From assembly GCA_964569815.1 (NCBI GenBank), contig CAZMUN010000002.1:2701-66700 (forward strand): a DNA stretch of 64,000 nucleotides, written 5' to 3'. This DNA comes from an uncultured archaeon (GTDB lineage Archaea; Iainarchaeota; Iainarchaeia; Iainarchaeales; GCA-2688035). The position numbers and the translations under genes are program-made. The notes beneath the pieces were generated by a model, which searched no databases, was not told where the DNA came from, and saw only the letters and a list, made by a program, of their open reading frames with translations. How positions within the stretch are numbered: the stretch's first letter is position 1; every line of letters begins with the position of its first letter. Shown here piece after piece: positions 1-64,000 of this stretch.

Positions 1-347
1 CAGGGGGAAGGTTTATTTTTGCCGCGCCTGGAGCGACATATGTTTTCGCGCACAGCATACCGGTTGAAAAAAACGGAAAAATAAGCTTTGCTGGGCCTGC
101 AACCAACATCGTTCTGGGTTTTTTGCTTTTGTTCCTTTCATTGCTGGCCACAAGCCAGCTTTTGTTTGACGTGCTGTTTTATTCGGCTTGGATAAATTTT
201 TGGTTTGCTTTCTTCAACCTTTTGCCGATCGGCCCCTTGGATGGCGGCAAGGTAATGATGTGGAACAAGGGCATATGGATTGTGGGCCTGCTTTTGGCTG
301 CAGCAATGGCTTTCTTTCCAACAATTGTCTTTGCCTTGGTTGCGTAA
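1..347 (+). CDS. Site-2 protease (peptidase M50) family membrane metalloprotease, C-terminal fragment (5' end lies outside the window)
   Basis: Open frame from position 3 with no stop. Translation reads ...ISFAGPATNIVLGFLL...NLLPIGPLDGGKVMMW, the S2P C-terminal LDGG motif, in a hydrophobic TM context. Confidence 0.6.
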   Translation, partial: GGRFIFAAPGATYVFAHSIPVEKNGKISFAGPATNIVLGFLLLFLSLLATSQLLFDVLFYSAWINFWFAFFNLLPIGPLDGGKVMMWNKGIWIVGLLLAAAMAFFPTIVFALVA

Positions 348-370
348 AAGGGCATCCGCTGGCTGTTTGG

Positions 371-3300
371 CTATCCGACATAGCTTGGCTTGAATTCGGC
401 ATGGTGCTCTTCGAAGCGGTCGTAGGCTTCTTCAAGCTTTGGCGTTATGGTCGGCTTTGCCTTTTTCAGGGCCTTTTCCAGGTGGGTCCTTCCCACAGGC
501 CCTGGCTTCATCTTTCTTTCCTTTAAGGCAATCAACGCTGCAGACCTTATGAGCCCTTCTATGTCTGCGCCGGTAAAGCCTTCGGTCTGTTCAACCAACT
601 CATCCAATGAAACCTCTTTTGCAAGGGCTACATTCCTTGTATGCACCTTGAAAATCGCCATACGGCCTGTTTTGTCAGGGGCTTCAACCTTTACAAGCTT
701 GTCTATTCTGCCAGGCCTTAAAAGCCCTGGGTCCATGAGGTCGGGCCTGTTGGTTGCCGCCATGAAAACAACGTTCCTGTTTTGTTCTATGCCATCAAGC
801 TCTGTCAAAAGCTGGTTTACAACCCGTTCAGTGGCATGGGAATCGGAGCCCGAGCCGCGCCTTGATGCAATGCTGTCGATTTCGTCAAAGAACACAATGC
901 ATGGTGCAACCTGCCTTGCTTTCCTAAAAACCTTTCTGATGCCTTTTTCGCTGTTATGCGCAAATAGGCCGCCGAACCCTGCAACAAAGTTTTGGCCGGG
1001 CTCAACCGAGATGTCATAGACTGGACCTTCATAGTGGATTTCTTCAATTTTTTTAACGGGGTCCCAAAAGATGTCGGCTTCAACAAGTTTCCACAACTCA
1101 GGGTACTTTTGCCTCTTCAGATCAACAAGGCAAAGGGCCTCTTGTATCTTGCCCTTCCCAACACCACTGTTTTGGGGGTAACTCACAAAAGCCTCTTCAA
1201 GCAGGGACCTTATCTTTGGGTTAACCGGAACCGCATTGCTTCTTACCCAATGGGCTTTGCTTATTTGCTCATGGAGCATTGAGTTTCTTTTTCTGTCAAT
1301 AAAGCCTGCAGGGGCAAAGCGCTTAAAATTTTCCACTCCGAAAATTTGTACCCTGTAGCTGATTGAACCATTCCATTCCTCTTTAACAGCACAGCTGGCA
1401 ACGATTCCTAATTTTAAGAGCAGGAACAGGAGGTCGCTGGCAAGCTTTTCACTAACAGTTGTTGCCTCAATCATATAGCTTTTACCATTGCTTCTGATAG
1501 TGCCGTCACCGCTAAAATAGCCCCGCAGGAAGGCATGCGCAGATGCATTGGATGAAACAAGCAGGTTGTCCGGGATTCTTTTGGCAAACGCACCGCTTAC
1601 TAAGCCAAATGCCTTGAAAACTTGGGTTAAAGTTGTACTGTTTATCACTATTCCTGCGCCCTTAACTGCCGAGTATTTTAAACCAAGCCTGTCAAGCGTT
1701 TCGCAGGCCCTTTGCAGAATCTCTTGGTTTACGATTGAAAGCCTTGGAACGTTGCTGTTGAAGTCACCTTCTGCAACCCACAGCCCAAACAGTTCAAACA
1801 GCTCTTCGGACAAAGGAAGCAAAGCAGGCAGGCGGTTTCTGCAGCCCTTTCCGGAGATTTTAGCTTCGCTTAAATTGAGTTCTTTTTTTGATTTCTGCAA
1901 AAGGCTGGTGAAGTTCTTCAGGCTTAAAGGCAGGTTTTTGTATGCTATATCATAAAGGTATTTTTGCTTCAGCCCGGTTAAAGACTTTGCCTCTTTGTAG
2001 CCAAGCTCGGCAATCAGTTCACTAACTTGCGGCGAGGAAATAAAAAAACCGTTTTTTTGCCGGAACAATTCGAATAGGTTCAGGCAGCCATCCCCAATGG
2101 TTATATTGGGGATTTTGGAGGGAACCGCCAAAACGCTCTTGCCTTCAACAAGCCGCGTAGGGGAAACAGGCTCTATCTCGTTTTCAACGAGCGAGAACAG
2201 GGAATGTTTATCTGTAACCCTGATCTTCCTGCCTGTCTTTGTGGTTATCTGCAGCATCTTTCCCCTAAGAGGATGCTTTATAAAATCAGCTATCTTTGAA
2301 AAGAACGCTTTTCCGTCGTTATCAAAGGTTACCACTTGGAGGCTTTTCCTCTCTTCAACAATTTTTCCAATCTTCTCCCTGAAGATTCTTTTTCCGTCAA
2401 AAACTAGAAGTTCCTCGTCGTAAGGCAGGCTCTCTCCAACCCACATGCTTAAAAGTTCCGGCCCTTTGACGGAAATGAAGTTTGCCTCTGATTCCGAAGC
2501 AACGGCTTTTGCAAGAAGGGTTTTCCCTGTTCCAGGCGGCCCAAAAAGCATTATTCCTGCCGGAGGCTTTATTCCCATTTTTTTAAAGCTTTCAGGCTTC
2601 TTTAAAGGCCATTCAACAGCCTGCTTAAGCTCTTCTTTTGCCTCTTCCAGGTCGCCAACATCGGACCACTTAACATTGGGTATTTCAATGGTCACTTCCC
2701 TTAAGGCAGAGGGCTGCACATCCTTTAAGCCGTTTTGGAAGTCGCGCTTGTTCACTTCCAAGGATTCAAGGATTTCCTGGGGAATCTTTTCCTCCTCCAA
2801 ATCGATTTTTGGAATGTATCTGCGAAGGGCTTTCATTGCAGCCTCTTTTCCCAAGGCAGCTAAATCCGCGCCAACAAAGCCGTGTGTGATGGATGCAAAA
2901 AACTCTAGTTCAACGTCTTTTGCCAAAGGCATTCCCCTTGTGTGAATCAACAGAATTTCTTTCCTTGACTTTTTGTCAGGCACAGGGAACTCTATTTCGC
3001 GGTCAAACCTGCCAGGCCTGCGCAAAGCTTCATCAAGGCTGTTCACGCGGTTGGTTGCTGCAATCACTATTACGTTTCCCCGTGCTTCCAAGCCGTCCAT
3101 AAGGGAAAGTATTTGGGCTACTACACGCCTTTCAACTTCGCCTACAACCTCTTCTCGCTTTGGGGCAATGGCGTCAATTTCGTCAATGAAAATAATGCTT
3201 GGAGCGTTTTCTTCCGCTTCCTTGAAAATCTGCCTTATTCTTTCCTCGGCTTCGCCGACAAACTTTGACATTATTTCAGGGGCATTTATTGAAATAAAGT

Positions 3301-4036
3301 GGGCCTGTGTTTCGCTTGCAACGGCTTTTGCAAGAAGGGTTTTCCCTGTTCCAGGCGGCCCAAACAAAAGAACGCCTTTTGGCGGAACAATTCCAAGCTT
3401 TCTGAACAGCTCAGGGTGCTTCATTGGCAGTTCAACCATTTCGCGGACTTTTCTTATGGGCTCATCCAAGCCGCCTATGTCATCATAGGAAACGGTTGGA
3501 ATGGCTTCAGGCTCTGTTTTGACAGGCTTTTCTTTGAGGGTTATTTGGGTAAAGTCAGTCACCTTTATTATGCCTCTTGGATTGGTGTCTACCACGCGGT
3601 AAACAAAACCTGAGCCAAAAACGCTTATCCAGACACTGTCCCCCAAAGTTAGGGGCCTGCCGAGAAAATTCTTTTTAAGTATGCGGTCATAGCCTGATGC
3701 AATTATCCTTATTTCCTGTGTAGGCGCCAAAACGATTTTTTTTGCTTCTTTTGGGGAACCTTTTTTTACCGTAACCTTTTCTCCAAGGCCGGCTCCTGTG
3801 TTGTGCCTTATGAAGCTGTCCATTCTTATCAAAAGCTTGCCTTCGTCTTCACTGCGGGCAGGCCATACGGTTGCAGCTGTTTTCTTTTGGCCTTCGATTT
3901 CAATTATGTCTCCGCTTGTTATGCCAAGAGTGCGCTTGGTTTCCCTGTCCAGGGTAACGATGTTTCGGCCAACATGTGTAGGGTCAGGGTCTGCTACCTT
4001 TAAGTCTACGCTTTTTTCCTGCATTTTTGCATACAA
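371..4036 (-). CDS. cdc48: Cdc48/VCP-like AAA+ ATPase (N-domain plus D1 and D2), interrupted by an intein in D2
   Basis: Two Walker A sites [16 protein letters not shown]1 has [11 protein letters not shown]2 has WVGE|intein|[29 protein letters not shown]. Extein total is about 728 aa, typical for Cdc48. Confidence 0.9.
953..2431 (-). mobile_element. Intein (about 493 aa) with LAGLIDADG homing-endonuclease domain inside cdc48 D2
   Basis: Begins with Ser right after WVGE and ends ...[23 protein letters not shown], followed by Ser of SEKGIRK. Block B is TDKH. Two LAGLIDADG motifs are [12 protein letters not shown] and [12 protein letters not shown]. Splicing out restores the canonical WVGESEKGIR. 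Confidence 0.85.
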
Positions 4037-4069
4037 CTCCCTTTAAATCTATTATTTTACTGGAAAGAA

Positions 4070-4855
4070 TTAAAAGCGTTCCTTAATGGAAAGCCTGTCT
4101 CCAGGCAAAACCGTGATGATGGCTTCCAGTGACAGTTTTTTCCCACCAAACCTTTTGAGCAAGGTTTTGGCTATATCGCTTCTTTTTTCGTTTCCAAAGC
4201 CAATTCTGGCAAAATCCAAGCAATTTTTTTTCACGGCAGAGGAAGGGCCGCCCATTGGAACAAAGCCTTGGTCGAGGTTGAGAAGCCCTAGCGCAAAATC
4301 AAGCGGGGTTTTTCTAAACCATTGCCTTTTGCCGTAAACCATGAAAGCCCCTGTTCCAAGAGATTCCCCGCTTGGAGCGCTTTTTGAAACCTGTTCTTTG
4401 GGGACAGCGTAAACGTCCACGCTTGGAAGCTGCTGGGACCAGGCCTTGCTTCTTACAGCCGCAAATTCTGCTGCTTCCCGAATGCTTTGCTGAGGAATTT
4501 TTTTTCCATCGGATTTTACAGCAACTGATGCCGCTCCCTGGATGTCTGCGTGAAGAAAGAGGTCTTTTTCTGAAAGATGCTTTTTTACAACTGTTTCGTT
4601 GCTTTTGGCGTCACGGCCTGCTATGACAAGAAAGCCCTGACTGGTTTTGAACCAGTGAAAGGCCTGAAACCAGTGGGTTTTGGCCTTTTTGGAAAGCTTT
4701 TCCGGCTTTGGCTTTTTCTGCCTGCTGGCCTTTTTTTCCATGCCAGCCATGGCTGTCCTTAGGCCTGCAAGCTTCTTTTTGGCCTTTTTGCTTTTATCAA
4801 AGTAGGATGAAGCATTCTCTTCCAGGCTTTTCCCCAAATCCAATTCAACGTCCAT
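4070..4855 (-). CDS. NFACT-R (DUF814) domain protein, resembling the C-terminal half of RqcH/NEMF/Tae2
   Basis: WFQAFHWFKTSQGFLVIAGRDAKSNETVVKKHL...HADIQGAASV matches the DUF814 core. There is a lysine-rich N-terminal segment. Confidence 0.55.
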   Translation of the reverse strand: MDVELDLGKSLEENASSYFDKSKKAKKKLAGLRTAMAGMEKKASRQKKPKPEKLSKKAKTHWFQAFHWFKTSQGFLVIAGRDAKSNETVVKKHLSEKDLFLHADIQGAASVAVKSDGKKIPQQSIREAAEFAAVRSKAWSQQLPSVDVYAVPKEQVSKSAPSGESLGTGAFMVYGKRQWFRKTPLDFALGLLNLDQGFVPMGGPSSAVKKNCLDFARIGFGNEKRSDIAKTLLKRFGGKKLSLEAIITVLPGDRLSIKERF

Positions 4856-4881
4856 AGCAAAAACACTGCAAAAGCATTTAA

Positions 4882-5403
4882 CTAGCTTTTCCCGCCCTCT
4901 TTGATTAATTCAACTATGCTTTTGGTCCTGCTTTCTTGCTTAAAAACAGGCTCAACTGAAAAAAAGTTCTGAAGGTTTTTTACTGCTGCATGGTATCCTG
5001 GTATTGACATATACCTGGACTGGAATTCCTTGTGGCAGGATTCAACGTCCTTGTGGATATGCCTTACCATCACGTTCCAGTTTCCGCCGGCCATTACAGA
5101 GCTTATCCAGTAAACATGGGGGTCTTTTTCCGCTACACCAAGAATTTTTTCAAAAATTTTTTGGTTGCCCATGTCAATCTGGTAAAGGGTTGTAACTTCC
5201 AAATCATACCCCAGTTTGCGAAAATCTATTTTTGGGCCAAAGCCCTTCAAAACAGCTTCTTTTTCAAGAAAGGCAAGGCTGCTTTTGATTGTAGCCTTAT
5301 GGTATCCAGTGGCCTTTTGAATCTGGCGTATGTTTGGCTGAACACTGCCTTTTTTGAGAAGGGCCTCAAGCAGGTTTACCCTAATTTCATCGTTTACCTT
5401 CAT
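4882..5403 (-). CDS. Winged-helix transcriptional regulator (Lrp/AsnC-like HTH with a C-terminal domain)
   Basis: HTH is MKVNDEIRVNLLEALLKKGSVQPNIRQIQKATGYHKATIKSSLAFLEKEAV. Start chosen at the internal ATG at 5403. The longer track ORF (to 5649) would run through an AT-rich promoter-like region and overlap the topA stop. Confidence 0.5.
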   Translation of the reverse strand: MKVNDEIRVNLLEALLKKGSVQPNIRQIQKATGYHKATIKSSLAFLEKEAVLKGFGPKIDFRKLGYDLEVTTLYQIDMGNQKIFEKILGVAEKDPHVYWISSVMAGGNWNVMVRHIHKDVESCHKEFQSRYMSIPGYHAAVKNLQNFFSVEPVFKQESRTKSIVELIKEGGKS

Positions 5404-5575
5404 CTGATTAGGCAAAAATACCACAAATATAGATAATGGAACATTTTTAAAAACAAACGTGTTTAAAATGGAACACAAAAAACTCAAGAGTTGATATAAA
5501 GATGTTAAGCGCATATATTTACGCAGTAAAAAGGAGGGATTTACTAGAATAGGTTGCATAGAATTTACACAATGA

Positions 5576-5647
5576 GTTGAGAGAAGGGGAATAGGCTCAC
5601 CAGGCTCAAACTGGCTCTCGAAAAAAAGAGTTTTCCCTTCTCTCAAC
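5576..5647 (-). terminator. Hairpin (13-bp stem GTTGAGAGAAGGG/CCCTTCTCTCAAC) overlapping the topA stop codon, with T7 run in the loop
   Basis: Inverted repeat read from sequence. Functional role not established. Confidence 0.25.
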
Positions 5648-7745
5648 AACCTACTTCTTTTTTTCCGTTCTGCTCTTTAGAGGCGTTTTTTGCAAAATTT
5701 TTCCTCGATTTCTTGTTTTTGCCCCAGTTTTCCTTGGATTTGCAGTTTGGGTCAATGCACATCTTGTAGCGGTATCGCCTTGCATTGACCTTTATCATAA
5801 GGTTGTTGCATTCAGGGCATCTTTCTGGCTCCAAAGAAGAAACAGAGCCCTTTTGCGGCAAAGGATAGGTTACAGTGCATTTTGGGTAAGCGGTGCAGCC
5901 CAGAAACCTTTTTCCTGAACGGCCGCGCCTTATGATTAGCTCTCCTTTGCAGTCTTTTCCAGGGCAGGGCCCGATTATGGAGTCGGCTCTTGCAGCATTC
6001 CTTATCTTGGAGCCTATTTCGTTCCTGTTTTTCAAAAGCGGGTCCAAGGCCTTGGAAAGGAAGGCCCGGCTTTCTTTGACAACGTCCTGCTTCGCTTTTT
6101 TGCCGTTGGCAACAAGGTCCATTTCCTTTTCAAGGTTTGCAGTCATCTCAGGCTTCACCACTGCACTTTCATGCTTTTGAAGGCTGTCTACGACAGCAAA
6201 AGCTATTTTTGTCGGAATCAGGGCCTTCTGGCCCTCAACGTAGTGCCGGCTGTAAAGCTTTTGAATGGTTTCAGCACGGGTTGACTTTGTTCCAAGGTTG
6301 AGCTCAGACATGGCTTTGATCAAAGAGCCCTGGCTGTATCTTGCAGGAGGCTGGGTTTCCTTTTCAAGCAAGTCAAGCTTTTCAAGGCTGGCCTTGTCGC
6401 CTTTTTTTAGCGCAGGAAGAATGGTTTCCGTTGCCTTGCTGTAAGGGTAAAAAAGCTTCCAGCCTTTTTCAAGGTAACGCTGGCCTTTTGCAACAAAAGG
6501 CTCTTTGTTCAAATCAATGCCAACTGAAAGGTTTTCGGTTACTGCGTCGTCTGCCAGCGTCGCCATAAAGCGCCTGCAGACCAACTCATAGATTTTCCAG
6601 CTCAGGGCATCAAGCTTTCCTTTTGGCACGGCCGAAACAGGGTGAATCGGCGGATGGTCTTTTGCTTCCTTTCCACGGCTGGCTTCAAGTTTTCCTTTTT
6701 CTAAAAGCCTGGAAACAAGCCCCTGAAAATCGGAAACCTTGGCCAGCTCATTCAGCGTTGCCTTTAAGTCAAGGGTCTTTGGGTAAACCGAGTTGTCTGT
6801 TCGCGGGTAAGAAATGTAACCTGCCTGATACAAGGATTCCGCGACTTGCATTGCACGGCCTGCAGAAAGGCCCAAAGAGGTTGAAGCCCTAAGAAAGGAA
6901 GTGGTGTTAAAAGGCAGTGGCTTGGAAAGAGTCTTTTTTGATTTTTTCACAGAGGAAACTGTTCCAACAGGCGGCTCTCCGCATTTGCTGGCTTGGCCTG
7001 CTTCAGACTTGTTCCAAAACTTGCCTTTTTTGTGAACGGCTTCAAATTTTTTTTGGTCTTTTTCAAACAGTGCTGAAAGAACCCAGTATTTTTTTGCCTT
7101 AAAAGCCATTCTTTCCTTTTCCCTGTCCACTATTAAAGCAAGCGTTGGCCCCTGAACGCGGCCTGTTGAAAGAAACTCTTTTCCCAAACGGCCAGAAATC
7201 AGTGAAAGAAACCTTGTTAGTACAGCGCCCCAAACAAGGTCTATTTCACGCCTTGAATTCGCGCTTTCAGCAAGGTCAAAGTCAAGCTTTCCAAGGCTCG
7301 AAAACGCGTCTTCGATGTCTTTTTTGGTTATGGCGGAAAAGATGGCTCTTTTCACTTCAAGCCCTGGGCTGGCTTCTTTAAGGATGTTTAAAGCTTCCAA
7401 GCCGATTGCTTCGCCTTCACGGTCTGCGTCTGTTGCAATCACAACCTCGTCTACCTCTGAAGCAATTTTTTTCAAAAGCCCTGAAATGCTGCGCTCTGTT
7501 TTCTGGTAGCTTATTTCTGCATCGGCAAGCTTTTTCAAATCGGTTCCAAGCCACTGCTGGTAGCGGATAGGAAAGTCCACGTCCACTATATGACCCGACA
7601 ATGGAACAACTGTGTAGAGCTTGCCATCCCTTTCAAAATCAAACCTGACGGCATTTTCCGACCGGGTTCCAGGAACCTGCTTTCCGGCAAGAAAGGCCGC
7701 AATTCTCCTGCCAGCAATGGCCTTCTCCGCAATTATTAGAATCAT
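5643..7745 (-). CDS. topA: DNA topoisomerase I (type IA) with Toprim domain and C-terminal zinc ribbons
   Basis: N-terminal Toprim MILIIAEKAIAGRRIA...TDADREGE. C-terminal CPGKDCKGEL...GCTAYPKCTV...CPECNNLMIKV zinc fingers. No helicase domain, so not reverse gyrase. Confidence 0.85.
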   Translation of the reverse strand: MILIIAEKAIAGRRIAAFLAGKQVPGTRSENAVRFDFERDGKLYTVVPLSGHIVDVDFPIRYQQWLGTDLKKLADAEISYQKTERSISGLLKKIASEVDEVVIATDADREGEAIGLEALNILKEASPGLEVKRAIFSAITKKDIEDAFSSLGKLDFDLAESANSRREIDLVWGAVLTRFLSLISGRLGKEFLSTGRVQGPTLALIVDREKERMAFKAKKYWVLSALFEKDQKKFEAVHKKGKFWNKSEAGQASKCGEPPVGTVSSVKKSKKTLSKPLPFNTTSFLRASTSLGLSAGRAMQVAESLYQAGYISYPRTDNSVYPKTLDLKATLNELAKVSDFQGLVSRLLEKGKLEASRGKEAKDHPPIHPVSAVPKGKLDALSWKIYELVCRRFMATLADDAVTENLSVGIDLNKEPFVAKGQRYLEKGWKLFYPYSKATETILPALKKGDKASLEKLDLLEKETQPPARYSQGSLIKAMSELNLGTKSTRAETIQKLYSRHYVEGQKALIPTKIAFAVVDSLQKHESAVVKPEMTANLEKEMDLVANGKKAKQDVVKESRAFLSKALDPLLKNRNEIGSKIRNAARADSIIGPCPGKDCKGELIIRRGRSGKRFLGCTAYPKCTVTYPLPQKGSVSSLEPERCPECNNLMIKVNARRYRYKMCIDPNCKSKENWGKNKKSRKNFAKNASKEQNGKKEVGC

Positions 7746-7817
7746 TTCAAATCAAGACTTTTTCAACTATCTTCTGTAACAAAAACTATAAAAACAAAGA
7801 AGAGCTTTTCTTGCTAC

Positions 7818-9089
7818 ATGGCCCTTAACGGCTTCATGCAGGCTCCAGTTGAACCGCTTTTGCTTATGACACAGCTTGCCATAATTCTGGCACTGGGAAT
7901 AGTGGCAAAAGATGTTGCAAACAAAACAAAGCTTCCTTTCGTCATACTTTTAGTGGTGTTTGGAACAGTTTTTGCCTCAATAGGAACTTTAAACCTGGAA
8001 TCAATGGGAAATTTGCCCGACCTTATCAGAATCCTTGCCCTTATAATAGTGGTTTTCAGCGCAGGCTTCAACCTAAAGCTCCGAGAAGTCCAAGCAGACG
8101 GAAAACTCATTCTCAGCTTGGCAACCCTGGGCGTTTTTCTAGCCATGTTTATTGTAAGCGGAATAACCTTTGCATTGCTGAGCATTCCCCTGCTTAGCGC
8201 AATAGTTTTGGGCGCGCTTTTAAGCGGAAACGACAGCGCTGTTATTAGCTCGGTGGAAGCCCCAAAGCAGGACCGCATAAAGACCATTCTTTTAACAGAG
8301 TCTGTTTTCAACCAGCCTCTTACCTTGATTCTGCCGCTGATTCTGCTGGATTACCTGATAAAACCCGAAATGGCCTGGCTCAACATCCCAAAATTCTTTG
8401 GAATGCTTTTAATTGGCGGAATTGTTGGCGTGGGCGGGGCGTTCTGGGGCCAAAAAATACTCGAGGCAAGCAGGCACAAGCACGAGGAAATAATTGGCTT
8501 GATGATAGCAATAGGAGTCTATGTAATAAGCGAAAACTTTTTCGGTTCAGGAATAGTTGCCGTTGCCATAACCTCGCTTCTGCTAAGCAGCTCGGCAAAA
8601 AAAGAAACCAAGCTTTTGGGAAAATTCACAGAACAGCTTGCCTTCCTTTTCACAATCTTTGTTTTTGTTCTGCTTGGAATGCAGTTCACTTTAGGCGAAC
8701 TGGCAGTGCTTGGAATAACAAGGTATGAAGTTATAGTCATTGCAGTCGCCCTTCTGATTGCAAGAATTGTTTCAGTCGGGCTTCTTACCCACAAAACAGA
8801 CCTGGGCTTTTTGCAAAGAATAAAGCTTGGGCTGATTTCCCCAAAGGGAATCGGGCCGGCGGCCATGGCCCCGCTGTTTGTGGCCTTCGGGGTAACAGGT
8901 TCAGACACCATACTAAAAATAGTCTACATCGCAATAATAGTGAGTGTCTTCATTTCGATGGCGGCATTCAGCTTTGGAATGAGCCAAAAGACGATCAAAG
9001 AACAAAGAAAAGAAAAAAAACAGGAAAGAAAATACAAAAAAGAAGAAGAGGCTAAAGCTTCTTCTGCAAAGACTCAGAAGGCAAAATAG
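7818..9089 (+). CDS. Na+/H+ (cation:proton) antiporter, CPA1 family, with a lysine-rich C-terminal tail
   Basis: Multi-TM protein with CPA-like N-terminal segments. C-terminus is KEQRKEKKQERKYKKEEEAKASSAKTQKAK. Confidence 0.6.
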   Translation: MALNGFMQAPVEPLLLMTQLAIILALGIVAKDVANKTKLPFVILLVVFGTVFASIGTLNLESMGNLPDLIRILALIIVVFSAGFNLKLREVQADGKLILSLATLGVFLAMFIVSGITFALLSIPLLSAIVLGALLSGNDSAVISSVEAPKQDRIKTILLTESVFNQPLTLILPLILLDYLIKPEMAWLNIPKFFGMLLIGGIVGVGGAFWGQKILEASRHKHEEIIGLMIAIGVYVISENFFGSGIVAVAITSLLLSSSAKKETKLLGKFTEQLAFLFTIFVFVLLGMQFTLGELAVLGITRYEVIVIAVALLIARIVSVGLLTHKTDLGFLQRIKLGLISPKGIGPAAMAPLFVAFGVTGSDTILKIVYIAIIVSVFISMAAFSFGMSQKTIKEQRKEKKQERKYKKEEEAKASSAKTQKAK

Positions 9090-9534
9090 GGCCCTGCTTC
9101 AATTCAGACAAAACCACCAGTGCCTTAAGGTCTATTACCCCGTCAAGCAATCCAATCCTCGAAATCGCCTTTTCAGCCTGGCCCAAGTCGTTTACAACGA
9201 TTTTTGCAAGCAGGTTGTATTCACCCAAAACCTGGTACAATTCAACAACGTAATCCAAATCATTGAGCTTTTTGAAAAGGTCCTTGTTCTTCCCTATCTC
9301 GGAGCGAACCTGAACATAAACAGGGTTTTCAAAGCCCAATGCCTTGAGGTTGAGGCTGGCGCTTATGCCGCTTATGATGCCACGCCTTTTAAGGCTTTCA
9401 ACACGCTTCTTTACAGCAACGTCAGTCAGAGAAGTCTGCTTGGCAATGCTGCTGAAACTCGCCCTGCCGTCGTTCAAAAGGTTTTTCAAAATCGTCAAAT
9501 CAATTTTGTCAAAGCTAGCCTGCATTAAAAACAC
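9052..9534 (-). CDS. Lrp/AsnC family transcriptional regulator (HTH plus RAM domain)
   Basis: IDLTILKNLLNDGRASFSSIAKQTSLTDVAVKKRVESLKRRGII followed by a RAM-like domain. Convergent 38-bp overlap with the antiporter tail. Confidence 0.8.
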   Translation of the reverse strand: MFLMQASFDKIDLTILKNLLNDGRASFSSIAKQTSLTDVAVKKRVESLKRRGIISGISASLNLKALGFENPVYVQVRSEIGKNKDLFKKLNDLDYVVELYQVLGEYNLLAKIVVNDLGQAEKAISRIGLLDGVIDLKALVVLSELKQGPILPSESLQKKL

Positions 9535-9625
9535 TCCACCATCATTAATAATTCAAATAAAAGTTTATTAAAAAGTTTGCTTTCCAAAGGCCAAAATTAG
9601 GCAGTTAAGGGTTTCGCAGCACCCT

Positions 9626-11263
9626 TTGATAGGAGTTATGGCAGAAAAACCAATCACAGCCCTGATTGAAAAAATTGCAAAAGAGTTCGAGGAAGCAAAC
9701 GCAGACAAATGGACCATAACCAAAATAGTGAAAGACTTAACCAAAGAACCAAACCTGAAATCAAAACAGCTTAAAAAAAAGGCCTTTGAGATGCTGCAGC
9801 AAGCCAACCCAAAGGCGGCAGCAGTTTACGCCTCGTTCCAAAGAATGCATGTAAGGACAAGCAAACAGCTCGTGGAAAGCTTTGACCGCGGAAACATAAT
9901 AAAAAGCCTGCTGAGGGAAACGGCTGTTCCACGCGGCGTTGCCGAAAAAATTGGCCGCGAAGTAGAAGAAAAAATAAAAGACCTTGAAATAGAGAACATC
10001 AGCACTGCACTGATAAGGGAGCTAGTCAACGTAAAGCTTCTGGAATACGGGCACGAAAACATAAGAAACCAGTACACCAGAGTAGGGCTGCCGGTATTCG
10101 AAGCCGAAAAAAAAGCAGGGCAAGGGCCATATGGAAGCAAAGCCATAATGACAGAATACAATTTGCTGAAAGCCATTCCAACAGGCATTGCAAGAATGCA
10201 CCTGGCAAACGAAATATTTATCGCCGGCATGGAAGACTTTTCAACAAAGCCAACCGCAATAAGCATTGAAGCAGGGCCCCTTGAAACAGCCAAGGAAACC
10301 GTGCTGGAAGTCCTTGAAAGAGCACACCGCCTTGAAAAATTCTTCAGCTGGCGGCCTAACATCTCTAACCTGAACATGGCTCTCGCAACCGAAACAGGAA
10401 AAAGGGCTGCAAAAGACGCGGCACTGCTTTTCACAAAAGTTTCAAAAGCCGTTTTTCTTGAAAAAAAACCGGTCCCATCATTCAACACAATGCCGTTGTT
10501 TGAGCCAGAAAGCTTTTCAAAAAAGAAAGTTAAAAAAGAAAGCAGTTCGGCAGCAGTTCTTTCCATCCTGAAAGCCAGCCAAAACCAGGCGTTTGAAAAC
10601 GCGGTCGCGGTTGACACCAAATACAAGCTCAAGCTCCTTGGCAAAAGCACGCCAAGGCACTTTCTCAACTGCAAAAGCAAGGAATGGGCCCTGGTAAACG
10701 AAATGGCCTTTGAAGGAAAAGGAATCTGCTCTTTCACGGCAATAAACCTTACAGGCCTCGCACTAAACAACGGCAGCGAAGAAACCTTTTTCCAAGAAAT
10801 GGAAAAAAAAGCCCAAGCATTGAAAAAGCTTGACAGCCTGAAAAGAAGCATTCTGGCAAAAAGGCCTTACATAAGAAAGCAGGGCATCCAGGTCCAGGAA
10901 CTGCATTCAGCAATTGCCTTGGACAGCCTTACAAGGCCGAGCAGAACAATAACAAAAACAGAAAAAGAAAACGAGGCCCTGGGCTTTGCGGAAAAAATCC
11001 TCTCAAGCCTGAAAAAAAGCCTCCCAGAAACATTTGTTTTAACAGAACTCAAAAACAAAACAGCCCTAAACAGGTTCCACTGCCAAAACAGGAAACTAGC
11101 CCATTCAACAGGGCCTTACCTGCCAGAAGAACAGCTTCTTAAAAAAAGCAGCCAGATAACAAAAAACTACAGTTTTTCAGCAAAAGCAGAAAGCAAAAAA
11201 GAGCTCAACGAGCTACTTGACTCAAATGCAAGAATGATTGAATTCAAAGAAAACAAAAATTAA
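9626..11263 (+). CDS. ATP-cone domain protein with a degenerate NrdD-like (class III RNR-like) downstream region; function unknown
   Basis: N-terminal ATP-cone pattern HVRTSKQLVESFDRGNIIKSLLRETAVPRGVAEKIGREVEEKI...ISTALIRELVNVKLLEYGHENIRNQY. Downstream ARMHLANEIFIAGMEDF weakly resembles the NrdD IHYHDLD segment. No glycyl-radical or C-terminal Cys motifs. Confidence 0.45.
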   Translation: MIGVMAEKPITALIEKIAKEFEEANADKWTITKIVKDLTKEPNLKSKQLKKKAFEMLQQANPKAAAVYASFQRMHVRTSKQLVESFDRGNIIKSLLRETAVPRGVAEKIGREVEEKIKDLEIENISTALIRELVNVKLLEYGHENIRNQYTRVGLPVFEAEKKAGQGPYGSKAIMTEYNLLKAIPTGIARMHLANEIFIAGMEDFSTKPTAISIEAGPLETAKETVLEVLERAHRLEKFFSWRPNISNLNMALATETGKRAAKDAALLFTKVSKAVFLEKKPVPSFNTMPLFEPESFSKKKVKKESSSAAVLSILKASQNQAFENAVAVDTKYKLKLLGKSTPRHFLNCKSKEWALVNEMAFEGKGICSFTAINLTGLALNNGSEETFFQEMEKKAQALKKLDSLKRSILAKRPYIRKQGIQVQELHSAIALDSLTRPSRTITKTEKENEALGFAEKILSSLKKSLPETFVLTELKNKTALNRFHCQNRKLAHSTGPYLPEEQLLKKSSQITKNYSFSAKAESKKELNELLDSNARMIEFKENKN

Positions 11264-12051
11264 GGCTTTGGGGCCGCTGCCAAGGATTCGGGTTCAGGCC
11301 TTGGCGGCAAAGGCTTTTTTTGCCTTGCGGCCTCATGCTCTTTGATTAAATCAAAGCGCATCATGTACTGGTATGTTTTCATTATTTCAATAAAAGGCAA
11401 AACAAATACTAGGCTAAGGAGGAGCGAAACATAGGGTGCAAGAAGGGTAACCTGCGCAACCAAGAACTCCAAAAGCAAAAGCAGGCCAAGAAACACAGAA
11501 CCAACAACAAGGGCTATCACAAAAGACTTAGGGTGTTTTTTCAAAAACTCGAAGTTGCTTAACAAGGCATGCCTAAGGCCCTCTTCGTCTATTACCACGG
11601 CCTGCGGGACAAAAAGGAAAAGAAATGAAACAGCGAGCATTCCGATTGCCGAGTAAACCACATGCAAGCCGGCCGCAAGCAGCCCCACAGTCAAAAGGAA
11701 AAGCAGCAACGAGTAAAAAACGTAAAAAACAAAAACGCGGAGCGTGAACTTTTGAATCATTTCAGACAAGTAAAACTGGAGCTTTAGCTTGCTCAAATTT
11801 TTTCTAACACCCAAAACGATTATTGAAACGAAAAAAGCGTAGAAGGCCAAAAAAAGGGTTATCAGGGCAATTTCTACCCCCAGAATTAGGGGCTGGGCAA
11901 GAAAAAGCCCGTAGTCAACAAAAATCGTTCCACTGCTCAAAAACATGTTTTGGAAAAAGGCAAAAACAGGCACGAAAACAAGAAGCAGGGCAAAAACCAG
12001 CGCGGTCTTGAAATTAGCCTTATACTGCTGCCAGCTGTTCTTCAAAAGCAC
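11260..12051 (-). CDS. Polytopic membrane protein, unknown function
   Basis: About six hydrophobic segments. Pro-rich C-terminus PLPPRPEPESLAAAPKP. Confidence 0.45.
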   Translation of the reverse strand: MLLKNSWQQYKANFKTALVFALLLVFVPVFAFFQNMFLSSGTIFVDYGLFLAQPLILGVEIALITLFLAFYAFFVSIIVLGVRKNLSKLKLQFYLSEMIQKFTLRVFVFYVFYSLLLFLLTVGLLAAGLHVVYSAIGMLAVSFLFLFVPQAVVIDEEGLRHALLSNFEFLKKHPKSFVIALVVGSVFLGLLLLLEFLVAQVTLLAPYVSLLLSLVFVLPFIEIMKTYQYMMRFDLIKEHEAARQKKPLPPRPEPESLAAAPKP

Positions 12052-12230
12052 CCAAAAAACCCCAATATAGTTGCTGCATAAGTTGTTAAAAACCTACTTG
12101 GGTTGAAACAGCCTTGAAAATGTTTTTAAAAAGAAAAAACCAGGAAAGGGTAAGGTGGTTAAATGAAACTTTGGAAAGGATGCTGCGGAGAATGCGGCGA
12201 CGAAGAAGAAAGTGAAGACGAAGAATAAAA

Positions 12231-13478
12231 CTATGAAGCGGGCTCGCCGGCCAGATAGGTTGGAAACGCCCTTTTTATTCTTGTTTTTTGAAAACAGCCA
12301 AGCTTGCCGCGTTTTACTGCAACAGGCTTATAGTTTAAGGTTCGGCCAATAAGGCTTCCTTTTTTGCCGGGCTCGTCAAAAAGAACAAGCTCTGTTCTGC
12401 CAACCATCTCATTGTTTCTTTTCAAAGCGATTTCCCTGCAAAGGCCGGTAAGAATTCGGCTACGCTCTTTTTTAACTCGGCCATGAAGCTGGCCAGGCAT
12501 TTTCTCTGCAAGAGTGCGGGGCCTTGCTCCAAACCTGCTGATATTGACAATGTCGGGCTCTGCCTTTTTGAGAAGAGAAACCGTTTTTTCAAAATCAGGG
12601 GTTGTTTCTCTCGGAAAGCCCACAATCACATCAGTGGAAATGGTTGCCTCAGGGAAACGGCTGCGAATCCTTTTAACAGCCCTAAGAAAATCTTCAGGCA
12701 AGTACTGCCTGTTCATGGCCTTAAGAATTTTGTTGCTTCCGCTTTGAACCGGAATATGAAAAAACCTGAATAAGCGGGAGTCATCAAAAAGTTTGAGGTA
12801 TTGGCCAAGAAAATTGGACAAGTGCCCAGGATTCATCATTCCAACCCGAATCCTGAAATTGGCTTTGTTTTTAAGCAGGGCTTCAAGCAGGTTAGGCAAA
12901 TTCGTATTCAAATCAAAGCCATAGCAGCCGCAGTCCTGGGAAGTCAGCCAAATTTCAGGAGTTTCCTTTATTGCTTTCCCGAATTTGCTGGAAAGCTCTT
13001 CCACAGAATAGCTTTTCAATTTGCCACGAGCGTTCTTCACAGAACAGTAAGCGCACTGCCCCAAACAGCCCCTTGAAATAGGAATGATTGAAACAAAGCC
13101 CTGGCTTCTTTGCTCTTCAAGCATTGGAGAAAAATCCTGCAAAGGCAGCTTTAAAAAAGAAGCAAGCTCTGAAAGGCTTGGGCCGACCTGAACTATTTTC
13201 GGAGAAATTTTTTCAACAGAGGCAGGGTCTATTTTTGGAAGGCAGCCAAAAACCACAAGAACCCTGTTTTTCTTTTCCGCCGTGGTTTTCAGTTCACGGA
13301 TTCTGCGAAGCATCTTTGACTGGGTCTGCTCTTTCACAGCACAAGTGTTTACCACAAGCAGTTCAGCTTCTTCCGGCTTTGACACCAGTTCAAAGCCATG
13401 GCTTTTAAGAAAGCCCTGAACCTGTTCTGTGTCAGCCTTGTTCAAAGAACAGCCATAGCCTTCAACAAACGCTTTCAT
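12231..13478 (-). CDS. Radical-SAM methylthiotransferase (MiaB/MtaB/CDKAL1-like tRNA MTTase) with TRAM domain
   Basis: MTTase N-terminus FVEGYGCSLNKADTEQ. Radical-SAM GCLGQCAYCS (Cx3Cx2C). Start placed at the ATG at 13478. The track ORF to 13547 adds 23 aa and overlaps the upstream gene. Confidence 0.8.
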   Translation of the reverse strand: MKAFVEGYGCSLNKADTEQVQGFLKSHGFELVSKPEEAELLVVNTCAVKEQTQSKMLRRIRELKTTAEKKNRVLVVFGCLPKIDPASVEKISPKIVQVGPSLSELASFLKLPLQDFSPMLEEQRSQGFVSIIPISRGCLGQCAYCSVKNARGKLKSYSVEELSSKFGKAIKETPEIWLTSQDCGCYGFDLNTNLPNLLEALLKNKANFRIRVGMMNPGHLSNFLGQYLKLFDDSRLFRFFHIPVQSGSNKILKAMNRQYLPEDFLRAVKRIRSRFPEATISTDVIVGFPRETTPDFEKTVSLLKKAEPDIVNISRFGARPRTLAEKMPGQLHGRVKKERSRILTGLCREIALKRNNEMVGRTELVLFDEPGKKGSLIGRTLNYKPVAVKRGKLGCFQKTRIKRAFPTYLAGEPAS

Positions 13479-13512
13479 AAAAAGAAAAAAGGCAAAACAA
13501 CCGTTAAAAAAG

Positions 13513-14022
13513 TTATTCCCGGGCCTTGTTTTTCTCTTCAGGGCCAAGCTTTATTTTTTCAACGGCAAAGCGTGCAATCCAGCCAAAGGCCCCAGCCCAG
13601 GCAAAAAGGAAAAAGGCGCTTGTATGAAGCTTTGGCCAAAAGTTAAGAATGTCAAGAGTAAGCTCAAACCTGTTGAGGGCAGCAAAGTTTGCCATATACC
13701 AGTAGAGTGCAACAAAGTATGCAACCAAGGAGACGGCAAAAAAGCCAAGGGGAAACAAAGGAGAAAAGCCAAGCTCTGTCTTAAAAGACTTGTTGACGTA
13801 GTCAACCAAAAAGAAGACAGCAAAAAAGCCAACCAAAGGCATTGCAAAAAACATCGGGCTTTCAAACCTGGGAAGAGTCAAAATAAGGCCAAGCAGGGGG
13901 ATTTCGCTTAAAACAGGGTTTGCTGCATTCAAGACAGCCAAAATAACAAAAGTAAGAATGCAAAGAAAGCCCACTATCACGATCTTGCCTGTCGTCATCT
14001 TTTCCAAAGCAGTTTCCGCCAT
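13513..14022 (-). CDS. Small integral membrane protein, unknown
   Basis: Four to five TM helices. No recognisable motif. Confidence 0.4.
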   Translation of the reverse strand: MAETALEKMTTGKIVIVGFLCILTFVILAVLNAANPVLSEIPLLGLILTLPRFESPMFFAMPLVGFFAVFFLVDYVNKSFKTELGFSPLFPLGFFAVSLVAYFVALYWYMANFAALNRFELTLDILNFWPKLHTSAFFLFAWAGAFGWIARFAVEKIKLGPEEKNKARE

Positions 14023-14111
14023 TAAAAAAAAACCCGTTTTTTTTGAAATAATTAATGGTAATAAGTTTAAAACCGTTTCCTGGGAAAAATATCATCAGGG
14101 GATTTAAAAAA

Positions 14112-15071
14112 ATGGCCGGAGAACTGCCCTGGGTGGAAAAATACAGGCCTGGAACACTTTCACAAGTGGTAGGCCAAAAAGACGCAGTCAGCAGGCTGCA
14201 AAGCTATGTAAAAAACAAAAACGTCCCAAACATGCTTTTTTCAGGGCCAGCAGGAATAGGAAAAACAAGCGCTGCAGTGGCCCTTTCCAAAGACCTCTAC
14301 GGCTCGGAATTCGGCCGAAATTTTTTGGAACTGAATGCATCAGATGCCCGCGGAATAGACGTGATAAGGGGCCAAATAAAGGACTTTGCCCGCACTTTAG
14401 CTTTTTCAGCAGACTTCAAGATAATCTTTTTGGACGAATCAGACGCCCTTACAAGCGACGCCCAGCATGCCCTGAGAAGAACCATGGAAAAATACACCAA
14501 AACATGCCGATTCATACTGAGCTGCAATTATTCCAGCAGAATAATAGAGCCATTGCAAAGCCGTTGCGTGGTGTTCAGGTTCAGGCCCCTGACAGCCAAA
14601 GAAATGGAAACAAGGATAGACGAAATAACAGAAAAAGAGTCCCTGGCATTGGACAAAAAAGCGCTTGAAGCAATAACCTATGTAAGCATGGGCGACATGA
14701 GAAAGGCCGTTAACATACTGCAAGCCGCCTCCGCCCTGGGGAAAAAAATCGATGAAGAAAACATATTCAACGTGTCAAGCAGGGCAAGGCCGCAGGAAAT
14801 AAAAGAAATAATTCAAACCGCACTCAAAGGAAAATTTCTGGAAGCAAGAAACCTCTTGGACACGCTGATGTACCAGCATGGAATGTCAGGCGAAGACGTA
14901 ATAAGCCAGGTTTACCGCGAAGTCATGAACGCAGATGAAAAAGAAATCCCAAGCAAAACCAAGATAGGCCTTGTGGACGTAATAGGAGAATACGATTTCC
15001 GCTTGGTGGAAGGAGCCAATGAACGCGTTCAATTGGAAGCAATGCTCGCCCAGTTCGCAAAATTCAAGTAA
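14112..15071 (+). CDS. rfcS: Replication factor C small subunit (clamp loader), intein-free
   Basis: LPWVEKYRP...GPAGIGKTSAAVALSKDL, Walker B FLDESDAL, SRC-like SCNYSSRIIEPLQSRC. Start at the ATG at 14112 (MAGELPW). Confidence 0.9.
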   Translation: MAGELPWVEKYRPGTLSQVVGQKDAVSRLQSYVKNKNVPNMLFSGPAGIGKTSAAVALSKDLYGSEFGRNFLELNASDARGIDVIRGQIKDFARTLAFSADFKIIFLDESDALTSDAQHALRRTMEKYTKTCRFILSCNYSSRIIEPLQSRCVVFRFRPLTAKEMETRIDEITEKESLALDKKALEAITYVSMGDMRKAVNILQAASALGKKIDEENIFNVSSRARPQEIKEIIQTALKGKFLEARNLLDTLMYQHGMSGEDVISQVYREVMNADEKEIPSKTKIGLVDVIGEYDFRLVEGANERVQLEAMLAQFAKFK

Positions 15072-15354
15072 AGAAAAACTTTTTCACCGCCAATGTCGAA
15101 TTTTTTCTTAGAACTCGGATTTTCTCGGCTTAAATCTTTCCCTGCTCTGCTCCAAAAGAATTTAATGCCTCCAAAACCCGTAAGGCACCCAAGAAAAAAC
15201 CCCTAATTTGCTGGAGGCAATTTGACGAGTTAAGCAAGAACGCGAAAGAGAGCGGCCTATGGAAACAAAGCAAGCCTTGCACAATTCTTAGAAAAAATTC
15301 CTTTCAGCCCTCCAAAGAAGAAAGATAAACTTGAAACGGCTGTAAGAAACCAAG

Positions 15355-16593
15355 CTACTTGGCAAAATCGGAGAGTCGCCTCTGGTGTTGCAAAAAGTCA
15401 AGCAGCTTGCTCTTTTTCTTCCAAGGCTTTAAGGGAGTCTGCAGCTTGCGTTCAACAAAGGCCAGAGCAAGAGGCAAGCCACTGAAAGTCAACGGCTTGC
15501 ATGCCAAAGCAGCCTTTACAGATTCCTGGATGACCCAGTTGCCCAAACCAATGTTGTATTCAGGCGTTATCTCCCTGAAAACCAGTGCAGCGGCCTGGCG
15601 CTTAATCTTCTTCAGGTACTCGCAAACAGACAATCGAGCCGCATGATAGGCGCCAGCAATGTTTGAAGGATAGTCCTTTCTGCCGGCATAAAATTCATGG
15701 TCCTGGATAACCTCTACCTTGCTTGAATCCTTTTCCTGATACCACATGGAACCGGGAATCCAAGCCTCCAAGTTCTCAAAAGCCCAGGCACCAGGAATCA
15801 AGAGAATAAAAAACCTGTTTCCCAAGTACTCAGTGGAAAACAACCTAATCTCACCAAGTTCCTGGAAGTATTTTATCTCACCAATCAAAGATTTTCCAAT
15901 TGCGTCCTGCGAAGCCACAATGCTCCATCTTGTCGGAGTAAATCTCCTATTCTTGCCTATACCGAGTGCCCCCGCACTGAGAAGTTTGTAAATTCTGCTC
16001 ACATGAAAACCGTAATCATAAAGCCGGATCATGGCATCAGCAGATTTCAAATCAGTGTCTGAAACAGCGTAATCTATTTTTTTTGGAATGCTGGGATTTT
16101 CCTCAAAGCTCATTTTCAAAAGCTTTCCAGAAGGGCCATGGGGCGCAATGCTTTCATGGAAAGACAAGGAAAAAGAAGGCCTTTTCTTCAAAGTCACATC
16201 TATTGCAATTGGCTTTGTGGTCATGACAAGCTCCTGCAATTCAGCCAAGCCATAGGAGGGTTTTGCTGCATCGCCCACATTGACTGGCTTGTTGCTTCTC
16301 AAAAGCTGTTCCCGGAACGAAATTATCTGCTCTTGCGGCAGGCCAAACCACTCCTCAGGAGTATCAAACAAGGCAGAATCCATTACCTCTGTAGGGCTTA
16401 AGGGAGCAATCTCAACCTTTGGATAATTGTTCCAGGAAACAAACAACGACGGCGGGCTGCTTCCCACAAACTCTTTGCCACGAATGCTTGAAACAACCTT
16501 GTTTCTGGCGGAATGCTTTTTCAGTATAGGGCAATACGAAAGGCCACAGAGAAGCTTGCCCTTGCACTTAATGCACAGTTTAGGGGAAATCAT
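15355..16593 (-). CDS. nreA: NreA-like (DUF650/DUF651) DNA-repair protein with N-terminal Cys4 zinc finger and C-terminal PIP-like box
   Basis: N-terminus CIKCKGKLLCGLSYCPILK. C-terminus ...QRRLSDFAK resembles an archaeal PCNA-interacting QxxLxxF motif. Adjacent to rfcS. Confidence 0.5.
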   Translation of the reverse strand: MISPKLCIKCKGKLLCGLSYCPILKKHSARNKVVSSIRGKEFVGSSPPSLFVSWNNYPKVEIAPLSPTEVMDSALFDTPEEWFGLPQEQIISFREQLLRSNKPVNVGDAAKPSYGLAELQELVMTTKPIAIDVTLKKRPSFSLSFHESIAPHGPSGKLLKMSFEENPSIPKKIDYAVSDTDLKSADAMIRLYDYGFHVSRIYKLLSAGALGIGKNRRFTPTRWSIVASQDAIGKSLIGEIKYFQELGEIRLFSTEYLGNRFFILLIPGAWAFENLEAWIPGSMWYQEKDSSKVEVIQDHEFYAGRKDYPSNIAGAYHAARLSVCEYLKKIKRQAAALVFREITPEYNIGLGNWVIQESVKAALACKPLTFSGLPLALAFVERKLQTPLKPWKKKSKLLDFLQHQRRLSDFAK

Positions 16594-16817
16594 AGCAACA
16601 CTCTTAATTGCGAAGCCACCCTAATTAGCTCAAAGCGAAATAGGGCTCTTGCTCGCACCAGCCGAACGTGACGGGTCTCGCACTCAATGCACAGTTTTGG
16701 GAAAATCATGGAACAGCCCATAATATATTCCTTTATTGAATGCATTAAATACTAATTGGAGTAGACTTCCCCTGATTAAACAATTTTAAATAACAATCGG
16801 GGCTTATTTTGTTGGAA

Positions 16818-18545
16818 ATGGCAAGGATTGACTGGAAAAAACCAGAGGACAGGGAAAGGCTTTGGCACAGCGCAAGCCATGTCATGGCAGCCGCTGTAAA
16901 AGAGCTTTGCCCTGACGCAAAACTGGCAATAGGCCCCGCAATAGAGGAAGGGTTTTACTATGATTTTGATGTCAAGGACAGCTTCAAGCCGGAAGAGCTG
17001 GAAGAAATTGAAAAAAAGATGCAGGAAATAATCAAGGCCGGGGAAAAGTTTGAAAAAAGGGAAATAAGCAAAAAAGAAGCAAAAGAAATCTTCAAAAACG
17101 AGCCCTACAAGCTGGAGCTCGTAGAAGAGCTGCGTGGAAGCAAGGCAAGCACTTACTCTACAGGAAACTTTGTGGACTTATGCAAGGGACCGCACATTGA
17201 GAACGCAAAGCAAATCGGAGCAGTAAAGCTTCTGAAAGTTGCCGGCGCGTACTGGCGCGGCTCTGAAAAAAACAAAATGCTTCAAAGGATTTACGGCATT
17301 GCGTTCCCTGACAAGAAAATGCTGAGAAAATGGCTTCACTTGAAAGAGGAAGCTGAAAAAAGAAACCATTTGAAGCTTGGCAGAAACTTGGACTTGTTCA
17401 GCATGCAGCCTGAGGCGCCAGGATGCGTTTTTATTCATCCAAAGGGAATGGTTGTCTGGAACGAGCTTGTGAGGTTCTGGCAGGACGAACACAGCAAGGC
17501 AGGCTATGTTGAAATAAGCACCCCAATTATTCTGAAAAAAAGCCTTTGGGAAAGGTCAGGCCATTGGAACCATTACAAGGAAAACATGTACTTTACAGTA
17601 ATAGACGGAGAGGACTTTGCAGTAAAGCCCATGAACTGCCCGGGAGGAATACTTGTTTACAAAAGCCACAGGCACAGCTACAGGGAATTGCCTTTGAGGA
17701 TTGCAGAGCTTGGCACTGTCCACAGGCACGAGCTTTCAGGGGTATTGAACGGGTTGTTCCGCGTGAGAAAGTTTACACAGGATGATGCACACATCTACTG
17801 CATGGAAGAGCAGGTTGAAGAAGAAGTCATAGGCGTCATTGAGCTAGTGGACCGAATTTACAAGGTTTTTGGGTTCCCATACCATGTTGAGCTAAGCACA
17901 AGGCCTGCCAAGGCAATGGGCTCCAAAGAGACGTGGGACAAAGCCGAGGCAGCATTGAAAAAGGCCATGCAGAAAAAGAAAATGCAATTCAAGGTCAATG
18001 AAGGCGACGGCGCATTCTATGGCCCGAAAATAGATTTCCATATAAAGGATTCTTTAGGAAGAACATGGCAGTGTGCCACTGTACAGCTTGACTTCTCAAT
18101 GCCTGAAAAATTTGATTTGACCTACATTGACAAGAACGACAAAGCCAAGAGGCCTGTAATGATTCACCGAGTCGTATACGGCAGCCTTGAAAGGTTTTTT
18201 GGGATTCTAATAGAACATTATGGCGGCGCGTTCCCAGCATGGCTAAGCCCTGCCCAGGTTTCACTGATTGCAATAGCCGACAAGCACCAGGATTACGCGG
18301 AACGCGTGAAAAAGGAGTTTGAGGAAGCAGGCCTTCGCGTTCTGCTCGACTCCAGAAGCGAAACCGTTTCAGCAAAAGTCCGCGATGCCCAGCTTCAGAA
18401 AATTCCCTACATTCTGGTTATAGGAGACCGTGAACAAAAAGACGGCACTGTTACAGTAAGGCAGCGTTCCGAAAAGGTTTTGGGTGCAAAAAAAACAAGT
18501 CAGTTTGTGGAAGAAACCCTAAAAGAAATCAGGGAAAAACGCTGA
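16818..18545 (+). CDS. thrS: Threonyl-tRNA synthetase (N2 editing-like domain, class II catalytic domain and anticodon-binding domain), lacking the N-terminal TGS domain
   Basis: HSASHVMAAAV (HxxxH), class II motifs RELPLRIAELGTVHRHELSG and FRVRKFTQDDAHIYC. Track ORF starts at the TTG at 16809; the ATG at 16818 is used here. Confidence 0.85.
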   Translation: MARIDWKKPEDRERLWHSASHVMAAAVKELCPDAKLAIGPAIEEGFYYDFDVKDSFKPEELEEIEKKMQEIIKAGEKFEKREISKKEAKEIFKNEPYKLELVEELRGSKASTYSTGNFVDLCKGPHIENAKQIGAVKLLKVAGAYWRGSEKNKMLQRIYGIAFPDKKMLRKWLHLKEEAEKRNHLKLGRNLDLFSMQPEAPGCVFIHPKGMVVWNELVRFWQDEHSKAGYVEISTPIILKKSLWERSGHWNHYKENMYFTVIDGEDFAVKPMNCPGGILVYKSHRHSYRELPLRIAELGTVHRHELSGVLNGLFRVRKFTQDDAHIYCMEEQVEEEVIGVIELVDRIYKVFGFPYHVELSTRPAKAMGSKETWDKAEAALKKAMQKKKMQFKVNEGDGAFYGPKIDFHIKDSLGRTWQCATVQLDFSMPEKFDLTYIDKNDKAKRPVMIHRVVYGSLERFFGILIEHYGGAFPAWLSPAQVSLIAIADKHQDYAERVKKEFEEAGLRVLLDSRSETVSAKVRDAQLQKIPYILVIGDREQKDGTVTVRQRSEKVLGAKKTSQFVEETLKEIREKR

Positions 18546-18602
18546 TTCTGCAAGCGCCTATAAAAGTTTATATAATAGAACGCCCTTTTTTTAGCTGAGA
18601 AT

Positions 18603-20336
18603 ATGGCGGACGAAGACTACTTGGCAGACCTTATAAAAAAGGTAAAACAGGCAAAAAAAGAGCAGGCTAAAGCAAAGGCAACTGCACCAAAAAAAGCCGA
18701 AATGCCTGCAGGAATTCCAAAAGAAGTCCAGGAAATAGACCTCAAAAAAATGCCTGAAAAGCAGTCAGAGCCACAGGCAGCCCCCGAAAAGCCAAAACAG
18801 GAACAGGCTGCAAAGGCAATGCCTGAGCCAGAAGAGGAAGAAGAAGCGCCAAGAAAAAGCACTGTTGAAAAAGAGCTGGAAGTGGCAAGCAAAAAAATAG
18901 AAATTGAAAGCTACGGCAACGTAAGAATAATGCAGGTTCCAGGAAAACCGCTTCCCTTTTACATGGTGCCTGTTGCAAGGCCGACAAAGCAGGAAAAAGC
19001 CGTAATAAACACCATAAAAGAGGCAGCCACAAGGCTTATCGCAATCTCGCCATACAGAATTCGCGACCCAACGCAAAGAAGAACGGTTTACAAACAACGC
19101 ATAATGGAAATCCTGAAAAACAGCCCAGAGCTGCACATTCCTGAGAGAAGGTTTGGGTTTTACGCCGAGTCCGTGATAAGGGAAATGGTGGGCTATGGCA
19201 TAATAGACCCGCTTGTAATGGACGACACGCTTGAAGAAATCATGGTGATTGGCGCAAAAAAGCCAGTTTACCTCTTTCACAGAAAATACGAAATGATGTC
19301 AAGCAACATTGAATTCTATTCAGACAAGGAAATAATCGACCTCATAAACAGGATTGCCCGCGTGATAGGAAGGCGCGTAGACATAAGCTCGCCGTTGCTT
19401 GATGCAAGGCTTCCGGACGGAAGCCGTGTCAATGCAACGATTCCGCCTGCCTCTGTAGAGGGGGCAACCCTTACCATAAGAAAATTCAGAAAAGACCCTT
19501 ACACAATAGTAGACCTTTTGAACAACGAAACACTTACAAGCGAAGTTGCCGCATTTTTGTGGCTGTGCGTTGACGGCCTGGGAGCAAAGCCAGCAAACAT
19601 ACTAATTGCAGGAGGAACAGGATCAGGAAAAACCACGACCTTAAACTGCCTGGCTTCCTTTATTCCAGATACTGAACGGGTTATATCAATCGAAGACACG
19701 GCTGAACTGTCACTGCCATTAAAGCACTGGGTGAGAATGGAGGCAAGGCCTCCAGGCCTAGAGGGAAAAGGCGAACTCACATTAGATGTTTTAACCAAAA
19801 ACAGCTTGAGGATGCGCCCAGACAGGATACTTGTGGGAGAGGTAAGGCACGACGAGGCATTCACGCTTTTCACTGCATTGAACACCGGCCACGACGGCTG
19901 TTTAGGGACGATTCACGCAAACTCGCCGCAGGAAACAATTGTTCGTGTTACAAGCCCACCAATGAACGTTCCGGAAGTAATGCTCTCAGGCCTGGACCTG
20001 ATTCTGATAGAGCACAAGCTCCATGACAGGAGAAAGGGAACGATAAGGCGCTTGACAGAGATAGCGGAAGTAAGCGGAGTTCTCTTGAGAAAAGCACAAA
20101 CCCAAACCATTTTTGCAAGGGACCCTGCAAAAGACACGATTGAGAGAACAAACGTTCCCATTAAATACTTTAAAATACTACAAGATTTCACAGGAATGAA
20201 GCAAAAAGACATAGAGGAAAACTGGAAAAAAAGGCAAGTTTTCCTCGAAAAAATGAGGCAAAAGGGCATAAGAAGCCTGGAAGAAGTGAAAAAAGAAACC
20301 CAAAAATTTTACATGGAAGAGAACCAAAATGCCTGA
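18603..20336 (+). CDS. Type IV pilus/archaellum assembly ATPase (FlaI/ArlI, VirB11/GspE superfamily) with a low-complexity K/E/P-rich N-terminal extension
   Basis: Walker A ILIAGGTGSGKTTTLN. Asp box and RIS...GEVR motifs. About 100 aa of lysine-, glutamate-, alanine- and proline-rich sequence at the N-terminus. Confidence 0.85.
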   Translation: MADEDYLADLIKKVKQAKKEQAKAKATAPKKAEMPAGIPKEVQEIDLKKMPEKQSEPQAAPEKPKQEQAAKAMPEPEEEEEAPRKSTVEKELEVASKKIEIESYGNVRIMQVPGKPLPFYMVPVARPTKQEKAVINTIKEAATRLIAISPYRIRDPTQRRTVYKQRIMEILKNSPELHIPERRFGFYAESVIREMVGYGIIDPLVMDDTLEEIMVIGAKKPVYLFHRKYEMMSSNIEFYSDKEIIDLINRIARVIGRRVDISSPLLDARLPDGSRVNATIPPASVEGATLTIRKFRKDPYTIVDLLNNETLTSEVAAFLWLCVDGLGAKPANILIAGGTGSGKTTTLNCLASFIPDTERVISIEDTAELSLPLKHWVRMEARPPGLEGKGELTLDVLTKNSLRMRPDRILVGEVRHDEAFTLFTALNTGHDGCLGTIHANSPQETIVRVTSPPMNVPEVMLSGLDLILIEHKLHDRRKGTIRRLTEIAEVSGVLLRKAQTQTIFARDPAKDTIERTNVPIKYFKILQDFTGMKQKDIEENWKKRQVFLEKMRQKGIRSLEEVKKETQKFYMEENQNA

Positions 20337-21450
20337 AAAAAAGCCAAGCAAGAAAGAAGAGCCCACAGAAATAGACATGGAAAAGGTCGAAAGAATAGTA
20401 AAAAGAATGCGGGACAAGTACCGCGACGAAGGAATGGAATTCGAGGAAGTGGGCGGAACCCTGAAAGAGCTTCGCGGCCTGATAGCAGAGGGAATGGCAG
20501 CCAAAATAGAAATACAAACCATTGACGAGCTAAGAGAAGTGAAAAGCAAGCTGGTAAAATTCCTGGTCAGCGTATACTTAAAGCTTGGCGCAGTCCTAAA
20601 GCCAATAGCAAAAGCAATGGGAAAATTCCCAGAAATGGAAATGCTCTCATTCTACTTGTACAGCGCAAACATGCACTACAGCAGCAAGCAATACATTGCC
20701 TTGACAGTTGCAAGCGCAACCCTTGCATTCCTTGTAGCAATGCTTACATCTGCCGCTGTCTTCACATACCTCAACATAGAGATGGCAACACGAGTAATAG
20801 CAATACTCGTAATATCGGCCCTGACCTTTGTAATAACCTCAGTTGCAATACTAATGGTTCCAAAGCAGAAAGCCATAGCAAGGGGAAACGCAGTAAGCAT
20901 AGAGCTGCCGTTTGCATTAAGGCACATGGCCACAGAGCTAAGGGCCGGAATAGGGCTTTACAGGACCATTCAAGCAGTGGCATCAGCAGACTACCACGAG
21001 CTAAGCGAAGAGTTTGCCCGCGTCATAACAGAGGTAGAGGAAGGCACAGACACACAGGACGCGTTAAGGCACCTTGCCTTGAGAACACAAAGCCGCGCAC
21101 TGAGAACAGCAATAATCCAAATAATCCGCGCACTAAAAACAGGCGGCAACTTAAGCGAAAGCATGAACGACATAGCAGAAGACGTTTCGTTTGAAATGAG
21201 GATGGCTGTCCGCGAATTCGGGCAAAGAATGAACTTCTTTGGAGTGGTCTTTATCTTTGGAGCAATAGTCATGCCCGTAATGATAACCATTTTAGGGGCA
21301 ATAAGAAACAGCCCCATAAAGGCAAGTATGTCAAGCTTTGAAATGCTTCCATTGACACTGCCGGTAATGGCAGCAATATACCTGGCAATAATGCCGTTCG
21401 TTCTGATATTGTTTTTGTTCTACATTAAAACAGCTCAACCAAGGGTGTAA
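20329..21450 (+). CDS. T2SSF-domain membrane platform protein (FlaJ/TadC-like), part 1
   Basis: ELPFALRHMATELRAGIGLYRTIQAVA is a T2SSF signature. Polytopic. Confidence 0.75.
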   Translation: MPEKKPSKKEEPTEIDMEKVERIVKRMRDKYRDEGMEFEEVGGTLKELRGLIAEGMAAKIEIQTIDELREVKSKLVKFLVSVYLKLGAVLKPIAKAMGKFPEMEMLSFYLYSANMHYSSKQYIALTVASATLAFLVAMLTSAAVFTYLNIEMATRVIAILVISALTFVITSVAILMVPKQKAIARGNAVSIELPFALRHMATELRAGIGLYRTIQAVASADYHELSEEFARVITEVEEGTDTQDALRHLALRTQSRALRTAIIQIIRALKTGGNLSESMNDIAEDVSFEMRMAVREFGQRMNFFGVVFIFGAIVMPVMITILGAIRNSPIKASMSSFEMLPLTLPVMAAIYLAIMPFVLILFLFYIKTAQPRV

Positions 21451-21452
21451 AA

Positions 21453-22397
21453 ATGGCAGAAGAAAAAAAGAAAGGATTGGAATTTTTTGAGAATTACAAA
21501 AAAATGCTGAAAAGCATTAAATTCAAGAGCCCTGCAGAAGCCTGGGTCCTGATATCAACAGTGCTTGCCCTGGCAGGCGCAATCGCAAGCTTTTCAGCCA
21601 TAGCAATTTTGCAGCTTCCTGTTTCACCGCTTGTTTCAACAGTCATATTCCTCGTGATTTTAGATGTTTTGCTTGGATACCCTTACCTTCGCGCGCTAAG
21701 AAGAATAAACGCAATAGAGGAAGCGCTTCCAGATGCCCTGAAACAGCTTGCAGACACCCTGAAGGCAGGCGGAACATATGAATACGCTTTAAGGGAGCTC
21801 TCCACATCAGAATACGGGCCGTTAAGCCACGAAATGGCAGAAGTGCTGAGAAAAATGGAGGAAGGCGAAAACCTGGAAGACAGCCTTAACAGCTTTTCAA
21901 GAAGCGTTGACTCAATCCTGGTAAAAAGAACCATTTCAATAATAAACGACGCAATAAAAGCAGGCGCAGGCTTGGCAGACGTGCTTGAAGAAATATCTGA
22001 TGACGTAAGGGCAATGCACCGCATTGCAAAGGAAAGAATTGCTGGGACGATGCTTCAAGTCATTTTCATTGTAGCAGCAGGCTCAATGGTTGCACCGGTC
22101 ATACTTGGAATGGTCACAACAGTTGTACAGCTTTTAATTGAAACAAGCGCAAGCATAGTAACAGAAAAGGCCCAGATAGTGGAAGCCATTGCAGCAAGAG
22201 ACTTCATCGTAATCCTGATGCAGCTTTACCTAATGCTTGAAGTGATTGCATCAGGTGCCATGATTGCAATGACCCGCGAGGGAAAAATAAGCAAAAGCCT
22301 TATATACATCCCAATGCTTTTATTATTGGCATTTGTTTGCTACTATACGGCAATATTTGTTTCAGGATTAATGATTGGCGGAATCGGAGCAAGATAA
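21453..22397 (+). CDS. T2SSF-domain membrane platform protein (FlaJ/TadB-like), part 2
   Basis: EALPDALKQLADTLKAGGTYEYALRELS is a T2SSF signature. Starts 3 bp after the previous gene, so the platform is split into two genes. Confidence 0.75.
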   Translation: MAEEKKKGLEFFENYKKMLKSIKFKSPAEAWVLISTVLALAGAIASFSAIAILQLPVSPLVSTVIFLVILDVLLGYPYLRALRRINAIEEALPDALKQLADTLKAGGTYEYALRELSTSEYGPLSHEMAEVLRKMEEGENLEDSLNSFSRSVDSILVKRTISIINDAIKAGAGLADVLEEISDDVRAMHRIAKERIAGTMLQVIFIVAAGSMVAPVILGMVTTVVQLLIETSASIVTEKAQIVEAIAARDFIVILMQLYLMLEVIASGAMIAMTREGKISKSLIYIPMLLLLAFVCYYTAIFVSGLMIGGIGAR

Positions 22398-22400
22398 AAA

Positions 22401-22664
22401 ATGGTTTGGAAAGAAAGAAAAGCCCAGGGAAGCATTGAATTGCTTGTGCTGATAGCAGGAGCAGTAATAGTTGTTGCCATTGTGGGCGTAATGCTGAAAA
22501 ACACTGCAACAACTGCTGCAGAACAGGCAGCATGCAAGACCCACAACAGCTGTGAAACATGCGTGGCAGACAGCCAGTGCAAGGCCCTTGACATTATGGG
22601 CGCGGAAATAGCCGACAGCGCATCCTGCACAGCACAGGCATATGAAACATGCGTGGCAACTTAA
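22401..22664 (+). CDS. Small cysteine-rich type IV pilin-like protein (class III signal peptide)
   Basis: RKA|QGSIELLVLIAGAVIVVAIVGV, with KA at -2/-1 and Glu at +5. C-terminus CKTHNSCETCVADSQCKAL...C...C (6 Cys). Confidence 0.7.
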   Translation: MVWKERKAQGSIELLVLIAGAVIVVAIVGVMLKNTATTAAEQAACKTHNSCETCVADSQCKALDIMGAEIADSASCTAQAYETCVAT

Positions 22665-22733
22665 AGCAAAAGAAAACGTTTATAAAGCAGAAAAAGGTAA
22701 TAAAATACATTTAAAAAAAAAGCAAAAACTTTA

Positions 22734-23009
22734 ATGGAGGTCAAAAAAATGGATGTAAGAGGACAAGGTGCATTAGAATACCTTTTGCTGATCGGAGGAG
22801 CAGTGCTGGTAGCAGCAATCGTCATAGCACTGATCACAGGCATACCAGGAACCACACCAGATCCATCAACCCAGGCAAAGTGTGCAACGTACTCGACATG
22901 CGCATTATGTGTGGCTGACGCAGATTGTGCGGCACTTGGATCAGATGGAGCAGAGTATGACGCCTGCGCAGGAATACCTGGATTCGATGGCTGTATAGTC
23001 GACTCATAA
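22734..23009 (+). CDS. Small cysteine-rich type IV pilin-like protein, paralog of the 22401 gene
   Basis: RG|QGALEYLLLIGGAVLVAAIVIAL, then CATYSTCALCVADADCAAL...C...C. Alternative start at 22749. Confidence 0.7.
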   Translation: MEVKKMDVRGQGALEYLLLIGGAVLVAAIVIALITGIPGTTPDPSTQAKCATYSTCALCVADADCAALGSDGAEYDACAGIPGFDGCIVDS

Positions 23010-23027
23010 ATATAGCAAGGTTTTCGC

Positions 23028-23201
23028 ATGGATAACAGGGCACAGGTTAGCATAGAGTACCTGCTGCTTGCATTGTTTGGAATAATCCTGGCAATGGTTG
23101 CGGCAGTGCTGGTTGACGGCATTAGTTCAGTGGCAAGAACAGCACAGGGCAGAATACTTGATTACCGTCATCAGACAATTGCATCCTTATTAGAGACCTA
23201 A
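23028..23201 (+). CDS. 57-aa minor pilin-like protein (class III signal peptide), absent from the ORF track
   Basis: Hand translation MDNRA|QVSIEYLLLALFGIILAMVAAVLVDGISSVARTAQGRILDYRHQTIASLLET. Same RA|QxSIE pattern as its neighbours. Confidence 0.6.
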   Translation: MDNRAQVSIEYLLLALFGIILAMVAAVLVDGISSVARTAQGRILDYRHQTIASLLET

Positions 23202-23222
23202 AAAAGGGGTTTTTGTTTTACC

Positions 23223-24341
23223 ATGGCCCCTTTCCTATTCTTCTTCTTTGTTTCACTGCTTGGCTTAGCCTACGGCACATACACAGACTTCAAGGAAAGA
23301 ATCATACACGACTGGGTAACGTATGGCATGGTCGCTTTGGGGATAGCAGGCCATGCAGTGCTTGCATTCCTTTACCAGGACCCAATGGTTTTTGTAACGG
23401 CTTTGCTCGTAACCACGACAACGTTTTTGGCGGCATACGGCCTATACAAGATAGGCGTCTGGGCAGGCGGAGACGTAAAGCTTTTTGCAGGCCTTGCAGC
23501 CCTGAACCCGGTGAACCCGGCAATTCTGGCAAGGCTTGGCCTGATAACCGAGCCCTTGATTCAGCCAATTGATGCCCCTATTTTTCCGCTGACACTTTTT
23601 ATCTTCAGCCTCTTTGCAATGCTGCCATATGGGGCAATTCTCGCCGCCTCAAGGCTTAGGGCAAACAAGGCTGAAAAGAAGAAGTTCAAGGAAGAGGGCA
23701 AAAAAAGGCTGCTGCAGGCAGTGGAAGCAAGCGCAATAGTTGTGGGCCTGAGCCAAGCGATGGCATTTCTCCAAATAAGCCAATGGCTTGTTCTGCCATT
23801 GCTTGTTTTGTCCGGCCTCGTGCCAAAAAAGCCAAGGCTTGTAATCTCAGCCGTTTTGCTGTTCTACGCGCTGTTTGAAAACGCGGAACTGGCAGCACAG
23901 CAGTTTTTATTTATCGCGGCCTTCTTTTTCGGGCTATACCTTTTGTTCAAGCTATACCATTTGTCCAAAACACTTATGAGAAAGCCTGTTGCAATGGAAA
24001 AGCTTGAGGAAGGAATGATCTCAGCGCAAACCCTTGTAAAAAGCGGGCCAAACGTGAAAGTGGTGCCCGAAATTGGAATAAAAAAGTTAATTAACTACCT
24101 CGCCCTAAATAGGTCCAAAAAGGCAGTGCAATACCTTAAGCCAAAAGGCCGGGTTGTTGTTTCAAACAAGTCGGCAGGAGGCCTAACAGAAGAGGAAATA
24201 AGGGAACTCCAAAAACTTGCGCAGGAGAAAAAAACGCCCTCGGTTTTATGGGTAAAGGAAAGCGCTCCCTTTGTTCCCGCTGTGCTGATTGCATTCCTTG
24301 CACTGAACTTGGTTGGAGACATAATATGGGTTTTGGTTTAA
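23223..24341 (+). CDS. Prepilin/preflagellin peptidase (A24 family, PibD/FlaK-like) with a C-terminal extension
   Basis: Catalytic Asp motifs YTDFKERIIHD and GGDVKLFAGL in a polytopic membrane protein. Confidence 0.8.
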   Translation: MAPFLFFFFVSLLGLAYGTYTDFKERIIHDWVTYGMVALGIAGHAVLAFLYQDPMVFVTALLVTTTTFLAAYGLYKIGVWAGGDVKLFAGLAALNPVNPAILARLGLITEPLIQPIDAPIFPLTLFIFSLFAMLPYGAILAASRLRANKAEKKKFKEEGKKRLLQAVEASAIVVGLSQAMAFLQISQWLVLPLLVLSGLVPKKPRLVISAVLLFYALFENAELAAQQFLFIAAFFFGLYLLFKLYHLSKTLMRKPVAMEKLEEGMISAQTLVKSGPNVKVVPEIGIKKLINYLALNRSKKAVQYLKPKGRVVVSNKSAGGLTEEEIRELQKLAQEKKTPSVLWVKESAPFVPAVLIAFLALNLVGDIIWVLV

Positions 24342-24841
24342 ACAGAAAGGGAAGCATTAGCATTGAATTCATTCTGCTGATTGGCGTGGCCCTGATTTAC
24401 ATAAACGGGGTGGTATGGCCTATTGCAAACAGCAGCAGCGCTGCAACAGCAGACGTCAAAGCTGTTGCAGACACAAAGATTGCAGCCATGAAGCTTGGGA
24501 ATGCAATAAACCAGGCAGCCATTTCATCAGGAGAAATGAAGAAAACAGTCCAGCTCATGGTTCCAAAAAACTCGAAAATAGCCTGTTCGACAACAAGTGC
24601 AAGCTTGGTTTACATGGCGTATGTGGATTACATGGGAGGCTGGAACCCTGATGAAATCAATTGCACGGTTTACCCTAGTGCGCCGGCAGACCCAGAAGGG
24701 TTTGAATGCCAATCCCAAATAGGCCTTATCCAGGCGCCGGACAACTGCATTGCCGGAGCAACGATTTCGGGACCGATTTTGCGCGACATTGTTGTAAAAA
24801 AGAACGACGCTGGAGATATTTCTGTTGAGTGGGCCACATGA
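24326..24841 (+). CDS. Pilin-like protein (class III signal peptide), 171 aa
   Basis: MGFGLNRKG|SISIEFILLIGVALIYI. Start at the ATG at 24326 overlaps the peptidase end by 16 nt. The track ORF from 24248 is an out-of-context extension. Confidence 0.65.
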   Translation: MGFGLNRKGSISIEFILLIGVALIYINGVVWPIANSSSAATADVKAVADTKIAAMKLGNAINQAAISSGEMKKTVQLMVPKNSKIACSTTSASLVYMAYVDYMGGWNPDEINCTVYPSAPADPEGFECQSQIGLIQAPDNCIAGATISGPILRDIVVKKNDAGDISVEWAT

Positions 24842-25203
24842 AGCAAAAAGGCCAGGTAAGCATTGAAGCACTTATTCTTACAGCCGTAGTAATTTTGATG
24901 AGCATATCTGTTTTCGGCTACTACATCCAGATAAAGGATTCTACAACAGGAATGGAGGCCGCAAAAATCGAGGCCCTGCGGCAAATAAGCCAAGCAGGGC
25001 AAAAAGCCACTCTTGAAAGAATTGAATACAAATACGACCCCGGCCCTGGAATTGGCATAAGGTTCTGCTTTTTTTACGAAGCGGAAGCAGGCTTTGCATT
25101 TGACCAAAGCAAGCTCAAGAGCGAAATAGCTTCCCTGACCGCTTTTAACTCAACCGGCATAGAAATCCAGGAAAACCCTGCGGCAGCAAGCAACTGCGAG
25201 TAA
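24838..25203 (+). CDS. Pilin-like protein (class III signal peptide), about 122 aa
   Basis: MKQKG|QVSIEALILTAVVILMSI. ATG at 24838 overlaps the previous stop. Confidence 0.65.
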   Translation: MKQKGQVSIEALILTAVVILMSISVFGYYIQIKDSTTGMEAAKIEALRQISQAGQKATLERIEYKYDPGPGIGIRFCFFYEAEAGFAFDQSKLKSEIASLTAFNSTGIEIQENPAAASNCE

Positions 25204-25262
25204 TTCGTTGAAAAGCGAATTCGGGAAACGGTTTTTTTAACAGTCCTGAAAGCAACTGGTTT

Positions 25263-25625
25263 ATGCTAAGGCAGGAAACAATTGCACAGGCTTCACTGGC
25301 TGTGGCAATGGCAGGTCTTTTGGCGCTGTGGTTTCTTGCAACCATGTTTGAAGCAAAAGAAACAAAGATATCCGAAATAAGCGAAGAAATGCTTGAACAA
25401 AAAGTGAAGCTAAACGCACGGGTTTTAAGCAGAAAGCAAAACAAGGAAACGGTTTTTTTTGAATTGTATGATGGAACAGGAACCATAAAAGCGGTTGCCT
25501 TTAATGCAAGCAGCCCTGAAATGGAACGGCTTCAGAAAAACAGCTGCGCCGAGTTTTTGGGAAAGGTCCAAACCTACAAAGGCGAGCTTGAACTGGTTTT
25601 ACAAGGAGCCGAGCAATGGCACTAG
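25263..25625 (+). CDS. Membrane-anchored OB-fold domain protein
   Basis: N-terminal TM helix, then VFFELYDGTGTIKAVAFN...GKVQTYKGELELVL, an OB-fold/tRNA_anti-like pattern. Confidence 0.45.
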   Translation: MLRQETIAQASLAVAMAGLLALWFLATMFEAKETKISEISEEMLEQKVKLNARVLSRKQNKETVFFELYDGTGTIKAVAFNASSPEMERLQKNSCAEFLGKVQTYKGELELVLQGAEQWH

Positions 25626-26803
25626 AAATCATTGGCTTTGCCATTGCAGGCTGCTTTTTGGGAATCTTGTCAGGCATTGTGCCAGGGCTTCATGTGAACA
25701 CAATCGCCTTGCTTGCTTTGGCCATGCCAAAAACCAACAGCTTGGGCCTTGTTGTCTTAATTGCTTCAATGAGCGTGGTCCACACATTTGTTGACTTTCT
25801 TCCCAGCGTATTGCTTGGCGCTCCAAGCAATGACACTTTTTTGGCTGCCCTGCCAGGGCACAGGCTTTTGATGAAGGGAAAAGGCCTTCTTGCAGTAAAG
25901 CTTACCATTGCAGGCGGCCTTTTTTCGGGTTTGGGGGCAATAGCTCTCGGGCCTGTTTTTCTTGCAGTGATTGAAAAAAGCCATGAAATGGTTTCAGCAG
26001 GCATTCCATTCTTTCTCTGCCTTGTTTTGGTTGCAATGGCCTTAAGCGGAAAAAGGTTTTCCAACACAATGATAATGGCTTTAAGCGCAGCTCTTGGCCT
26101 GATTGCACTGCAAGAGCTGCCGGTAAAGCAGCCGTTGTTTTGCCTTGCAACAGGCTTTTTTGGGGCAAGCGCCCTGCTGGATTCCCTGTTTAAAAACCCT
26201 GTTCTGCCAAAGCAAGGCTTACACAAACTCAATGCAAAGAAAGGGCCTGTTTTCAAAAACTCTGTTATTGCGGTTTTGGGCGGAAGCCTTGTTTCACTGA
26301 TGCCAGGCATTGGGGCAAGCCAGGCAGGCTTTCTTGCAAGAAAGGCCTTGGGAAAAATTCCTGTATCCGAATACCTTGTTCTCTTGGGAGGCATAAACAC
26401 TGCAACAATGATTTTGTCTTTTTTTGTGCTTTTTTCATGGGGAAAGACAAGGACTGGAAGCGCTGCAGCAATAGGGCAACTTCTTCCATTCAGGCAAGAA
26501 GAGCTTTTGGTTGTCACAGCGGCCTGTGTAATGGCCCTGGGCTTTGGCGCAATTGCAGCAGACCTATTGTCAAAAAAAATGGCCAAGGTTTTTGCCAAAA
26601 TAAATTACAGGAAAGCAAACGCAGTAGTGCTTTGCTTCATAACAGGAATGGTTTTTGCTTTTTCAGGGCTTTTAGGGCTTTTGGTTTACGCAACAGCCGC
26701 ATTCACAGGCCTTGCTGCAATAAACCTTGGCGTAAGAAGAAGCAACACAATGTCTTTCCTAATAGTGCCAACAATGGCCAACTATGCCGCAGGATTGATT
26801 TAA
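25616..26803 (+). CDS. TctA-family (DUF112) polytopic membrane protein
   Basis: GIVPGLHVNTIALLAL resembles the DUF112 signature. About 10 TM segments. Confidence 0.5.
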   Translation: MALEIIGFAIAGCFLGILSGIVPGLHVNTIALLALAMPKTNSLGLVVLIASMSVVHTFVDFLPSVLLGAPSNDTFLAALPGHRLLMKGKGLLAVKLTIAGGLFSGLGAIALGPVFLAVIEKSHEMVSAGIPFFLCLVLVAMALSGKRFSNTMIMALSAALGLIALQELPVKQPLFCLATGFFGASALLDSLFKNPVLPKQGLHKLNAKKGPVFKNSVIAVLGGSLVSLMPGIGASQAGFLARKALGKIPVSEYLVLLGGINTATMILSFFVLFSWGKTRTGSAAAIGQLLPFRQEELLVVTAACVMALGFGAIAADLLSKKMAKVFAKINYRKANAVVLCFITGMVFAFSGLLGLLVYATAAFTGLAAINLGVRRSNTMSFLIVPTMANYAAGLI

Positions 26804-26829
26804 AAAGCAATTTGCAACAGCAAAATGGT

Positions 26830-27201
26830 ATGGTGAGAATAAAGCAGGGAACGCTGGAAGCAGTGCTGCTTGCGGCAAAAAACACCTACCCGAACGAGTT
26901 CCTGGCATTGCTTTCAAGCAAAAAAAAGGGGTCAAAGGTAATAGACGAATATGTTTTGCTGCCATCAACATACGGAAGCACTTTCAGCAGCATAAGGCTT
27001 GACTTAATGCCCTACACAGGCAAAGGCCTTGGAAGCATTCACTCGCATCCAAGCCCAAACCCAAGGCCAAGCAAAGGCGATTTGGCTGCATTCAGGGCAA
27101 TGGGAGAAATACATTTAATAACTGCCTACCCTTTCTCTTTTGAAAGCACCCGTGCTTTCGACAAGTTTGGAAAAGCTTTGGAACTGGAAGTGGTTGAATG
27201 A
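26830..27201 (+). CDS. JAMM/MPN+ metalloprotease (small archaeal JAMM1-type)
   Basis: E...HSHPSPNPRPSKGD is the canonical JAMM motif (E, HxH, x7, S, x2, D). The true start ATG at 26830 was found by hand. The track's 254-aa ORF (26437..) includes a spurious extension overlapping the DUF112 gene. Confidence 0.75.
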   Translation: MVRIKQGTLEAVLLAAKNTYPNEFLALLSSKKKGSKVIDEYVLLPSTYGSTFSSIRLDLMPYTGKGLGSIHSHPSPNPRPSKGDLAAFRAMGEIHLITAYPFSFESTRAFDKFGKALELEVVE

Positions 27202-28709
27202 AAAAGGTTGTCCTAGTCATAAGAGACGGCTGGGGTTTTAATCCAAAACAAGAAAAAAACGCTATTTTTGCAGCAAACACCGAAAACACCGACCGGTTGA
27301 TGAAAGAATATCCAAACACCTTGCTTGAATGCGCAGGGGAGGCAGTCGGCCTTCCAAAAGGATACCAAGGAAACAGTGAAGTCGGACATATGACCATTGG
27401 CTCCGGCCGCGTCATATTTCAGCCGATGGTTAGAATAAACAAGGCCATCGAATCAGGCGAGTTTTTTAAAAACAGGGCCTTCCTGCAGGCGATTGAAAAT
27501 TGCAGGAAACACAATAGCGCCCTGCATCTCATTGGACTGCTTCAAAGCGAAGGGGTCCACAGCCATGAAAACCACCTTTTTGCACTTCTAGAATTATGCA
27601 AAAAGAAAAACTTTGACAAGGTTTTAGTGCATGCAGTAATGGACGGGCGTGACGCCCCGCCCAAAGACGGAATAAAGCATTTGAAAAAGCTAAAGCAAAA
27701 AATGGAAAGTGTTGGCTTGGGAAAGATTGCAACACTTTCAGGACGATACTACACTATGGACCGCGACAAAAGATGGGACCGCACCAAAAAGGCATATGAC
27801 TGCATTGTTTTGGGAAAGGCTGAAAGCTTTGAAGATGCGGAAAAAAAGCTTGTTGAATGCTATGGAAAAAAGGAAACAGACGAGTTTTTGACACCGAGAA
27901 GAGCAGAATGGTATCAGGGCGTTAAGGAAAAAGACAGCATAATTTTTTTCAACTTCAGGACAGACAGGCCAAGGCAGCTAACCCAAGCCATTGTTGAGAA
28001 AATGTTTGCAGGCTGGAGGCGCAAGCCGCTTGATGTCTTTTTTGCGGCTATGACTGAATACTATAAGCCAATGAAAGCTATTGCGGCATTCAAAGACCAG
28101 AATATTGAAAACCTGCTTGGCGAAGTCATAAGCAAGGCCGGACTAAAGCAGCTGCGTATTTCGGAAACAGAAAAATATGCCCACGTAACCTTTTTCTTCA
28201 ACGGCCAGAAAGAGCAGCCAAGCAAAGGCGAGGACAGGATAATGGTGCCAAGCCCAAAGGTTGCAACCTATGACAGGAAACCAGAAATGAGCGCATTTGA
28301 GGTTACAGAAAAGCTTGTGAAAGAGATTGAAAGCGAAAAACACGAATTTATTGTGGTAAACATTGTAAACGGCGACCTTGTAGGCCACACGGGAATATGG
28401 AACGCATGCCTCAAAGCAGCAGAAACAGTTGACAAATGCGTTGCCAGAATAACAGAAGCAGGCCTCAAACACGACTACAGCTTGCTTATTTTTGCCGACC
28501 ACGGCAACCTTGAAGACCAGTCAAAGCAATGGGGGACATCCCACACACTAAACCCGGTTCCCATAGTTATTGTATCAGAAGACGAAAAGCTGAAAAAAAC
28601 TGTTTTGAAACAAGGCTTTGGCCTGAAAGACATAGCCCCAACAGTTTTGGGCATAATGGGAATAAAAAAGCCAAAAGAAATGACCGGAACAGGTTTGCTT
28701 CAAGGCTAA
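27198..28709 (+). CDS. gpmI: 2,3-bisphosphoglycerate-independent phosphoglycerate mutase (iPGM)
   Basis: VVLVIRDGWG, NSEVGHMTIGSGRV, ADHGN motifs. Size and architecture match iPGM. Confidence 0.85.
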   Translation: MKKVVLVIRDGWGFNPKQEKNAIFAANTENTDRLMKEYPNTLLECAGEAVGLPKGYQGNSEVGHMTIGSGRVIFQPMVRINKAIESGEFFKNRAFLQAIENCRKHNSALHLIGLLQSEGVHSHENHLFALLELCKKKNFDKVLVHAVMDGRDAPPKDGIKHLKKLKQKMESVGLGKIATLSGRYYTMDRDKRWDRTKKAYDCIVLGKAESFEDAEKKLVECYGKKETDEFLTPRRAEWYQGVKEKDSIIFFNFRTDRPRQLTQAIVEKMFAGWRRKPLDVFFAAMTEYYKPMKAIAAFKDQNIENLLGEVISKAGLKQLRISETEKYAHVTFFFNGQKEQPSKGEDRIMVPSPKVATYDRKPEMSAFEVTEKLVKEIESEKHEFIVVNIVNGDLVGHTGIWNACLKAAETVDKCVARITEAGLKHDYSLLIFADHGNLEDQSKQWGTSHTLNPVPIVIVSEDEKLKKTVLKQGFGLKDIAPTVLGIMGIKKPKEMTGTGLLQG

Positions 28710-28742
28710 TTCTTAAATACCAAAAAGCGGTTAAATAATGCA

Positions 28743-29159
28743 ATGAAAGCCCAGATTTCCCTAGATTTGATGCTAACAATAGCCGTTGCCCTGGTTGCAG
28801 TAGGCAGTGCAGCAGCCTTAGGCCAAAACATTCTGGAAATGCAGTCAGATGCCTCTGTGAAAGCACAGCTTGAAAGCATTGGAACAGGCCTTGCGGAAAT
28901 AATCAGTGTTTCCGCGGTTTTGGGAGACGCAGACGACGCAAAAGCGGAATACGAGATTCCCGCTCTGCATGTGCCAGGAGAGAAAAACCCGCAAACCTGC
29001 AGCATAAGCCTTGCAGGAACAAACTTAACCTTAAGCTATGAGCTAGCAGACCTTGAAACAGGGGCAAGCAGAACCATAACTGTTTCAAAAAAAGTAATAG
29101 ACCCCGGAATGAACATAACAATGGGAAACTGTGGGGAAACAATGGTGATAAAAACATGA
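28743..29159 (+). CDS. Pilin/archaellin-like protein (class III signal peptide)
   Basis: MKA|QISLDLMLTIAVALVAVG, with acidic residue at +5. Confidence 0.6.
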   Translation: MKAQISLDLMLTIAVALVAVGSAAALGQNILEMQSDASVKAQLESIGTGLAEIISVSAVLGDADDAKAEYEIPALHVPGEKNPQTCSISLAGTNLTLSYELADLETGASRTITVSKKVIDPGMNITMGNCGETMVIKT

Positions 29160-29602
29160 ATAAAAAAGGCCAGCTTTTTTCACTAGACTTTTTGATTTCG
29201 CTTATAGCAATAACAGCAGCAGTTGGCCTGATGATTCACTCAATTGAAACAACTACCTACAACCAAAAAGAATTCAACCAAAGGAACGAAATGGAGTCCG
29301 TGGCAGAGCTTGCAACAGCAATACTTGCAGCAGACAGCAGGATTGCATGCACGGATGGAAGAGGGCAAGCAATTGTGAACTGCATTGACTCCGGCAAAAA
29401 CCGCTCCCATGCACTGGATTTTGTTACTGGCAGCGGCTACCATTACAGCCTGCAGGACAATTCTGGAACCATAGATGAGTCGTCAGCAGTTTACACAAGC
29501 CAGGATTTTTACGAAGTGAAGAGAACGGTTTTCATAGATGGCACGGATTCGGCAAACGAAGCAGAGCTGGCTTTGAAGGTGTGGAAATGGGAAAAGGCAT
29601 GA
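29156..29602 (+). CDS. Pilin-like protein (class III signal peptide)
   Basis: MNKKG|QLFSLDFLISLIAITAAVGLMI. Overlaps the previous stop. Confidence 0.6.
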   Translation: MNKKGQLFSLDFLISLIAITAAVGLMIHSIETTTYNQKEFNQRNEMESVAELATAILAADSRIACTDGRGQAIVNCIDSGKNRSHALDFVTGSGYHYSLQDNSGTIDESSAVYTSQDFYEVKRTVFIDGTDSANEAELALKVWKWEKA

Positions 29603-29925
29603 TTTTCACAATGGATGCCGCGCTTGCATTGGTGGTTGTAATGCTGGTTGCGGCAACTTTGCCGGCCCAGGTCCAGGCAAACCTGGAAGAAGAAAACTTG
29701 AATCAAAAGCTTCACCAAAGGGCCCTAGACAGGGGAATTTCCGCGCTTTACAAAGAAGATGTTTCAGGCTACAGCGGATCAAACGAGGAAGAAATAGGTG
29801 CAACAGACCGCTTTGGGGAATGCGTGGAAGTGCACGGGCTTATGGAAGACCCAACAACAGGCACTGAAAACCTTTATGGCCCCGATGTGCCAGAAAAAGG
29901 GGTTTTGTGCGAGGGAGCAACATGA
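29581..29925 (+). CDS. Pilin-like protein (class III signal peptide)
   Basis: GKG|MIFTMDAALALVVVMLVAA. Alternative starts at 29587 and 29599. Confidence 0.5.
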   Translation: MEMGKGMIFTMDAALALVVVMLVAATLPAQVQANLEEENLNQKLHQRALDRGISALYKEDVSGYSGSNEEEIGATDRFGECVEVHGLMEDPTTGTENLYGPDVPEKGVLCEGAT

Positions 29926-30467
29926 ACAGCAACTTTACTAAAAGGGGGTTTTCCAAAGGGTTTTACACCGGGACAATTGCATTGACTGCAGTCATAATAA
30001 TTAGCGTGGTTTCCTTCAGTGCCATTTCTTCTATAGAGGCAGGCGAGGCAAAAAGCCAGGCAAGGGCAATTTTGGATGTAAGGTATGACTTCCAAAAGGC
30101 TTCGGTTATTGTTTCAAAAACCGTTTCTGATGCACTTGCAGACGCAAGCTTTGACGGCACAAGTTGCGGCTATGAAAAGAATGCTGCAGGAACAAATCTT
30201 CAGAACTATTTTGAAAACAACCATGTTCTTGCAACAACCTATGAAAACTGCACTGCAGAAATAAAGCAGCTACGCCAAGAAAATAGGCAGGTGGAAGTTG
30301 AGATTTACTGCACCAAAAACGCTGAAGGGGTTTTAGCAGAGTATAAAACCAGGGTTGAGTATAATAAGGCGGTTAGCGCAGTAGACAGCGGAACAGACTG
30401 CACTGTAACAGTCACAGACGATGACACTGGACAGGTCGAAGTCCAGGAAACCGAAACATATGTCTAA
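29907..30467 (+). CDS. Pilin-like protein (class III signal peptide), 186 aa
   Basis: KRGFSKG|FYTGTIALTAVIIISVV, followed by a Cys-containing globular region. Confidence 0.5.
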   Translation: MRGSNMNSNFTKRGFSKGFYTGTIALTAVIIISVVSFSAISSIEAGEAKSQARAILDVRYDFQKASVIVSKTVSDALADASFDGTSCGYEKNAAGTNLQNYFENNHVLATTYENCTAEIKQLRQENRQVEVEIYCTKNAEGVLAEYKTRVEYNKAVSAVDSGTDCTVTVTDDDTGQVEVQETETYV

Positions 30468-30509
30468 ACCCCTTTTTTATTAACCTTATTGAACCAACTT
30501 ATTTTTACC

Positions 30510-32306
30510 ATGGAAACAGATTCAAGGCATAGGATTGCCGTCATAAACTATGACAAGTGCAACCCAAAAAAATGCGGCGGATGGCTCTGTGAAAGCGTCT
30601 GCCCTGTGAACAGGGCAGGAAAGGAATGCGTTTTCCACGAAGCCGAGCAAAAGCCAAACATTTCCGAAGAGCTCTGCATTGGCTGCCTCATCTGCGTCAA
30701 CAAATGCCCTTTTGGGGCAATAAATGTGATAAACCTGTCAATGCAGCTTGATTTGCCTATTCACCAGTATGGAGAAAACCTTTTCCGGGTTCACAAACTG
30801 CCTTTGCCAAAAGAGGGAAGCGTGGTAGGCCTTGTTGGAAGAAACGGCTTGGGAAAAAGCACTGCATTGAACATTTTGTCAGGGAAGCTTGTGCCAAATT
30901 TGGGAAATATGGATGAAAACCCTTCTTGGGAAAAAGTGGCGGAAAAATTTCGCGGCAAGGAAGCCCAAGCGTTTTTTGAGGGCCTGAAAAAGCAGGAAGT
31001 GAAAGTAGCGGTAAAGCCACAGAACATTGATTTGCTTCCAAAAGTGTTTCAAGGAAAAAAGCCAGTTAAGGAGCTTTTGAAAAAGGCAGATGAAACAAAC
31101 GCCTTGAAAGAGGTTGCAAAAAAACTCGGCTTGGAGGAAATTCTTGAAAGGAAGCTTGAAAACCTTTCAGGCGGCGAACTGCAAAAAGTGGCAATTGCAG
31201 CAACGGCAATGAAAAAAGCAGACTTCTTCTTTTTTGACGAGCCAACAAGCTACTTGGACATAAAGCAAAGGGTGAAGGTAGCAGGTTTCATACGCGAGCT
31301 GGCAGAAAACGGGGCCAGTGTTATGGCAGTAGAACACGACCTAATCATTTTGGATTACTTAAGCGACTTCGTTCACTTGATGTACGGAAAGCCGGCAGTT
31401 TTTGGGATTGTAAGCCAGGTCAAAACAACAAAATCAGGGGTCAACGACTACATCGAGGGCTTTTCAAAAGAAGAAAACTACCGGTTTCGCGAATACACAA
31501 TAGAGTTCCCAGTAAAGGACAGCACAAAGAAAAAAACTTCCCAAAAGATAGTGAAATGGCCTGCTTTTTCAAAGACATTGGGAAGCTTCAAGCTTGAAGC
31601 AAAAGAAGGCTCCCTAAACAGGGATGAAGTGGTCGGCGTTTTAGGAGAAAACGCAACAGGAAAAACCACTTTTGCAAAAGTGATTGCCGGCCTGCTTGAA
31701 CCAGACTCAGGAAAGCTCGACATAAAGCTTCGTGTTTCCTACAAGCCGCAGCAGCTTGAATCAGACTCAAAGGAAACAGTGCAGGAATTTTTGCAGGCAA
31801 AAACCAAAGAATTTGGAACAGAAAACTACAAAGCAGAAATCCTGAGGCCGCTGGAAATCGAAGCATTCTTGGAAAAAAAGCTCAATACCTTGTCCGGAGG
31901 AGAACTGCAGCGTGTAGCGATTGCAGGGTGTTTGGGGCAGGAAGCCGACATTGTGCTAATGGACGAGCCCTCAGCCCATTTGGATGTAGAGCAAAGGCTC
32001 AAGGCAACGAAGGCAATAAGGGCAGCAGTGAACAGGAGAAACAGTTCTGCAATAATAATCGACCACGACCTGGTGTTTTTGGATTATTTGGCCGACAGGA
32101 TAATGTTTTTTGATGGAACTCCTTCAAAAAAAGGGGTTGCCAACAGCCCTGTGGGAATGGAGCAAGGCATGAACTCGCTTTTGAAAAAGCTTGAGATTAC
32201 GTTGAGGCGGGAAAAGAACGGACGCCCAAGAGTAAATAAAAAGGGCAGTGTTCTGGACAGAAAGCAGAAAAGCTCTGGAAACTATTACTACAGCCAGGTG
32301 TTTTAA
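30510..32306 (+). CDS. abcE1: ABCE1/RLI ribosome-recycling ATPase (2x[4Fe-4S] N-terminal domain plus two ABC domains)
   Basis: N-terminus CNPKKCGGWLCESVCPV...CIGCLICVNKCPFGAI. Two Walker A (GRNGLGKST, GENATGKTT) and two LSGGELQ signature motifs. ATG at 30510 is preferred over the upstream TTG. Confidence 0.9.
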   Translation: METDSRHRIAVINYDKCNPKKCGGWLCESVCPVNRAGKECVFHEAEQKPNISEELCIGCLICVNKCPFGAINVINLSMQLDLPIHQYGENLFRVHKLPLPKEGSVVGLVGRNGLGKSTALNILSGKLVPNLGNMDENPSWEKVAEKFRGKEAQAFFEGLKKQEVKVAVKPQNIDLLPKVFQGKKPVKELLKKADETNALKEVAKKLGLEEILERKLENLSGGELQKVAIAATAMKKADFFFFDEPTSYLDIKQRVKVAGFIRELAENGASVMAVEHDLIILDYLSDFVHLMYGKPAVFGIVSQVKTTKSGVNDYIEGFSKEENYRFREYTIEFPVKDSTKKKTSQKIVKWPAFSKTLGSFKLEAKEGSLNRDEVVGVLGENATGKTTFAKVIAGLLEPDSGKLDIKLRVSYKPQQLESDSKETVQEFLQAKTKEFGTENYKAEILRPLEIEAFLEKKLNTLSGGELQRVAIAGCLGQEADIVLMDEPSAHLDVEQRLKATKAIRAAVNRRNSSAIIIDHDLVFLDYLADRIMFFDGTPSKKGVANSPVGMEQGMNSLLKKLEITLRREKNGRPRVNKKGSVLDRKQKSSGNYYYSQVF

Positions 32307-33353
32307 TTGAGGGTTTTGAAAATCGACAGGAAGGAAAACTTTCTTCATTTGGAGCCGGAAATAGAGGACGACTTGTGGCATTTGGAGCGCGTTATAGAAG
32401 AGCACGATTTGGTAACAGGCTTGACTGACAGAAAAATAAAAGGCAAGGAGCCAGGAGAAAAAGCCCAAAGGATAAAGCTGGTTGTAACGCTTGACGTGAA
32501 CGGTGTTGAATTCCACAGGTTTATTGGAGAACTTAGGGTTTCGGGAAAAATCGTTGAAGGCAAGCCTGCTGAATTTCTTGACTTTGGTTCCCAGCAGTCT
32601 CTTGAAATAAGGCTTGGAAAGAATGTAAAGATAAAAAAGCAGTCGCTTAAAAATTTTCAAGTTGAAAGAATCAGGAAAGCGGCAGAGGCAACAAAGAAGG
32701 GAAATGTTTTGCTTCTTGTCCTGGACGACGAACAGGCAGGATTTGCCTGGCTCAAGGAATTTGAATTGAAGGAACTGGCTTCAATCAGAAGCAACAGGTC
32801 AGGAAAACAGTTCAAAGGAGAAGAGGTTGAAGGCCGCTATTACAGGGAACTCTTGAACAAGGTAAAAGAACTTCGGCCAGAAAAGCTGGTTGTGGCAGGA
32901 CCAGGCTTTGCAAAGGAAGGGTTTGAAAAATTTTTGAAAGAAAAAGGAAAGCCTGGAGACACAGAGATATTTTTTGCTTCAACAAACAGCGTTGGAAAAA
33001 CCGGTTTTCAGGAGCTTCTGAAAGGAGATTCCCTGAACAAAATGGTGCAAGAAATGCAGCTGGTGAAGGAAACAAGGCTTGTTGAAAGGATTCTAGAAGA
33101 GATTGGAAAAAATTCAGGATTGGCAGAATACGGCTTAAAAGAGGTTGAAAAAGCCGTTGAAACCGGGGCAGTTGATGAACTGCTGGTGGCGGACAAATTC
33201 TTGCTGGAAAACAGGCAAAAAGCCGAGGAAATAATGAAAAAAACCGAAAAAATGAACGGGGCCGTGCACTTAATTAACGCAGAGCATGAGGCCGGACGCC
33301 ATTTAATGAATTGGGGCGGGCTTGCTGCCCTGCTTAGGTTCAGAATCAAATAA
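32307..33353 (+). CDS. pelA: Pelota/Dom34 homolog (mRNA surveillance and ribosome rescue), directly downstream of abcE1
   Basis: Pelota-like N-terminal LKIDRKENFLHLEPEIEDDLWHLERVIEEHD. eRF1-like central and C-terminal domains. TTG start. Confidence 0.8.
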   Translation: MRVLKIDRKENFLHLEPEIEDDLWHLERVIEEHDLVTGLTDRKIKGKEPGEKAQRIKLVVTLDVNGVEFHRFIGELRVSGKIVEGKPAEFLDFGSQQSLEIRLGKNVKIKKQSLKNFQVERIRKAAEATKKGNVLLLVLDDEQAGFAWLKEFELKELASIRSNRSGKQFKGEEVEGRYYRELLNKVKELRPEKLVVAGPGFAKEGFEKFLKEKGKPGDTEIFFASTNSVGKTGFQELLKGDSLNKMVQEMQLVKETRLVERILEEIGKNSGLAEYGLKEVEKAVETGAVDELLVADKFLLENRQKAEEIMKKTEKMNGAVHLINAEHEAGRHLMNWGGLAALLRFRIK

Positions 33354-33386
33354 ATCCTTTTTTAAGGATAATCGGCTTTCAGTTAT

Positions 33387-34961
33387 TTGAGGGGGTTGCT
33401 TTTGGCTGTGAAAGAGGAGTGCGGAATAGCATCTGTTTCACTGCCAAAAAACATGAAAAACCCTCCTTTGGGTGGAGCCGCCTACTACTTGTACAAAATG
33501 CTTTTACAGCAACAGCACCGAGGCCAAAACAGTGCCGGCATAACAACTTACAGAAAAAAAAGAACCCAGCTTATAGACACTTACAAAGATTTGGGCATGG
33601 TTAACGAGGTTTTCAGAAGCCACCATTTTGCAAAAAACGCGGCAATTCTCAAGGAATACTCTGGAACCAAAGGAATAGGGCATGTTCGCTATTCCACAAG
33701 CGGAAACGATGACGCTGCAGCGGCCCAGCCCTTTGAAAGGCACCACGGCAGGCTTTGGAAATGGTTCAGCTTTTCATTCAACGGCCACATAGCAAACTTT
33801 TCACAGCTAAAAAAAGAGCTAATGAAATCCAGTTACCATCTTATCAGAAACGTTGACACCGAACTCACAATGCACTTCATTTCAAAGGCAATGGTAGGCG
33901 GAAAAAGAAGGCCCTTGGAAGACGTGTTCAACGAACTCTCCGAAGTGTTTGACGGAGCCTACAACCTCAACTATTTGGATGCCGAAGGAAGAATGGCTGT
34001 TGTACGAGACCCAATCGGCATAAGGCCGCTTTGCTACAGCAAGGAGGACGGGTTTTTCATGGCTGCAAGCGAAAGCTGTGCTTTGACCAACTGCGAGGCA
34101 GAAAAAATAAAAGACGTAAAGCAGGGGGAAATTGTTTTGGTTGAAGACGGTTCAGTGGAAGTGAAAAGGTATGCCAAAAAGCAGAAGCCAAGGCACTGCA
34201 TGTTTGAATGGGTTTACTTTGCAAACCCTGCTTCAATAATTGACAGCGTAAGCGTTTACGAGTCAAGATGGCGTTTGGGAGAAGAGCTTGCAAAAAAGGA
34301 ATTCCTGGATGTAAACGACAAAGAGCACGTGGTTGTTCCTGTGCCTGACACGGCAAAGCCTGCAGCAGCAGGCTATGCAAACAGCATGGGACTCCATTCA
34401 ATGGAGGGGCTTATAAGAAACAGGTACGTTGGCCGGACATTTATAGAGGGAGTAAAAAGGGCAGAGATTGCAAGAGAAAAATACAACATCAACAAAAGCA
34501 TAATAAAAGACAAAAAGATAATTCTGGTTGACGACAGCATTGTTCGCGGAACAACAAGCAAGGCTTTTATCAGCATGCTGAGAAAGCTGGGAAAGCCAAA
34601 AGAAGTCCATATGAGAATCAGCTGCCCACCAATAAAATACCCCTGCTATTACGGGACAGACATGTCGACAATGCACGAGCTTGCTGCACCACAACACATG
34701 TCTTTAGAGGAAGCAAAAACAGTAGGCATAGATGTTTCTAAAGAAGCTATTGGAAAGATTGGAAAAGAAATTGGTGTCGACAGCCTAGCATACCAGGATA
34801 TTGAAGGGCTTAAAAGGGGCCTAAGGCTTCCGGAAGAATCAGGCCTTTGCATGGCCTGCCTTACAGGGCAATACCCAACCGAATTTGGAAAAAAGCTTTT
34901 TAACAGGGCCCTAAAAGAATTTGAAAAAAAGCCGAAAATAAGGCATAAAAGGGTAATTTAA
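33387..34961 (+). CDS. purF: Amidophosphoribosyltransferase (glutamine PRPP amidotransferase)
   Basis: Short propeptide, then the Ntn Cys (EECGIAS). PRTase motif ILVDDSIVRGTTS. C-terminal [4Fe-4S] ligands CMACLTGQYP. Confidence 0.8.
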   Translation: MRGLLLAVKEECGIASVSLPKNMKNPPLGGAAYYLYKMLLQQQHRGQNSAGITTYRKKRTQLIDTYKDLGMVNEVFRSHHFAKNAAILKEYSGTKGIGHVRYSTSGNDDAAAAQPFERHHGRLWKWFSFSFNGHIANFSQLKKELMKSSYHLIRNVDTELTMHFISKAMVGGKRRPLEDVFNELSEVFDGAYNLNYLDAEGRMAVVRDPIGIRPLCYSKEDGFFMAASESCALTNCEAEKIKDVKQGEIVLVEDGSVEVKRYAKKQKPRHCMFEWVYFANPASIIDSVSVYESRWRLGEELAKKEFLDVNDKEHVVVPVPDTAKPAAAGYANSMGLHSMEGLIRNRYVGRTFIEGVKRAEIAREKYNINKSIIKDKKIILVDDSIVRGTTSKAFISMLRKLGKPKEVHMRISCPPIKYPCYYGTDMSTMHELAAPQHMSLEEAKTVGIDVSKEAIGKIGKEIGVDSLAYQDIEGLKRGLRLPEESGLCMACLTGQYPTEFGKKLFNRALKEFEKKPKIRHKRVI

Positions 34962-35317
34962 CGCACCCTGAACTCAAGCCACTTGACTTTTCTGCTTTCC
35001 ACAAGGCCTTTTATCCTTCGCTGCTTTGGATTCAACGAACTTGAGCCTGTTTTGAATTCGCAGAAAACTATTGCATTGTCTTCAAAAATTACTCCGTCTA
35101 TTGGCTCGCCCAAAAACTTGAACAAAGCAGGGTCGAAAGGAAACTGTTCCGCAAAGGGAATGAACTGCTCGGTCATTTTTCCATACCTTACAGACTGGCT
35201 GCTTTTCTGGAAACGCAAATCCTGAAGCTCCTGTTTTTGGGAAAAAACTTTCCTGACGGCAAAAAAAAGCGCTGTGAATAAAGCGATTGAAAGCAGAACA
35301 AAAAAGACTTCAAGCAT
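34958..35317 (-). CDS. Membrane-anchored PD-(D/E)XK nuclease-fold protein (Hjc-like fold; not the true Hjc)
   Basis: N-terminal TM helix, then DGVIFEDNAIVFCEFKTGSSSLNPKQRRIK, a D...E.K motif. Confidence 0.4.
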   Translation of the reverse strand: MLEVFFVLLSIALFTALFFAVRKVFSQKQELQDLRFQKSSQSVRYGKMTEQFIPFAEQFPFDPALFKFLGEPIDGVIFEDNAIVFCEFKTGSSSLNPKQRRIKGLVESRKVKWLEFRVR

Positions 35318-35318
35318 G

Positions 35319-35681
35319 CTAAAAGTACTCTGTTCCTTTGCCTGTTAAAATCACGAGCTTAAACTGCCTTTCCGCTTCCCTCAAGGCTGCAAGCAAAGCA
35401 GTGTGCTCTTTTCCAGAGCCGCTTATCAGGGAAACAACGATGTCTTCCTTAGGCAGCTTTTCCTTTATGGCGTCCTTCAAAATGTTGAAGCCGGCTCTGT
35501 TGTTAACAATAACCCACTCAACTTCTTTTGCAGGAGAAAAGTTTTCCTTGCCCCACTCGTTTCCAATGATAAGGACTCGGTCCCATTCCTCCTCAGAAAT
35601 TAGCCTTGCAATATGGCCCCAGCTGCCTTTTCCTATTCCCAAAACAGCTAAAAGCACTCTACCCATTGCCTCAACTCCCAT
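35319..35681 (-). CDS. Hypothetical small Rossmann-like protein
   Basis: ORF only. N-terminal MGRVLLAVLGIGKGSWGH, no assignable family. Confidence 0.3.
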   Translation of the reverse strand: MGVEAMGRVLLAVLGIGKGSWGHIARLISEEEWDRVLIIGNEWGKENFSPAKEVEWVIVNNRAGFNILKDAIKEKLPKEDIVVSLISGSGKEHTALLAALREAERQFKLVILTGKGTEYF

Positions 35682-35736
35682 ACAGGTAATATATACTATA
35701 CATTAGGTTCTCAAAAAAGCTTTTAAATGAAAGGAT

Positions 35737-36042
35737 TTAGGTTGAATAAAAGCGCTTGGTTTTCTTGTAGGCTTGAAGCAGTTTTTTTCCCTCCGGAGCG
35801 ATGACGTAGAAAACCTTGGGCCCTATTTTCAGGGAGCTGGCCACCCTAAGTTTCAAAAAAGCATCCATTATTGTATTCAGGTCCTCTTCCTCGATTTCGG
35901 GAAAAAACTGCCTTAAGTCAGAAAAGCTTTTCGCACCCTGCTCGATTTTTTCAAGAAACCTTATGAAAAAAGTGCCTTTGCTCAACTCGTAAAACTGGGG
36001 GTTTTTCTCAAGAAAAAAAATCCACTCGTCTTCTGCGCCCAT
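35737..36042 (-). CDS. Hypothetical winged-helix-like small protein
   Basis: ORF with a helix/beta-hairpin-like C-terminal half (LNTIMDAFLKLRVASSLKIGPKVFYVIAPEGKK). Confidence 0.3.
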   Translation of the reverse strand: MGAEDEWIFFLEKNPQFYELSKGTFFIRFLEKIEQGAKSFSDLRQFFPEIEEEDLNTIMDAFLKLRVASSLKIGPKVFYVIAPEGKKLLQAYKKTKRFYST

Positions 36043-36068
36043 TTAAAAAAATATGGCCTCAAAGTTGT

Positions 36069-37646
36069 TTAAATCCTTTTTGCCATGTATTCGCCCTTGT
36101 CTTTAAAGCCAATGGACCGATAGTAGGGCTTTACGCCAAGGCCGCTTATTGCCACAAGCTCTTTAAGGCCTTTTTCCAAAGAAATCTCGATTGATTTTTC
36201 TACCAATGCTTTTCCAAAGCCCCTGTGCTGCAAGGCCTGGGCTTTTCTCTCATGCAATGGGAGGGGCAAGCCAAAAACCCTGAGCTCGCGCAATAGCCCT
36301 GAAGCAGAACCAATTGCTGGCAAAAAAGGCTTTGCAGGAATTCTTAGCCTTGCAAAGCCAAAAAGGCATTCCCTGCTTTTACCCTCTAAGGAAACGAAAA
36401 ACTCTTCGCCTTTGCTTGCCTCATAGGATTCAACAGACATCTCCGCTTCTTTTGAAACAAGGCCAATGCCCTTGGTTGAAAGAAGGCCTGCCTCCCTGCA
36501 CCTGATGCAACTGCATTTTTTGCCTAATTCAGAAAGCCGCTCTAGGACAAGCTGCCGAAGATTGCTTTTTTTTACTCCGGCTGAAATCAAAGGCGAGGGA
36601 ATGTCGCGCTGTATTCTCATGACACGAACCCATTTTGGCAAAGAAGGCTTTACAGAGGAAAGAAGCTTGACCGCCCGCTTGGTTGAAAGAGGCTTGTAAA
36701 GGCCCTTTTTCCACAACTCAAAAAGCTCTGTTCCCTCAATGACAAGGCAGGGGTATATTTTTAGGCCGTCGGGCCTGAAATCAGGGTTTTTGAAAAGCTC
36801 CAGCAAGGCCTTTTTGTCTTCTTTTAGGGAAACCCCAGGCAGCCCAGGCATGTAATGGTAGGTGACCTTGAAAGCGCTGTCTTTAAGCCTTTGGGTTGCG
36901 CCAACAGAGTCCGAGACCGTGTGCCCGCGCCTGACTTTTTCCAAGGCCTTGTCGTAAATGGTTTGAATGCCTAGCTCGCATCTTGTTCCGCCAAAAAACC
37001 TCATCCTAAAAATGTCTTCCTTTGAGCAAAAGTCAGGCCTTGTCTCAAAAGTTATTCCAGTGACCCTGCGGCTGCTTTTCTCTGCGGACTTTTTTGCCGA
37101 CTCAATGCTTTTTGCTTTTGAGCCCGAAAGCGCATTCAGAGAATCCAGCACGAACTTTTTTTGGTACTTCTTCGGCATGCTTAGAAAGGTGCCGCCCATG
37201 ACAACGAGCTCTAGTTTTCCAGTGCTATGGCCTGCCTCTTCAAGCTGGCTTATCCTGTTAAGAACCTGGGTTCTTGCATCAAAACCCGAATTGACTGCAC
37301 GCATTGTTGCGGGTTCCCGGCCAGTATAACTCTTAGGGGTTTCCTTTTCCGGAAGAAGGCTGCTTGGGCAATAAATGCATTTCCCAGGGCACTTGAACGG
37401 CTTTGACATTATTGCGATCACGGATATGCCGCTAAGGCTTCTTGTAGGCTTAACCTTAAGAAGCTTAACAAGAGGGTCTGTTCTTTTGCCTGCAAAGGAA
37501 AGAATGGTTGCATTGGAAGGCATTGAAGCCAGGGAATGCTTTTTGCAGAGCCCTATTTTTGCCTCATTAAGCTGCCTGGCATTGGATACTTTTTTGGATT
37601 TTATAAGGCCGATTACTTCCTTGGAGTAGCATGCAATCTTTGACAA
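36069..37646 (-). CDS. elp3: Elp3-like radical-SAM/GNAT tRNA U34 modification enzyme (carboxymethyluridine synthase)
   Basis: Radical-SAM CPGKCIYCP. C-terminal GNAT motif HRGFGKALVEKSIE. About 525 aa, typical of archaeal Elp3. Confidence 0.8.
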   Translation of the reverse strand: MSKIACYSKEVIGLIKSKKVSNARQLNEAKIGLCKKHSLASMPSNATILSFAGKRTDPLVKLLKVKPTRSLSGISVIAIMSKPFKCPGKCIYCPSSLLPEKETPKSYTGREPATMRAVNSGFDARTQVLNRISQLEEAGHSTGKLELVVMGGTFLSMPKKYQKKFVLDSLNALSGSKAKSIESAKKSAEKSSRRVTGITFETRPDFCSKEDIFRMRFFGGTRCELGIQTIYDKALEKVRRGHTVSDSVGATQRLKDSAFKVTYHYMPGLPGVSLKEDKKALLELFKNPDFRPDGLKIYPCLVIEGTELFELWKKGLYKPLSTKRAVKLLSSVKPSLPKWVRVMRIQRDIPSPLISAGVKKSNLRQLVLERLSELGKKCSCIRCREAGLLSTKGIGLVSKEAEMSVESYEASKGEEFFVSLEGKSRECLFGFARLRIPAKPFLPAIGSASGLLRELRVFGLPLPLHERKAQALQHRGFGKALVEKSIEISLEKGLKELVAISGLGVKPYYRSIGFKDKGEYMAKRI

Positions 37647-37658
37647 AAAATGCCCCCT

Positions 37659-38459
37659 TTAGCCAAGAATTGAAAGAAAGCCGTTAAGCAGGTAAAAGGG
37701 AAGCATTCCTGGAGAGAAGAAAGGAAAGCCCCCAAAAGAGGCCAAATACATTCCTGAAAGAGTGGGCTTTACGCTAAGCCTTGCAGGAAAAGAAAACGTT
37801 TTGCTGTTTTCAAGGGACAAAACCTCGAACTGGAAGTTTTTTTCCCCATAGGCATAAGGCACTACTGAAAGCTCCACGTTTTTGGCCTGCTTTGGCTCAA
37901 GAACAACTGTTTGTGAAGAGAACCAATAGCTTGGAAGGCTGCTCCGGACTTTAACGCGGTGGCTTGCAATCGAATCATTGTTCAGAACAAGGTTAAATTT
38001 TTCCACCTCCCCCAAAACGGTTTCCTGGCTCAATTCTTCAACAGAAGCATCCAAAAGGTTTTCTTGGACCAAAACCGATGCATAAAATGTCTCGCTTAAA
38101 ACAGGCTCTGCGGGATTGCTTGCAGTGAACTTAATCTGCTGTGTGCTTACTTCAGCATTTCTTGGAACCGTGATTTCTGCAATAAGGCTTTTGTCTTCTG
38201 CAATCGAATCAACTTTCCAGCCAGGTGGCAGAAGCGAGGAATCTACGCTGAGAATGGCCCAGTCAAAGGAAAGGTCGCTTTTTTTCTTAATGACAAGGCG
38301 CATGGTTTCCCCCTTTGCAACCTTCCCAAAAGAAAAAACTTCGCTTGAAGAAGGCAAAACCTTCCGGTCAACGGGCTCAACTAGGTAAACTGCACCATAT
38401 GCCGTGGAAAAAAGCAGCAGAACGCAGAATAGCAAAAGCAATCTTTTAAACAAATACAA
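37659..38459 (-). CDS. Secreted/membrane-anchored protein of unknown function (signal peptide plus C-terminal TM)
   Basis: N-terminal LLLLFCVLLLFSTAYGAVY and a C-terminal hydrophobic anchor. Confidence 0.4.
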   Translation of the reverse strand: MYLFKRLLLLFCVLLLFSTAYGAVYLVEPVDRKVLPSSSEVFSFGKVAKGETMRLVIKKKSDLSFDWAILSVDSSLLPPGWKVDSIAEDKSLIAEITVPRNAEVSTQQIKFTASNPAEPVLSETFYASVLVQENLLDASVEELSQETVLGEVEKFNLVLNNDSIASHRVKVRSSLPSYWFSSQTVVLEPKQAKNVELSVVPYAYGEKNFQFEVLSLENSKTFSFPARLSVKPTLSGMYLASFGGFPFFSPGMLPFYLLNGFLSILG

Positions 38460-38505
38460 CCCCTATTATAATAGCCCTAAAGCAAATTAAAAAGGTTATC
38501 TAAAA

Positions 38506-39144
38506 ATGAAGGCACTTGTTTTAAGCGACATACACAGCAGGCTTGAAAACCTTGAAAAAATAATTAAACTTATACATAACGAGGGCGTTGGTTTGGTTGT
38601 CATCGCAGGAGACCTCACAAACTACGGCGAGAAAGCCCAAGCAGAAAAAGTTTTGGAAAAACTCTCCGGCTTCAAAGTGCTGGCTGTTCCAGGAAACCTT
38701 GACACAGAGCAAGTTGTCGAATTCCTTGAGGAAAAAAAGGTTTCCTTGCATGGAAAGAAAGCGGAAGTCGATGGAATCGAATTCATTGGCTTTGGAGCGG
38801 GCTTGCAAGGGAGCCCGGGCTCTTTGCTAAAAAAAGAGGAAGAGATAAAAGAGGCGCTGGAAAAACTCTTCCACAGCCAGAAGAAAAAAGTTCTTGTAAC
38901 GCATTTGCCGCCCTTTGGAACAAGGCTCGACTTGGCAGAAACAGGCGCCAGGGTTGGAAGCAAGTCAGTTAAGGAAATAATCCTGGAAAAAAAGCCCGTT
39001 CTTCATTTCTGCGGCCACTGCCATGAATGCTTTGGAGAAGAAAACTTGGGAGAAACGACAAGCATAAACGTTGCCGCTGTAAAAGACGGGCGAGCTCTTG
39101 TAATCGACTTGGAGGCAATGAAATGGAAAAGAATTCAACTGTAG
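38506..39144 (+). CDS. Calcineurin-like metallophosphoesterase (YfcE/MJ0936-like), 212 aa
   Basis: MKALVLSDIHS, GDLTNYG, GNLD, THLPP, GHCHE motifs. Confidence 0.7.
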   Translation: MKALVLSDIHSRLENLEKIIKLIHNEGVGLVVIAGDLTNYGEKAQAEKVLEKLSGFKVLAVPGNLDTEQVVEFLEEKKVSLHGKKAEVDGIEFIGFGAGLQGSPGSLLKKEEEIKEALEKLFHSQKKKVLVTHLPPFGTRLDLAETGARVGSKSVKEIILEKKPVLHFCGHCHECFGEENLGETTSINVAAVKDGRALVIDLEAMKWKRIQL

Positions 39145-39728
39145 GAAAAAACCGTTTTTCAATGGTAAAAGAAATGCACCGCAACAGCCTTGAAAAAGCA
39201 ATAAAAGAAGGAAAGGCCGACAAACAAATGCATTCAATGTGCAGGTTCGTTGCTTCAACAAAAGATTTTTTTACAAGCAGCAGCTGCGCTGGAAGAATAA
39301 TTCTGCTTGAACTGCCCTTTGACGAAAACAAAAAGGACGCGAGTTTTCACAGAAAATGGCATCGCAGGGTAAAAGAAAAAGAGCTCTGGCAAGGCATTGA
39401 AGGAAAAACCAAGGGCGAGCTTTGGTTCAAGCTGGATCCATTCATTCTTCACATTGGCGCAAACACCCCGGAGAATGCAGGAAAAATTTTAAGCTGCATG
39501 AAAAAAGCAGGCATTAAAAGAGGCGGAATAATCGTCGCAAAGGAAGGCAAGTTTTTGGCGGAAATGCAGGGAACGCAAGCTATTGCCTTCCCCGTAAAGA
39601 AAGGCGGAAAGATTTTGGTTGAAACAGAATTCATGAAATATGTCCTTGAAAGGGCAAACAAAAAACTTGAAAAAAATTACCTGCTTTTAAAAAAACTTGA
39701 AAAAATTCTCAGGAAAGGCCTGAAATGA
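39123..39728 (+). CDS. taw3: tRNA wybutosine/wyosine biosynthesis protein TYW3 (Taw3) family
   Basis: Conserved TSSSCAGRI motif, size about 190-200 aa. Start ambiguous (ATGs at 39123, 39162 and 39174). The track's 39027 start is an over-extension. Confidence 0.6.
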   Translation: MEKNSTVGKNRFSMVKEMHRNSLEKAIKEGKADKQMHSMCRFVASTKDFFTSSSCAGRIILLELPFDENKKDASFHRKWHRRVKEKELWQGIEGKTKGELWFKLDPFILHIGANTPENAGKILSCMKKAGIKRGGIIVAKEGKFLAEMQGTQAIAFPVKKGGKILVETEFMKYVLERANKKLEKNYLLLKKLEKILRKGLK

Positions 39729-40270
39729 ACAAAAACAAAAGGCTTTTTTTTGCAGTGAAACTGCCCCAAAGCATGAAACAGGAAATCGCTGAAAAGGTTC
39801 TTCCGCTAATTGAGAAAGAAAAATGGAGAAAAGTGCTTCCTGAAAACCTGCATATAACAATCCGTTTTTTGGGGCACCTGCCAAAAGAAGCTGTTAACGG
39901 GCTGGAGCAAAAAACCTGCGCTCTGCAGGAAATGGAGGGCTTTGAAGCCGAACTGAACTGCGCAGGGCATTTCAAAAACAAGGTCTTGTGGCTCGGCATA
40001 GGAAAAGGAACAGAAGAATTCAACCTGCTCCACAAAAAGCTGGAAGAATCCCTTGGAACAAGCAACCAAAGGTTTCACGCACACATAACCCTCGCCAGAA
40101 ACAAGGGCGCAAAAAGCAAAGAAGTGAAAGAGCTTGTGGAAAAAATCAGGGCCGCTTTCGAAAGCAAGAAACTTCAGGTTGAAAGCATTGACCTTATGGA
40201 AAGCTTTCTTCAAAAATCGGGGCCACGCTACGAAAAAGTTTTTTCAGTGCAGTTTAAAGGTCCTGAGTGA
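39725..40270 (+). CDS. thpR: RNA 2',3'-cyclic phosphodiesterase / 2'-5' RNA ligase (2H family, ThpR/LigT)
   Basis: Two HxT/SxR motifs, HITIRF and HAHITLAR. Confidence 0.75.
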   Translation: MNKNKRLFFAVKLPQSMKQEIAEKVLPLIEKEKWRKVLPENLHITIRFLGHLPKEAVNGLEQKTCALQEMEGFEAELNCAGHFKNKVLWLGIGKGTEEFNLLHKKLEESLGTSNQRFHAHITLARNKGAKSKEVKELVEKIRAAFESKKLQVESIDLMESFLQKSGPRYEKVFSVQFKGPE

Positions 40271-41807
40271 TCTTTTTTAAAACAGACTCCTGGTCGAAGT
40301 AGTATTGCTGAACCAGCTGCGAAACCGCTTCCCTGCTTCTTATGCCTTTGGAAAGCATGAATTCAAGAATCCTTTTTCGGATGTATATTTCGCGTTTCAG
40401 CTCGTTCTTTGAAAGGCCTGCGCTTGAAGCAAGCTGTTCAACCAGCTCACTTGGAACCTTTGTTCTTTCAGTGCGGCCTGTTTTTTCATTGAATTCATAG
40501 ATGTTGTTCAGCAAAACGGTTTCATCCATTCGCCCAACTTCAGTAATCTGCTTTATTGTCCTAACCATCCCTTTTCTTTTGTCGTAGTGTCTTTCCATTA
40601 CGATAACCATGTCAAGCAAGGGAATCATTTGCTCAGGAACGTTCATGGGAGCGCTCTTAAGCCTTATCATCATCTCGCGGGCGGAATTGCTGTGCAAAGT
40701 CCCCAAAATGCCCCGATGCCCTGTATCCATTGCCACAAAAAGGGTTTCAGCTTCCTGGCTTCTTACTTCACCCACAATTATTCTGTCAGGGCGCATCCTC
40801 AAAGTGTTTTTTAACAAGTCATCCATTGAAACAGCCAAAATGTCTTTCATCTTTGGCTTGGATTCCATCTGAATCCAGTTTTCCCTTACACCCAAATCCA
40901 GCTCTATTGTGTCCTCTATTGAAATTATCCTCTCATCAAAGGGAATGAAGTCAGCCAAAACATTCATCAAAGTGGTTTTTCCTGAACCGGTTCCACCGGT
41001 AATTATTGTATTCATGGGGTGAAGTTTCATTCCCTCAACCATGGTCCAAAGAAATGCTGCAACTTCGGTGTCAAGGGTATTGTTTGCAATAAAGTCAATT
41101 GCTGAAAGAGGTATTTTGCTGAACTTCCTGATGGTAAGCGTATGGCCAAAAGGGCTCACGTAATTGAAGGTTGCGTTAGCCCTGCTTCCATCAGGCAGCC
41201 TTGCATCCAAAAGAGGGTGTGCTTCATTGAACTGCTTGGAAACCGTTGCAGCAATCCTCTTTAGGAGGCTGAACATGCCGCTTTTTTCATCCACCTCAAT
41301 ATTTGTTTTGCAGTTGCCAAAATGCCTGTGAAAAACAAAAACATTCCTTTCAAAGCCATTGACCATTATTTCTTCCAGCTGAGAATCGGTCATAAGAGGG
41401 CTTATGGCGCCATAGCCAATGCTGTGGTCAAGCACATGCCTTATGAAATCGTTCTTGTGCTCAATGCCAAGCTTTTCGGTCACAGGAAGAAGGTTTAAGT
41501 GAAGAACCTCGAACTGCCTCGCGCTTGGAAGCATTTGGGTAAGGCTTTCAACATCAATTGTCTGGATTACGCTGTTCCTGAACTGTTCCACAATGGACTT
41601 GCTTTTCGAGCCAAGCTCGGCATGCAGTGCATTCAGCGAAGCAGACCTTGTAATGACCCTTACAAGAAGGTCCGCCTTTCTTTTTTCCTCCTTTGAAAGC
41701 CCTGTGGAAAGCACTTCATAGAGATTGTAAGGAAACCCGCTGTAAATTTTTGCCTTGGGCTTGCTTTCAAGCAATTTTCCTTTCACAGGCTTAAGGTTCT
41801 CATCCAT
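40254..41807 (-). CDS. Second FlaI/VirB11-family secretion/pilus ATPase (solo, no adjacent platform gene)
   Basis: Walker A IITGGTGSGKTTLMNVL, Asp box, GEVR. Paralog of the 18603 ATPase with a different N-terminal domain. Confidence 0.8.
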   Translation of the reverse strand: MDENLKPVKGKLLESKPKAKIYSGFPYNLYEVLSTGLSKEEKRKADLLVRVITRSASLNALHAELGSKSKSIVEQFRNSVIQTIDVESLTQMLPSARQFEVLHLNLLPVTEKLGIEHKNDFIRHVLDHSIGYGAISPLMTDSQLEEIMVNGFERNVFVFHRHFGNCKTNIEVDEKSGMFSLLKRIAATVSKQFNEAHPLLDARLPDGSRANATFNYVSPFGHTLTIRKFSKIPLSAIDFIANNTLDTEVAAFLWTMVEGMKLHPMNTIITGGTGSGKTTLMNVLADFIPFDERIISIEDTIELDLGVRENWIQMESKPKMKDILAVSMDDLLKNTLRMRPDRIIVGEVRSQEAETLFVAMDTGHRGILGTLHSNSAREMMIRLKSAPMNVPEQMIPLLDMVIVMERHYDKRKGMVRTIKQITEVGRMDETVLLNNIYEFNEKTGRTERTKVPSELVEQLASSAGLSKNELKREIYIRKRILEFMLSKGIRSREAVSQLVQQYYFDQESVLKKITQDL

Positions 41808-41876
41808 GGGAAACTGTAGTATATAAAACCAAATTCATATATAATAGTATTACCAAAATAAAAGGGTGGCCGAAAA
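41808..41876. promoter_or_regulatory. Divergent promoter region with two TATA-like boxes
   Basis: gtatataaaac (41819-41829, serves the minus-strand ATPase about 25 nt from its ATG) and catatataata (41836-41846, serves cca). GGTGG SD-like element lies 9 nt before the cca ATG. Confidence 0.45.
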
Positions 41877-43259
41877 ATGCCTGTTAAAAAAATCCTTTCA
41901 AACGTTTTGAAAAAAATCAAGCCCTCTGAAAAGGAAAAGGAAAAACAAAAAAAGCTTGCAGACAAGCTTATCAGGCAAATAAAAAAAACAAGCGGAAAGC
42001 ATCTTGACGTGATGCTTTGCGGTTCTAATGCCCGTGACACGCATCTTCAAGGAGACAACGACTTGGACATTTTTGTTTTGTTCCCTGAAAAAATGTCACG
42101 CGAAGAGTTTGAAAAAGAAGGGCTAAGAATCGGAAAAAAGGCTTTCCGGGGCCACTGCTGGGAAAAGGCTTTTTCAGAGCACCCTTACATTCGCGGCCAA
42201 ATAGAGGGCTTTGATGTAGAAATAGTTCCAAGCTACCAGGTGAGCAAAGCGGAACTGAAACAAAGCGCTGTGGACAGAAGCCCTTTCCACAACACCTATT
42301 TGAAGAAAAGGCTTAAAGGAAAGAAGAAAGACGAAGCGAGGCTTTTGAGGCAGTTTTTGAAAGGAATTAAATGCTATGGGGCAGACATAAAAGCAAGCTC
42401 TGTCCCAGGCTATGTGGTTGAACTGCTTGTACTTGAATACGGCTCTTTCATGAAAGCGGTGAAAGCCATTTCAGAATGGAAACAGAGCCAGGTAATAGAC
42501 CTGGAAAAGCATTGGAAACAAGAGGAAGCAAAAAGGCTTTTTTCTGACTCGGCCCTAATCGTTATAGACCCTGTTGACAAGAACCGCAATGTTGCAGCCG
42601 CCCTTTCCCTGAACCAGTTCAGCAGGATGGTTGCAGGCTCAAGGGCCTTTTTGCGCAATCCAAGCGAAAAATTCTTTTTCCCAAAAAAGGAAAAGCCCTG
42701 GCAGGTTAAAAAACTGAGAAAAATGCTTCAAAAAAAGGAGCTTGTTGGAATAAAAACCGGCTTTCCAAAAAACGCCTTGCCTGACATAATATGGGGCCAG
42801 ATTCAAAGGTTTGGAAAAAAAATAGCAAAACAGCTGGAACTCAAAGACTTTGAAGTTTTAAGGCAGGAAGCATGGACAGACGAAAAAAAAGACATCTTGA
42901 TGGTGTTTGAAGTCGAGTCAAGAAACCTGCAAAAAAGCCGTGTAGTGCAAGGGCCATTTGTAACAGACGAAGAAAACAGCAAAGCGTTCCTGAAAGCGCA
43001 TCCGCGGATAATAGCAGGCCCAAGGATAGAGAACGGGCGATGGGTAATCGAAATTCCAAGAAAACACACCCGCATTGAAAGCTTTTTGAAAGAGTTTTTG
43101 AAAAAAGAAAAGCGCGTGGAAAAATCCGAAATTAAAAAAGCGCTAAACAAGGGAACCAGTGTTTTGCAGGAAGAAGGCCTGATAAGCCTCTTCAAAAAAA
43201 ACAAAGAGTTTGCATCATTCCTGACACAATATCTAAAAGGTGGGGAAGAGTTCCTTTAA
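41877..43259 (+). CDS. cca: CCA-adding enzyme, archaeal class I tRNA nucleotidyltransferase
   Basis: CGSNARDTHLQGDNDLDIFVLFP is the class I signature (GS, ARxT, D.D). Confidence 0.85.
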   Translation: MPVKKILSNVLKKIKPSEKEKEKQKKLADKLIRQIKKTSGKHLDVMLCGSNARDTHLQGDNDLDIFVLFPEKMSREEFEKEGLRIGKKAFRGHCWEKAFSEHPYIRGQIEGFDVEIVPSYQVSKAELKQSAVDRSPFHNTYLKKRLKGKKKDEARLLRQFLKGIKCYGADIKASSVPGYVVELLVLEYGSFMKAVKAISEWKQSQVIDLEKHWKQEEAKRLFSDSALIVIDPVDKNRNVAAALSLNQFSRMVAGSRAFLRNPSEKFFFPKKEKPWQVKKLRKMLQKKELVGIKTGFPKNALPDIIWGQIQRFGKKIAKQLELKDFEVLRQEAWTDEKKDILMVFEVESRNLQKSRVVQGPFVTDEENSKAFLKAHPRIIAGPRIENGRWVIEIPRKHTRIESFLKEFLKKEKRVEKSEIKKALNKGTSVLQEEGLISLFKKNKEFASFLTQYLKGGEEFL

Positions 43260-43831
43260 AGCGGCTTAATCTGCTTGAAGACATTAACATGGGCGCAGTA
43301 AGAGCCGTCCCTTAGCTTTGAGGCATTTGGCAGGGAACCATATTTTTTAAAGCCAAACCTCCTGTGAAGCCTTCTGCTTCTTTTGTTTTTTCCAAAATAG
43401 CCAGATTCGATTATGCTAAAAGGAGTCTCCTTTTTTGCTAGCCCCAGAGCCTTTTTCAAAAGCCTTGTCCCGATTTTCAGGCCGGTGAATTGCTCTTTAA
43501 GCATAATTCCCAGGGTGCCAACATGCGGCGAAGTGTCGTACTTGCAGCACTGGATTGAAACATCCCCAACAAGGCTTCCATCTGCTTCCACAAACAAAAC
43601 AAAGCCTCGGCCTTTTCTCATCTCCTCAAGCCTGGCCTTTAGCCATTTCCTTTCAGAAGCAAGCGTTTCCATCTTGCGCTGGCCAAGGTAGTCTGCTTCA
43701 CGCCTAATGGAGTTAACCATTTCCAAGGCAGGCTTTGCATCACCCTTTTTTGGAAACCTGAAAACAATCTCCACGCTATTGCCTTCTTTGGTTTTGACCT
43801 TAAACCTGTCAACAACTTTTCCTTGCCTCAT
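43256..43831 (-). CDS. GNAT family N-acetyltransferase
   Basis: GFVLFVEADGSLVGDVSI...HVGTLGIMLKEQFTGLKIGTRLLKKAL. Start placed at the ATG at 43831. The track's longer ORF reads through the tRNA-Arg gene. Confidence 0.6.
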   Translation of the reverse strand: MRQGKVVDRFKVKTKEGNSVEIVFRFPKKGDAKPALEMVNSIRREADYLGQRKMETLASERKWLKARLEEMRKGRGFVLFVEADGSLVGDVSIQCCKYDTSPHVGTLGIMLKEQFTGLKIGTRLLKKALGLAKKETPFSIIESGYFGKNKRSRRLHRRFGFKKYGSLPNASKLRDGSYCAHVNVFKQIKPL

Positions 43832-43833
43832 AA

Positions 43834-43908
43834 TGGATCCGGAGGGATTCGAACCCCCGACCTCTTCGTCCGAAGCGAAGCGCCCAATCCTGACTAGGCT
43901 ACGGATCC
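43834..43908 (-). tRNA. tRNA-Arg (anticodon TCG)
   Basis: Hand-folded. Perfect 7-bp acceptor stem GGATCCG/CGGATCC. Anticodon loop CTTCGGA with U33. T-arm GGGGG-TTCGAAT-CCCTC. No encoded CCA. Confidence 0.75.
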
Positions 43909-44132
43909 AAGCATAAGCCATTTGGGTTTAATTCTCTATTTAATATTTGTTGTCTTTGTTTATAAGCTGTTTTTCTCAGGCAGAGTCCATGCAGTCTATC
44001 CATTAGCCTGCAGGCCCTTTAAAAAAACTCTTTTAGCCAAAGTTTGTTTAAGTGTGCTTTTTTTGCTTTTTTGAGGAAGATTTTTAAAGAAAGGGAACAA
44101 CAGTTTGTTTGGATAAAAGAGGTTTTTATTGA

Positions 44133-44624
44133 ATGCGTTTTAGGTTCTGGAAAAAGCCAAAGGCAGCAGGCCAGCAAAAAAAGGCGGGTGAAAAGCCAGG
44201 GCAGGAAAGGCCCCTGGTTACGGAAAAGGAAAAAAGGCAGCAGGCCGAAAAAACAGGGGAAGACGCTAGAGTCCAGCAGGCAAAAAAAACCAGGGAAAGA
44301 AAAGAGCAGGCCCAAAAAGAAGTTATCGAAAGAGCCAAGATGATAAAAGCCGGTTCCAAACTGCCAGACTTTTCAAAAGCATGCGCTGCAAAAGGCATTG
44401 ACCCCGGCCAGGCCTTTCAAAACCTTTACAGGCATTTTTCAAGGTTGCGCGGCCTCTCAGAGCTTGAAGCAATGGCAGAGGTTGGCTCAAGAATAGAAGG
44501 CAGGAAATTCAGCGAGGCAAGGTTTTGGGCCGAAATAATGGTTTTAAACGGCTTGCAGCCTGTTTCAAAGGCAAAAGTTCCAAAAAAGTACCTTGAATTC
44601 GTGAAGTCAAAAAAGAAAAAATAG
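44133..44624 (+). CDS. Hypothetical protein with a K/E/Q-rich N-terminal half and a globular C-terminal half
   Basis: ORF only. The real start may be the internal Met (MIKAGSKLPDF...). Confidence 0.3.
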   Translation: MRFRFWKKPKAAGQQKKAGEKPGQERPLVTEKEKRQQAEKTGEDARVQQAKKTRERKEQAQKEVIERAKMIKAGSKLPDFSKACAAKGIDPGQAFQNLYRHFSRLRGLSELEAMAEVGSRIEGRKFSEARFWAEIMVLNGLQPVSKAKVPKKYLEFVKSKKKK

Positions 44625-44681
44625 CAAGCTTTTAAATAGTATGCGACCAGAATAATTTTAATCGAATTTCTCGTGATTTGA

Positions 44682-44837
44682 ATGAAGGTTTGTAGCACAT
44701 GTAACAAGGAAGTCTCAAACGACTTTGTTGAGTTCCGCTGCCCGAAATGCGCAAAGGCAGCCATAATCAGGTGCTTTCACTGCAGGAACACCGCAAAAAC
44801 CTACAAGTGCCCTGAATGCGGATTTGAAGGGCCATAA
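44682..44837 (+). CDS. 51-aa double CxxC zinc-ribbon protein (COG2888-like, often linked to aEF-1beta); absent from the ORF track
   Basis: Hand translation MKVCSTCNKEVSNDFVEFRCPKCAKAAIIRCFHCRNTAKTYKCPECGFEGP. Lies immediately upstream of aEF-1beta. Confidence 0.6.
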   Translation: MKVCSTCNKEVSNDFVEFRCPKCAKAAIIRCFHCRNTAKTYKCPECGFEGP

Positions 44838-44855
44838 GATTTCTTTGGTGACCCT

Positions 44856-45116
44856 ATGGGAAAAACTGTTTTGATTTACAGGATTAACGCAAAGGACATG
44901 GAAAAAATAGACGAAACCATGAAAGACCTGAAAAAGGTTTCCAAAGGCGAGTTTCGCGACGCAAAAAAGGTTCCAATAGCATTCGGAGCCGAATTCATAA
45001 AAGCTGCTTTCACCGTTCCGGAAAAAGACGACAAGGTTGTAGAAGAGCTTACAAAAGAAATAAACGCCTTGAAATCAGTGGAAGACGCAGAAGTCCAGGA
45101 AATGACCCTTCTCTAA
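44856..45116 (+). CDS. ef1b: Translation elongation factor aEF-1beta
   Basis: About 86 aa. KVPIAFGAEFIKAAFTVPEKDD...VEDAEVQEMTLL matches the aEF-1beta fold and length. Confidence 0.7.
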   Translation: MGKTVLIYRINAKDMEKIDETMKDLKKVSKGEFRDAKKVPIAFGAEFIKAAFTVPEKDDKVVEELTKEINALKSVEDAEVQEMTLL

Positions 45117-45197
45117 TTTTCGTTTCCTATTCCGCATAACAGTGGAAGCCTGGCTTAAAACCCTTTAAAAACAGGTTTCTGCAATAGTTTTCATGGG

Positions 45198-47264
45198 TTG
45201 GACATGATTGAAAAAGTAAGGCTTCAGAACTGGAAAACCCACGCCGACAGCTCTTTCCAGTTTGATAAAGGCACAAATGTTTTGATAGGGCAAATGGGTT
45301 CAGGGAAAAGCAGTGTAATGGACGCTGTCTGCTTTGCCCTTTTTGGAACCTTTCCAAGCCTGCAGAGCAGAAAGGTTTCCTTGGAAGAAACCCTTACAAA
45401 CAAGCCAAACAAGGCAGACCAGGCCTTCATTGAGCTCGAGTTTTCATACAAGGGCAAAAAATACCGCGTGGAAAGAACTGTGAAAAGAAAGGGAAACAGC
45501 GAAGCCAAAATATACTGCGAAGGAAAATTTTTGGCAGGGCCAAAGCCCCGGGACGTAAACCAGGAAGTAGAAAAAGCCATTGAAATAAACTACAATCTTT
45601 TCAGCCGCGCAGTCTACTCTGAACAAAACGAAATAGACTACTTTTTGCGGCTAAGCCCAAAAGACCGAAAAACCAAATTCGACGAGCTTCTTGAATTGCA
45701 AAAATACGAAACCGTTCGCGGCAATGCAGTAACGGCCTTGAACAGGTTAAAGGCAAAAGCCAAAGACAAAAGGAAATGGGTTGAAGAGCAAAAAAGCCAG
45801 GCCAGGCCCGAAGAAGAAAAAGGGCTTAAGGAAAGAATCTTGGAAAAAGAAAAGGAAAACAAGGAGCTTTTGGAAACAATAGAGAAAAAAACAGCAGGCC
45901 TGGAAAAGCTTGAAAAATCGGTTAAGGGAATGGAAAAAACCGAAACCGAGTTCAGAAGGCTGCAAAACGCCACAGGAGAAAAAAAAGCAATCAAAAAACA
46001 GCTTGAGAAAGACATTGACGAGATGAAAAAAGAGGCGCAGAAAAGCCCTAAAGAAATAGAAGCCGTGTTTGAAGCCCTTGAAAAAGAAGAAAAAGAAAAA
46101 GAAAAACAAGCCAAGGAAACAGAGCAAAAGCTGGAGAAAGCAAGAGAGCAAAAAAGCTCGGCTGAAAAGCAGGCTGCATTAAACCAAAACAAGGCAGAAG
46201 AGCTCAGCAAACACCTTCAAGAGCTTCAAGGCCTTGGGGCAGAATGCCCGGTATGCAAGCAGAAGCTTGAAGAAAAAACCAGGGAAGCGCTCCTGGAAGA
46301 AGAAAAAAAAGAGCTAAAAAAAGCCGCACTTGAAATGGAAAAAGCCCTGAAGTCAGAAGCAGAAGCCAAAGCAAGGGTAAAGGACTGCGAAAAGGAAGCA
46401 AAAAAAGTTTCAGAGGAAAAAGAAAAGCTTACAGAAAAAAGAAATGCCTTGAAACAGGAAAAAGACGCTATTAAAAAGCTGGCTGAAAAAACCAGCTGCC
46501 TTGAAAAAAACTCAAAAGAGCTTGTTGAACAAGAAGAAAAACTCAAAAAGATGGAATTTGATGAAAAAAAGCTTTTGGACCAGAGAAAAAAACTGGTTGA
46601 AGAAAACGCGGCAATAAATGCAGCAAAAAATGCTGTAAAGGCAAACCAGCAGCTTTCCCAAGAAATGAGAAAAAGCCTTGGAAGAATAGAACAAACAAGA
46701 GCCAGGATAAAAGAACAAGAGAAAAACGTGAAGGCAATTGAAGCCAACTCGGAAAAGATGAACCTTTTTGTAAACAGCCTGCTTGCATCACAGCAGGAGC
46801 TCAGGGCAACGCTTATTGCAACCATAAACCAGGCAATGGACAGCATCTGGAAACGCGTTTACCCTTACAAGGACTACCTTTCGGCAAAAATGGATGTCGA
46901 ACAAGGAAACTACGAATTGCGCGTAAAAGACCTTAACGGAAACTGGGTTCGGGTTGAAGGAATTTTAAGCGGCGGGGAAAGAAGCGCTGCAGCAATCTGC
47001 ATAAGGATTGCTTTTTCGTTTGTTTTGACAAGGAACCTGAGCTGGATTATTTTAGACGAGCCAACACACAACCTTGACAGCGAAGCAGTGCAAACCCTCT
47101 CAGAAATGATGCAGCAGCATTTGCCAAAACTGGTTGAACAGATTTTTGTAATAACACACGACATGGAAATGAAAAAGGCCGCTACAGGCTCACTCTATGT
47201 CCTGGAAAGGGAAAAAAACAGTGACTCGGCAACAAGGCCTGTTTTAAGGCCAATCGGCAACTAG
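45198..47264 (+). CDS. rad50: Rad50/SbcC-family SMC-like ATPase with CxxC zinc hook
   Basis: Walker A GQMGSGKSS. Long coiled coil with central hook CPVCKQKL. Signature LSGGERSAAAI, Walker B ILDEP, D-loop. Confidence 0.8.
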   Translation: MDMIEKVRLQNWKTHADSSFQFDKGTNVLIGQMGSGKSSVMDAVCFALFGTFPSLQSRKVSLEETLTNKPNKADQAFIELEFSYKGKKYRVERTVKRKGNSEAKIYCEGKFLAGPKPRDVNQEVEKAIEINYNLFSRAVYSEQNEIDYFLRLSPKDRKTKFDELLELQKYETVRGNAVTALNRLKAKAKDKRKWVEEQKSQARPEEEKGLKERILEKEKENKELLETIEKKTAGLEKLEKSVKGMEKTETEFRRLQNATGEKKAIKKQLEKDIDEMKKEAQKSPKEIEAVFEALEKEEKEKEKQAKETEQKLEKAREQKSSAEKQAALNQNKAEELSKHLQELQGLGAECPVCKQKLEEKTREALLEEEKKELKKAALEMEKALKSEAEAKARVKDCEKEAKKVSEEKEKLTEKRNALKQEKDAIKKLAEKTSCLEKNSKELVEQEEKLKKMEFDEKKLLDQRKKLVEENAAINAAKNAVKANQQLSQEMRKSLGRIEQTRARIKEQEKNVKAIEANSEKMNLFVNSLLASQQELRATLIATINQAMDSIWKRVYPYKDYLSAKMDVEQGNYELRVKDLNGNWVRVEGILSGGERSAAAICIRIAFSFVLTRNLSWIILDEPTHNLDSEAVQTLSEMMQQHLPKLVEQIFVITHDMEMKKAATGSLYVLEREKNSDSATRPVLRPIGN

Positions 47265-47455
47265 CTCTTTTTTTGGGCTTTTATTTGCCTTGTGAGAAAA
47301 CCGGCAATCATGTTTCTGTCAAACCTGCTTAACTCGATGTCAAGTTCGCCCAAAACCTGCTTGTTTTTCTCAAAATTGGCAGTAAAACGTTCAGGAAATT
47401 TTTCAAGAAGGGTTTCAACCCTCATTTTAATAGATCGTGGAACCGCCTTACCCAA
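47261..47455 (-). CDS. rps17e: Ribosomal protein S17e
   Basis: MGKAVPRSIKMRVETLLEKFPERFTANFEKNKQVLGEL...RNMIAGFLTR matches S17e. Confidence 0.8.
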   Translation of the reverse strand: MGKAVPRSIKMRVETLLEKFPERFTANFEKNKQVLGELDIELSRFDRNMIAGFLTRQIKAQKKS

Positions 47456-47465
47456 AAAGAAAACC

Positions 47466-47669
47466 TCAAACGCCTACTTTTTCAACCCGGCCGTCAGAAA
47501 AACGCCTTATCACAGTCAAAGGAAGAACGCCTTCCTCCAGCTCTTTTTTGGCCAAAATATAAGGAGTGGAACCATCTTTGGCCTTAAGCAAGGGCGGCGC
47601 GCCAAAAGCTAGCTGAAGAGCGCGGGCGCTCACAAGCCTTGCCTTCTCAAACCTGGTTGCTTTGCTCAT
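47466..47669 (-). CDS. rpoK: DNA-directed RNA polymerase subunit K (Rpb6/omega homolog)
   Basis: MSKATRFEKARLVSARALQLAFGAPPLL...EEGVLPLTVIRR is the classic RpoK pattern. Confidence 0.8.
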   Translation of the reverse strand: MSKATRFEKARLVSARALQLAFGAPPLLKAKDGSTPYILAKKELEEGVLPLTVIRRFSDGRVEKVGV

Positions 47670-47747
47670 AAAAGTGCACCAAAAAAAAGTCCTTTTTCAG
47701 TTATAATAAAAGGTATTGAGAAAATTTAAAAGCCTTCTTGTTTGAGC

Positions 47748-49253
47748 CTAATTGGGTTTTTTTGTTGTTTTTAGAAGAATTGCCTGTTTTTGGGAAAACT
47801 GTTTCACCAAACTGTTGGGTTTTTGGCTGCTCAAAAAAACTTTGTTCTCTTTAAGGATAACATTGCTTTTCTTTTCAGCGGCAAAGCTGTGGAAATGGTC
47901 CAAAACAGAGTATTGGATGGCTTGAATGGCAGAACAAAGGCTTTCAGTGTAAAAGCCGCTTTTTTCGCTGGAAAGCTGTTTGAAAAGGGATGAAACAAGC
48001 CTTGAAGCCGATTCAGAAACAGATTCAAGCAAAAGGTATTCCAGGTTGTAAGACAAGGCGTTAAGTGAAAGAACCTTGTGCTGCTTCACTGACTCCAGGC
48101 TTACTTTATCCAGTTCCTTTTCTGCAAAATTGGAAACAGAATTCAGCTCAAACACGGCTTTTGAAACAAGGCTTTCCTTTTTCAGGCAAAACCAGGCCGC
48201 TTCTTTAAGGGAAACTATTTTTGCCTTTCCTTCTTCCCGAAGCCTGAAAGCGTCTGCAAGAGGCACTAAAGCTTTTTGGTTTCTAAAAAATGGCCCAACC
48301 GGAATTGATTTCAGGAAAAACTCTTTTTTTCTCCGAAGCCTGCTTTCCTTGTCTTTGTGGCTTTTGTGAAAACTTGAAGCAAACAGTTTTGAACATGATT
48401 CAAAGAAAAAGCCGTCTTTCTGCATCTCAACAGAAACAAGGCTGCTTGGCAGAATGTTTCTTTCAAAAATGGTTTTTGGCCTGCAGCAGTCGCAGCATAT
48501 GGTGTCAGGGCCAAGGTTGAAAAAAGGCTTTGTCAAAAGGGCGGCCCAAAGCTTTGAAAAATCTGCTTCAGCCAAGTCAGGCATTTTTGGCAAAGGCTCT
48601 TCCATCGAAAGCTTGCTTGGGTTTGTTTTGTTTGTTGAAAGCCCTGCCTGCCATAAGGCATTCTGAAGCAAAATTTCCTGCCGAAAAAACGGGTTTGAGG
48701 GAATTGCTTCCAGCTTTGTCTTCAAAAGCTTGCTTAACCCAATAAGAGAAATGGTTTTTTTGGCTGTTTCAGGGCTGTCTTTTATCACCTGTTTCAGGGT
48801 TTCTGGAAGAGGTTCGGAAAAAAACTTTACCCTGGCTTTTGGAAAGGCCGTGGTCTCGTTTTTGACAAACTCTTTGTCTGAAAAAAATGAAAAGCAGTCA
48901 AAATAGCTCCAGCCTTTTTCAAGCAAAAACTGGCGCTCTGGCTCAATAACCAAAGGCATGAAGCCTGTTGCCTTGAACAGGGCCTCGGCCAAAAGCTTTA
49001 AGTCTGAAAAGGCTCCTGCCACAACCTTGAAGCTTTTTTCACAGTTCTGCAACTTGAAGCGGGCTCTTTCCAGTGAAAGAATTTCTTTCAAGCCTTCAGA
49101 TGAAAGGAAGGTTTTTTTAACAAAGAAGGAGGGGAAAAAGGGCTGCCTGGACATTCTCCTAAAACCTAGCTGGGAGAAATTCAGGAGCATTGCCCTCTTT
49201 TCCTCAACATACTTTAGGTCGGTTAGCCAAAACTGTGAGGCTTTCAAAGTCAT
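47748..49253 (-). CDS. Hypothetical 501-aa protein with a CCDCC cysteine cluster, function unknown
   Basis: Long ORF co-directional with herA/nurA and rpoK. Motif NLGPDTICCDCCRPK. No Walker, phosphoesterase or other diagnostic motifs seen. Confidence 0.45.
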   Translation of the reverse strand: MTLKASQFWLTDLKYVEEKRAMLLNFSQLGFRRMSRQPFFPSFFVKKTFLSSEGLKEILSLERARFKLQNCEKSFKVVAGAFSDLKLLAEALFKATGFMPLVIEPERQFLLEKGWSYFDCFSFFSDKEFVKNETTAFPKARVKFFSEPLPETLKQVIKDSPETAKKTISLIGLSKLLKTKLEAIPSNPFFRQEILLQNALWQAGLSTNKTNPSKLSMEEPLPKMPDLAEADFSKLWAALLTKPFFNLGPDTICCDCCRPKTIFERNILPSSLVSVEMQKDGFFFESCSKLFASSFHKSHKDKESRLRRKKEFFLKSIPVGPFFRNQKALVPLADAFRLREEGKAKIVSLKEAAWFCLKKESLVSKAVFELNSVSNFAEKELDKVSLESVKQHKVLSLNALSYNLEYLLLESVSESASRLVSSLFKQLSSEKSGFYTESLCSAIQAIQYSVLDHFHSFAAEKKSNVILKENKVFLSSQKPNSLVKQFSQKQAILLKTTKKPN

Positions 49254-49320
49254 TGCATTAGGAAGAGGTTTTGCAGGCTTTTAAAGAAAGGAGAAAGAGA
49301 CCGGGTTTCCGGTAATATAT

Positions 49321-49674
49321 TCACTTTATGGGTTTCCCTTGTTTCAGGTAGCGCCTGTATTCAAAGAAATCCTTTTCCATGAACTCTTTTTTGCATTTTT
49401 CCTTGGAGCAGAGAGACATGTACTGGGTGCACATTTCTTTGTCCCCAATTTTTTTAAGGTATTGGCAACCTTGCCAGCTTGGGCGCTTTAGTTCAGGGTC
49501 TGCAGCTGCCTTGTCGCCCTCGCTTATGACCGCCATAGTCCTTTTAAGGTCTTTTCGTTCAAAAGCAGGCTTTGTGTCTGACCCCGAAATAGTGGTTCTG
49601 CCTTCAATTGCCTGTGTTTTTCCCAAAAAGGGGGTATTTTTCTTGGCTTCTGCAACAAAGTGAGCTAAAGGCAT
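49321..49674 (-). CDS. Hypothetical 117-aa protein with four spaced Cys (possible Zn-binding)
   Basis: CQYLKKIGDKEMCTQYMSLCSKEKC. Confidence 0.3.
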   Translation of the reverse strand: MPLAHFVAEAKKNTPFLGKTQAIEGRTTISGSDTKPAFERKDLKRTMAVISEGDKAAADPELKRPSWQGCQYLKKIGDKEMCTQYMSLCSKEKCKKEFMEKDFFEYRRYLKQGKPIK

Positions 49675-49720
49675 GCTTTAAATAATGCATTAAGTCATTA
49701 AAAAGTCTTTCGCTTTTTAG

Positions 49721-51256
49721 TCACAAAAGTTCCCTGGTTTCAGAATCCCGTTCTTCAGAGCCCTGTTCAAAGTCAAGGGCCGCTTTTTCAAGCGAAATCT
49801 CGTGCTTTGACTCCTGGCTTTTTCTTTCACGAACCTTGAAGAACAGCGGAAAGTGGGTTGCTTCGCCAACAACAAGTGCTTCTCCAACACGCAGGGAAGT
49901 GATCATGTCAATGCTTTTGCTGTCAAGGCCCTCAGAACTTTCAGAAATGTGTTTCAAGTCATAAGGGTTGGTTATCCGCAGTATTATGTGCGTGTTGCAT
50001 TGGCTTAAGGCCGTGGTGTCAAGCTGCACAGGCCTCTGCGAAACAAGGCAAAGCGAAGCGCCAAACTTTCTTCCCTCGCGGGCAATCGTCCTGATAATGC
50101 TTCTCGAAATAGCTGTTTCGGCCGCAACATGCTCTGGAACAAACTGGTGGGCTTCCTCCAAAACAAGTAGAAATGGCGGTATTTTCTTGTTTCGCCTTTC
50201 GAAAAAAATCCTCTGTGCGAAATAGCTTACAATAACCTGCTTTTTTTTCAGGTCTATAAGGTCGCTTAAGTCGATGACGGTAAGCTGGCCTGGCTTTATC
50301 AAATCTATTATGCTTGGATTGTCGGTTTTTCCAAAAAGGTTAAGGCTTCTCAAGGAATCAATCCAGCCCATCAAAGGCCCTTTGCTGTTTTCCTTTATGG
50401 ATCCATCTCTCGAAACTGCGTCCCGCAAGTCGTTTAAGTCAAAGGGGCCAACGCCCTCCTTCATCTGCTGCTTCAGCTCAGACAAAATTCGGCCAAGGTC
50501 ACGCTTCTGCGGGCCACTCAACCCAGGGATTATGCCTGAAACAACGCCTATGCTCAGCTTTGGAACGCCTATCTTTATGTCGTTTGCCTTTACAAGCTTT
50601 GTTTTTCCAGAGTAATCCTTTTTGCCTTTGCCTTTTGGAACAGAGGCAAAACTGCTGTATTCGCCATGTGGGTCCAGCACTATGGTGGAAATGCGGCCTT
50701 TGTCTTTGGGCCTGTCAAGAAGCTCTTCCAAGAGAACTGAGACAAGGTAGCTTTTTCCACCTCCGGATAAGGCAAGGATTGCAAGATGCTTTTTCAAAAG
50801 CGAGGTCATGCTGAGCTTTACGTCAAGGTCGTGGTGCTCCACTGTTCCAATAAAAAGCCCGGCCTCTTTGTCAAAGTTTAGGAATTTTTCAAGGCTTTCC
50901 TTTGAAGCAATCTTTACACGCGTTCCAGGGCTCGGTGGAAAGGTAACGCGCTTTATCATGTTTCCTGAAAACATTCCCAAAGGCCTTGTTTTTGCAACAA
51001 GGTATTCCCATTCCGATGTTGGAAACTGTTCAAAAAGAGCGGAACCACTGCTTTCAAACTCTTTTACTGAATCAGCCCTTTCAAAATAGCGGTTTGTTTT
51101 AATCACGTCGTTAACCAAAGCGATGAGGTTTCCGCCTGCATGCGAAAATTCCACAAACTGGCCCCTGTGAACCAGGCCCTTGTTTACAACAAAGTCCACG
51201 TTTGAAGGGCTCGGCGAATCCACGGTGCTTACAACGGTCCCTATTTCTTTTTCCAA
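49721..51256 (-). CDS. herA: HerA-type bipolar DNA helicase (FtsK/HerA superfamily ATPase)
   Basis: HAS-barrel-like N-terminus. Walker A LAILALSGGGKS. Conserved TIVLDPHGEY. Walker B and Arg-finger region. Confidence 0.8.
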   Translation of the reverse strand: MEKEIGTVVSTVDSPSPSNVDFVVNKGLVHRGQFVEFSHAGGNLIALVNDVIKTNRYFERADSVKEFESSGSALFEQFPTSEWEYLVAKTRPLGMFSGNMIKRVTFPPSPGTRVKIASKESLEKFLNFDKEAGLFIGTVEHHDLDVKLSMTSLLKKHLAILALSGGGKSYLVSVLLEELLDRPKDKGRISTIVLDPHGEYSSFASVPKGKGKKDYSGKTKLVKANDIKIGVPKLSIGVVSGIIPGLSGPQKRDLGRILSELKQQMKEGVGPFDLNDLRDAVSRDGSIKENSKGPLMGWIDSLRSLNLFGKTDNPSIIDLIKPGQLTVIDLSDLIDLKKKQVIVSYFAQRIFFERRNKKIPPFLLVLEEAHQFVPEHVAAETAISRSIIRTIAREGRKFGASLCLVSQRPVQLDTTALSQCNTHIILRITNPYDLKHISESSEGLDSKSIDMITSLRVGEALVVGEATHFPLFFKVRERKSQESKHEISLEKAALDFEQGSEERDSETRELL

Positions 51257-51260
51257 AAAA

Positions 51261-51431
51261 TCAATCCCCTTCTTTTAGCGCTTTAACAAAATTTTGGTTC
51301 CCCTTGAGTGCAATGCCTTCATAGCCGCATTTTGGGCAACGGTATTGGTCTCCAAGCTTGCCTCCAAGAAGCCATCTTAGGTCCACGGCCCCGCATTTGG
51401 GGCAAACCATTGTTTCTTTCTCGCTTTTCAT
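51261..51431 (-). CDS. 56-aa double-CPKCG zinc-ribbon protein between nurA and herA; absent from the ORF track
   Basis: Hand translation MKSEKETMVCPKCGAVDLRWLLGGKLGDQYRCPKCGYEGIALKGNQNFVKALKEGD. Confidence 0.5.
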   Translation of the reverse strand: MKSEKETMVCPKCGAVDLRWLLGGKLGDQYRCPKCGYEGIALKGNQNFVKALKEGD

Positions 51432-51440
51432 AAAAAACAC

Positions 51441-52541
51441 TTAAAATGGCCTGTAGTCGCGCCTTAGCCTTAACTTAAATCCTTTACCAAGCTTGTTTAA
51501 AATCTTGTCATAGACGAGCTCTATTTCGTCAGGATGCAGCCTTGCATGAAGGTCTGCTTCTATGAGAATTGCCGGGTATGCGTATTCACGGTGCATGCAG
51601 CTCTGGGAAAAAACAATGGAAGCAATTTCAGAGGCGTGCTTTGAAATGGTTTTATCGCGGTTTGAATGGAGAAACTCTACCCTGAGGGGCCTGTCAAAGG
51701 CAACAGGCTTTAGGTAAAAAGCATGCACTGATTTGGACCATCTTTCATCAAAATCCATCAGGATAGGGTGCTCTTTTACGCCTGCAGTGTAGGAAAAGGC
51801 AAGGCTTCGCTCGCCAGGCTTTAGCAGGTAATCCAAAATAATTGCATCATAGCATCCTTCAAGCTGTTGGGACAGGTTTTGCTGGTTTGCAAGAAGGCGT
51901 TCCTGTAAAATTTGCCTGAATCTCGAACCCCGGGAGTCTTCAACGCATGCAATCAGTTCACAGTTCTTTTCAGCGGCAAGCTTGTAAAGGCCTTGAAACT
52001 CGGAAAGCATTTTATGGTAAGCTGACTTTATCTTGCTGTCTTTTCTCGGCTTGTCTGCATACTGCGGAACAATGCTTCCATCCAAAAAACAGTATCTTGG
52101 GGAAAAGTTTTCCACCAAGGATTTTGCGGTTTTTACCTCTTCAATCAAGCGCTGAATGTTTTTGCTGCACTGGAATTCGTCTGCCTCCAGAGCGTTGTTG
52201 TTTAGGCGCGGCTCAGGAAAACAGTAAAAGCTTGGAAAATACCGGGCTTTCGAAAGCTTTCCCTGCGAATAGTCAAAAACCGCTCCAATTGCCCTTATGA
52301 GAACCAAATCCAGGGCAAAAAGGTCTTTTCCCACAAAGCCTGAGTCAACACCTGCAATGCTGCCTTCCAGAGGGATTTTTTCCACAGGCATCAAAAGCCT
52401 TTCTTCAAGAAAGTCCTCTGAACCTATTTCAAGCAAATTCAAGCCCTTTAAGGGCGCAAGCTTTTCGCTTAAAACACGCCTTTTTTTGTCCGCCTCTGCT
52501 ATATTGTTCACGGCTTCAGAAATAACGCTGTGGAGTTGCAT
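51441..52541 (-). CDS. nurA: NurA-family 5'-3' nuclease (HerA partner)
   Basis: IAGVDSGF (NurA DGS motif) near the N-terminus. About 366 aa. Operonic with herA. Confidence 0.65.
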   Translation of the reverse strand: MQLHSVISEAVNNIAEADKKRRVLSEKLAPLKGLNLLEIGSEDFLEERLLMPVEKIPLEGSIAGVDSGFVGKDLFALDLVLIRAIGAVFDYSQGKLSKARYFPSFYCFPEPRLNNNALEADEFQCSKNIQRLIEEVKTAKSLVENFSPRYCFLDGSIVPQYADKPRKDSKIKSAYHKMLSEFQGLYKLAAEKNCELIACVEDSRGSRFRQILQERLLANQQNLSQQLEGCYDAIILDYLLKPGERSLAFSYTAGVKEHPILMDFDERWSKSVHAFYLKPVAFDRPLRVEFLHSNRDKTISKHASEIASIVFSQSCMHREYAYPAILIEADLHARLHPDEIELVYDKILNKLGKGFKLRLRRDYRPF

Positions 52542-52671
52542 GCATTAAAAGAAAAGAAAACCTGATTTAAAAACATTCTTAGGGAGCGAGGTTCCGGTGA
52601 AAAGCCCTAAACTCGTTTCTTGGCAAATGAAAAGAAACAGAAGATGGCCAGGGGGTTATTAAAGCTTTCCA

Positions 52672-53070
52672 ATGAAAAAAAGAAATTTATTTAAAGAAGG
52701 CAGGGCTTATTCTGTAAACAAATTCAAAAAAAAAGTGGAAGAAATGAAGAAAGCGGTTTTTTTGGTAAAAAACACGGTCCAGCATTGGCGCCCGCCGTTC
52801 GGAAAAGAGGTTTCTGACGAAGTCCTAACTGTTTCTGAGGGAGAGCAGTTTGACAACATGGAAAAAGAGGGGCCTGTATTCAAGCTCATAAAATGCGATG
52901 GAAACAAGGCACTAGTGGAATTCTCGGAAAAGTTTACCCTAAAGGGCCACCTGCACCCAAGAAACAGGCAGGTCTGGATACAAAACCACGAGCCGACAAG
53001 CTTCACCTACCTTTGGGGCAATGACGGAATAACAAAAAGCCTTAAGCTGAAAGAAATGGCTGAAGCCTGA
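52672..53070 (+). CDS. Hypothetical protein (132 aa)
   Basis: ORF only. Confidence 0.3.
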   Translation: MKKRNLFKEGRAYSVNKFKKKVEEMKKAVFLVKNTVQHWRPPFGKEVSDEVLTVSEGEQFDNMEKEGPVFKLIKCDGNKALVEFSEKFTLKGHLHPRNRQVWIQNHEPTSFTYLWGNDGITKSLKLKEMAEA

Positions 53071-53119
53071 TTTTCCTGCCAAGGCATTCCAAAAGCTTTT
53101 CAGCCGCAAGCCTGATTTT

Positions 53120-53983
53120 TTACCGCAGGTACTCCAAGGTGTTCTGCCAAATGCCGGGAGTCAAGGCAGGGTCGTAGTTGAAGTAAAGCAATTTTCCAAC
53201 CAAAAGCTTGCTTTCAACAACGCCGGGGTAAATGCTTGAAGCCGTAACATGCTTAATGTAAGCAACCTCTTGGCCTGTTACCTTGACATTAAAGACAATA
53301 AGCTGCAGGGGCCCGAAACCAAGGTCTGCGGGCGCAGTGTCAATGCCCTCCATTATCTCGTGGCCAAAATCAGCCCTGTGAACTTTTCCGCTCAGCGCAA
53401 TCGGAACAGTGCATGTCTTCACGCTATTGGGGCCGGTATCGCATTCAACAGGCATTATGCCGCCAAAGGTTGCCTTCCAGCCCACTACATCGGTTGAAAC
53501 CGAGAACCCATGCTGGCCTCCTGAACGGTAGATGCCTGAGTCCATTACAACGACAAGCTTTCCCCCGCCTTCAACATAGTTCTCCAGAGCCTCTCCCAAA
53601 GCGCGAGAAATGCTTTTGTCAAAAGGAGTAGCACCCAAATGCTGGTCCAACAAAACAACGTCATACTGGGCAAGGGTTTCGGCAGGGTTTTGCTCCAAAG
53701 CAGAAGCATCATTTACACGGTAGTAAACCAAGCCCCTTTGATTATCGAGATCTGAAAGCAGATCCACAGACGGCTGGCCTATGACAAGCATTTTCATTGG
53801 CTCGGAACCAAAACCAGGAAAATCCAAAATGCCAAGCTTGTAACCCAAAAAAAGGCCGGGGAGCAGGTAAACTGCAAATGCAACAATTAAAACGGCAAGG
53901 GCTGCAGCTGTCAAAAGCGTTACCTGTTTCCTAGAAAAGCCTTTTTTTACAGGCTCTCCCTCCAAAGGCATTTCGTCTTCCAT
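53120..53983 (-). CDS. Membrane-anchored protein with a class I glutamine-amidotransferase-like (ThuA/DJ-1-like) fold, unknown function
   Basis: N-terminal TM helix. YDVVLLDQHLG...GGGKLVVVMDSG pattern. Confidence 0.35.
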   Translation of the reverse strand: MEDEMPLEGEPVKKGFSRKQVTLLTAAALAVLIVAFAVYLLPGLFLGYKLGILDFPGFGSEPMKMLVIGQPSVDLLSDLDNQRGLVYYRVNDASALEQNPAETLAQYDVVLLDQHLGATPFDKSISRALGEALENYVEGGGKLVVVMDSGIYRSGGQHGFSVSTDVVGWKATFGGIMPVECDTGPNSVKTCTVPIALSGKVHRADFGHEIMEGIDTAPADLGFGPLQLIVFNVKVTGQEVAYIKHVTASSIYPGVVESKLLVGKLLYFNYDPALTPGIWQNTLEYLR

Positions 53984-53993
53984 TGCAGAATAT

Positions 53994-54019
53994 AAGCTAT
54001 TTTTAACTATAAATAGCTT
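53994..54019. promoter_or_regulatory. Perfect 9-bp inverted repeat (AAGCTATTT-n8-AAATAGCTT), candidate operator for the downstream ArsR-family regulator
   Basis: Read directly from sequence, 39 bp upstream of the arsR-like ATG. Confidence 0.4.
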
Positions 54020-54057
54020 TTCTTCACAGGGAAAGCCTTATAAACATTATATGAAAT

Positions 54058-54390
54058 ATGTTTCATATGAAGTCTGTTTCAATTCCCTACCATTTGTGCT
54101 TCGAGGTTTTGGGAAACCCTTTGAGGATAAGCATCATCCAAATGCTTAAGGCAAAGCCCAGAAGCGTTTCAGAGCTTTCAGAACAATTGGGAGAAGAGCA
54201 AAGCAAGGTAAGCCACTCTCTCAAAGCATTGCGGAAATGCAAGTTTGTGGAAGCAAAAAGGAAAGGAAAGCAGGCCATTTATTCGCTTAAAGGAAGCTTT
54301 TTGAAAGAGCTTAAGGGAAAAGACATCTTTGAGGCACTTGAAGACCACTACAAAAGCCATGGAAGAAAATGCTGGAGGTGCGGCAAATGA
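54058..54390 (+). CDS. ArsR/SmtB-family HTH transcriptional regulator with C-terminal CWRC motif (possible Fe-S/metal sensor)
   Basis: LGNPLRISIIQMLKAKPRSVSELSEQLGEEQSKVSHSLKALRKCKFV. C-terminus ...HGRKCWRCGK. Confidence 0.65.
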   Translation: MFHMKSVSIPYHLCFEVLGNPLRISIIQMLKAKPRSVSELSEQLGEEQSKVSHSLKALRKCKFVEAKRKGKQAIYSLKGSFLKELKGKDIFEALEDHYKSHGRKCWRCGK

Positions 54391-55556
54391 GGCAAATTTA
54401 CTTAGACCATGCAGCAACTGCCCCGACAGACGAAAGGGTTTTGAAGGAAATGGTGCCCTGGTTTCTGGAAAAATACGGCAATGCAAGCAGCCTTCATTCT
54501 TTTGGGTTAGAAGCCAGAGAAGCCGTTGAAAAGGCAAGGGAAAGCATTGCAAAGGCGATTAATGCAAAGCCTGAAGAGATATGCTTTACCAGCGGCGGAA
54601 CAGAATCAGACAACATTGCAGTCAAAGGAATAGCTTTTGGAAACCGAAAAAAAGGAAAGCATTTGATTACAAGCAAAATAGAGCACCACGCAGTTGAAGA
54701 AACCTTCAGGTTTTTGGAAAGCGACGGCTTTGAAGCAAGCTATTTGGATGCCGACAGCCAAGGATTTATTTCATTGCAGGCTCTGGAGAACGCAATAAAT
54801 GAAAAAACCACTTTGGTAAGCGTAATGCATGCAAACAACGAAATAGGCACTATTCAAGACATTTCAAGTATTGGAAAAATTTGCTCAGAAAAAGGAGTTT
54901 GTTTCCATTCAGACGCAGTGCAAAGCGTTGGAAAGGAAAAAATAGACGTAAAAAAAATGAATATCGGGCTTTTGTCAAGCAGCGCCCACAAGTTTTATGG
55001 CCCAAAGGGAGCTGGGTTTCTTTTTGCAAAAGAGGGAACCAAAATGGCTAAAACTGTTCATGGCGGGAACCACGAGCACGGCCTAAGGTCTGGAACCGAA
55101 AACGTTCCAGGAATTGTAGGAATGGCAAAGGCACTTGAGATAGCTGAATCAACTAGGGAAAAAGAATCCCGAAGGGAAAGGCTTTTGGCAAAAAAGATGT
55201 TGAAAGGCGCTTTGAAAATTGAAAACAGTTGGCTTAACGGCCCAAAAATTGGCAACAAAAGGCTCAGCAACAACGTAAACTTAGGCTTTGATTTTGTGGA
55301 AGGCGAGTCAATGGTCTTAATGCTGTCAGACAAGGGAATCGCCTGCAGCACAGGCTCTGCTTGCAGCACAAAAAGCCTGAAGCCAAGCCATGTCCTTACA
55401 GCAATCGGCCTGCCGCGCGTGAAATGCCACGGCTCTATAAGGTTTAGCCTGGGAAAAGGCAATGGAGAAAAAGACATAAACCATGTTTTGGAAAACCTTT
55501 CCAAGGTGGTTGAAAGGCTTCGGGAAATAAGCCCCTTAAAGCAAGGAGGAAAATGA
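54387..55556 (+). CDS. iscS: Cysteine desulfurase (IscS/NifS, class V aminotransferase)
   Basis: IYLDHAATAP, SGGTESDN, SSSAHKFYGPKG (PLP Lys), SxGSAC active-site Cys region. Confidence 0.85.
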   Translation: MRQIYLDHAATAPTDERVLKEMVPWFLEKYGNASSLHSFGLEAREAVEKARESIAKAINAKPEEICFTSGGTESDNIAVKGIAFGNRKKGKHLITSKIEHHAVEETFRFLESDGFEASYLDADSQGFISLQALENAINEKTTLVSVMHANNEIGTIQDISSIGKICSEKGVCFHSDAVQSVGKEKIDVKKMNIGLLSSSAHKFYGPKGAGFLFAKEGTKMAKTVHGGNHEHGLRSGTENVPGIVGMAKALEIAESTREKESRRERLLAKKMLKGALKIENSWLNGPKIGNKRLSNNVNLGFDFVEGESMVLMLSDKGIACSTGSACSTKSLKPSHVLTAIGLPRVKCHGSIRFSLGKGNGEKDINHVLENLSKVVERLREISPLKQGGK

Positions 55557-55557
55557 A

Positions 55558-55947
55558 ATGTATTCGGATAAGGTGATGGAAGAATTCAGAGAGCCGCACA
55601 ACATCGGAGAAATGGAAAAACCAGATGGTTTGGGCAAAGTAGGAAATCCAATGTGCGGTGACCTTATGTGGGTTTACATAAGGGTTGGAAAAAACAGAAA
55701 GGGCCAGGAAGTTATAGAAGACATAAAGGTCAAGACATTTGGATGCGTTGCAGCAATTGCCACCTCAAGCAAGCTCACCGAACTTGTTAAAGGCAAAACC
55801 CTGGAAGACGCGCTTAAAATAGACAAGCAAAAGATTGCAGATTCCTTGGATGGGCTGCCGCCCCAAAAAATGCACTGTTCAGTGCTTTCAATGGACGGGT
55901 TGAGGAAAGCTGTTGAAGACTATAGGAATAAAAAGGAAAAGCATTGA
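55558..55947 (+). CDS. iscU: Fe-S cluster assembly scaffold IscU/NifU-like
   Basis: GNPMCGDLMWVYIRV...FGCVAAIATSS...HCSVLSMDGL, the three IscU Cys. Confidence 0.85.
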   Translation: MYSDKVMEEFREPHNIGEMEKPDGLGKVGNPMCGDLMWVYIRVGKNRKGQEVIEDIKVKTFGCVAAIATSSKLTELVKGKTLEDALKIDKQKIADSLDGLPPQKMHCSVLSMDGLRKAVEDYRNKKEKH

Positions 55948-55970
55948 ATATTGTAAAGAGGCCGACTTTT

Positions 55971-56312
55971 ATGGGAATAAAGCAGGCAATTGTGGTAAGA
56001 ACCGACCTAAAAATGTCACGCGGAAAAATTGCGGCACAGGCCGCCCACGGGTCTGTTGCAGCATTGTCAAAAAGCACGGCGTCCGCCTACAGCGCATGGG
56101 TTTCAACCGGAATGAAAAAAGTCGTTTTAAGAATAAAAGGAAAAAAAGAGCTTCTTGACTTGTACAAAGAAGCCAAAAAAAAGTTTCCCACAGCAATCGT
56201 AAAAGACGCAGGCCAGACTCAGGTTAAGTCAGGGACAATAACCTGTCTTGCAATAGGACCGGCAGACGATGCAGACATGGACAGGCTTACTGGAAAGCTA
56301 AGGCTTCTCTAA
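55971..56312 (+). CDS. pth2: Peptidyl-tRNA hydrolase, archaeal type (Pth2)
   Basis: KQAIVVRTDLKMSRGKIAAQAAHGS...GTITCLAIGP. Start at internal ATG 55971. The track ORF begins at 55944. Confidence 0.75.
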   Translation: MGIKQAIVVRTDLKMSRGKIAAQAAHGSVAALSKSTASAYSAWVSTGMKKVVLRIKGKKELLDLYKEAKKKFPTAIVKDAGQTQVKSGTITCLAIGPADDADMDRLTGKLRLL

Positions 56313-56941
56313 CCAGTGAATTCGTCCACTTCAACGCCCGGGTTCTCAAAATCAACAATCCAAACGCAGTTCTCCCTGCCGGCCTGGTCAGAAATGGCAT
56401 AGCATATGTCATAATCCAGTAGCTCGCGGGCCACTTCTGCATGGCACCTGTATTTTTGGCTTATGTTTTCCGAAAAGTATTCGTTGCAGATTGCAAGCTT
56501 GTCGTTTTTGAACTGGGCATCGTAGGGGGATATGCAGGCATAGTAGCCTGGATTGTCATCAGAATATGTTTCTTCACACTCACCCAGCTTTTCTTGAATA
56601 TCCAAAGAAACAAAGTCGCGGGCAATCGACCTAATGCAGATTATTCTGTCAGGCCCATATTCAATGTTAAGGCACCTTTCAGGGTCCTGGTAATCAAAAG
56701 CTTCAAAACGCCAGCATAGGTCCCTTTTGTAGGAAGTTTCCTGCTGCCCACAAGGCTGCAAAATGCTCCCCTCTTCCACAGGCGCTGGATCGGCATCAAC
56801 ATACCAGCTTTCCTCAAGGTCTTCCTCACCCAATTCATAGTCCTCAGCTGGCTGGGCCTCCTGCTGCTGGTATAAAACAAAAACAAGGCCGCACGCCACA
56901 GCAACAGCCAAAACCCCGTAAACGATATTTTTTTGCTCCAT
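56309..56941 (-). CDS. Secreted acidic cysteine-rich protein (about 13 Cys), unknown function
   Basis: N-terminal signal/TM segment, then a D/E-rich region. Multiple Cys in the C-terminal 150 aa. Confidence 0.4.
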   Translation of the reverse strand: MEQKNIVYGVLAVAVACGLVFVLYQQQEAQPAEDYELGEEDLEESWYVDADPAPVEEGSILQPCGQQETSYKRDLCWRFEAFDYQDPERCLNIEYGPDRIICIRSIARDFVSLDIQEKLGECEETYSDDNPGYYACISPYDAQFKNDKLAICNEYFSENISQKYRCHAEVARELLDYDICYAISDQAGRENCVWIVDFENPGVEVDEFTG

Positions 56942-57041
56942 GCAAATTTATTATGTCTTAAACCCTATTTAAGCTTTTTTAAGAACAGAAAAAACGGAAA
57001 GGGTATACTTTTATTAACTGAAAAGCAGTAATAGTTTCTCA

Positions 57042-57719
57042 GTGACTAAAATGCCACAAAAGCCGAATGCAAGCAATGCAAGCATTATATCAATAATCAG
57101 AGAAATGGTCCGAGCAGGCGAACCAGAAGAAAACATAATAAAGTCATTGAAAGAGCTGGGCATAAAAGAAAAAGACGCAAAAAAACTGCTTTTGATCGGC
57201 GAAGCCGACACCTTTTCGCTCCTCCAAAACGAAATAAACAAAATGGTAAAAGAGTACTTTGAAAAGGAAAAGCCAGAACTAAAAAAATACATAAAAGAAG
57301 AAACCGAAAAAGCCGAAAAGGAAATGGTTGAAAAAGTGGAAAAGCGCGCATTGAACGCCTTCAAAGAAGACCAGCGCTTTATTGAAAACCAGGCAACCAT
57401 GTTCCAGTCAAGAATAAACCAAAGCGTGAAAAACATCCTGCAACTGAACCAGGAAATAAAAAGAAATATAGCAGAGCTTGCAAGCCGTGTCTCAAACAAC
57501 GAAAGAGAAGTCTGGTCCATGAAAGACCTTATTTTTGGAAGCCGCGGCGTAAGATACATAAGCTACGGGCTTGTTTCCCTGGAATTGGGACTAGTTGGGG
57601 CAACAGCCTACCTTTTTTACACAAACGCCCAAGGCCTGAATCTTGGAACAATGGTTTCAGTGGCAGCAATTGGAGCCACGCTTGCCACCATTGTCATGAT
57701 AATAAGGCTAAAAGTATAG
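57042..57719 (+). CDS. Coiled-coil protein with C-terminal TM anchor, unknown function
   Basis: K/E-rich heptad-like central region. Two C-terminal hydrophobic helices. Confidence 0.35.
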   Translation: MTKMPQKPNASNASIISIIREMVRAGEPEENIIKSLKELGIKEKDAKKLLLIGEADTFSLLQNEINKMVKEYFEKEKPELKKYIKEETEKAEKEMVEKVEKRALNAFKEDQRFIENQATMFQSRINQSVKNILQLNQEIKRNIAELASRVSNNEREVWSMKDLIFGSRGVRYISYGLVSLELGLVGATAYLFYTNAQGLNLGTMVSVAAIGATLATIVMIIRLKV

Positions 57720-57905
57720 CCCCCCAAAAAAAATCAGATGCCTTTATCGTTATGCCGCTTGTAAGCGGAAAGGGCTTCAAGAGCATCCTTTAACAAAACC
57801 TTGTTCCTAATGCCCTTTTCATCCCTAAGCCTTAGCTTAAGGTCATGGATAACGTCATCCAAAATAAGCCTCATATAAAGAAATGGCTTGAAAAGCTTTA
57901 AAAAT

Positions 57906-58304
57906 TCAACCAATGGATTGGCAGATTACTTCATCCAAGCCCTTTCCCACTGCCTGAGCCTGCTTTAGGCTAAGCGTAAAAAACTTGCCTGTTTTATTCA
58001 TCTGCGCGGGCTTAAAGAAAAGCCAGCCTTTTCTTGGAATCTTCCACCCAACCCACGCCTCAGAACCAGCCTTTTTAGCCCAATCCAAGAGCTCGCCAAT
58101 CTGAACAAGGGCAATGGCAAGGTTTTTGGCTTTTCTGGCCTTGCATTCCACCGCAATTATCCGGCCCGCCTTTAAAGCAATTACGTCAGGAGCAGGCAAA
58201 GGGCTTGTGCCAGAGCCAGCAATCCTTACAACGGAAAAGCCGGCCTGGAAAAAAAGATGCATTAGCTCACGTTCAGCGTTTGCTCCCTTGCTATGGTAAG
58301 GCAT
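57906..58304 (-). CDS. hjc: Holliday junction resolvase Hjc
   Basis: KGANAERELMHLFFQAGFSVVRIAGSGTS...PDVIALKAGRIIAVECKARK matches Hjc block for block. Start at internal ATG (MPYHSKG). Confidence 0.8.
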   Translation of the reverse strand: MPYHSKGANAERELMHLFFQAGFSVVRIAGSGTSPLPAPDVIALKAGRIIAVECKARKAKNLAIALVQIGELLDWAKKAGSEAWVGWKIPRKGWLFFKPAQMNKTGKFFTLSLKQAQAVGKGLDEVICQSIG

Positions 58305-58509
58305 ACGGGTAAAAAGAGCAAAAGAGCATAAAAACAAATACGGGAAAAAAAGGGGTTCTTTTATATTCTTTTCCTCTACATAATTATTTTAGTGGAATCA
58401 GGCAATTGATAGGTTGCCTTTTTTTAGGGAATTAAAAAAATTAAGAATTTATCAAAATTAATTGCAATCATTTTTGGTTAGAAAGCGTTTAATTTTTTTG
58501 TTGCTTTTG

Positions 58510-58818
58510 ATGGTTGTAAAAGTTGGAAAAAATTTGAAGGAAAACCGGCAAGGCACTTTTTTGCCCGTGCAGGTTGTTCCAAGAGGCAAGGAATTTGCCT
58601 TAATTGGTTTTGATGAATGGACAGGCAGCCTCAAAGTAAGGTTGTCTAAACCAAAAGAAAAAGGAAAGGCCAACAAGGAATTGTTGCAAAAACTGCGCGG
58701 TTTTTTCGGCGCAGAAGTTGAGATTACAAAAGGAAAAAAAGCCCAGCAAAAAATTCTGCTGGTTCACGCGGAAAAAACACGCGTTGAAAAAAGCCTTTCC
58801 GCCCTATTAAAGGCCTGA
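58510..58818 (+). CDS. DUF167/YggU (UPF0235) family small protein
   Basis: VRLSKPKEKGKANKELLQKLRGFFGAEVEITKGKKAQQKILLV matches the DUF167 pattern. ATG at 58510; the track begins at a TTG at 58462. Confidence 0.5.
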   Translation: MVVKVGKNLKENRQGTFLPVQVVPRGKEFALIGFDEWTGSLKVRLSKPKEKGKANKELLQKLRGFFGAEVEITKGKKAQQKILLVHAEKTRVEKSLSALLKA

Positions 58819-58859
58819 ACCTGATTCTACGCCAAAAAAAAAGAAAGGTGATTTAGGAA

Positions 58860-60125
58860 ATGGCAAAAACCTATTTAAGCACTGTAAAGTATGTAATAAA
58901 AACAAACTTTACAATAGACGGAATAGTTGACAAGCACGACATAATTGGAGCGATTTTTGGGCAAAGCGAAGGCCTAATTGGAGAGGAAATGGACCTCAAA
59001 GAGCTTCAAAAAAACGGAAAGCTTGGCAGGATTGAAGTGGAAACCAAAACCAAAAGCGGAAAAACCGTTGGAACAGTGACTGTTCCAAGCAGTCTGGACC
59101 GCGTTCAAACAAGCATTCTTGCAGCAGCAATAGAATCAGTTGACAAAGTCGGCCCCTGCACAAGCAAATTTGAAACCCAAGGCATTGAAGACGCCAGGCA
59201 GGAGAAAAGAAAAGCAGTAACAGACCGCGCCAAAGAGCTTCTGCAAAAAATGGGGGTTGAAATGCCCGAAACCCAGGAATTGACAGAACAAATAAGAGGC
59301 GATTTAAGGACAGCGGGAATCAAGGAAATTGGGCAAGAAAAGATAGCCATAGGACCGGAAGTGGATTCCAGCGACGAACTGATACTGGTTGAAGGAAGAG
59401 CCGACGTTTTGAACCTAGTAAGGCATGGAATAAAAAACGTTGCCTGTGTAGGCGGGGCAAAAACCTCCAAGACAGTGGAAAACCTGGCAAGAGGAAAAAA
59501 GGTTACCTTGTTTGTCGACGGCGACCGCGGAGGAGACCTGATTGCAAGGCAGTTGGGAAAGTTCCTGAAAGTGGATTCAACTGCAAGGGCTCCAGACGGA
59601 AAAGAAGTTGAAGAACTCACCCTAAAAGAGATTTTGAGCAGCCTGAGAAAAAAAGGCGAAGCAGAAGACAGGGGAAGCAGAAGCCAGCCATACTCTGATT
59701 CAAGGAGCTACCGCCCCAGAAACGATTACAGAAAAAGAGACAACTATAAAAGAGGGCGAAGGCCACCAAAAAAAGACTATGGGCGAAGCCGAGGGCCACC
59801 CAGAAGGGAACAAAGATACGAAAGGCCCCCAATGCCAATAAAGCCCAACGACTTAGGCGAATACAGCCAGCATATGAAAGACCTTGAAGGAAGCCTCAAA
59901 GCAAAGATTCTTGGCAAGGACAAAAAAGTCTTGAAAGAAGTGGATGTCCGCGACCTGCTTAAAGAGATGGGAAAAACCAAGAACGCGGAAGCCATAGTTC
60001 TCGACGGCATAATAACAAAAAGGCTTTTGGACGAAGCCGAAAAAAACAGCGTCAAAGAGCTTGTAGGCGTAAAAAAAGGAAAAATAGAGGAAACAGGCAA
60101 AGTAAAGGTTTCAAGCCTTTACTAA
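58860..60125 (+). CDS. dnaG: Archaeal DnaG-type primase (Toprim) with an inserted Arg/Tyr/Pro-rich low-complexity segment
   Basis: Toprim ELILVEGRADVLNLVRHGIKNVACVGG...LFVDGDRGGDLIARQL. Residues about 265-326 are RGSRSQPYSDSRSYRPRNDYRKRDNYKRGRRPPKKDYGRSRGPPRREQRYERPP. Confidence 0.8.
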   Translation: MAKTYLSTVKYVIKTNFTIDGIVDKHDIIGAIFGQSEGLIGEEMDLKELQKNGKLGRIEVETKTKSGKTVGTVTVPSSLDRVQTSILAAAIESVDKVGPCTSKFETQGIEDARQEKRKAVTDRAKELLQKMGVEMPETQELTEQIRGDLRTAGIKEIGQEKIAIGPEVDSSDELILVEGRADVLNLVRHGIKNVACVGGAKTSKTVENLARGKKVTLFVDGDRGGDLIARQLGKFLKVDSTARAPDGKEVEELTLKEILSSLRKKGEAEDRGSRSQPYSDSRSYRPRNDYRKRDNYKRGRRPPKKDYGRSRGPPRREQRYERPPMPIKPNDLGEYSQHMKDLEGSLKAKILGKDKKVLKEVDVRDLLKEMGKTKNAEAIVLDGIITKRLLDEAEKNSVKELVGVKKGKIEETGKVKVSSLY

Positions 60126-60550
60126 CGCTTTTTCTTCTTTCCTTTTTGTTTTTCTTCTTCAGCAGCCACTGGCCTTGGCATGCGAACTATTCTGGTGTTG
60201 TAAAGGAAAAGGCCTAAAACAAAGGCCGCAGCCCAAAACAAAAGCTCTCCAACAGGCCTAAGCAAAGTAACCAAAAACTGCCTAGAGGTAATGCCAGGCT
60301 GGTCTGAACGAAGCTGCAAACCAGAAATCCTGTACAAGGAATCCTTGCAGTCGCTGTACTGCAGCATTGCAACGCTTTCATTGCCCCAGCCAATGCTTGC
60401 AACACACTTTGGGTATTTCTTCATCGCATCCCAAGAATCAAACATATTGCCTGCGGCAACAACAAACATCACAATAGCCAAAACGATTATGAACGAGCCA
60501 AGCACCCTTGGCAAAAAAAGCCTGCTTTTTCCAAAATAAAAGAACGCCAT
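60122..60550 (-). CDS. Small membrane protein, unknown
   Basis: Two TM helices. Basic C-terminus EEEKQKGKKKKR. Confidence 0.35.
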   Translation of the reverse strand: MAFFYFGKSRLFLPRVLGSFIIVLAIVMFVVAAGNMFDSWDAMKKYPKCVASIGWGNESVAMLQYSDCKDSLYRISGLQLRSDQPGITSRQFLVTLLRPVGELLFWAAAFVLGLFLYNTRIVRMPRPVAAEEEKQKGKKKKR

Positions 60551-60617
60551 GATTTCACCAGCAACAAATAGTGTTTAAGGGTATTTAAAGCTTGCTGAAG
60601 CCCAAAAACCAGCCTAA

Positions 60618-61613
60618 TTATTCTCCAACCGCAATAAAAGAAAAAGCCCTTTCATAGCTTGTGGCTCCGTTGTATGCCCTTGGCTCAAACCTGAAGCCGT
60701 TTGCAGTTACATTCCTTAAATTTACCTCCCTCGGGGCTTTTGTGGTGGCAATTGTGTCATCAGTAACGGTTGCAACAACAGTCGGAGGAGAAGAAAAAGG
60801 CGTATCAAAAGTTACATCACAGTAGTCAGGATTGGTTAGGGTGTAAACAGCTGAAAAGCCGGTGCCCTTTACAACATTTCCCACATTGTCCACCGTCCCA
60901 AATACAGCTCTTGAAAAGCCTGTTGAGGCATCAGCACACGTCCAAGAACCAGACGAAAATTTAAGAGTTTGGCCCTCTAAACAGGCAGGCAGCCCAGAAC
61001 CAGTTGTTTCACCAAGCGCAGGAATAAAGCAGCGGTAAGGCCTTTGCTCTTGTTCACCTGCATCGGCTACTGCAGCCAAATCCCAGTTTCCTCCGCCAAT
61101 ATGGTCATACTTTATGCCAAAACAGTAATTGTCCCAATCTCCGCCGTCAAGGCCGCCGTCCAAAAAATGCTGTGTCGTAATGGCAGTGATATCAAGGCCA
61201 AGGCTGTACTTCATTCCAGTGTAAGCCTCGTTAAAGCTTGGAAGCCGGCCGCCATAACTATTAAAGCAATCCATTACCGCAGCCCTGCATTCCTTTGCAG
61301 CCTGCGCCTGGTTTTGAATGCAGCCCAAAGAAACGCCACTGCTTGCAACCGCAGTAAAGCCAGTTGGGCAAGAAATCGGCCCAGGGAAAAGCCCTGCATT
61401 TATTGCATCCTGCAAAGCCATTTCCCCTTGCCCTGGAACATCAACCCATACAGTGTCGCCGCCATGCCCAGGATTAGGCAGCGGCTGGGAATAAGGGTAA
61501 GAGAAATGCAAAACCTGGCCGTTTGCAACCACAAAACCAACAGAACAGAAAAGCAAAACAAGAAATGCAAAAAACGCGGCCTGCTTTCCTGAAACAGACA
61601 AGGTGAGCTCCAT
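60618..61613 (-). CDS. Secreted cysteine-rich protein with conserved NPGH...MALQDAIN N-terminal motif and a possible H-type-lectin-like C-terminal domain
   Basis: Signal peptide. NPGHGGDTVWVDVPGQGEMALQDAIN. About 14 Cys. C-terminus VTFDTPFSSPPTVVATVTDDTIATTKAPREVNLRNVTANGFRFE. Confidence 0.5.
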   Translation of the reverse strand: MELTLSVSGKQAAFFAFLVLLFCSVGFVVANGQVLHFSYPYSQPLPNPGHGGDTVWVDVPGQGEMALQDAINAGLFPGPISCPTGFTAVASSGVSLGCIQNQAQAAKECRAAVMDCFNSYGGRLPSFNEAYTGMKYSLGLDITAITTQHFLDGGLDGGDWDNYCFGIKYDHIGGGNWDLAAVADAGEQEQRPYRCFIPALGETTGSGLPACLEGQTLKFSSGSWTCADASTGFSRAVFGTVDNVGNVVKGTGFSAVYTLTNPDYCDVTFDTPFSSPPTVVATVTDDTIATTKAPREVNLRNVTANGFRFEPRAYNGATSYERAFSFIAVGE

Positions 61614-61680
61614 CCAGACAATATAAAGAATATTGGCATTAAAATAGTTTTCTATGCAAAATTTTGCTATAGGGCTCGTG

Positions 61681-61752
61681 GTCTAGTGGTATGACATCAC
61701 CCTTACAAGGTGAGGGTCGCCGGTTCGATTCCGGCCGGGCCCAAGACAGCTT
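61681..61752 (+). tRNA. tRNA-Val (anticodon TAC)
   Basis: Hand-folded. Acceptor GGGCTCG/CGGGCCC (one G-U pair). Anticodon stem TCACC/GGTGA, loop CTTACAA. T-arm GCCGG-TTCGATT-CCGGC. No encoded CCA. Confidence 0.7.
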
Positions 61753-61850
61753 GAACGAATTTAAATCGACCAGAATAACGCTTTTTTCGCAAACCTTTTT
61801 TCAAAAAGCCCTTCGATTTGGTAAAGCCAGCTTCCCAAAAAAAAAGAGCC

Positions 61851-62606
61851 CTAGCTACAGCTTACAGTGTAGTAAACTGTGACAGGGTCAAACCTGTTAC
61901 CACGACCATTAATGCAGTCCTCGCTGTTCCTGTGAATAAGGCAGTAGTCCACTACCCAGTTTGAAGGATTTACCTTGAGGCTTTGGCCGTCAAAATTTGC
62001 CCAGTAACCATCCCCAACAATAAGGCCACGGCCAATATCGCCTATAGAAACCGAGTACTCGCATTCGGCCCTTGAAAAACCAGGCGGAACAGGAATTGAT
62101 TGAACAGAGCCGTCCAAAACAAGGCTGCCGGATACAATTTCCCCCGAACCTCGCTTGCAGCATTTTGCTTCATAAAGGCTATTATGAGTATCTATTTTGC
62201 AGCCGGTGCAAGTGTTGGTGCCCCCAGGAGGCTCACAGACAGCTATACAAACTTCGCCATGCGCCTGGCAAGTCAAGTCGCCTGTGTAAGTAGTGGAACC
62301 AGGAGTATAGCTGCCAAAAACCGTTCGGTAAGTGCAGACTGAAAACCCGTCTCCGCCAAAGCAGCCTAAGTCAACGGCTTCCTGCAAAGCCATATCACCT
62401 GAACAAACACCGATGCCAATGCCATCAAGATTTACCACAATCTCGGTTGAGCTATGACCCGGATTCGGAGTATTGGCTGGATTTGGGTCTGCCAACTGCA
62501 AAACAGAATCGGATTTTGCAATAGCAAAAGCAAGGCCAGAAAAAAGCAGGACCGCAAAAGCCAAAATTACAAAGTCTCGGCCTTGCAGTGAAGAAGTCTT
62601 CTTCAT
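61851..62606 (-). CDS. Secreted cysteine-rich protein, paralog of the 60618 gene (shared NPGH...MALQEAVD motif)
   Basis: Signal peptide. NPGHSSTEIVVNLDGIGIGVCSGDMALQEAVDLGC. About 18 Cys including CTGC and CC pairs. Confidence 0.5.
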   Translation of the reverse strand: MKKTSSLQGRDFVILAFAVLLFSGLAFAIAKSDSVLQLADPNPANTPNPGHSSTEIVVNLDGIGIGVCSGDMALQEAVDLGCFGGDGFSVCTYRTVFGSYTPGSTTYTGDLTCQAHGEVCIAVCEPPGGTNTCTGCKIDTHNSLYEAKCCKRGSGEIVSGSLVLDGSVQSIPVPPGFSRAECEYSVSIGDIGRGLIVGDGYWANFDGQSLKVNPSNWVVDYCLIHRNSEDCINGRGNRFDPVTVYYTVSCS

Positions 62607-62640
62607 ACCAAAATAAAATGTTTTTTAGGTTAAAAAAACT

Positions 62641-62883
62641 TTGTTTTTTCTAAAAACCTGGAAAAAACCATTAAATACTTCTTTTCCCTTTCGTTTTAGA
62701 ATGAAGCCAAAAGAAAGAAAAGTCACATTAGATGTTCTGGTTGAAGGGCCTGGCGGCGAACTCGTGTTCAGGCCGGTGAAAGCAAGCCCCCACAACCTAA
62801 AAGAAGTGATTGAAGCAAGCAAAAACCCTGTTCTCAAGCACAACGTTTTCAAGACAGGAACAGAGAAGAAGGTGAAGCTTTGA
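62641..62883 (+). CDS. Hypothetical small basic protein (60-80 aa)
   Basis: ORF only. Alternative internal start MKPKERKV... Confidence 0.25.
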   Translation: MFFLKTWKKPLNTSFPFRFRMKPKERKVTLDVLVEGPGGELVFRPVKASPHNLKEVIEASKNPVLKHNVFKTGTEKKVKL

Positions 62884-64000
62884 AGGAAAAGCTCCCGGTT
62901 GCGGCTTTTTTTCTCCTTGTTTTAGGGAATTGTTTTGGACAGGAAATAGAAAACCCTTTGACAGCCCAGTCTGTTAGGGCAAAGGTCGCAATTTCAGGCC
63001 AAGGAAACCTTTCAGGGGACCTCCACGGCGGAACCGCGTCCCTGGAAATAGTTTCATTCAAGGAAAGCGAAAACCAGTCAGTCCTAACAATAAGCGAAAC
63101 CCTTTACATGAATGGAAAAACCATTCAGGCCACAACAAAAGAAGACGAGTTTGGAAACAGGTACGCTGTCTTTGAGCTGGACGGCACAGGCTCTTTTGAA
63201 TACGAAATCAGGGCCGTTATTGAAACAGATTCAAAGCTGGAAGGCATTCAAGAAGAGGATTTAAGCCAAGGCATAAGCGAATTCCACGAGTTTACGGAGC
63301 CAACGAAAAACGTTGAATCAAACAGGGAAGAGATAAGGACTCTTGCACTAAACAAGTTTGAATCAAAAAGCTTTGTTGAAACCCTTCGCGACATAATTGA
63401 ATGGACACACCAATACATAGAATACGATTTGTCTTATTACCCGGAAACCTACAGCGCAATAGAAACCCTGAACTCAAAAAAAGGCGTCTGCGACGAGTTC
63501 GCAGTACTGTCTGCAGCAATGTTCCGCGCAAAAGAAATTCCAACAAAGTTTTCTTTAGGCGTAGTGTACAGCGGAAACAGCTGGGGAAACCACGCCTGGA
63601 TCCAAACATACACTCCAAAAAATGGGTGGATTGAATCAGACTCAACTTATGGAGAGGCAGGCTACATAGACGGAATGCACTTCCTCAGGGCAGCTTTCCC
63701 AGACCCTGAATCAAACAAGTCAAAGCTCACAGTAAAAAGCGTTAACCCAAACGATTTCACTTCAACTGTGACAGAAAACGAGCCACAGGTCGAAATACAG
63801 AACATTGAAAGGTTTTCAGGAATCCTTAAAGCAAGCCCAAAGGACATCACTTTTCCAGCCAACCAATGGTTTGACCTCCGCGTCGAAATAGAAAACCTTA
63901 CAGACAAAACAGCGATAAGCCCTGTAAGCCTGCAGCGCGTGGAAAACCTGCATATAGAGGAAAGGGAAAAAATACTGGTCTTTGGGCCAAAAGAGGAAAA
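62880..64000 (+). CDS. Secreted transglutaminase-like (papain-fold Cys-His-Asp) domain protein, 3' end outside the window; probable TTG start
   Basis: Open frame from 62814 to the window end. LKEKLPVAAFFLLVLGNCFG|QE is signal-peptide-like. Core KKGVCDEFAVLSAAMFRAKEIPTKFSLGVVY...WGNHAWIQTY is the transglutaminase-core signature. First in-frame ATG only at 63108. Confidence 0.55.
   Translation, partial: MKEKLPVAAFFLLVLGNCFGQEIENPLTAQSVRAKVAISGQGNLSGDLHGGTASLEIVSFKESENQSVLTISETLYMNGKTIQATTKEDEFGNRYAVFELDGTGSFEYEIRAVIETDSKLEGIQEEDLSQGISEFHEFTEPTKNVESNREEIRTLALNKFESKSFVETLRDIIEWTHQYIEYDLSYYPETYSAIETLNSKKGVCDEFAVLSAAMFRAKEIPTKFSLGVVYSGNSWGNHAWIQTYTPKNGWIESDSTYGEAGYIDGMHFLRAAFPDPESNKSKLTVKSVNPNDFTSTVTENEPQVEIQNIERFSGILKASPKDITFPANQWFDLRVEIENLTDKTAISPVSLQRVENLHIEEREKILVFGPKEE

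Follow-up and report, generated by a model that had tools for sequence, protein, structure and literature searches.

The DNA analysed here, a window of 64,000 nucleotides from an uncultured Iainarchaeota (DPANN) archaeon, carries on its minus strand a gene for the AAA unfoldase Cdc48/VAT, and positions 953..2431 of that gene very probably encode a complete class 1 intein, with a nested double-motif LAGLIDADG endonuclease, set into the second AAA domain (D2). The preliminary description had placed a 493-aa LAGLIDADG intein in D2 of Cdc48 at these positions, and re-translation of the open reading frame together with profile matches bears this out to the base.

Host gene, splice junctions and fold

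The gene and its parts lie in the window as follows.

371..4036, minus strand: Cdc48/VAT precursor gene, a 1221-aa ORF from a TTG at 4036, with its stop codon at 371..373
2432..4024, minus strand: N-extein, 531 aa from the ATG, with the N domain, D1 and the N-terminal part of D2
953..2431, minus strand: predicted class 1 intein with nested LAGLIDADG homing endonuclease, Ser1 ... His492-Asn493 / Ser+1
2087..2431, minus strand: HINT, N-terminal part, intein aa 1-115; TIGR01445 over aa 2-79
1817..2086, minus strand: accessory helical domain 1, intein aa 116-205; helices at 119-181 in the model
1307..1816, minus strand: LAGLIDADG endonuclease core, intein aa 206-375
1082..1306, minus strand: accessory domain 2, intein aa 376-450; helices and strands at 380-451 in the model
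953..1081, minus strand: HINT, C-terminal part, intein aa 451-493; TIGR01443 over aa 470-493
374..952, minus strand: C-extein, 193 aa, with Ser+1 (950..952), Walker B VFFDEID, the remainder of D2 and the lid

The frame first listed for Cdc48 stands, but its likely start is the ATG at 4022..4024, codon 5 of the ORF, where the L001 orthologue also begins; counted from there, the precursor has 1217 aa and the intein takes up residues 532-1024. The domain order is CDC48_N, CDC48_2, D1 AAA and a D2 AAA split by the intein. This is the Cdc48 plan of an N domain (double-psi barrel plus beta-clam) with two AAA modules behind it. Pfam recovered CDC48_N, CDC48_2, AAA twice and AAA_lid_3 in the ORF, the NCBIfam CDC48 profile TIGR01243 scored 1044.7 bits (cut-off 802.65), and the spliced protein matched VAT of Thermoplasma acidophilum (5g4f) at 3.5e-246. 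The part of D2 held by the N-extein includes the Walker A motif GPPGTGKT and the S-M-W-V-G-E of pore loop 1, with Glu-1 at 2432..2434. Three plus-strand ORFs (992..1282, 1548..1955 and 2097..2423) lie opposite the long minus-strand gene and were set aside as its shadow ORFs.

The insert corresponds to ORF residues 536-1028, in frame, beginning SLPYDEE and finishing GGLFAHN. Re-translation placed Ser1, the block A nucleophile, at codon 2429..2431, within an S-L-P-Y/F-D-E-E start that is conserved among AAA-hosted members of the intein family. Block B reads T73-D-K-H76 (2204..2215), its threonine and histidine invariant in alignment A2; block F, VYDISV, has Asp473 at 1013..1015; and in block G His492-Asn493 (953..958) directly precedes Ser+1. 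The codons confirm the textbook junctions claimed earlier, and blocks A, B, C, E, F and G were conserved in 24 family members wherever these were covered.

When the insert was excised in silico, the host sequence resumed as SEKGIRKVF and aligned to T. acidophilum VAT with no gap over the junction, so that the claim of a restored host sequence also holds. The insertion site equals E544/S545 of VAT in the M-W-V-G-E/S-E-K motif of D2, two residues past pore loop 1, with Walker A on one side and Walker B on the other; in human p97 the equivalent is presumably E554/S555. As reconstructed, the intein-less target junction joins ATGTGGGTTGGAGAG to AGCGAAAAAGGC, and the empty-site DNA joins CCGGAACTTTTAAGCATGTGGGTTGGAGAG to AGCGAAAAAGGCATCAGAAAGGTTTTTAGG.

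Profile and sequence matches to inteins are far beyond chance. Pfam Intein_splicing (4.6e-20) spanned aa 20-493 of the intein and LAGLIDADG_3 reached 7.9e-22, while NCBIfam intein_Nterm (4.1e-12) and intein_Cterm (4.8e-5) both exceeded their curated cut-offs, TIGR01443 with 23.5 bits against 15.6. The best sequence match in the PDB was PI-PkoII (8.6e-25), and the HINT part also matched the TFIIB and CDC21 mini-inteins by sequence. The AlphaFold (AF2) model of the intein (pLDDT 92, pTM 0.90) found 2cw7 as its best Foldseek match (E 2.2e-28, TMq 0.73), followed by 7qss (3.2e-23) and 1dq3 (9.5e-18), the best PDB matches all being intein-endonucleases. In the model the termini match the TFIIB, CDC21 and RecA mini-inteins, which points to a HINT fold. 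Accessory domain 2, which follows the endonuclease core and precedes the C-terminal splicing segment, aligns with the C-terminal region of PI-PkoII, and accessory domain 1 is presumed to be a DNA-recognition accessory domain, a concept described for other inteins (PMC8966425). Nothing that we found contradicts the assignment as an intein.

The alternative that the insert is a lineage-specific Cdc48 domain kept in the mature protein is effectively refuted. Among the 80 closest Cdc48 loci in species-representative genomes, 79 lack the insert and have an unbroken WVGESEK, and the insert is present in one Iainarchaeum metagenome-assembled genome (MAG); together with the gapless VAT alignment, this identifies an intein and disposes of the lineage-specific domain that the preliminary description had named as its possible undoing. 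A retained domain is also at odds with the presence of all intein blocks and of a HINT plus LAGLIDADG fold, and with the fact that the same element turns up in D1 and in further AAA proteins as well as in unrelated ATPases. If retained, moreover, the insert would disrupt D2, because it parts Walker A from Walker B beside the pore loop. Judged from its sequence, the insert is a real and ordinary class 1 LAGLIDADG intein for which splicing is predicted.

By analogy with standard intein chemistry, translation would yield a precursor of about 1217 aa in which an N-O acyl shift occurs at Ser1, attack by Ser+1 gives a branched ester, and Asn493 cyclises with the help of His492 to release the intein. 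An O-N shift would then form a normal peptide bond, leaving a 724-aa Cdc48 with its D2 ATPase site and pore loop restored. The freed 493-aa protein would act as a site-specific endonuclease that cuts the intein-less allele, and recombinational repair of the cut allele would copy the intein in (homing).

That the gene is a dead or decaying Cdc48 copy, or an assembly chimera, in which the intein is irrelevant to function, is a reading that we regard as highly improbable. A disrupted copy might be tolerable, since Iainarchaeum genomes can have multiple Cdc48 paralogues (a single MAG contains both L011 and L075), and in L002 the pore loop beside the intein carries a W-to-G change. Against decay, the window's ORF is open over 3.6 kb with canonical Walker A, Walker B and pore loop, identity to orthologues is 81-89% for its N-extein and 68-78% for its C-extein, and the exteins' pN of 0.14-0.16 compares with a pS > 0.73. 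The order topA, small ORF, NFACT-R, Cdc48 is common to the window, L001 and L002. A chimera is excluded by the recurrence of the same architecture in independent assemblies, as L001 (1218 aa), L002 (1291 aa), P0005, P0034 and P0054 come from independent MAGs and share this intein and its site, in unbroken ORFs.

Endonuclease motifs and persistence of the intein

Both LAGLIDADG helices end in an acidic residue followed by glycine. Motif 1, LFGLWVAEG (1766..1792), contains E221 (codon 1769..1771), and motif 2 (1502..1531), which includes LRGYFSGDG, contains D309 (codon 1505..1507). At position 221 each of the 20 family members that reach it has E or D (four partial sequences end before block C), and D309 is invariant. 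So is the block D lysine, Lys284 (1580..1582), in alignments A1 and A2; it is presumably the equivalent of PI-SceI Lys301. In the model, residues 209-372 follow the pseudo-dimeric alpha-beta-beta-alpha-beta-beta-alpha order and appear to form a beta-sheet DNA saddle. Foldseek matched the core to I-Tsp061I and I-DmoI (TMt 0.6-0.66) and to the folds of PI-PkoII, the TliVMA intein and PI-PfuI. In the TliVMA/PhoVMA pair of VMA inteins, activity tracks the acidic residues of blocks C and E, the intein that keeps them being active and the one that has lost them inactive (PMC8966425). The earlier suggestion that the endonuclease may be active is reasonable, since both motifs keep their acidic residue, and on these residues we consider it probably active.

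It is possible, though doubtful, that this is instead a splicing intein whose endonuclease is no longer active, a fixed and vertically inherited passenger that persists only since precise deletion is rare and Cdc48 needs the intein to be spliced out. Composition is compatible with such a history: the intein (GC 0.451, GC3 0.493) has ameliorated to its host, being indistinguishable in a composition test for recent acquisition from the exteins (0.465 and 0.501) and close to the window (0.446). Intein identity (69% to L001 and 53% to L002) also runs roughly parallel to that of the C-extein (74% and 57%), as vertical descent would have it, and host-like composition and parallel divergence together leave no sign of a very recent invasion. 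A search of IMG/VR contigs for a viral vector, by intein-only alignment, returned only distant LAGLIDADG inteins (<=35% identity) and no close relative.

Several observations speak against an inactive passenger and for an endonuclease that still works. Decayed inteins mostly lose motif residues or become mini-inteins (PMC8966425), whereas the two catalytic acidic residues and the lysine of block D persist here and in every family member that covers them. Every subdomain of the intein has a pN far below its pS relative to L001, the endonuclease core included (pN 0.19, pS 0.70); the comparison is given as a pN/pS contrast because dS is saturated (pS 0.69-0.86), so that dN/dS between the window and L001 is qualitative only. 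Purifying selection on the endonuclease fold could, however, stem in part from a need for folding or splicing rather than for DNA cutting. Accessory domain 1 is the fastest-evolving part (pN 0.31 against L001), with identities of 51% (L001) and 32% (L002) compared with 77% and 67% for the N-terminal HINT part.

The pattern of presence and absence also disfavours a passenger. The five or six nearest relatives are all without the intein, and the empty target is identical at the protein level in L004, L005 and L007 and differs by one to three conservative residues in L003, L006 and L008. By N-extein identity the intein-free L003-L007 are nearest to the window (85-89%), while the intein carriers L001 (81%) and L002 (76%) are farther away, and in a neighbor-joining tree of the exteins the window nests among L003-L007. 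An intein found in farther but not in the nearest relatives requires repeated precise loss or gain, as in an element that is still cycling. Measured against the extein tree and the host range of the family, the distribution is sporadic and at odds with host phylogeny, as expected of a mobile element.

An intein site beside pore loop 1

In about 44 public proteins the same family of intein lies at the equivalent position, after G-E/Q and before S-E at pore loop 1, in D2, in D1 or in other AAA ATPases, and the family occurs in unrelated ATPases as well. Its hosts belong to Iainarchaeota, Micrarchaeota, Woese-/Nanoarchaeota, Hadarchaeales, Methanosarcinales and Planctomycetia. Four of the proteins (P0001, P0002, P0003 and P0005) represent the same allele, with an identical site and 53-69% identity. 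An 83-aa insertion in the L015 Cdc48 and one of about 50 aa in L002 were considered as extra inteins and rejected, as they have neither intein junctions nor intein blocks. Within the window, a six-frame search with the family profile gave a best E of 0.74 for further inteins, a search that a very divergent mini-intein could escape. The usual hosts rfcS (14055..15071, 338 aa) and topA (5643..7745, 700 aa) are of normal length and intein-free, as previously described, and the window yielded no second intein related to this family.

That the G-E/S-E site after pore loop 1 is a dedicated and repeatedly colonised intein niche of classical AAA ATPases is fairly well supported, and site-specific clades within the family underpin both the niche and paralogous spread. 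Both D1 and D2 have been colonised, as have further AAA proteins of archaea and AAA proteins of bacteria. One intein lineage at homologous D1, D2 and other AAA sites of archaea and bacteria offers material for studies of ectopic (paralogous) homing, and the Cdc48 case is a well-documented example of an intein outside replication and repair proteins, placed in a proteostasis machine at the pore loop that grips the substrate.

Most of the public proteins (P0001-P0036, P0053-P0067 and others) are labelled just "AAA family ATPase", and several of their gene calls are truncated. Errors are frequent in the public annotation of these genes: where gene calls begin just upstream of the intein, some 530 N-terminal residues of Cdc48 go unannotated, and studies of gene content or phylogenomics in DPANN genomes can be skewed as a result. 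With Ser1 and Ser+1 and an endonuclease that appears intact, the element could also serve as a protein-engineering reagent. One could further imagine that conditional Ser1/Ser+1 splicing controls Cdc48 after translation, gating its unfoldase activity and its feeding of the proteasome in reduced DPANN cells, as the D2 ATPase site and pore loop of an unspliced subunit would be discontinuous, but this is pure conjecture and we think it improbable.

Comparison with known inteins

Cdc48 had been described as falling outside the classic archaeal intein hosts, and it is indeed absent as a host from the main text of the 2016 survey (PMC4760082). The statement needs qualifying, however, as dozens of public proteins hold the intein and a CDC48 ATPase intein was named in Anaeramoeba in 2023 (PMC10710043). 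The same paper states that singleton inteins of Anaeramoeba resemble bacterial or archaeal inteins at orthologous sites, or other Anaeramoeba inteins, and that most singleton and pseudo-singleton inteins there have no obvious endonuclease. The Anaeramoeba CDC48 intein shares its host protein with the window's intein and may share its site. Our search of the literature on inteins in Cdc48, AAA ATPases, DPANN and VCP/VAT found no description of this archaeal allele.

According to the survey, inteins are concentrated at conserved functional motifs within ATPase domains, those of AAA+ proteins included (Novikova et al. 2016, PMC4760082). The Cdc48 intein fits the ATPase-motif pattern of the MCM, RFC-S and DnaB inteins treated there. 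Those inteins lie in replication proteins, at the P-loop, Walker B or sensor regions, whereas the window's intein sits beside the pore loop with which a proteostasis unfoldase translocates its substrate.

By sequence and structure the nearest known system is PI-PkoII, intein 2 of the Thermococcus kodakarensis DNA polymerase (2cw7/2cw8), in which HINT is likewise split by a double-motif LAGLIDADG endonuclease with accessory domains. PI-PkoII has 537 aa and the Cdc48 intein 493, and both finish in AHN. The two are nevertheless only 23% identical, accessory domain 1 (116-205) is poorly matched in PI-PkoII, and the host of PI-PkoII is a family B DNA polymerase, not an AAA unfoldase. The endonuclease activity of PI-PkoII has been demonstrated experimentally, whereas that of the Cdc48 intein is predicted. 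The TliVMA and PhoVMA inteins (7qss/7qst; PMC8966425), PI-PfuI (1dq3) and PI-SceI (1vde) share the overall intein-endonuclease architecture, but they use Cys1 where the Cdc48 intein has Ser1 and Ser+1, their hosts are a V/A-ATPase A subunit or a ribonucleotide reductase, and their identity to it is 13-21%. The case leaves the general understanding of inteins unchanged: the Cdc48 intein belongs to a well-known kind of mobile selfish element and occupies a host site that is unusual but already sequenced.

An insertion in the D2 module of Cdc48

The window's first large gene encodes a precursor that scores 1044.7 bits against TIGR01243 (cut-off 802.65) and carries Pfam CDC48_N, CDC48_2, two AAA domains and AAA_lid_3; the full-length product is, by sequence, a double-AAA ATPase of the Cdc48/VAT type, and no second Cdc48 was found in the window. 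ORF translation and one-by-one re-translation of the junction and motif codons place the 493-residue Ser-to-Asn insert exactly where the preliminary description had put it, with the junctions (Ser1 ... His-Asn / Ser+1) and the acidic residues in both LAGLIDADG motifs that it had reported. Below, a slash inside a peptide or DNA sequence marks a splice junction, except in (R/P) and (A/S), which give alternative residues.

Features of the Cdc48 gene and its insert
371-4036, minus strand: Cdc48/VAT ORF, 1221 codons
4022-4024, minus strand: probable start ATG, ORF codon 5
2432-2434, minus strand: Glu-1
953-2431, minus strand: intein, SLPYDEE to FAHN, 493 aa, ORF residues 536-1028
2429-2431, minus strand: Ser1
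2204-2215, minus strand: T73-D-K-H76 (block B)
1766-1792, minus strand: LAGLIDADG motif 1, LFGLWVAEG, with E221 at 1769-1771
1580-1582, minus strand: Lys284
1502-1531, minus strand: LAGLIDADG motif 2, with D309 at 1505-1507
1013-1015, minus strand: Asp473 (block F)
953-958, minus strand: His492-Asn493
950-952, minus strand: Ser+1
Intein residues 1-115 (this and the next four from model and alignments): HINT (splicing fold), N-terminal part
Intein residues 116-205: helical accessory domain 1
Intein residues 206-375: LAGLIDADG core
Intein residues 376-450: accessory domain 2
Intein residues 451-493: HINT, C-terminal part

The insert is almost certainly an intein, as first proposed. Alone, it matches Pfam Intein_splicing (4.6e-20) and LAGLIDADG_3 (7.9e-22), passes the cut-offs of both NCBIfam intein_Nterm and intein_Cterm, and also matches the intein portions of models for intein-containing RpoA'', Tes, IF2, RFC and V-ATPase. 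Its best PDB sequence match is PI-PkoII (8.6e-25), followed by TFIIB mini-inteins and VMA inteins, and AlphaFold2, given 24 family sequences, yields a model that is confident throughout, with a mean pLDDT of 92, a pTM of 0.90 and no segment below 50. Every sequence- and fold-based hallmark of a class-1 intein, and of a double-motif LAGLIDADG endonuclease, is present. The full statement, that this is a class-1 intein with a probably active endonuclease, is very likely correct, although we infer the activity step.

Translation likely initiates at the ATG at 4022-4024, which aligns with the start of the orthologue L001 on a public contig. Against L001 the exteins, or flanking host parts, show pN of 0.14-0.16 and pS above 0.73, values that mark both as well conserved and under purifying selection. 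Because the D2 Walker A motif (GPPGTGKT) and pore loop close the N-extein and Walker B (VFFDEID) lies 20 residues into the C-extein, an unspliced subunit would have its D2 ATPase module halved beside the substrate-translocating loop; judging from this layout, splicing must be obligatory for a useful Cdc48 protein.

Removing the 493 residues leaves a 724-aa product that aligns end to end with Thermoplasma acidophilum VAT (5g4f, 3.5e-246) with no gap at the junction. In the 5g4f chain the site is E544/S545, two residues past W541-V542, which we take to be E554/S555 of human p97, whose sequence there is TMWFGESE. The numbering follows because D2 pore loop 1 of human p97 is M550-W551-F552 (PMC10216129).

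By established intein chemistry, a precursor of about 1217 aa would undergo an N-O acyl shift at Glu-1/Ser1, helped by block B Thr73 and His76, then Ser+1 transesterification and Asn493 cyclization, helped by His492 and block F Asp473. A final O-N shift would leave a native Glu-Ser peptide bond, restoring M-W-V-G-E-S-E-K and a contiguous D2 module. Redox control through cysteines, described for some inteins, would not apply, because both nucleophiles are Ser.

Elsewhere in the window, two usual intein hosts are of normal length and, as previously stated, intein-free: the RFC small subunit (rfcS; 14055-15071, 338 aa, Rep_fac_C and AAA) and topA (5643-7745, 700 aa, with Toprim, Topoisom_bac and a Zn ribbon). 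A family profile run against the whole six-frame translation found no second intein.

Other genes in the window
4882-5649, minus strand: 255-aa ORF between NFACT-R and topA, no Pfam matches
20329-22397, plus strand: two tandem T2SSF-family genes (pilus or archaellum membrane platform)
30489-33353, plus strand: ABCE1/RLI, then an eRF1-domain protein (aRF1/Pelota-like)
45198-47264, plus strand: Rad50/SbcC-like SMC ATPase
60618-61613, minus strand: protein with a C-terminal H-type lectin domain, unusual in archaea

Where the window has the 255-aa ORF, L001 and a second intein-bearing locus, L002, each have an ORF that lacks annotation, of 183 and 179 aa respectively, recognized by position. GC dips markedly, to 0.34-0.36 (window, 0.45) at 5250-5700, the 5' part and upstream region of this ORF.

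Empty sites and the homing endonuclease

Intein-less orthologues bear out the reading of an insertion. Scanning one genome for each GTDB species with the N-extein gave 80 Cdc48 loci. Most of the nearest bear the label Candidatus Iainarchaeum (phylum Iainarchaeota, DPANN); the few with other labels are probably mis-binned. D2 is uninterrupted in 79, including the nearest relatives L003-L008, and the one intein belongs to L009, whose contig is that of L001 and comes from a Lac Pavin Iainarchaeum MAG. L003-L008 share 83-89% N-extein and 63-78% C-extein identity with the window. The empty-site protein sequence is identical to the window's spliced junction in L004, L005 and L007 and differs by one to three conservative changes in L003, L006 and L008; in DNA, 44-50 of 60 positions match the reconstructed site.

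The window, L001 and L002 share the gene order topA - small ORF - NFACT-R - Cdc48, and the three loci are therefore orthologous. A neighbour-joining tree built from the spliced exteins puts the window inside intein-free L003-L007 and intein-bearing L001 and L002 further out. Such patchiness is the signature expected of a mobile element with gain and precise loss.

Some of these loci have peculiarities of their own. The L006 and L007 contigs were deposited as 'Chloroflexota bacterium' and 'Thaumarchaeota archaeon' MAGs; their Cdc48 is clearly Iainarchaeum-like and intein-free (87-89% N-extein identity), and the names look like binning contamination in public MAGs. Two helix-rich, lineage-specific insertions, about 83 aa in the D2 lid of L015 (1115-3625; Cdc48 aa 703-787) and about 50 aa in D1 of L002 (aa ~403-454, just upstream of the ITHGFVGAD motif), were rejected as inteins: they have neither intein junctions nor blocks and are ordinary insertions. 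The D2 pore loop of L002 (5995-6012) reads S-M-G-V-G-E, with GGG in place of TGG and no aromatic residue, and the start of public protein P0009, M-L-V-G-K/S, suggests another non-aromatic variant. Such loops could stem from sequencing error, or from constraint being relaxed in copies that bear an intein; the window's own loop is canonical (MWVGE).

Four indirect lines of evidence, together with the patchy distribution, lead us to regard the homing endonuclease as more likely active than not. Each motif keeps an acidic residue (E221, D309) directly ahead of its closing Gly; G216, A220, G222, K284, P287, G304, S307, G308, D309 and G310 are invariant across 24 aligned family members, and all 20 that cover position 221 have E or D there. 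In VMA inteins, losing the LAGLIDADG acidic residues goes with lost cleavage, and putting them back restores it (Beyer et al., PMC8966425). In the comparison with L001, pN is 0.19 and pS 0.70 for the endonuclease core, and accessory domains 1 and 2 change faster than the core (pN 0.31 and 0.23), as expected of DNA-recognition modules following target drift; since dS is saturated, this selection argument is qualitative. Once freed, the 56-kDa intein is predicted to cleave Cdc48 alleles that lack it, near ...ATGTGGGTTGGAGAG/AGCGAAAAAGGC..., and recombinational repair would copy the intein into the cut allele. The intein agrees with its host gene in GC and GC3 and has diverged in parallel with the exteins; this composition and divergence count against a very recent invasion.

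A family of inteins across AAA sites

Searching 5.8 billion proteins by word index yielded 52 relatives. Exhaustive phmmer against 1.84 billion cluster representatives matched 3973 clusters with E <= 1e-3, 72 of them with E <= 1e-30. Reading the junctions identified about 44 proteins with this intein family at the homologous AAA-module position; P0027 and P0030, partial Planctomycetia or bacterial AAA proteins with a matching N-junction and no C-junction, were left out.

Rough split of the ~44 proteins by C-junction motif
About 24: D2 type, WVGE/SEKG, SERG or SEKA
About 12: D1 type, KYYGQ/SEEN, KFYGE/SEEN
About 8: other AAA contexts

Among the named sources are Iainarchaeota (Diapherotrites), Micrarchaeota, Woesearchaeota, Nanoarchaeota, Hadarchaeales and Methanosarcinales. 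Two inteins are present in certain Cdc48 proteins. In P0053 (1707 aa), intein 1 ends ...LMVLHN/SKFVGEAE, five residues upstream of the D1 pore-loop site, and intein 2 occupies the D2 pore-loop site; P0055 (1912 aa) has a pore-loop-site intein and a Walker B intein (...DLFVHN/CILFFDEI). Inteins thus occupy no fewer than three different points of the AAA module. P0075 groups with these two as a two-intein Cdc48-like protein.

In the intein tree, D1-site inteins form one clade and DPANN D2-site inteins another, and Hadarchaeales D2 inteins cluster with bacterial AAA inteins; this pattern obeys the 'allelic rule' within sites and implies one or more jumps from one paralogous site to another. D1 of the window's Cdc48 would not be a viable target, because its equivalent position has Ala at +1, unable to support splicing.

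VirB11/T2SS-E ATPases and ParA-like proteins host more distant relatives. The next-closest (representative-library matches P0059-P0071, P0077-P0082 and P0099-P0119) lie in VirB11/T2SS-E-type secretion ATPases that reach ~2100 aa and hold two to three inteins each, at the recurring sites GGTASGK/S (P-loop), ...SIED/S...HN/T(R/P)EL and ...LFQGM(A/S)/S...HN/SGHP.

Annotation, precedent and structural counterparts

Public gene calls on P0001, P0002, P0003, P0008, P0009 and P0013 begin just 3-7 codons before the intein (MWVGE/S, MGVGE/S, MGD/S, MLVGK/S, MSKYYGQ/S), a recurrence in at least six proteins which suggests that annotation goes systematically wrong at inteins. The Cdc48 ORFs of L001 (JAPLVT010000024.1, 4400-8056, 1218 aa) and L002 (JANLGZ010000070.1, 4210-8085, 1291 aa) are continuous in DNA, and their annotation omits ~530 N-terminal residues (N domain, D1 and half of D2). 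The products of these gene calls are named simply 'AAA family ATPase'.

The initial view of Cdc48 as a non-classic host is only partly new. Cdc48, COG0464 and COG1222 are absent from the main text of the 2016 prokaryotic intein census (Novikova et al., PMC4760082), and Cdc48 goes unmentioned in the 2018 eukaryotic census. However, the 2023 Anaeramoeba paper (PMC10710043) lists a CDC48 ATPase intein, cites the CDC48 KOG as an already known intein holder and finds that Anaeramoeba singleton inteins resemble bacterial or archaeal inteins at orthologous sites, or other Anaeramoeba inteins. Same-allele sequences have also been public in NCBI and JGI for some time, one under the JGI label 'ATP-dependent 26S proteasome regulatory subunit/intein/homing endonuclease'. 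The Cdc48 intein is of a kind already known, and this instance is correct and neatly formed; the family-level pattern across AAA sites is mildly interesting.

In structure, the intein model matches PI-PkoII (2cw7; E 2.2e-28, TMq 0.73), with the TliVMA intein (7qss), PI-PfuI (1dq3) and PI-SceI as further top matches, a set composed only of intein-endonucleases. The endonuclease core taken by itself also matches the free-standing LAGLIDADG enzymes I-Tsp061I and I-DmoI.

Follow-up and report, generated by a model that had tools for sequence, protein, structure and literature searches.

The genes for an archaeal type IV pilus are present as an intact set in a small-genome archaeon of the Iainarchaeota (DPANN), within the 64 kb window that makes up the whole stretch of DNA analysed here. 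The locus likely encodes a pilus machine of the EppA-dependent (Epd, or 'system 1') class, an assignment based on architecture and proxies (CpaF, NCBIfam models). This class has already been described, and a split platform as well as numerous pilins are normal for it. The preliminary description considered the locus as complete in 6.6 kb, which proved too narrow: an OB-fold/TctA gene pair (25263-26803) and a module of four further pilin-like genes, m1-m4 (28743-30467), share the same conserved cluster of about 12 kb, and the functional unit is larger than first described. For this cluster, the analysis established which genes and motifs it contains, the domain architecture of the products and how far it is conserved.

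Gene content and conservation of the pilus locus

All nine genes were found on the + strand between 18603 and 25203 (a slash marks the predicted cleavage site):

18603..20336, +, pilus assembly ATPase, TadA/CpaF/EpdL-like, 577 aa (PF00437 T2SSE, E=1e-44)
20329..21450, +, platform protein, N-terminal-half equivalent, 373 aa (one PF00482 T2SSF domain, E=8e-21)
21453..22397, +, platform protein, C-terminal-half equivalent, 314 aa (one PF00482 T2SSF domain, E=7e-18)
22401..22664, +, pilin 1, 87 aa, KA/QGSIE, short-pilin family, one N-terminal TM helix (PF04021 E=4e-7, above cut-off)
22734..23009, +, pilin 2, 91 aa (86 aa from ATG 22749), RG/QGALE, Cys-rich variable head (PF04021 E=4e-7)
23028..23201, +, pilin 3, 57 aa, RA/QVSIE, Flp/EpdE-like, without globular head, single TM helix (PF04021 E=2e-3, sub-threshold)
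23223..24341, +, EppA-type class III signal (prepilin) peptidase, 372 aa (PF01478 Peptidase_A24 5e-12, PF06819 Arc_PepC 2e-10)
24326..24841, +, pilin 4, 171 aa, RKG/SISIEF, beta-rich head, minor-pilin candidate
24838..25203, +, pilin 5, 121 aa from ATG 24838, KG/QVSIE, minor-pilin candidate, single TM helix (PF04021 E=3e-3, sub-threshold)

The initial reading of these genes as an ATPase, a split platform, an A24 peptidase and five pilins with class III signal peptides was borne out by profile matches and motifs, the ATPase matching the T2SSE model and the peptidase the A24 model when both were searched. The ATPase exhibits intact Walker A (GGTGSGKT) and Walker B (RMRPDRILVGE) motifs following a K/E/A/P-rich N-terminal extension of roughly 125 aa, and its stop is overlapped by the start of the first platform gene. 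The first platform protein matches positions 17-252 of the UpsF model (484 positions) and the second the C-terminal halves of ArlJ (189-461 of 465; 1e-19) and UpsF (267-437 of 484), the two genes being mutually paralogous (E=3e-18). An alignment with FlaK (PDB 3S0X) places D22 and GGD84 of the peptidase at the two catalytic Asp motifs; the N-terminal part of the peptidase matches FlaK (2e-13) and the C-terminal half the NCBIfam EppA model (2e-9), the latter weakly (37 bits vs. a cut-off of 450); its hydropathy profile displays nine peaks.

Regarding the five small proteins, each has both a class III cleavage motif and a TM helix: its short leader is basic, the cleavage motif is of the [GA] type, position +5 is Glu and a single hydrophobic helix is present, with PF04021 (Class_IIIsignal) above cut-off for two and sub-threshold for the other three. 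Since the strict motif [KR][GAS]Q.[SA].E occurs four times in a six-frame reading of the 64 kb window, always at the N-termini of these ORFs, and +1 is Gln in 215/216 orthologous ORFs from related genomes, the pilin motifs are more than chance. The [KR][GA]QxS[IL]E start once attributed to every small gene holds for most of them, the exceptions being pilin 2 (QGALE, with Ala at +3) and pilin 4 (with Ser at +1).

Orthologues of pilin 1 are 46-57 aa long and devoid of Cys; in the window, this protein bears the Cys-rich head of pilin 2 (C-x5-C-x2-C-VAD-x2-C). Pilin 2, which may start at 22749 and is preceded by a 69-nt gap holding the TATA-like TTTATAAA, is the candidate major subunit; its mature N-terminus GQGALEYLLLIGGAVLVA is better conserved than that of the other four families (mean identity of 0.60 over residues 1-25) and its paralogues number 1-6 per locus, with heads mostly containing 4 or 6 Cys. 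Orthologues of pilin 3 have a mature length nearly fixed at about 51 aa, no Cys and Gln at +1 in 42/43 cases. Pilin 4 most likely starts at 24326 rather than 24248, and pilin 5 most likely at ATG 24838, which forms an ATGA overlap with the stop of pilin 4, the ORF itself opening at GTG 24829. Orthologues of pilin 5 span 103-143 aa, with Gln at +1 in 19/19, and neither pilin 4 nor pilin 5 matched the Pfam TadE family at E<=1. A T-run 3' of pilin 5 could be a terminator splitting transcription units.

The order ATPase, two platform genes, pilins, A24 peptidase and two pilins recurs in dozens of genomes of Iainarchaeota and some of Micrarchaeota at 50-80% ATPase identity, from which selection on the locus can be deduced. 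Five pilins had been regarded as unusually high, yet this number is ordinary for the class: about four to eight or more pilin-like genes are found per related locus, and M. maripaludis needs five Epd pilins, with 14 EppA substrates predicted.

Probable assignment to the Epd class

The Epd class is the sister group of the bacterial Tad/Flp pilus, and a common ancestry of the Tad and Epd-like systems was proposed (Denise 2019). As this class is defined by a split platform, a roughly 9-TM Arc_PepC peptidase, pilins with +1 Gln and +5 Glu, and pilins of very small size, the platform and the pilin count are diagnostic rather than odd. The split platform was first taken for an oddity, when two single-T2SSF-domain genes are in fact a hallmark of the Epd-like/Tad clade (Denise 2019; Makarova 2016; Sivabalasarma and Albers 2026), and their order, N-half then C-half, matches the Epd/Tad fission scenario (Denise 2019). 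Likewise, Gln at +1 and Glu at +5 together with a large dedicated peptidase form the EppA signature (Makarova 2016), head-less pilins of 51-57 aa resemble Flp/EpdE, and system 1 loci were already placed in DPANN and Micrarchaeota (Sivabalasarma and Albers 2026). Among proteins of solved structure, the ATPase matches CpaF of the Tad system best (5e-78), followed by GspE of A. fulgidus (2OAP; 8e-71) and FlaI (3e-55), whereas a second, orphan ATPase of the window shows the opposite order; homologues of the locus ATPase are publicly annotated as 'CpaF family protein'. Against a typical Epd/Tad system, the ATPase gene precedes the platform genes instead of following them (cf. Denise 2019) and, against EppA substrates, +1 is Ser in pilin 4, Met in m3 and Phe in m4, when EppA of M. 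maripaludis requires Gln.

An archaellum, i.e. a rotary motility filament, could be suspected from the best NCBIfam match of the ATPase, the FlaI model (1.6e-85), and from JGI annotations of its homologues as 'flagellar protein FlaI'. This match reaches 288 bits vs. a cut-off of 550, every NCBIfam match being far under its equivalog cut-off. FlaH, FlaX/CDE, FlaF/G and archaellin genes were not found in the locus or window, the platform is split, CpaF is closer than FlaI, and the archaellin peptidase FlaK of M. maripaludis does not process +1 Gln substrates; this reading retains next to no probability and is effectively refuted by gene content.

As in the Epd system of M. maripaludis, the locus has a single assembly ATPase, a platform divided over two half-size genes (EpdJ/EpdK), a large A24 peptidase of its own that is extended at the C-terminus (EppA), and pilins with [KR][GA]/Q...E leaders, including several minor pilins and very short major-type ones. 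Unlike in M. maripaludis, where eppA/epdA-F, epdJKL, the major pilin and OB/TctA occupy separate loci, the window holds a single cluster, its pilins have Cys-rich heads, and FlaH/MinD-type ATPase, adhesin-domain or transglutaminase-peptidase genes are absent near the locus. With bacterial Tad/Flp (type IVc), the locus shares the CpaF-related ATPase, two single-T2SSF-domain platform genes, head-less pilins of roughly 50 aa, two larger minor pilins adjoining the peptidase and Glu at +5. It differs from it by lacking a secretin (RcpA), TadZ, TadD and TadG in a monoderm archaeal host, and by a peptidase of the archaeal 9-TM form with Arc_PepC instead of the short TadV; no second ATPase of TadZ/FlaH/MinD type was found in the locus or 64 kb window. 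Compared by description only, 'Ca. Mancarchaeum acidiphilum' Mia14 carries a DPANN clade-1-type pilus locus (MIA14_0170-0177), which was placed in the Methanococci/Methanobacteria/Thermococci group, described as 'shared by many Micrarchaea' and suggested to serve in host contact or DNA exchange. In Mia14, only one FlaK-like peptidase is reported, sited elsewhere, whereas the EppA-type peptidase of the window lies inside the locus. Micrarchaeota loci homologous to the latter were recovered.

The OB-fold/TctA pair and the downstream pilin-like module

Beyond pilin 5, the following genes were considered:

25263..25625, +, membrane-anchored OB-fold protein, 120 aa, one N-terminal TM helix (PF01336 E=4e-12)
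25616..26803, +, TctA-like polytopic membrane protein, 395 aa (PF01970 TctA E=2e-36, full length)
26812..27201, +, Prok-JAB/MPN domain protein, 129 aa (PF14464 E=4e-9)
28743..29159, +, pilin-like m1, 138 aa, MKA/QISLD, class III-like N-terminus, single TM helix
29156..29602, +, pilin-like m2, 148 aa, KKG/QLFSLDF, class III-like N-terminus, single TM helix
29581..29925, +, pilin-like m3, 114 aa, GKG/MIFTMD, single N-terminal TM helix
29907..30467, +, pilin-like m4, 186 aa, SKG/FYTG, single TM helix at 17-46

The less expected trait of this conserved pilus cluster is that it houses a gene pair of the two families that methanogens need for DNA uptake. Natural transformation of M. maripaludis requires both the Epd pilus genes and, at a separate locus, a pair of adjoining OB-fold (1 TM) and TctA-like genes; MMJJ_13020 (OB-fold, 1 TM) is essential and MMJJ_13030 (TctA-like, 11 TM) is the proposed archaeal DNA transporter. 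The likeness with the window pair is at family level, with the same two Pfam families, adjacency, order and single-TM plus OB architecture, the M. maripaludis pair not being beside pilus genes. By analogy, the OB-fold protein could be the DNA receptor of the cluster and the TctA-like protein its DNA channel. The N-terminal TM helix of the former is present in 57/58 homologues, with flank charges weakly favouring an outward-facing OB domain; the latter displays about 11-12 hydropathy peaks and its gene start overlaps the stop of the OB gene. The pair lies directly 3' of pilin 5, between two pilin blocks. Among related loci, the OB-fold gene comes after the last pilin in 29/36, and in 22/25 of those with enough sequence, the TctA-like gene lies no more than 4 kb 3' of the peptidase gene.

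An alternative with somewhat less than an even chance is a pilus dedicated to adhesion or host attachment only, the OB-fold/TctA pair, JAB, iPGM and ThrRS being mere syntenic neighbours and TctA an ordinary solute transporter. Epd pili do mediate surface attachment in M. maripaludis (Sivabalasarma and Albers 2026), and the variable Cys-rich pilin heads with their multiple paralogues resemble diversifying adhesins. Adjacency alone proves little because ThrRS, without functional link, is equally syntenic across Iainarchaeota. Besides, most distant TctA homologues are not beside pilus genes, which occur at only 7/20 TctA-anchored metagenome loci having >=8 kb of upstream sequence; class III ORFs near TctA were absent in 12/13 of such loci that were checked, the single regex match (L110) not being pilin-like in appearance. 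On the other hand, the linkage of the pair to the pilus holds in two DPANN phyla: in Micrarchaeota, it is sandwiched between pilin genes while all other flanking genes differ, ThrRS, JAB and iPGM included. In two rearranged loci (L020 and L027), the pair still adjoins pilin genes, in L027 directly after A24 and two pilins. Moreover, TctB/TctC partners are absent from archaea, where a TctA-like gene is essential for transformation in two methanogens. Gene context indicates DNA uptake, by guilt by association, at least as strongly as attachment or host interaction.

The four genes m1-m4 form a conserved module. Orthologues of m1, for which no Pfam or NCBIfam family was matched, come after JAB or TctA in related loci. 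Those of m2 (G/Q[IM]FS[LIV]DF) are found in both Iainarchaeota and Micrarchaeota: in L060/L065 they adjoin ATPase-platform genes directly, and in L052/L054 they follow TctA closely, separated from it by one m1-like gene. In Micrarchaeota modules, equivalents of m3 (KG/FIFTMD, KG/IFLLID) stand at the same position and those of m4 (KG/FFSF, KG/FATAFF) are the fourth gene. The JAB gene comes after TctA in most Iainarchaeota loci and not in Micrarchaeota; as it is co-conserved in Iainarchaeota only, its membership in the cluster is doubtful.

Proposed assembly and roles of the pilus

Assembly steps, division of labour among pilins and biological role are what we infer from the features above. The nine class III signal peptide proteins would insert into the membrane via their N-terminal helix, and the roughly 9-TM EppA-type aspartyl peptidase would cleave after the Gly/Ala that ends the short basic leader, leaving Gln+1 as the new N-terminus. 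A hexameric TadA/CpaF-like ATPase would then dock on the two half-size T2SSF proteins and lift the pilins out of the membrane and, by way of their hydrophobic helices and Glu+5, stack them as a helical filament. The shaft may consist of the short pilins (the head-less pilins 1 and 3, and pilin 2, whose variable head is rich in disulfides), with pilins 4, 5 and m1-m4 as putative minor, priming or tip pilins.

An attachment or host-interaction role, as initially suggested, is plausible. The pilus probably serves in attachment to surfaces or partner cells, and there is close to an even chance that it forms the outer arm of a DNA-uptake apparatus, each use being compatible with the other; an Epd-type adhesion pilus may perhaps also capture DNA for uptake. 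In the uptake model, the OB-fold protein would receive DNA and the TctA-like protein conduct it across the membrane.

A short pseudopilus or 'bindosome'-like device displaying or secreting surface proteins, e.g. substrate-binding proteins, is highly improbable. Archaeal TFF machineries were proposed as adapted for substrate-binding proteins with class III signal peptides, and the ATPase also matches the bindosome BasE model (3e-51), a score far below those of FlaI/TadA and the BasE cut-off. In profile searches, none of the nine class III proteins (57-186 aa), all of pilin-like architecture, showed a substrate-binding or enzyme domain, and head-less mature pilins of 51 aa are typical Epd/Tad filament subunits (Sivabalasarma and Albers 2026; Denise 2019).

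Organisation and conservation of the pilus locus

The core reading of the preliminary description, that of a type IV pilus-like assembly locus, stands: one T2SSE, two T2SSF and one A24 domain were found together with five class III-type small proteins, and the locus is real, complete and conserved.

16809-18545, + strand: threonyl-tRNA synthetase (ThrRS) gene, directly preceding the nine packed pilus genes
From 18603, + strand: ATPase, 577 aa, first of the nine genes; PF00437 T2SSE (E=1e-44)
20329-21450, + strand: platform gene, 373 aa; exactly one PF00482 T2SSF domain (8e-21)
21453-22397, + strand: platform gene, 314 aa; exactly one PF00482 T2SSF domain (7e-18)
Between platform and peptidase genes, + strand: pilins 1-3, 87, 91 and 57 aa (pilin 1 at 22401-22664; pilin 2 possibly starting at 22749)
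After pilin 3, + strand: polytopic peptidase, 372 aa; Peptidase_A24 (5e-12) and archaeal C-terminal domain Arc_PepC (2e-10)
Up to 25203, + strand: pilins 4 and 5, 171 and ~121 aa, last two of the nine genes; likely starts at 24326 and 24838 (ATGA overlap)

The window is archaeal, as judged from its genes for Nre, RFC, ABCE1, Pelota, an Elp3-like protein and HerA/NurA. Close homologues of the ATPase (60-89% identity) number in the hundreds and come from MAGs mostly labelled Candidatus Iainarchaeum/Diapherotrites, more distant ones (47-58%) being found in Micrarchaeota and a few other lineages. Among 80 genome loci fetched around ATPase homologues for gene-order comparison, the order ATPase, platform 1, platform 2, pilins, peptidase, pilin, pilin recurs throughout Iainarchaeota; what mainly varies is how many pilin-2-type paralogues are present (1 to 6). 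Gln occupies position +1 in 215 of 216 orthologous pilin ORFs, and the locus is clearly under selection as a unit. Exact copies of the ATPase and pilin 4 already exist as NCBI-sourced entries, and close public homologues are annotated as 'CpaF family protein'. Contigs with an Iainarchaeota-type locus (75-84% ATPase identity; loci L003, L005 and L037, protein P0097) are also filed under Chloroflexota, Chloroflexi, Thaumarchaeota and Izemoplasmatales among public MAGs, most likely through binning errors.

Regarding the core machinery, the ATPase motifs are whole (Walker A GGTGSGKT, Walker B RMRPDRILVGE), and the two platform genes correspond to the N-half then the C-half of fused platforms, in that order. 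In the peptidase, which displays nine hydropathy peaks, D22 and GGD84 align opposite the two catalytic Asp motifs of FlaK, the solved preflagellin peptidase (3S0X), and the NCBIfam EppA model hits the C-terminal half (2e-9) far under its equivalog cut-off. ATPase residues 1 to ~125 (18603-18980), rich in K, E, A and P, are an extension of low complexity that matches no domain; homologues are similar in total length. Besides, inteins (PF14890/PF14528) are found in many pilus-ATPase homologues of related genomes (P0020, P0058, P0064 and P0095) and are absent from the window copy; within the window, an intein with a LAGLIDADG domain is borne by a CDC48-type AAA ATPase (371-4036, - strand).

Pilin set and class assignment

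The five small proteins all carry a short basic leader whose last residue (-1) is Gly or Ala, then Glu at +5 (5/5) and a single N-terminal hydrophobic helix, and Gln occupies +1 in four out of five; two exceed the Pfam cut-off of PF04021 (Class_IIIsignal) and the other three match under it. In a six-frame translation of the 64 kb window, there are only four instances of the strict motif, [KR][GAS]Q.[SA].E, each at the N-terminus of a locus gene; a looser motif followed by a hydrophobic run also picks up pilin 4 and the gene at 28743 heading a second module (m1-m4), its other matches sitting deep within unrelated reading frames. The motif [KR][GA]/Q-x-S-[IL]-E (cleavage site marked by /), initially ascribed to each small gene, needs small corrections: pilin 2 reads QGALE, and pilin 4 reads RKG/SISIEF, with Ser at +1. 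This Ser is common only to the closest relative (74% identity), and Gln is found in the 32 other orthologues (32/32). Overall, the exceptions at +1 are Ser in pilin 4, Met in m3 and Phe in m4. As Gln at +1 is a requirement of the EppA of Methanococcus maripaludis, the Ser of pilin 4 suggests that the window peptidase may be more tolerant at this position.

Pilins 1 and 3 are Flp-like; pilin 3, with 57 aa and ~51 mature residues, has no globular head. Pilin 2 is the candidate for the main shaft subunit because it combines the most conserved mature N-terminus (mean identity of 0.60 over residues 1-25), a varying copy number, a variable head containing four or six Cys, and its own TATA-like box; the intergenic regions were read directly, a bacterial promoter/terminator scan being left unused for an archaeal host. 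In the window, the 87-aa pilin 1 bears a Cys-rich head (C-x5-C-x2-C-VAD-x2-C), the same as that of pilin 2, and its orthologues are 46-57 aa long, without Cys in the close relatives compared (L001, L005, L032 and L037), which looks like head shuffling among pilin paralogues. Such variable disulfide-rich heads might serve to recognise partners or surfaces, in a lineage without a cultured member. For pilin 4, the homologue search yielded only five sequences and the AF2 model is therefore moderate (pLDDT 72). PDB sequence searches with pilins 2 and 3 returned nothing relevant, and the TadE family gave no match to pilins 4 and 5 at E<=1.

The EppA-dependent (Epd) class of archaeal type IV pili, i.e. 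clade 1 (Makarova et al. 2016) or 'system 1' (Sivabalasarma and Albers 2026), is characterised by one ATPase, two platform genes, a dedicated and much larger A24 peptidase of ~9 TM helices (EppA), and pilins of the DUF361/PF04021 type bearing Gln at +1 together with Glu at +5, including several minor pilins and head-less major pilins of ~70 aa or shorter. Together with the bacterial Tad pili, Epd-like systems make up a single clade, where gene fission split the platform into two genes with a single T2SSF domain each (Denise et al. 2019). From its single-domain platform pair, 372-aa nine-peak peptidase, Gln+1/Glu+5 signature and head-less pilins of ~51 residues, the locus appears to belong to this known class, the references used being proxies (CpaF and the NCBIfam models). 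The ATPase matches CpaF, the Tad motor, at 5e-78, ahead of the A. fulgidus GspE (8e-71) and FlaI (3e-55), an order obtained among proxies, and the NCBIfam matches of the locus proteins all lie far under equivalog cut-offs. The split platform, first remarked on because FlaJ-like platforms are usually fused, is not an anomaly but, according to the literature, a hallmark of the Epd/Tad class; likewise, five pilins are not an unusually high count but normal for the class, as in M. maripaludis, where five Epd pilins are required and 14 EppA substrates are predicted. The pilus locus itself is ordinary, split-platform loci of the Epd-like/system 1 type having already been described in methanogens, Thermococcales and DPANN, Micrarchaeota included.

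While Tad-like in its working, the locus is not a member of the bacterial Tad pili, its host being an archaeon; neither the Tad secretin RcpA nor TadZ, TadD or TadG appeared among the Pfam matches of locus or window genes. The locus contains no second ATPase of the FlaH/TadZ/FleN type, a gene that could be elsewhere in the genome; the deviant Walker A motif of MinD is absent from every window ORF, and KaiC or ParA gave no Pfam match among the window ORFs scanned. That the locus encodes an archaellum has a negligible probability: with 288 bits, the FlaI match stays short of the 550-bit cut-off, the platform consists of two genes where archaella have a fused FlaJ, the substrates carry Gln at +1, and FlaH/F/G or archaellin genes are missing from the locus and window. 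A pseudopilus or bindosome-like display system is very improbable, no substrate-binding domains being present; on gene content, both this reading and that of an archaellum were rejected.

Downstream extent of the cluster

The machinery had been considered complete within 6.6 kb, a view overturned by four more co-directional pilin-like genes further downstream.

25263-25625, + strand: OB-fold gene
25616-26803, + strand: TctA-family membrane protein, 395 aa; PF01970 (2e-36), about 11-12 hydropathy peaks
26812-27201: JAB gene
27198-28709: cofactor-independent phosphoglycerate mutase (iPGM) gene
28743-30467, + strand: pilin-like genes m1-m4, N-termini MKA/QISLD, KKG/QLFSLDF, GKG/MIFTMD and SKG/FYTG, co-directional with the locus

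The OB-fold and TctA-like genes immediately follow pilin 5, with overlapping stop and start; NCBIfam searches found no family for the TctA-like protein. Each of m1-m4 has a pilin-like N-terminus and one TM helix, and Pfam and NCBIfam searches assigned them to no family. Related genomes contain homologous four-gene modules: many Iainarchaeota have the module behind the cluster, the Micrarchaeota loci L060 and L065 have it right next to the ATPase and platform genes, and L052 and L054 have it directly 3' of TctA. The iPGM gene separates JAB from m1-m4 in the window and in the related locus L002; many other Iainarchaeota loci have nothing between JAB and the module, and iPGM seems to have been inserted into the cluster.

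The association of the OB-TctA pair with the pilus was followed in both directions. Among genome loci anchored on the ATPase, 25 extend at least 3 kb beyond the peptidase gene, and in 22 of these TctA sits downstream on the same strand, no more than 4 kb away; the OB gene is present in 29/36 loci. In the Micrarchaeota loci L051-L055, where ThrRS, JAB and iPGM are absent, the OB-TctA pair stands between pilin genes, and in the rearranged L020 and L027 it still adjoins them (in L027, directly after the peptidase and two pilins), so that the linkage does not reflect inherited synteny alone. Conversely, in 80 metagenome loci anchored on TctA homologues, scanned with a 6-sequence TctA alignment as an 11-sequence one was too divergent, ATPase or platform genes accompany TctA in only 7 of the 20 loci whose upstream sequence covers 8 kb or more. 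No class III ORF lies near TctA in 12 out of 13 well-flanked loci lacking pilus genes, and the lone regex match, in L110, is not pilin-like. A universal TctA-pilus linkage is thereby ruled out and the association is lineage-specific, being confined to Iainarchaeota and part of Micrarchaeota.

Possible roles of the pilus and other window genes

From the families involved, the precursors would insert into the membrane, the EppA-type peptidase would cut off their leader, and an ATPase hexamer acting on the two-part platform would extrude the pilins into a helical filament held by their N-terminal helices. The pilus probably serves adhesion to surfaces or partner cells. That this would be its only function, with the OB-fold and TctA-like proteins as mere bystanders, is a reasonable possibility; the adjacency of the pair to pilin genes in rearranged loci bears against it, and the frequent occurrence of TctA apart from pilus genes in its favour.

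A transposon screen and confirmed deletions in M. maripaludis established that natural transformation requires two gene sets, on the one hand the Epd pilus genes epdA, C, F, J, K, L and eppA, and on the other the adjacent MMJJ_13020 (OB-fold, one TM helix) and MMJJ_13030 (TctA-like, 11 TM helices), the latter being proposed by the authors of the screen as the missing archaeal DNA transporter. While these sets occupy separate loci in M. maripaludis, an Epd-type pilus and an OB-fold (one TM)/TctA-like pair are all present and contiguous in the window, with identity at the family level only. The N-terminal TM helix is kept in 57 of 58 OB homologues, and its flanking charges weakly favour an OB domain facing outward. 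A role in DNA uptake, with the OB-fold protein as receptor and TctA as channel, could well apply, its chances being put close to even; by analogy with M. maripaludis, adhesion and DNA uptake would not be exclusive.

More speculatively, the whole block from the ATPase through the four minor pilins, OB/TctA included, might constitute a single-locus archaeal competence apparatus, in which the Epd-type pilus would capture DNA, the OB-fold and TctA-like proteins would correspond to ComEA and ComEC respectively, allowing nucleotide-poor DPANN cells to import DNA for genes or nucleotides. If true, this would bring independent comparative-genomic support to the unproven proposal of TctA-like proteins as archaeal DNA transporters. 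The interest of the region is moderate and is carried by the OB/TctA pair, set among pilin genes in two phyla of DPANN and bearing on which protein moves DNA across the archaeal membrane in transformation, as well as by the compact all-in-one form of a machine that is scattered in the model organism, which makes its part list easy to read. In the literature searched, which was incomplete, no paper links TctA to DPANN or archaeal pilus loci and novelty is thus not proven. The M. maripaludis type of transformation machinery also comprises a MinD-like ATPase and a membrane thermonuclease; neither MinD-like nor SNase genes were seen in the window. A 119-aa protein at 34958-35317 (- strand), at a distance of ~4.5 kb from m1-m4, begins with a hydrophobic helix, matches PF10107 (2e-18; endonuclease related to archaeal Holliday junction resolvase), and is apparently a membrane-anchored nuclease; transformation of M. 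maripaludis requires a membrane-bound nuclease of another family.

An orphan T2SSE-family ATPase of 517 aa (40254-41807, - strand), 45% identical to the locus ATPase, has no adjoining platform gene and is flanked by a LigT-like gene and a 460-aa ORF (41877-43259), presumably a CCA-adding enzyme from reading of its sequence. Its best solved homologue is the A. fulgidus GspE ahead of CpaF, the reverse of the locus ATPase, which places it in a different clade; it could be a second motor, for instance for retraction, or what is left of a second system. In the relative L153, too, the cluster is followed downstream by an ATPase in reverse orientation. Finally, two further proteins are candidates for cell-cell contact, namely a 266-aa protein without known domain (37659-38459, - strand), whose sequence reads as hydrophobic at its N-terminal leader and again over a C-terminal stretch, and a 331-aa protein (60618-61613, - strand) ending with an H-type lectin domain (1e-6).

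Follow-up and report, generated by a model that had tools for sequence, protein, structure and literature searches.

Paralogous pilins with a small six-cysteine head, most likely disulfide-braced, in an Epd/Tad-like locus of an Iainarchaeota archaeon

Introduction

The Epd-type 'system 1' of archaea reportedly corresponds to clade 1 of Makarova et al. 2016, and Denise et al. 2019 are said to have related the bacterial Tad machinery to the archaeal Epd system. System 1 of the archaeal TFF consists of one ATPase and two platform genes and occurs in methanogens, Thermococcales and DPANN; the relationship of the Tad machinery to the Epd system is described in the same work (preprint 10.64898/2026.04.22.720090). 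The pilins of Methanococcus are processed by EppA, a peptidase that needs Gln at position +1 of its pilin substrate, and the major Epd pilin is only 6.4 kDa in size (PMC4390842) and has no globular domain (preprint 10.64898/2026.04.22.720090). A disulfide in the outer domain of an archaeal pilin has been seen by cryo-EM in the type IV pilin of Pyrobaculum arsenaticum, where a single intramolecular bond connects Cys80 and Cys139 (PMC7347861). This pilin belongs to TFF subsystem 4E (preprint 10.64898/2026.04.22.720090). Conserved Cys have also been noted in pilus components of Thermoproteales (PMC4858521).

The pili of DPANN archaea are prime candidates for an organelle of partner contact. These archaea are ultra-small, most are uncultured, and many rely on other cells. 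Our literature search for Cys-rich mini-head pilins in DPANN found general surveys only and no description of such proteins. Here we analyse two Cys-rich pilin genes, A and B, on a 64-kb stretch of DNA (the window), which a first-pass annotation had picked out as paralogous mini-pilins.

Results

The pilus locus

All genes of the locus lie on the plus strand. The secretion/assembly ATPase is of the T2SSE, FlaI/TadA-like type (18603..20336; Pfam PF00437, E=1.1e-44) and matches both the FlaI and the TadA models of NCBIfam below their cut-offs. It is followed by two platform membrane proteins of the T2SSF, TadB/C-like type, platform protein 1 (20329..21450; PF00482, E=8.2e-21) and platform protein 2 (21453..22397; PF00482, E=7e-18). 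Pilin A (22401..22664) is made as an 87-aa precursor and pilin B (22749..23009) as an 86-aa precursor. Pilin C (23028..23201), a 57-aa precursor with a mature part of 52 aa, is Cys-free, headless and Flp/EpdE-like, and its PF04021 score of 18.3 bits is below the cut-off. The prepilin (class III signal) peptidase belongs to the A24 family and has an archaeal C-terminal domain, Arc_PepC (23223..24341; PF01478, E=4.6e-12; PF06819, E=1.8e-10). It reaches 37 bits with the NCBIfam model EppA against a cut-off of 450, and 50 bits with FlaK against a cut-off of 330.

Two larger pilins lie beyond the peptidase gene. Pilin D (24326..24841; precursor of ~171 aa, RKG|SISIE, four Cys) is recognised by its class III motif and hydrophobic helix, and pilin E (24838..25203; precursor of ~121 aa, KQKG|QVSIE, two Cys) by the same kind of signal, with 17.9 bits to PF04021, below the cut-off. 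Both are candidate minor pilins. All five pilins of the locus begin with a basic leader. The residue at −1 is small, that at +1 is Gln in A, B, C and E and Ser in D, that at +5 is Glu, and each protein has a hydrophobic helix. No further class III pilins were found in the 64-kb window.

Thus one PF00437 ATPase and two separate PF00482 genes adjoin the pilins, as in system 1. This order is common to related loci and to L001, a JGI metagenome contig that was reached through the relative P0002 and has the same eleven genes in identical order. By gene content, the A/B locus is an Epd/Tad-like system 1 cluster of an archaeon of the Iainarchaeota (Diapherotrites, DPANN). The L001 orthologs of the ATPase, pilin D and pilin E are 90%, 75% and 79% identical in amino acid sequence, respectively. 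Other genes of the window are archaeal housekeeping genes, e.g. CDC48, topoisomerase, RFC, ThrRS, ABCE1, Elp3 and Rad50/HerA/NurA.

Pilins A and B as genes

The start codon of pilin A lies 3 nt past the stop codon of the platform protein 2 gene. The open reading frame of pilin B opens at 22734 (22734-23009, +, 91 aa), and a second ATG at 22749 gives a protein of 86 aa. ATG 22749 is almost certainly the true start, because a Shine-Dalgarno sequence, GGAGGT (22736..22741, +), is located 7 nt upstream of it, homologs begin with MDVKGQG or MNIKGQG, and the public copy P0004 has 86 aa.

As a class III signal we counted a short basic leader that ends with a small residue (position −1) before Gln at +1, with Glu following at +5 and then ~20 or more hydrophobic residues. 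Pilin A has this signal in the form MVWKERKA|QGSIELLVLIAGAVIVVAIVGV and pilin B in the form MDVRG|QGALEYLLLIGGAVLVAAIVIAL. Cleavage is predicted at MVWKERKA|QGSIE in A and at MDVRG|QGALE in B, which would leave mature proteins of 79 and 81 aa. With 30.3 bits for A and 30.2 bits for B, both exceed the gathering score of Pfam PF04021 (Class_IIIsignal; 23.7), and this domain is present in every listed homolog of A and B.

The first-pass annotation had read the two genes as paralogous pilins, and this reading holds: A and B are 43% identical by BLASTP (E = 2e-16 in a single comparison), carry class III signals and are located in a pilus locus. All six Cys of the two proteins line up in the MAFFT alignment. 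Both ORFs and their Cys strings, CKTHNSCETCVADSQCKAL and CATYSTCALCVADADCAAL, were found where they had been reported, and both strings fit the pattern C-x4-[ST]-C-x2-C-V-A-D-x2-C-x-A-L. The two to three further Cys that had been described do exist, and their number is exactly two per protein, so that A and B have six Cys each. As for the proposed conservation of the pattern, the Cys are indeed conserved in homologs, but the full VAD..C.AL part is found only in the closest relatives (P0002, P0005, P0006 and partly P0007). What is conserved more widely is a C-x5-C-x2-C core followed by three more Cys at variable spacing.

Comparison with L001 (Nei-Gojobori estimates) shows that A and B are real genes under purifying selection. 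Pilin A is 71% identical to its ortholog at the amino acid level (dN/dS 0.17, dS 0.94). Pilin B and pilin C are each 98% identical, with dN/dS 0.02 and dS 0.40. The neighbours (ATPase, platform genes and peptidase) are 81-95% identical, with dN/dS 0.04-0.15 and dS 0.8-1.0. All 12 Cys of A and B are retained in L001 (12/12). The concern that the ORFs might be non-coding can be dismissed on these values.

A 153-aa ORF on the opposite strand (22661-23122, −) overlaps B. It is not a gene, because the conserved frame is that of the plus strand, with dN/dS 0.02.

Related loci and the origin of pilin A

Database search with pilin A returned three proteins: itself, its L001 ortholog and P0003, a Cys-free protein of 50 aa that has the helix of A. 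The search with pilin B returned 449 homologs. These proteins are named 'class III signal peptide-containing protein' or UPF0333 in the databases, and no curated NCBIfam model was found for A, B or C. Scanning the species genomes of GTDB gave 79 loci, almost all of them labelled Candidatus Iainarchaeum, Diapherotrites or unclassified archaeon. A few of the 79 bear bacterial or Thaumarchaeota bin names and are probably mis-binned.

Gene order in the related loci is fixed: slot 1, slot 2, slot 3, peptidase, a pilin of 150-180 aa and a pilin of ~110-120 aa. Slot 1 is a Cys-free mini-pilin of 38-47 aa (Q[GAST]SIE...LLKN...). Slot 2 is occupied by at least one pilin, and its proteins join the near-invariant helix QGALEYLLLIGGAVLVAAIVIAL to a tail that varies. 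The tail can be absent (Flp-like proteins of ~50 aa, often in 2-4 tandem copies), it can be a Cys-rich mini-head of 75-113 aa, or it can be a domain of 130-175 aa, mostly with two Cys. Slot 3 is a Cys-free pilin of ~52 aa (QVSIEYLL...ILDYR..TIASLL) that in most related loci stands directly before the peptidase. Downstream of the peptidase, the pilins of 150-180 aa have mostly four Cys and those of ~110-120 aa have zero to four (two in many). Judged by this layout, B is a slot-2 protein and C is a slot-3 protein, the latter being conserved throughout the phylum.

The two parts of slot-2 proteins are conserved to a different degree. In loci where platform protein 2 is 71-78% identical to that of the window, residues 1-37 of B are 86-95% identical, while the ATPase, platform proteins and peptidase of the same loci reach only 58-84%, i.e. 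less than the B helix. The Cys frameworks of the heads in these loci (residues between successive Cys) all differ: 8-3-10-19-9, 5-2-11-17-10, 8-16-0-17-7 and 8-14-19. Between the window and L001 the B heads are 96% identical.

Pilin A combines features of two slots. Its helix (mature residues 1-32) matches Cys-free slot-1 pilins with up to 88% identity, whereas identity with slot-2 helices does not exceed 56%. Apart from its own ortholog, the head of A scores best with the head of B from the same locus. Because the helix is closest to slot-1 pilins and the head to the B head of the same locus, sequence comparison identifies A as a chimera in which a usually headless slot-1 helix is joined to a copy of the head of B. 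Locus L012 holds a similar protein with a slot-1 helix and a head.

Expression signals

The spacer between A and B is 84 nt long and A+T-rich. It contains a putative internal archaeal promoter for B (22671..22709, +), whose function is suggested by conservation in an alignment of the loci of 12 relatives; platform protein 2 (TadC-like) of these relatives is 56-91% identical to that of the window. A candidate BRE-like purine-rich stretch, AGAAAACG (22671-22678), is followed by the TATA box TTTATAAA (22679-22686) and by the conserved block AATAAAATACA (22699-22709), which is likely the transcription start region. Across related loci, 32 of 77 first slot-2 genes have a TATA-like motif upstream, as compared to 3.5% of random windows. 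The GGAGG of the Shine-Dalgarno sequence is likewise conserved before the slot-2 genes of relatives.

An oligo-T run, TTTTTGTTTT (23210..23219, +), starts 9 nt past the stop codon of C and is a candidate archaeal terminator or attenuator. In 40 of 52 loci a T-run follows the slot-3 stop within 40 nt. The corresponding frequency is 32% behind slot 2, 17% behind slot 1 and 15% in random windows. It is probable that B and C share a separately promoted transcript. Such a transcript, together with a dS that is half that of the neighbours, suggests high expression. The low dS of B and C could also be due to recent recombination between the two lineages and not to high expression.

Cysteine pattern of the heads

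The Cys of pilin A are C45, C51, C54, C60, C76 and C84. In 123 database homologs, the mature part mostly contains six Cys (90 proteins); 16 proteins have four, 2 have eight, 2 have an odd number and 13 are without Cys. The number is even in 108 of the 110 homologs that have any Cys. One of the two odd-numbered proteins is clearly frameshifted. A motif scan of 80 loci returned 280 class III pilins with 0, 2, 4, 6, 8, 14 or 26 Cys, five being odd, and here the number is even in 130 of the 135 Cys-containing pilins. The first Cys stands at mature position ~40 in most database homologs. Several Cys frameworks occur among relatives: 5-2-n-m-k, which is the type of A and B, 8-n-0-17-k with a CC pair, 8-3-10-19-9, 8-14-19 with four Cys, and 3-13-8-3-8.

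The conservation of the Cys positions, which the first-pass annotation had made decisive for its proposal, is confirmed not only by L001 but also by 39 aligned sequences of the 5-2 type, in which all six Cys are invariant. The same was found in an alignment of 41 sequences. It is important to note that the 39 sequences were picked by the C-x5-C-x2-C spacing of the first three Cys; independent of this choice is the invariance of the other three. Otherwise only an aromatic residue three positions before the last Cys is invariant in the head of these sequences. The spacing is far from constant: within the 5-2 subfamily 5-19 residues separate Cys 3 and 4, 12-27 residues Cys 4 and 5, and 7-29 residues Cys 5 and 6. 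Even close relatives switch between frameworks, and some of them, e.g. 8-14-19, are without any CxxC.

A metal site would be expected to have fixed ligand spacing and paired CxxC motifs or CxxCxxCxxxC. The heads have a single CxxC, and their other spacings vary by 14-22 residues. No conserved His, Asp or other metal ligand was found in the head among the aligned relatives. Heme (CxxCH) and Fe-S motifs were considered and both rejected from the sequence. It is most likely that the six Cys of the head form three disulfide bonds. We favour disulfides over a metal site because the Cys number is even, the spacing is variable and frameworks turn over between relatives.

Pairing of the Cys was deduced from their gain and loss across subfamilies. 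The second Cys (C1+6) is found only in six-Cys proteins (37/37), and elsewhere 48 of 56 proteins have F, Y, I or W at its position. The four-Cys protein P0037 resembles B minus C2 and C5. C2 and C5 thus appear to have arisen jointly, at places that in relatives are taken by an aromatic core residue, and are probably bonded to each other. Many Iainarchaeota inhabit low-oxygen groundwater. The Pfam matches of 39 longer window ORFs that lie outside the pilus locus included no oxidase of the DsbA, VKOR or thioredoxin type.

Head domain and predicted fold

The head consists of ~45 residues that follow the hydrophobic helix of ~32 residues. A head-only profile run against 1.84 billion representative proteins gave 15 matches at E <= 0.001. 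One of these is a chance match to an RCC1-repeat protein, and one is a 65-aa sequence without the helix that is probably truncated. All others are pilins of 87-110 aa, in which the head begins at residue 36-40. As far as the profile search tells, the head is a rare, pilin-specific invention. A domain borrowed from elsewhere was considered and rejected, as the profile found the head only in pilins.

AF2 models made with the family alignment are moderately confident (pLDDT 76.6 for B and 80.3 for A) and have the same topology. The long N-terminal helix spans residues 11-33 in A and 6-30 in B. The predicted head has helices at 39-46 and 51-56 and a small sheet with strands 60-64 and 79-86, the latter C-terminal. 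The fold search gave no significant match and no solved fold was found that matches the head; neither Pfam nor fold comparison linked it to zinc-ribbon or ferredoxin families. When the family profile was run against PDB sequences, nothing came up but chance matches to transmembrane helices and to an apple-domain protein. The weak fold neighbours of the head are small disulfide-rich domains. The VSG C-terminal domain 2jwg, the plexin PSI domain and the Kazal-type LDTI have no significant structural or sequence similarity to the head and serve as an analogy only.

Discussion

The closest described relatives of this locus are the Epd pili of Methanococcus maripaludis, with their EppA-processed DUF361/PF04021 pilins. 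Shared features are the class III signal with Gln at +1, the PF04021 match, a locus that holds an ATPase, two platform genes and its own A24 peptidase, and a set of several pilins that includes a very short headless one (here C). The differences concern the host, which is a methanogen in one case and a DPANN archaeon in the other, the peptidase, which matches the EppA and FlaK models only below their cut-offs, and above all the pilins. EpdE is headless, glycosylated and Cys-independent, whereas A and B carry a six-Cys knob of ~45 residues, and the B head is without an N-x-S/T sequon. Very short pilins are also the feature in common with bacterial Tad/Flp pili: the proteins of slots 1 and 3 and many slot-2 proteins of relatives are Flp-sized helices. 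Flp pilins have no head and no disulfides, and their cleavage motif and peptidase type are different; A and B add a mini-domain that is most likely cross-linked.

Disulfide-fixed pilins of other kinds are more distant. The P. arsenaticum pilin is from a hyperthermophile, and its single disulfide lies in a beta-rich globular domain of full size (~140 residues), while A and B have a mini-head, and no sequence or fold match to this pilin was found for either of them. The statement of the first-pass annotation that a multiply cross-linked head is unusual for archaeal pilins agrees with our survey, in which a pilin with just one disulfide was the only solved precedent from archaea (PMC7347861). Bacterial type IVa pilins share with A and B the N-terminal helix with Glu5 and an exposed C-terminal region that is disulfide-fixed and strain-variable. 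They have, however, a single disulfide loop (D-region) and a four-stranded alpha/beta roll of 100 or more residues, and A and B do not fit this description. Three disulfides in a mini-head on an Epd-type pilin appear to be undescribed. A and B are an undescribed variant within a known kind of protein and not a new kind of system.

Our preferred reading, which we hold to be rather probable, is that A and B are pilins of an Epd/Tad-like filament with disulfide-braced knobs, B being the main shaft subunit and A a low-abundance one. Each protein would be made with a short basic leader, and the A24 peptidase of the locus would cut at [G/A]|Q, as the motif implies, leaving Gln at +1 and Glu at +5. 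By analogy with the family, the hydrophobic helix of ~32 residues would then be pulled from the membrane by the ATPase and two platform proteins and packed into the filament core. The remaining ~45 residues would form a knob of two helices and a beta-sheet on the filament surface, held by three disulfides if the parity and conservation of the Cys are a reliable guide. B would be expressed from its own strong promoter, probably along with headless C, and its variable head would make up the outer face of the pilus. The identity of 96% between the B heads of the window and L001 is unlike what continuous diversifying selection would produce at that time scale. A would be co-transcribed with the machinery genes, as a slot-1 pilin that has acquired a copy of the B head.

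B is probably the main shaft subunit, perhaps jointly with C, because it has the most conserved helix, a conserved promoter, a strong Shine-Dalgarno sequence and a place in the often-duplicated slot 2. For A, a low abundance and the role of a minor pilin are plausible because of the start 3 nt after the platform stop and the slot-1 helix. It should be mentioned that headless C is as conserved as B (98%, dN/dS 0.02) and in size and shape resembles EpdE of Methanococcus, a headless major pilin (arCOG06620), and that C could itself be the main subunit.

The first-pass annotation had suggested a specialised tip or adhesin subunit. In its full form, this would mean that A, B or both are low-abundance pilins, at the tip or scattered, whose Cys-rich knob binds a ligand on a host cell or a surface, and that the shaft consists of C. 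The suggestion has some appeal: headless C, with its 52 aa, is 98% conserved and occurs in nearly all related loci, shafts of headless pilins are known from EpdE in Methanococcus and Flp in Tad pili, and the heads vary strongly between species, as a specificity determinant would. The start of A just behind the platform gene, with no promoter of its own, also fits a minor pilin. For B, on the other hand, the slot-2 position, the own conserved consensus promoter with a strong Shine-Dalgarno sequence, and a helix that is the most conserved element of the locus fit an abundant shaft subunit better. Moreover, slot-2 genes are often tandem-duplicated and in head-free loci encode Flp-like mini-pilins, a knob of 45 residues offers a small surface to a dedicated adhesin, and the larger pilins D and E are better candidates than B for minor or tip subunits. 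We therefore regard a tip or adhesin role as possible but doubtful, and as less doubtful for A than for B.

Two further explanations seem much less likely. The first-pass annotation had named a metal site as an alternative to disulfides, and Zn, Fe or an Fe-S cluster held by the six Cys could give a metal-stabilised or redox-active pilus surface. The run C-x5-C-x2-C-x5-C does superficially resemble cluster-binding motifs, many of the hosts inhabit anoxic water, in which thiolates more easily act as ligands than become oxidised, and the scan of 39 longer window ORFs revealed no disulfide oxidase. Nevertheless, we find this very improbable in view of the even Cys number in 108/110 and 130/135 Cys-containing relatives (proteins with 4 and 8 Cys included), the widely varying distances between Cys 3-4, 4-5 and 5-6 within one subfamily, and the differing frameworks of close relatives, some of which (e.g. 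8-14-19) have no CxxC. C2 alternates with aromatic core residues, and conserved His or Asp, CxxCH and Pfam or fold matches to zinc-ribbon or ferredoxin are all absent. A and B might also be peptidase-processed effectors or surface tags, membrane-anchored or released, and no filament subunits at all. Secreted toxins and inhibitors typically have small domains rich in disulfides, and the weak fold neighbours of the head are of this kind. Sulfolobus sugar-binding proteins carry the same kind of signal. Class III signals on non-pilin substrates of some archaea are documented among the PibD substrates (PMC4390842). We give little credence to such a role as well: in 80 loci the genes have platform genes on one side and the peptidase gene on the other, Glu at +5 is retained, the extreme conservation of the helix is expected from packing in a filament core and not from a mere anchor, and apart from the probably truncated 65-aa sequence the head profile matches only behind such helices and never in other architectures.

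If the filament reading is correct, A and B are intermediate between headless subunits of the Flp/EpdE type and classical globular pilins, and the locus offers a compact model, open to testing, for the gain and exchange of heads in pilins. The head is a candidate for a new mini-fold. The combination of helix, promoter and slot order can serve as a marker for finding and comparing such loci in metagenomes.

A more speculative idea, which we consider unlikely at present, is that slot 2 is a phylum-wide cassette of replaceable heads that are swapped or rebuilt fast and set partner specificity or allow evasion of viruses. Many DPANN members are host-dependent, and as Iainarchaeota belong to DPANN, the head would decide which partner cell or surface is recognised, or would help to evade viruses that have pili as receptors. 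The layout would be that of a cassette: a near-invariant helix segment upstream, the conserved slot-3 gene downstream and, between them, a short segment for a presumably disulfide-knotted head of new fold. In this genome the head has even been copied onto a slot-1 pilin.

The six-cysteine pilin gene B (22749-23009, +), which occupies slot 2 in the fixed order of pilin genes upstream of the prepilin peptidase, and the headless slot-3 pilin gene C (23028-23201, +) have diverged little at synonymous sites. Compared with L001, a syntenic metagenome contig, dS is 0.40 for B and C (window 22749-23201 vs L001 4169-4627) and falls to 0.18 in the helix-coding part of B, while the flanking genes have dS values of 0.8-1.0, i.e. 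about twice that of B and C. The low dS could be due to constraint on codons or mRNA in strongly expressed genes, or to recent recombination between the lineages of the window and of L001. The whole of B is also spanned by an antisense ORF of 153 aa (22661-23122, −). This ORF probably arises as an artefact of the plus strand's Ala/Gly-rich frame, because it is the plus-strand frame that is conserved (dN/dS 0.02).

Among the related loci that carry the same type of pilus gene cluster, L012 has two tandem slot-2 pilin genes (at 6015 and 6399) with identical mature products of 91 aa, which looks like a recent duplication. The gene in the slot-1 position upstream of them (L012 5641) encodes a six-Cys head with the same cysteine spacing as the L012 slot-2 pilins, and this looks like a second instance of the head having been copied onto a slot-1 pilin. 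A motif scan of the related loci also found class III pilin-like proteins that are far larger and exceptionally rich in cysteine: one of 349 aa with 26 Cys (L079, 6015 onward) and one of 249 aa with 14 Cys (L026, 1482 onward), the cysteine total being even in both. This suggests that making disulfide-rich surface proteins is a more widespread habit in the phylum Iainarchaeota. At five loci (L003, L011, L073, L010 and L042) the archaeal pilus locus lies on contigs binned as Chloroflexi, Falkowbacteria, Bacteroidetes or Thaumarchaeota; these names probably reflect binning errors and not transfer.

Elsewhere in the window, there is a gene for a second secretion ATPase of the T2SSE family, whose C-terminal domain is PilB3-like, at 40254-41807 (−). 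No gene for a class III pilin turned up in its vicinity in a motif scan of the window, and the ATPase is therefore an orphan or part of another system. A CDC48-type double AAA ATPase of 1221 aa (371-4036, −) is interrupted by an intein that has a LAGLIDADG homing-endonuclease domain (Pfam Intein_splicing, LAGLIDADG_3). The neighbouring genes for a Rad50-like SMC ATPase (+), a HerA helicase (−) and a NurA nuclease (−) at 45198-52541 are an archaeal DNA end-resection set; among them lies an ORF of 501 aa (47748-49253, −) without a Pfam match. Finally, a 331-aa protein (60618-61613, −) has an H-type lectin domain at its C-terminus and is possibly a carbohydrate-binding surface protein, of interest with regard to cell-cell contact in this DPANN archaeon.
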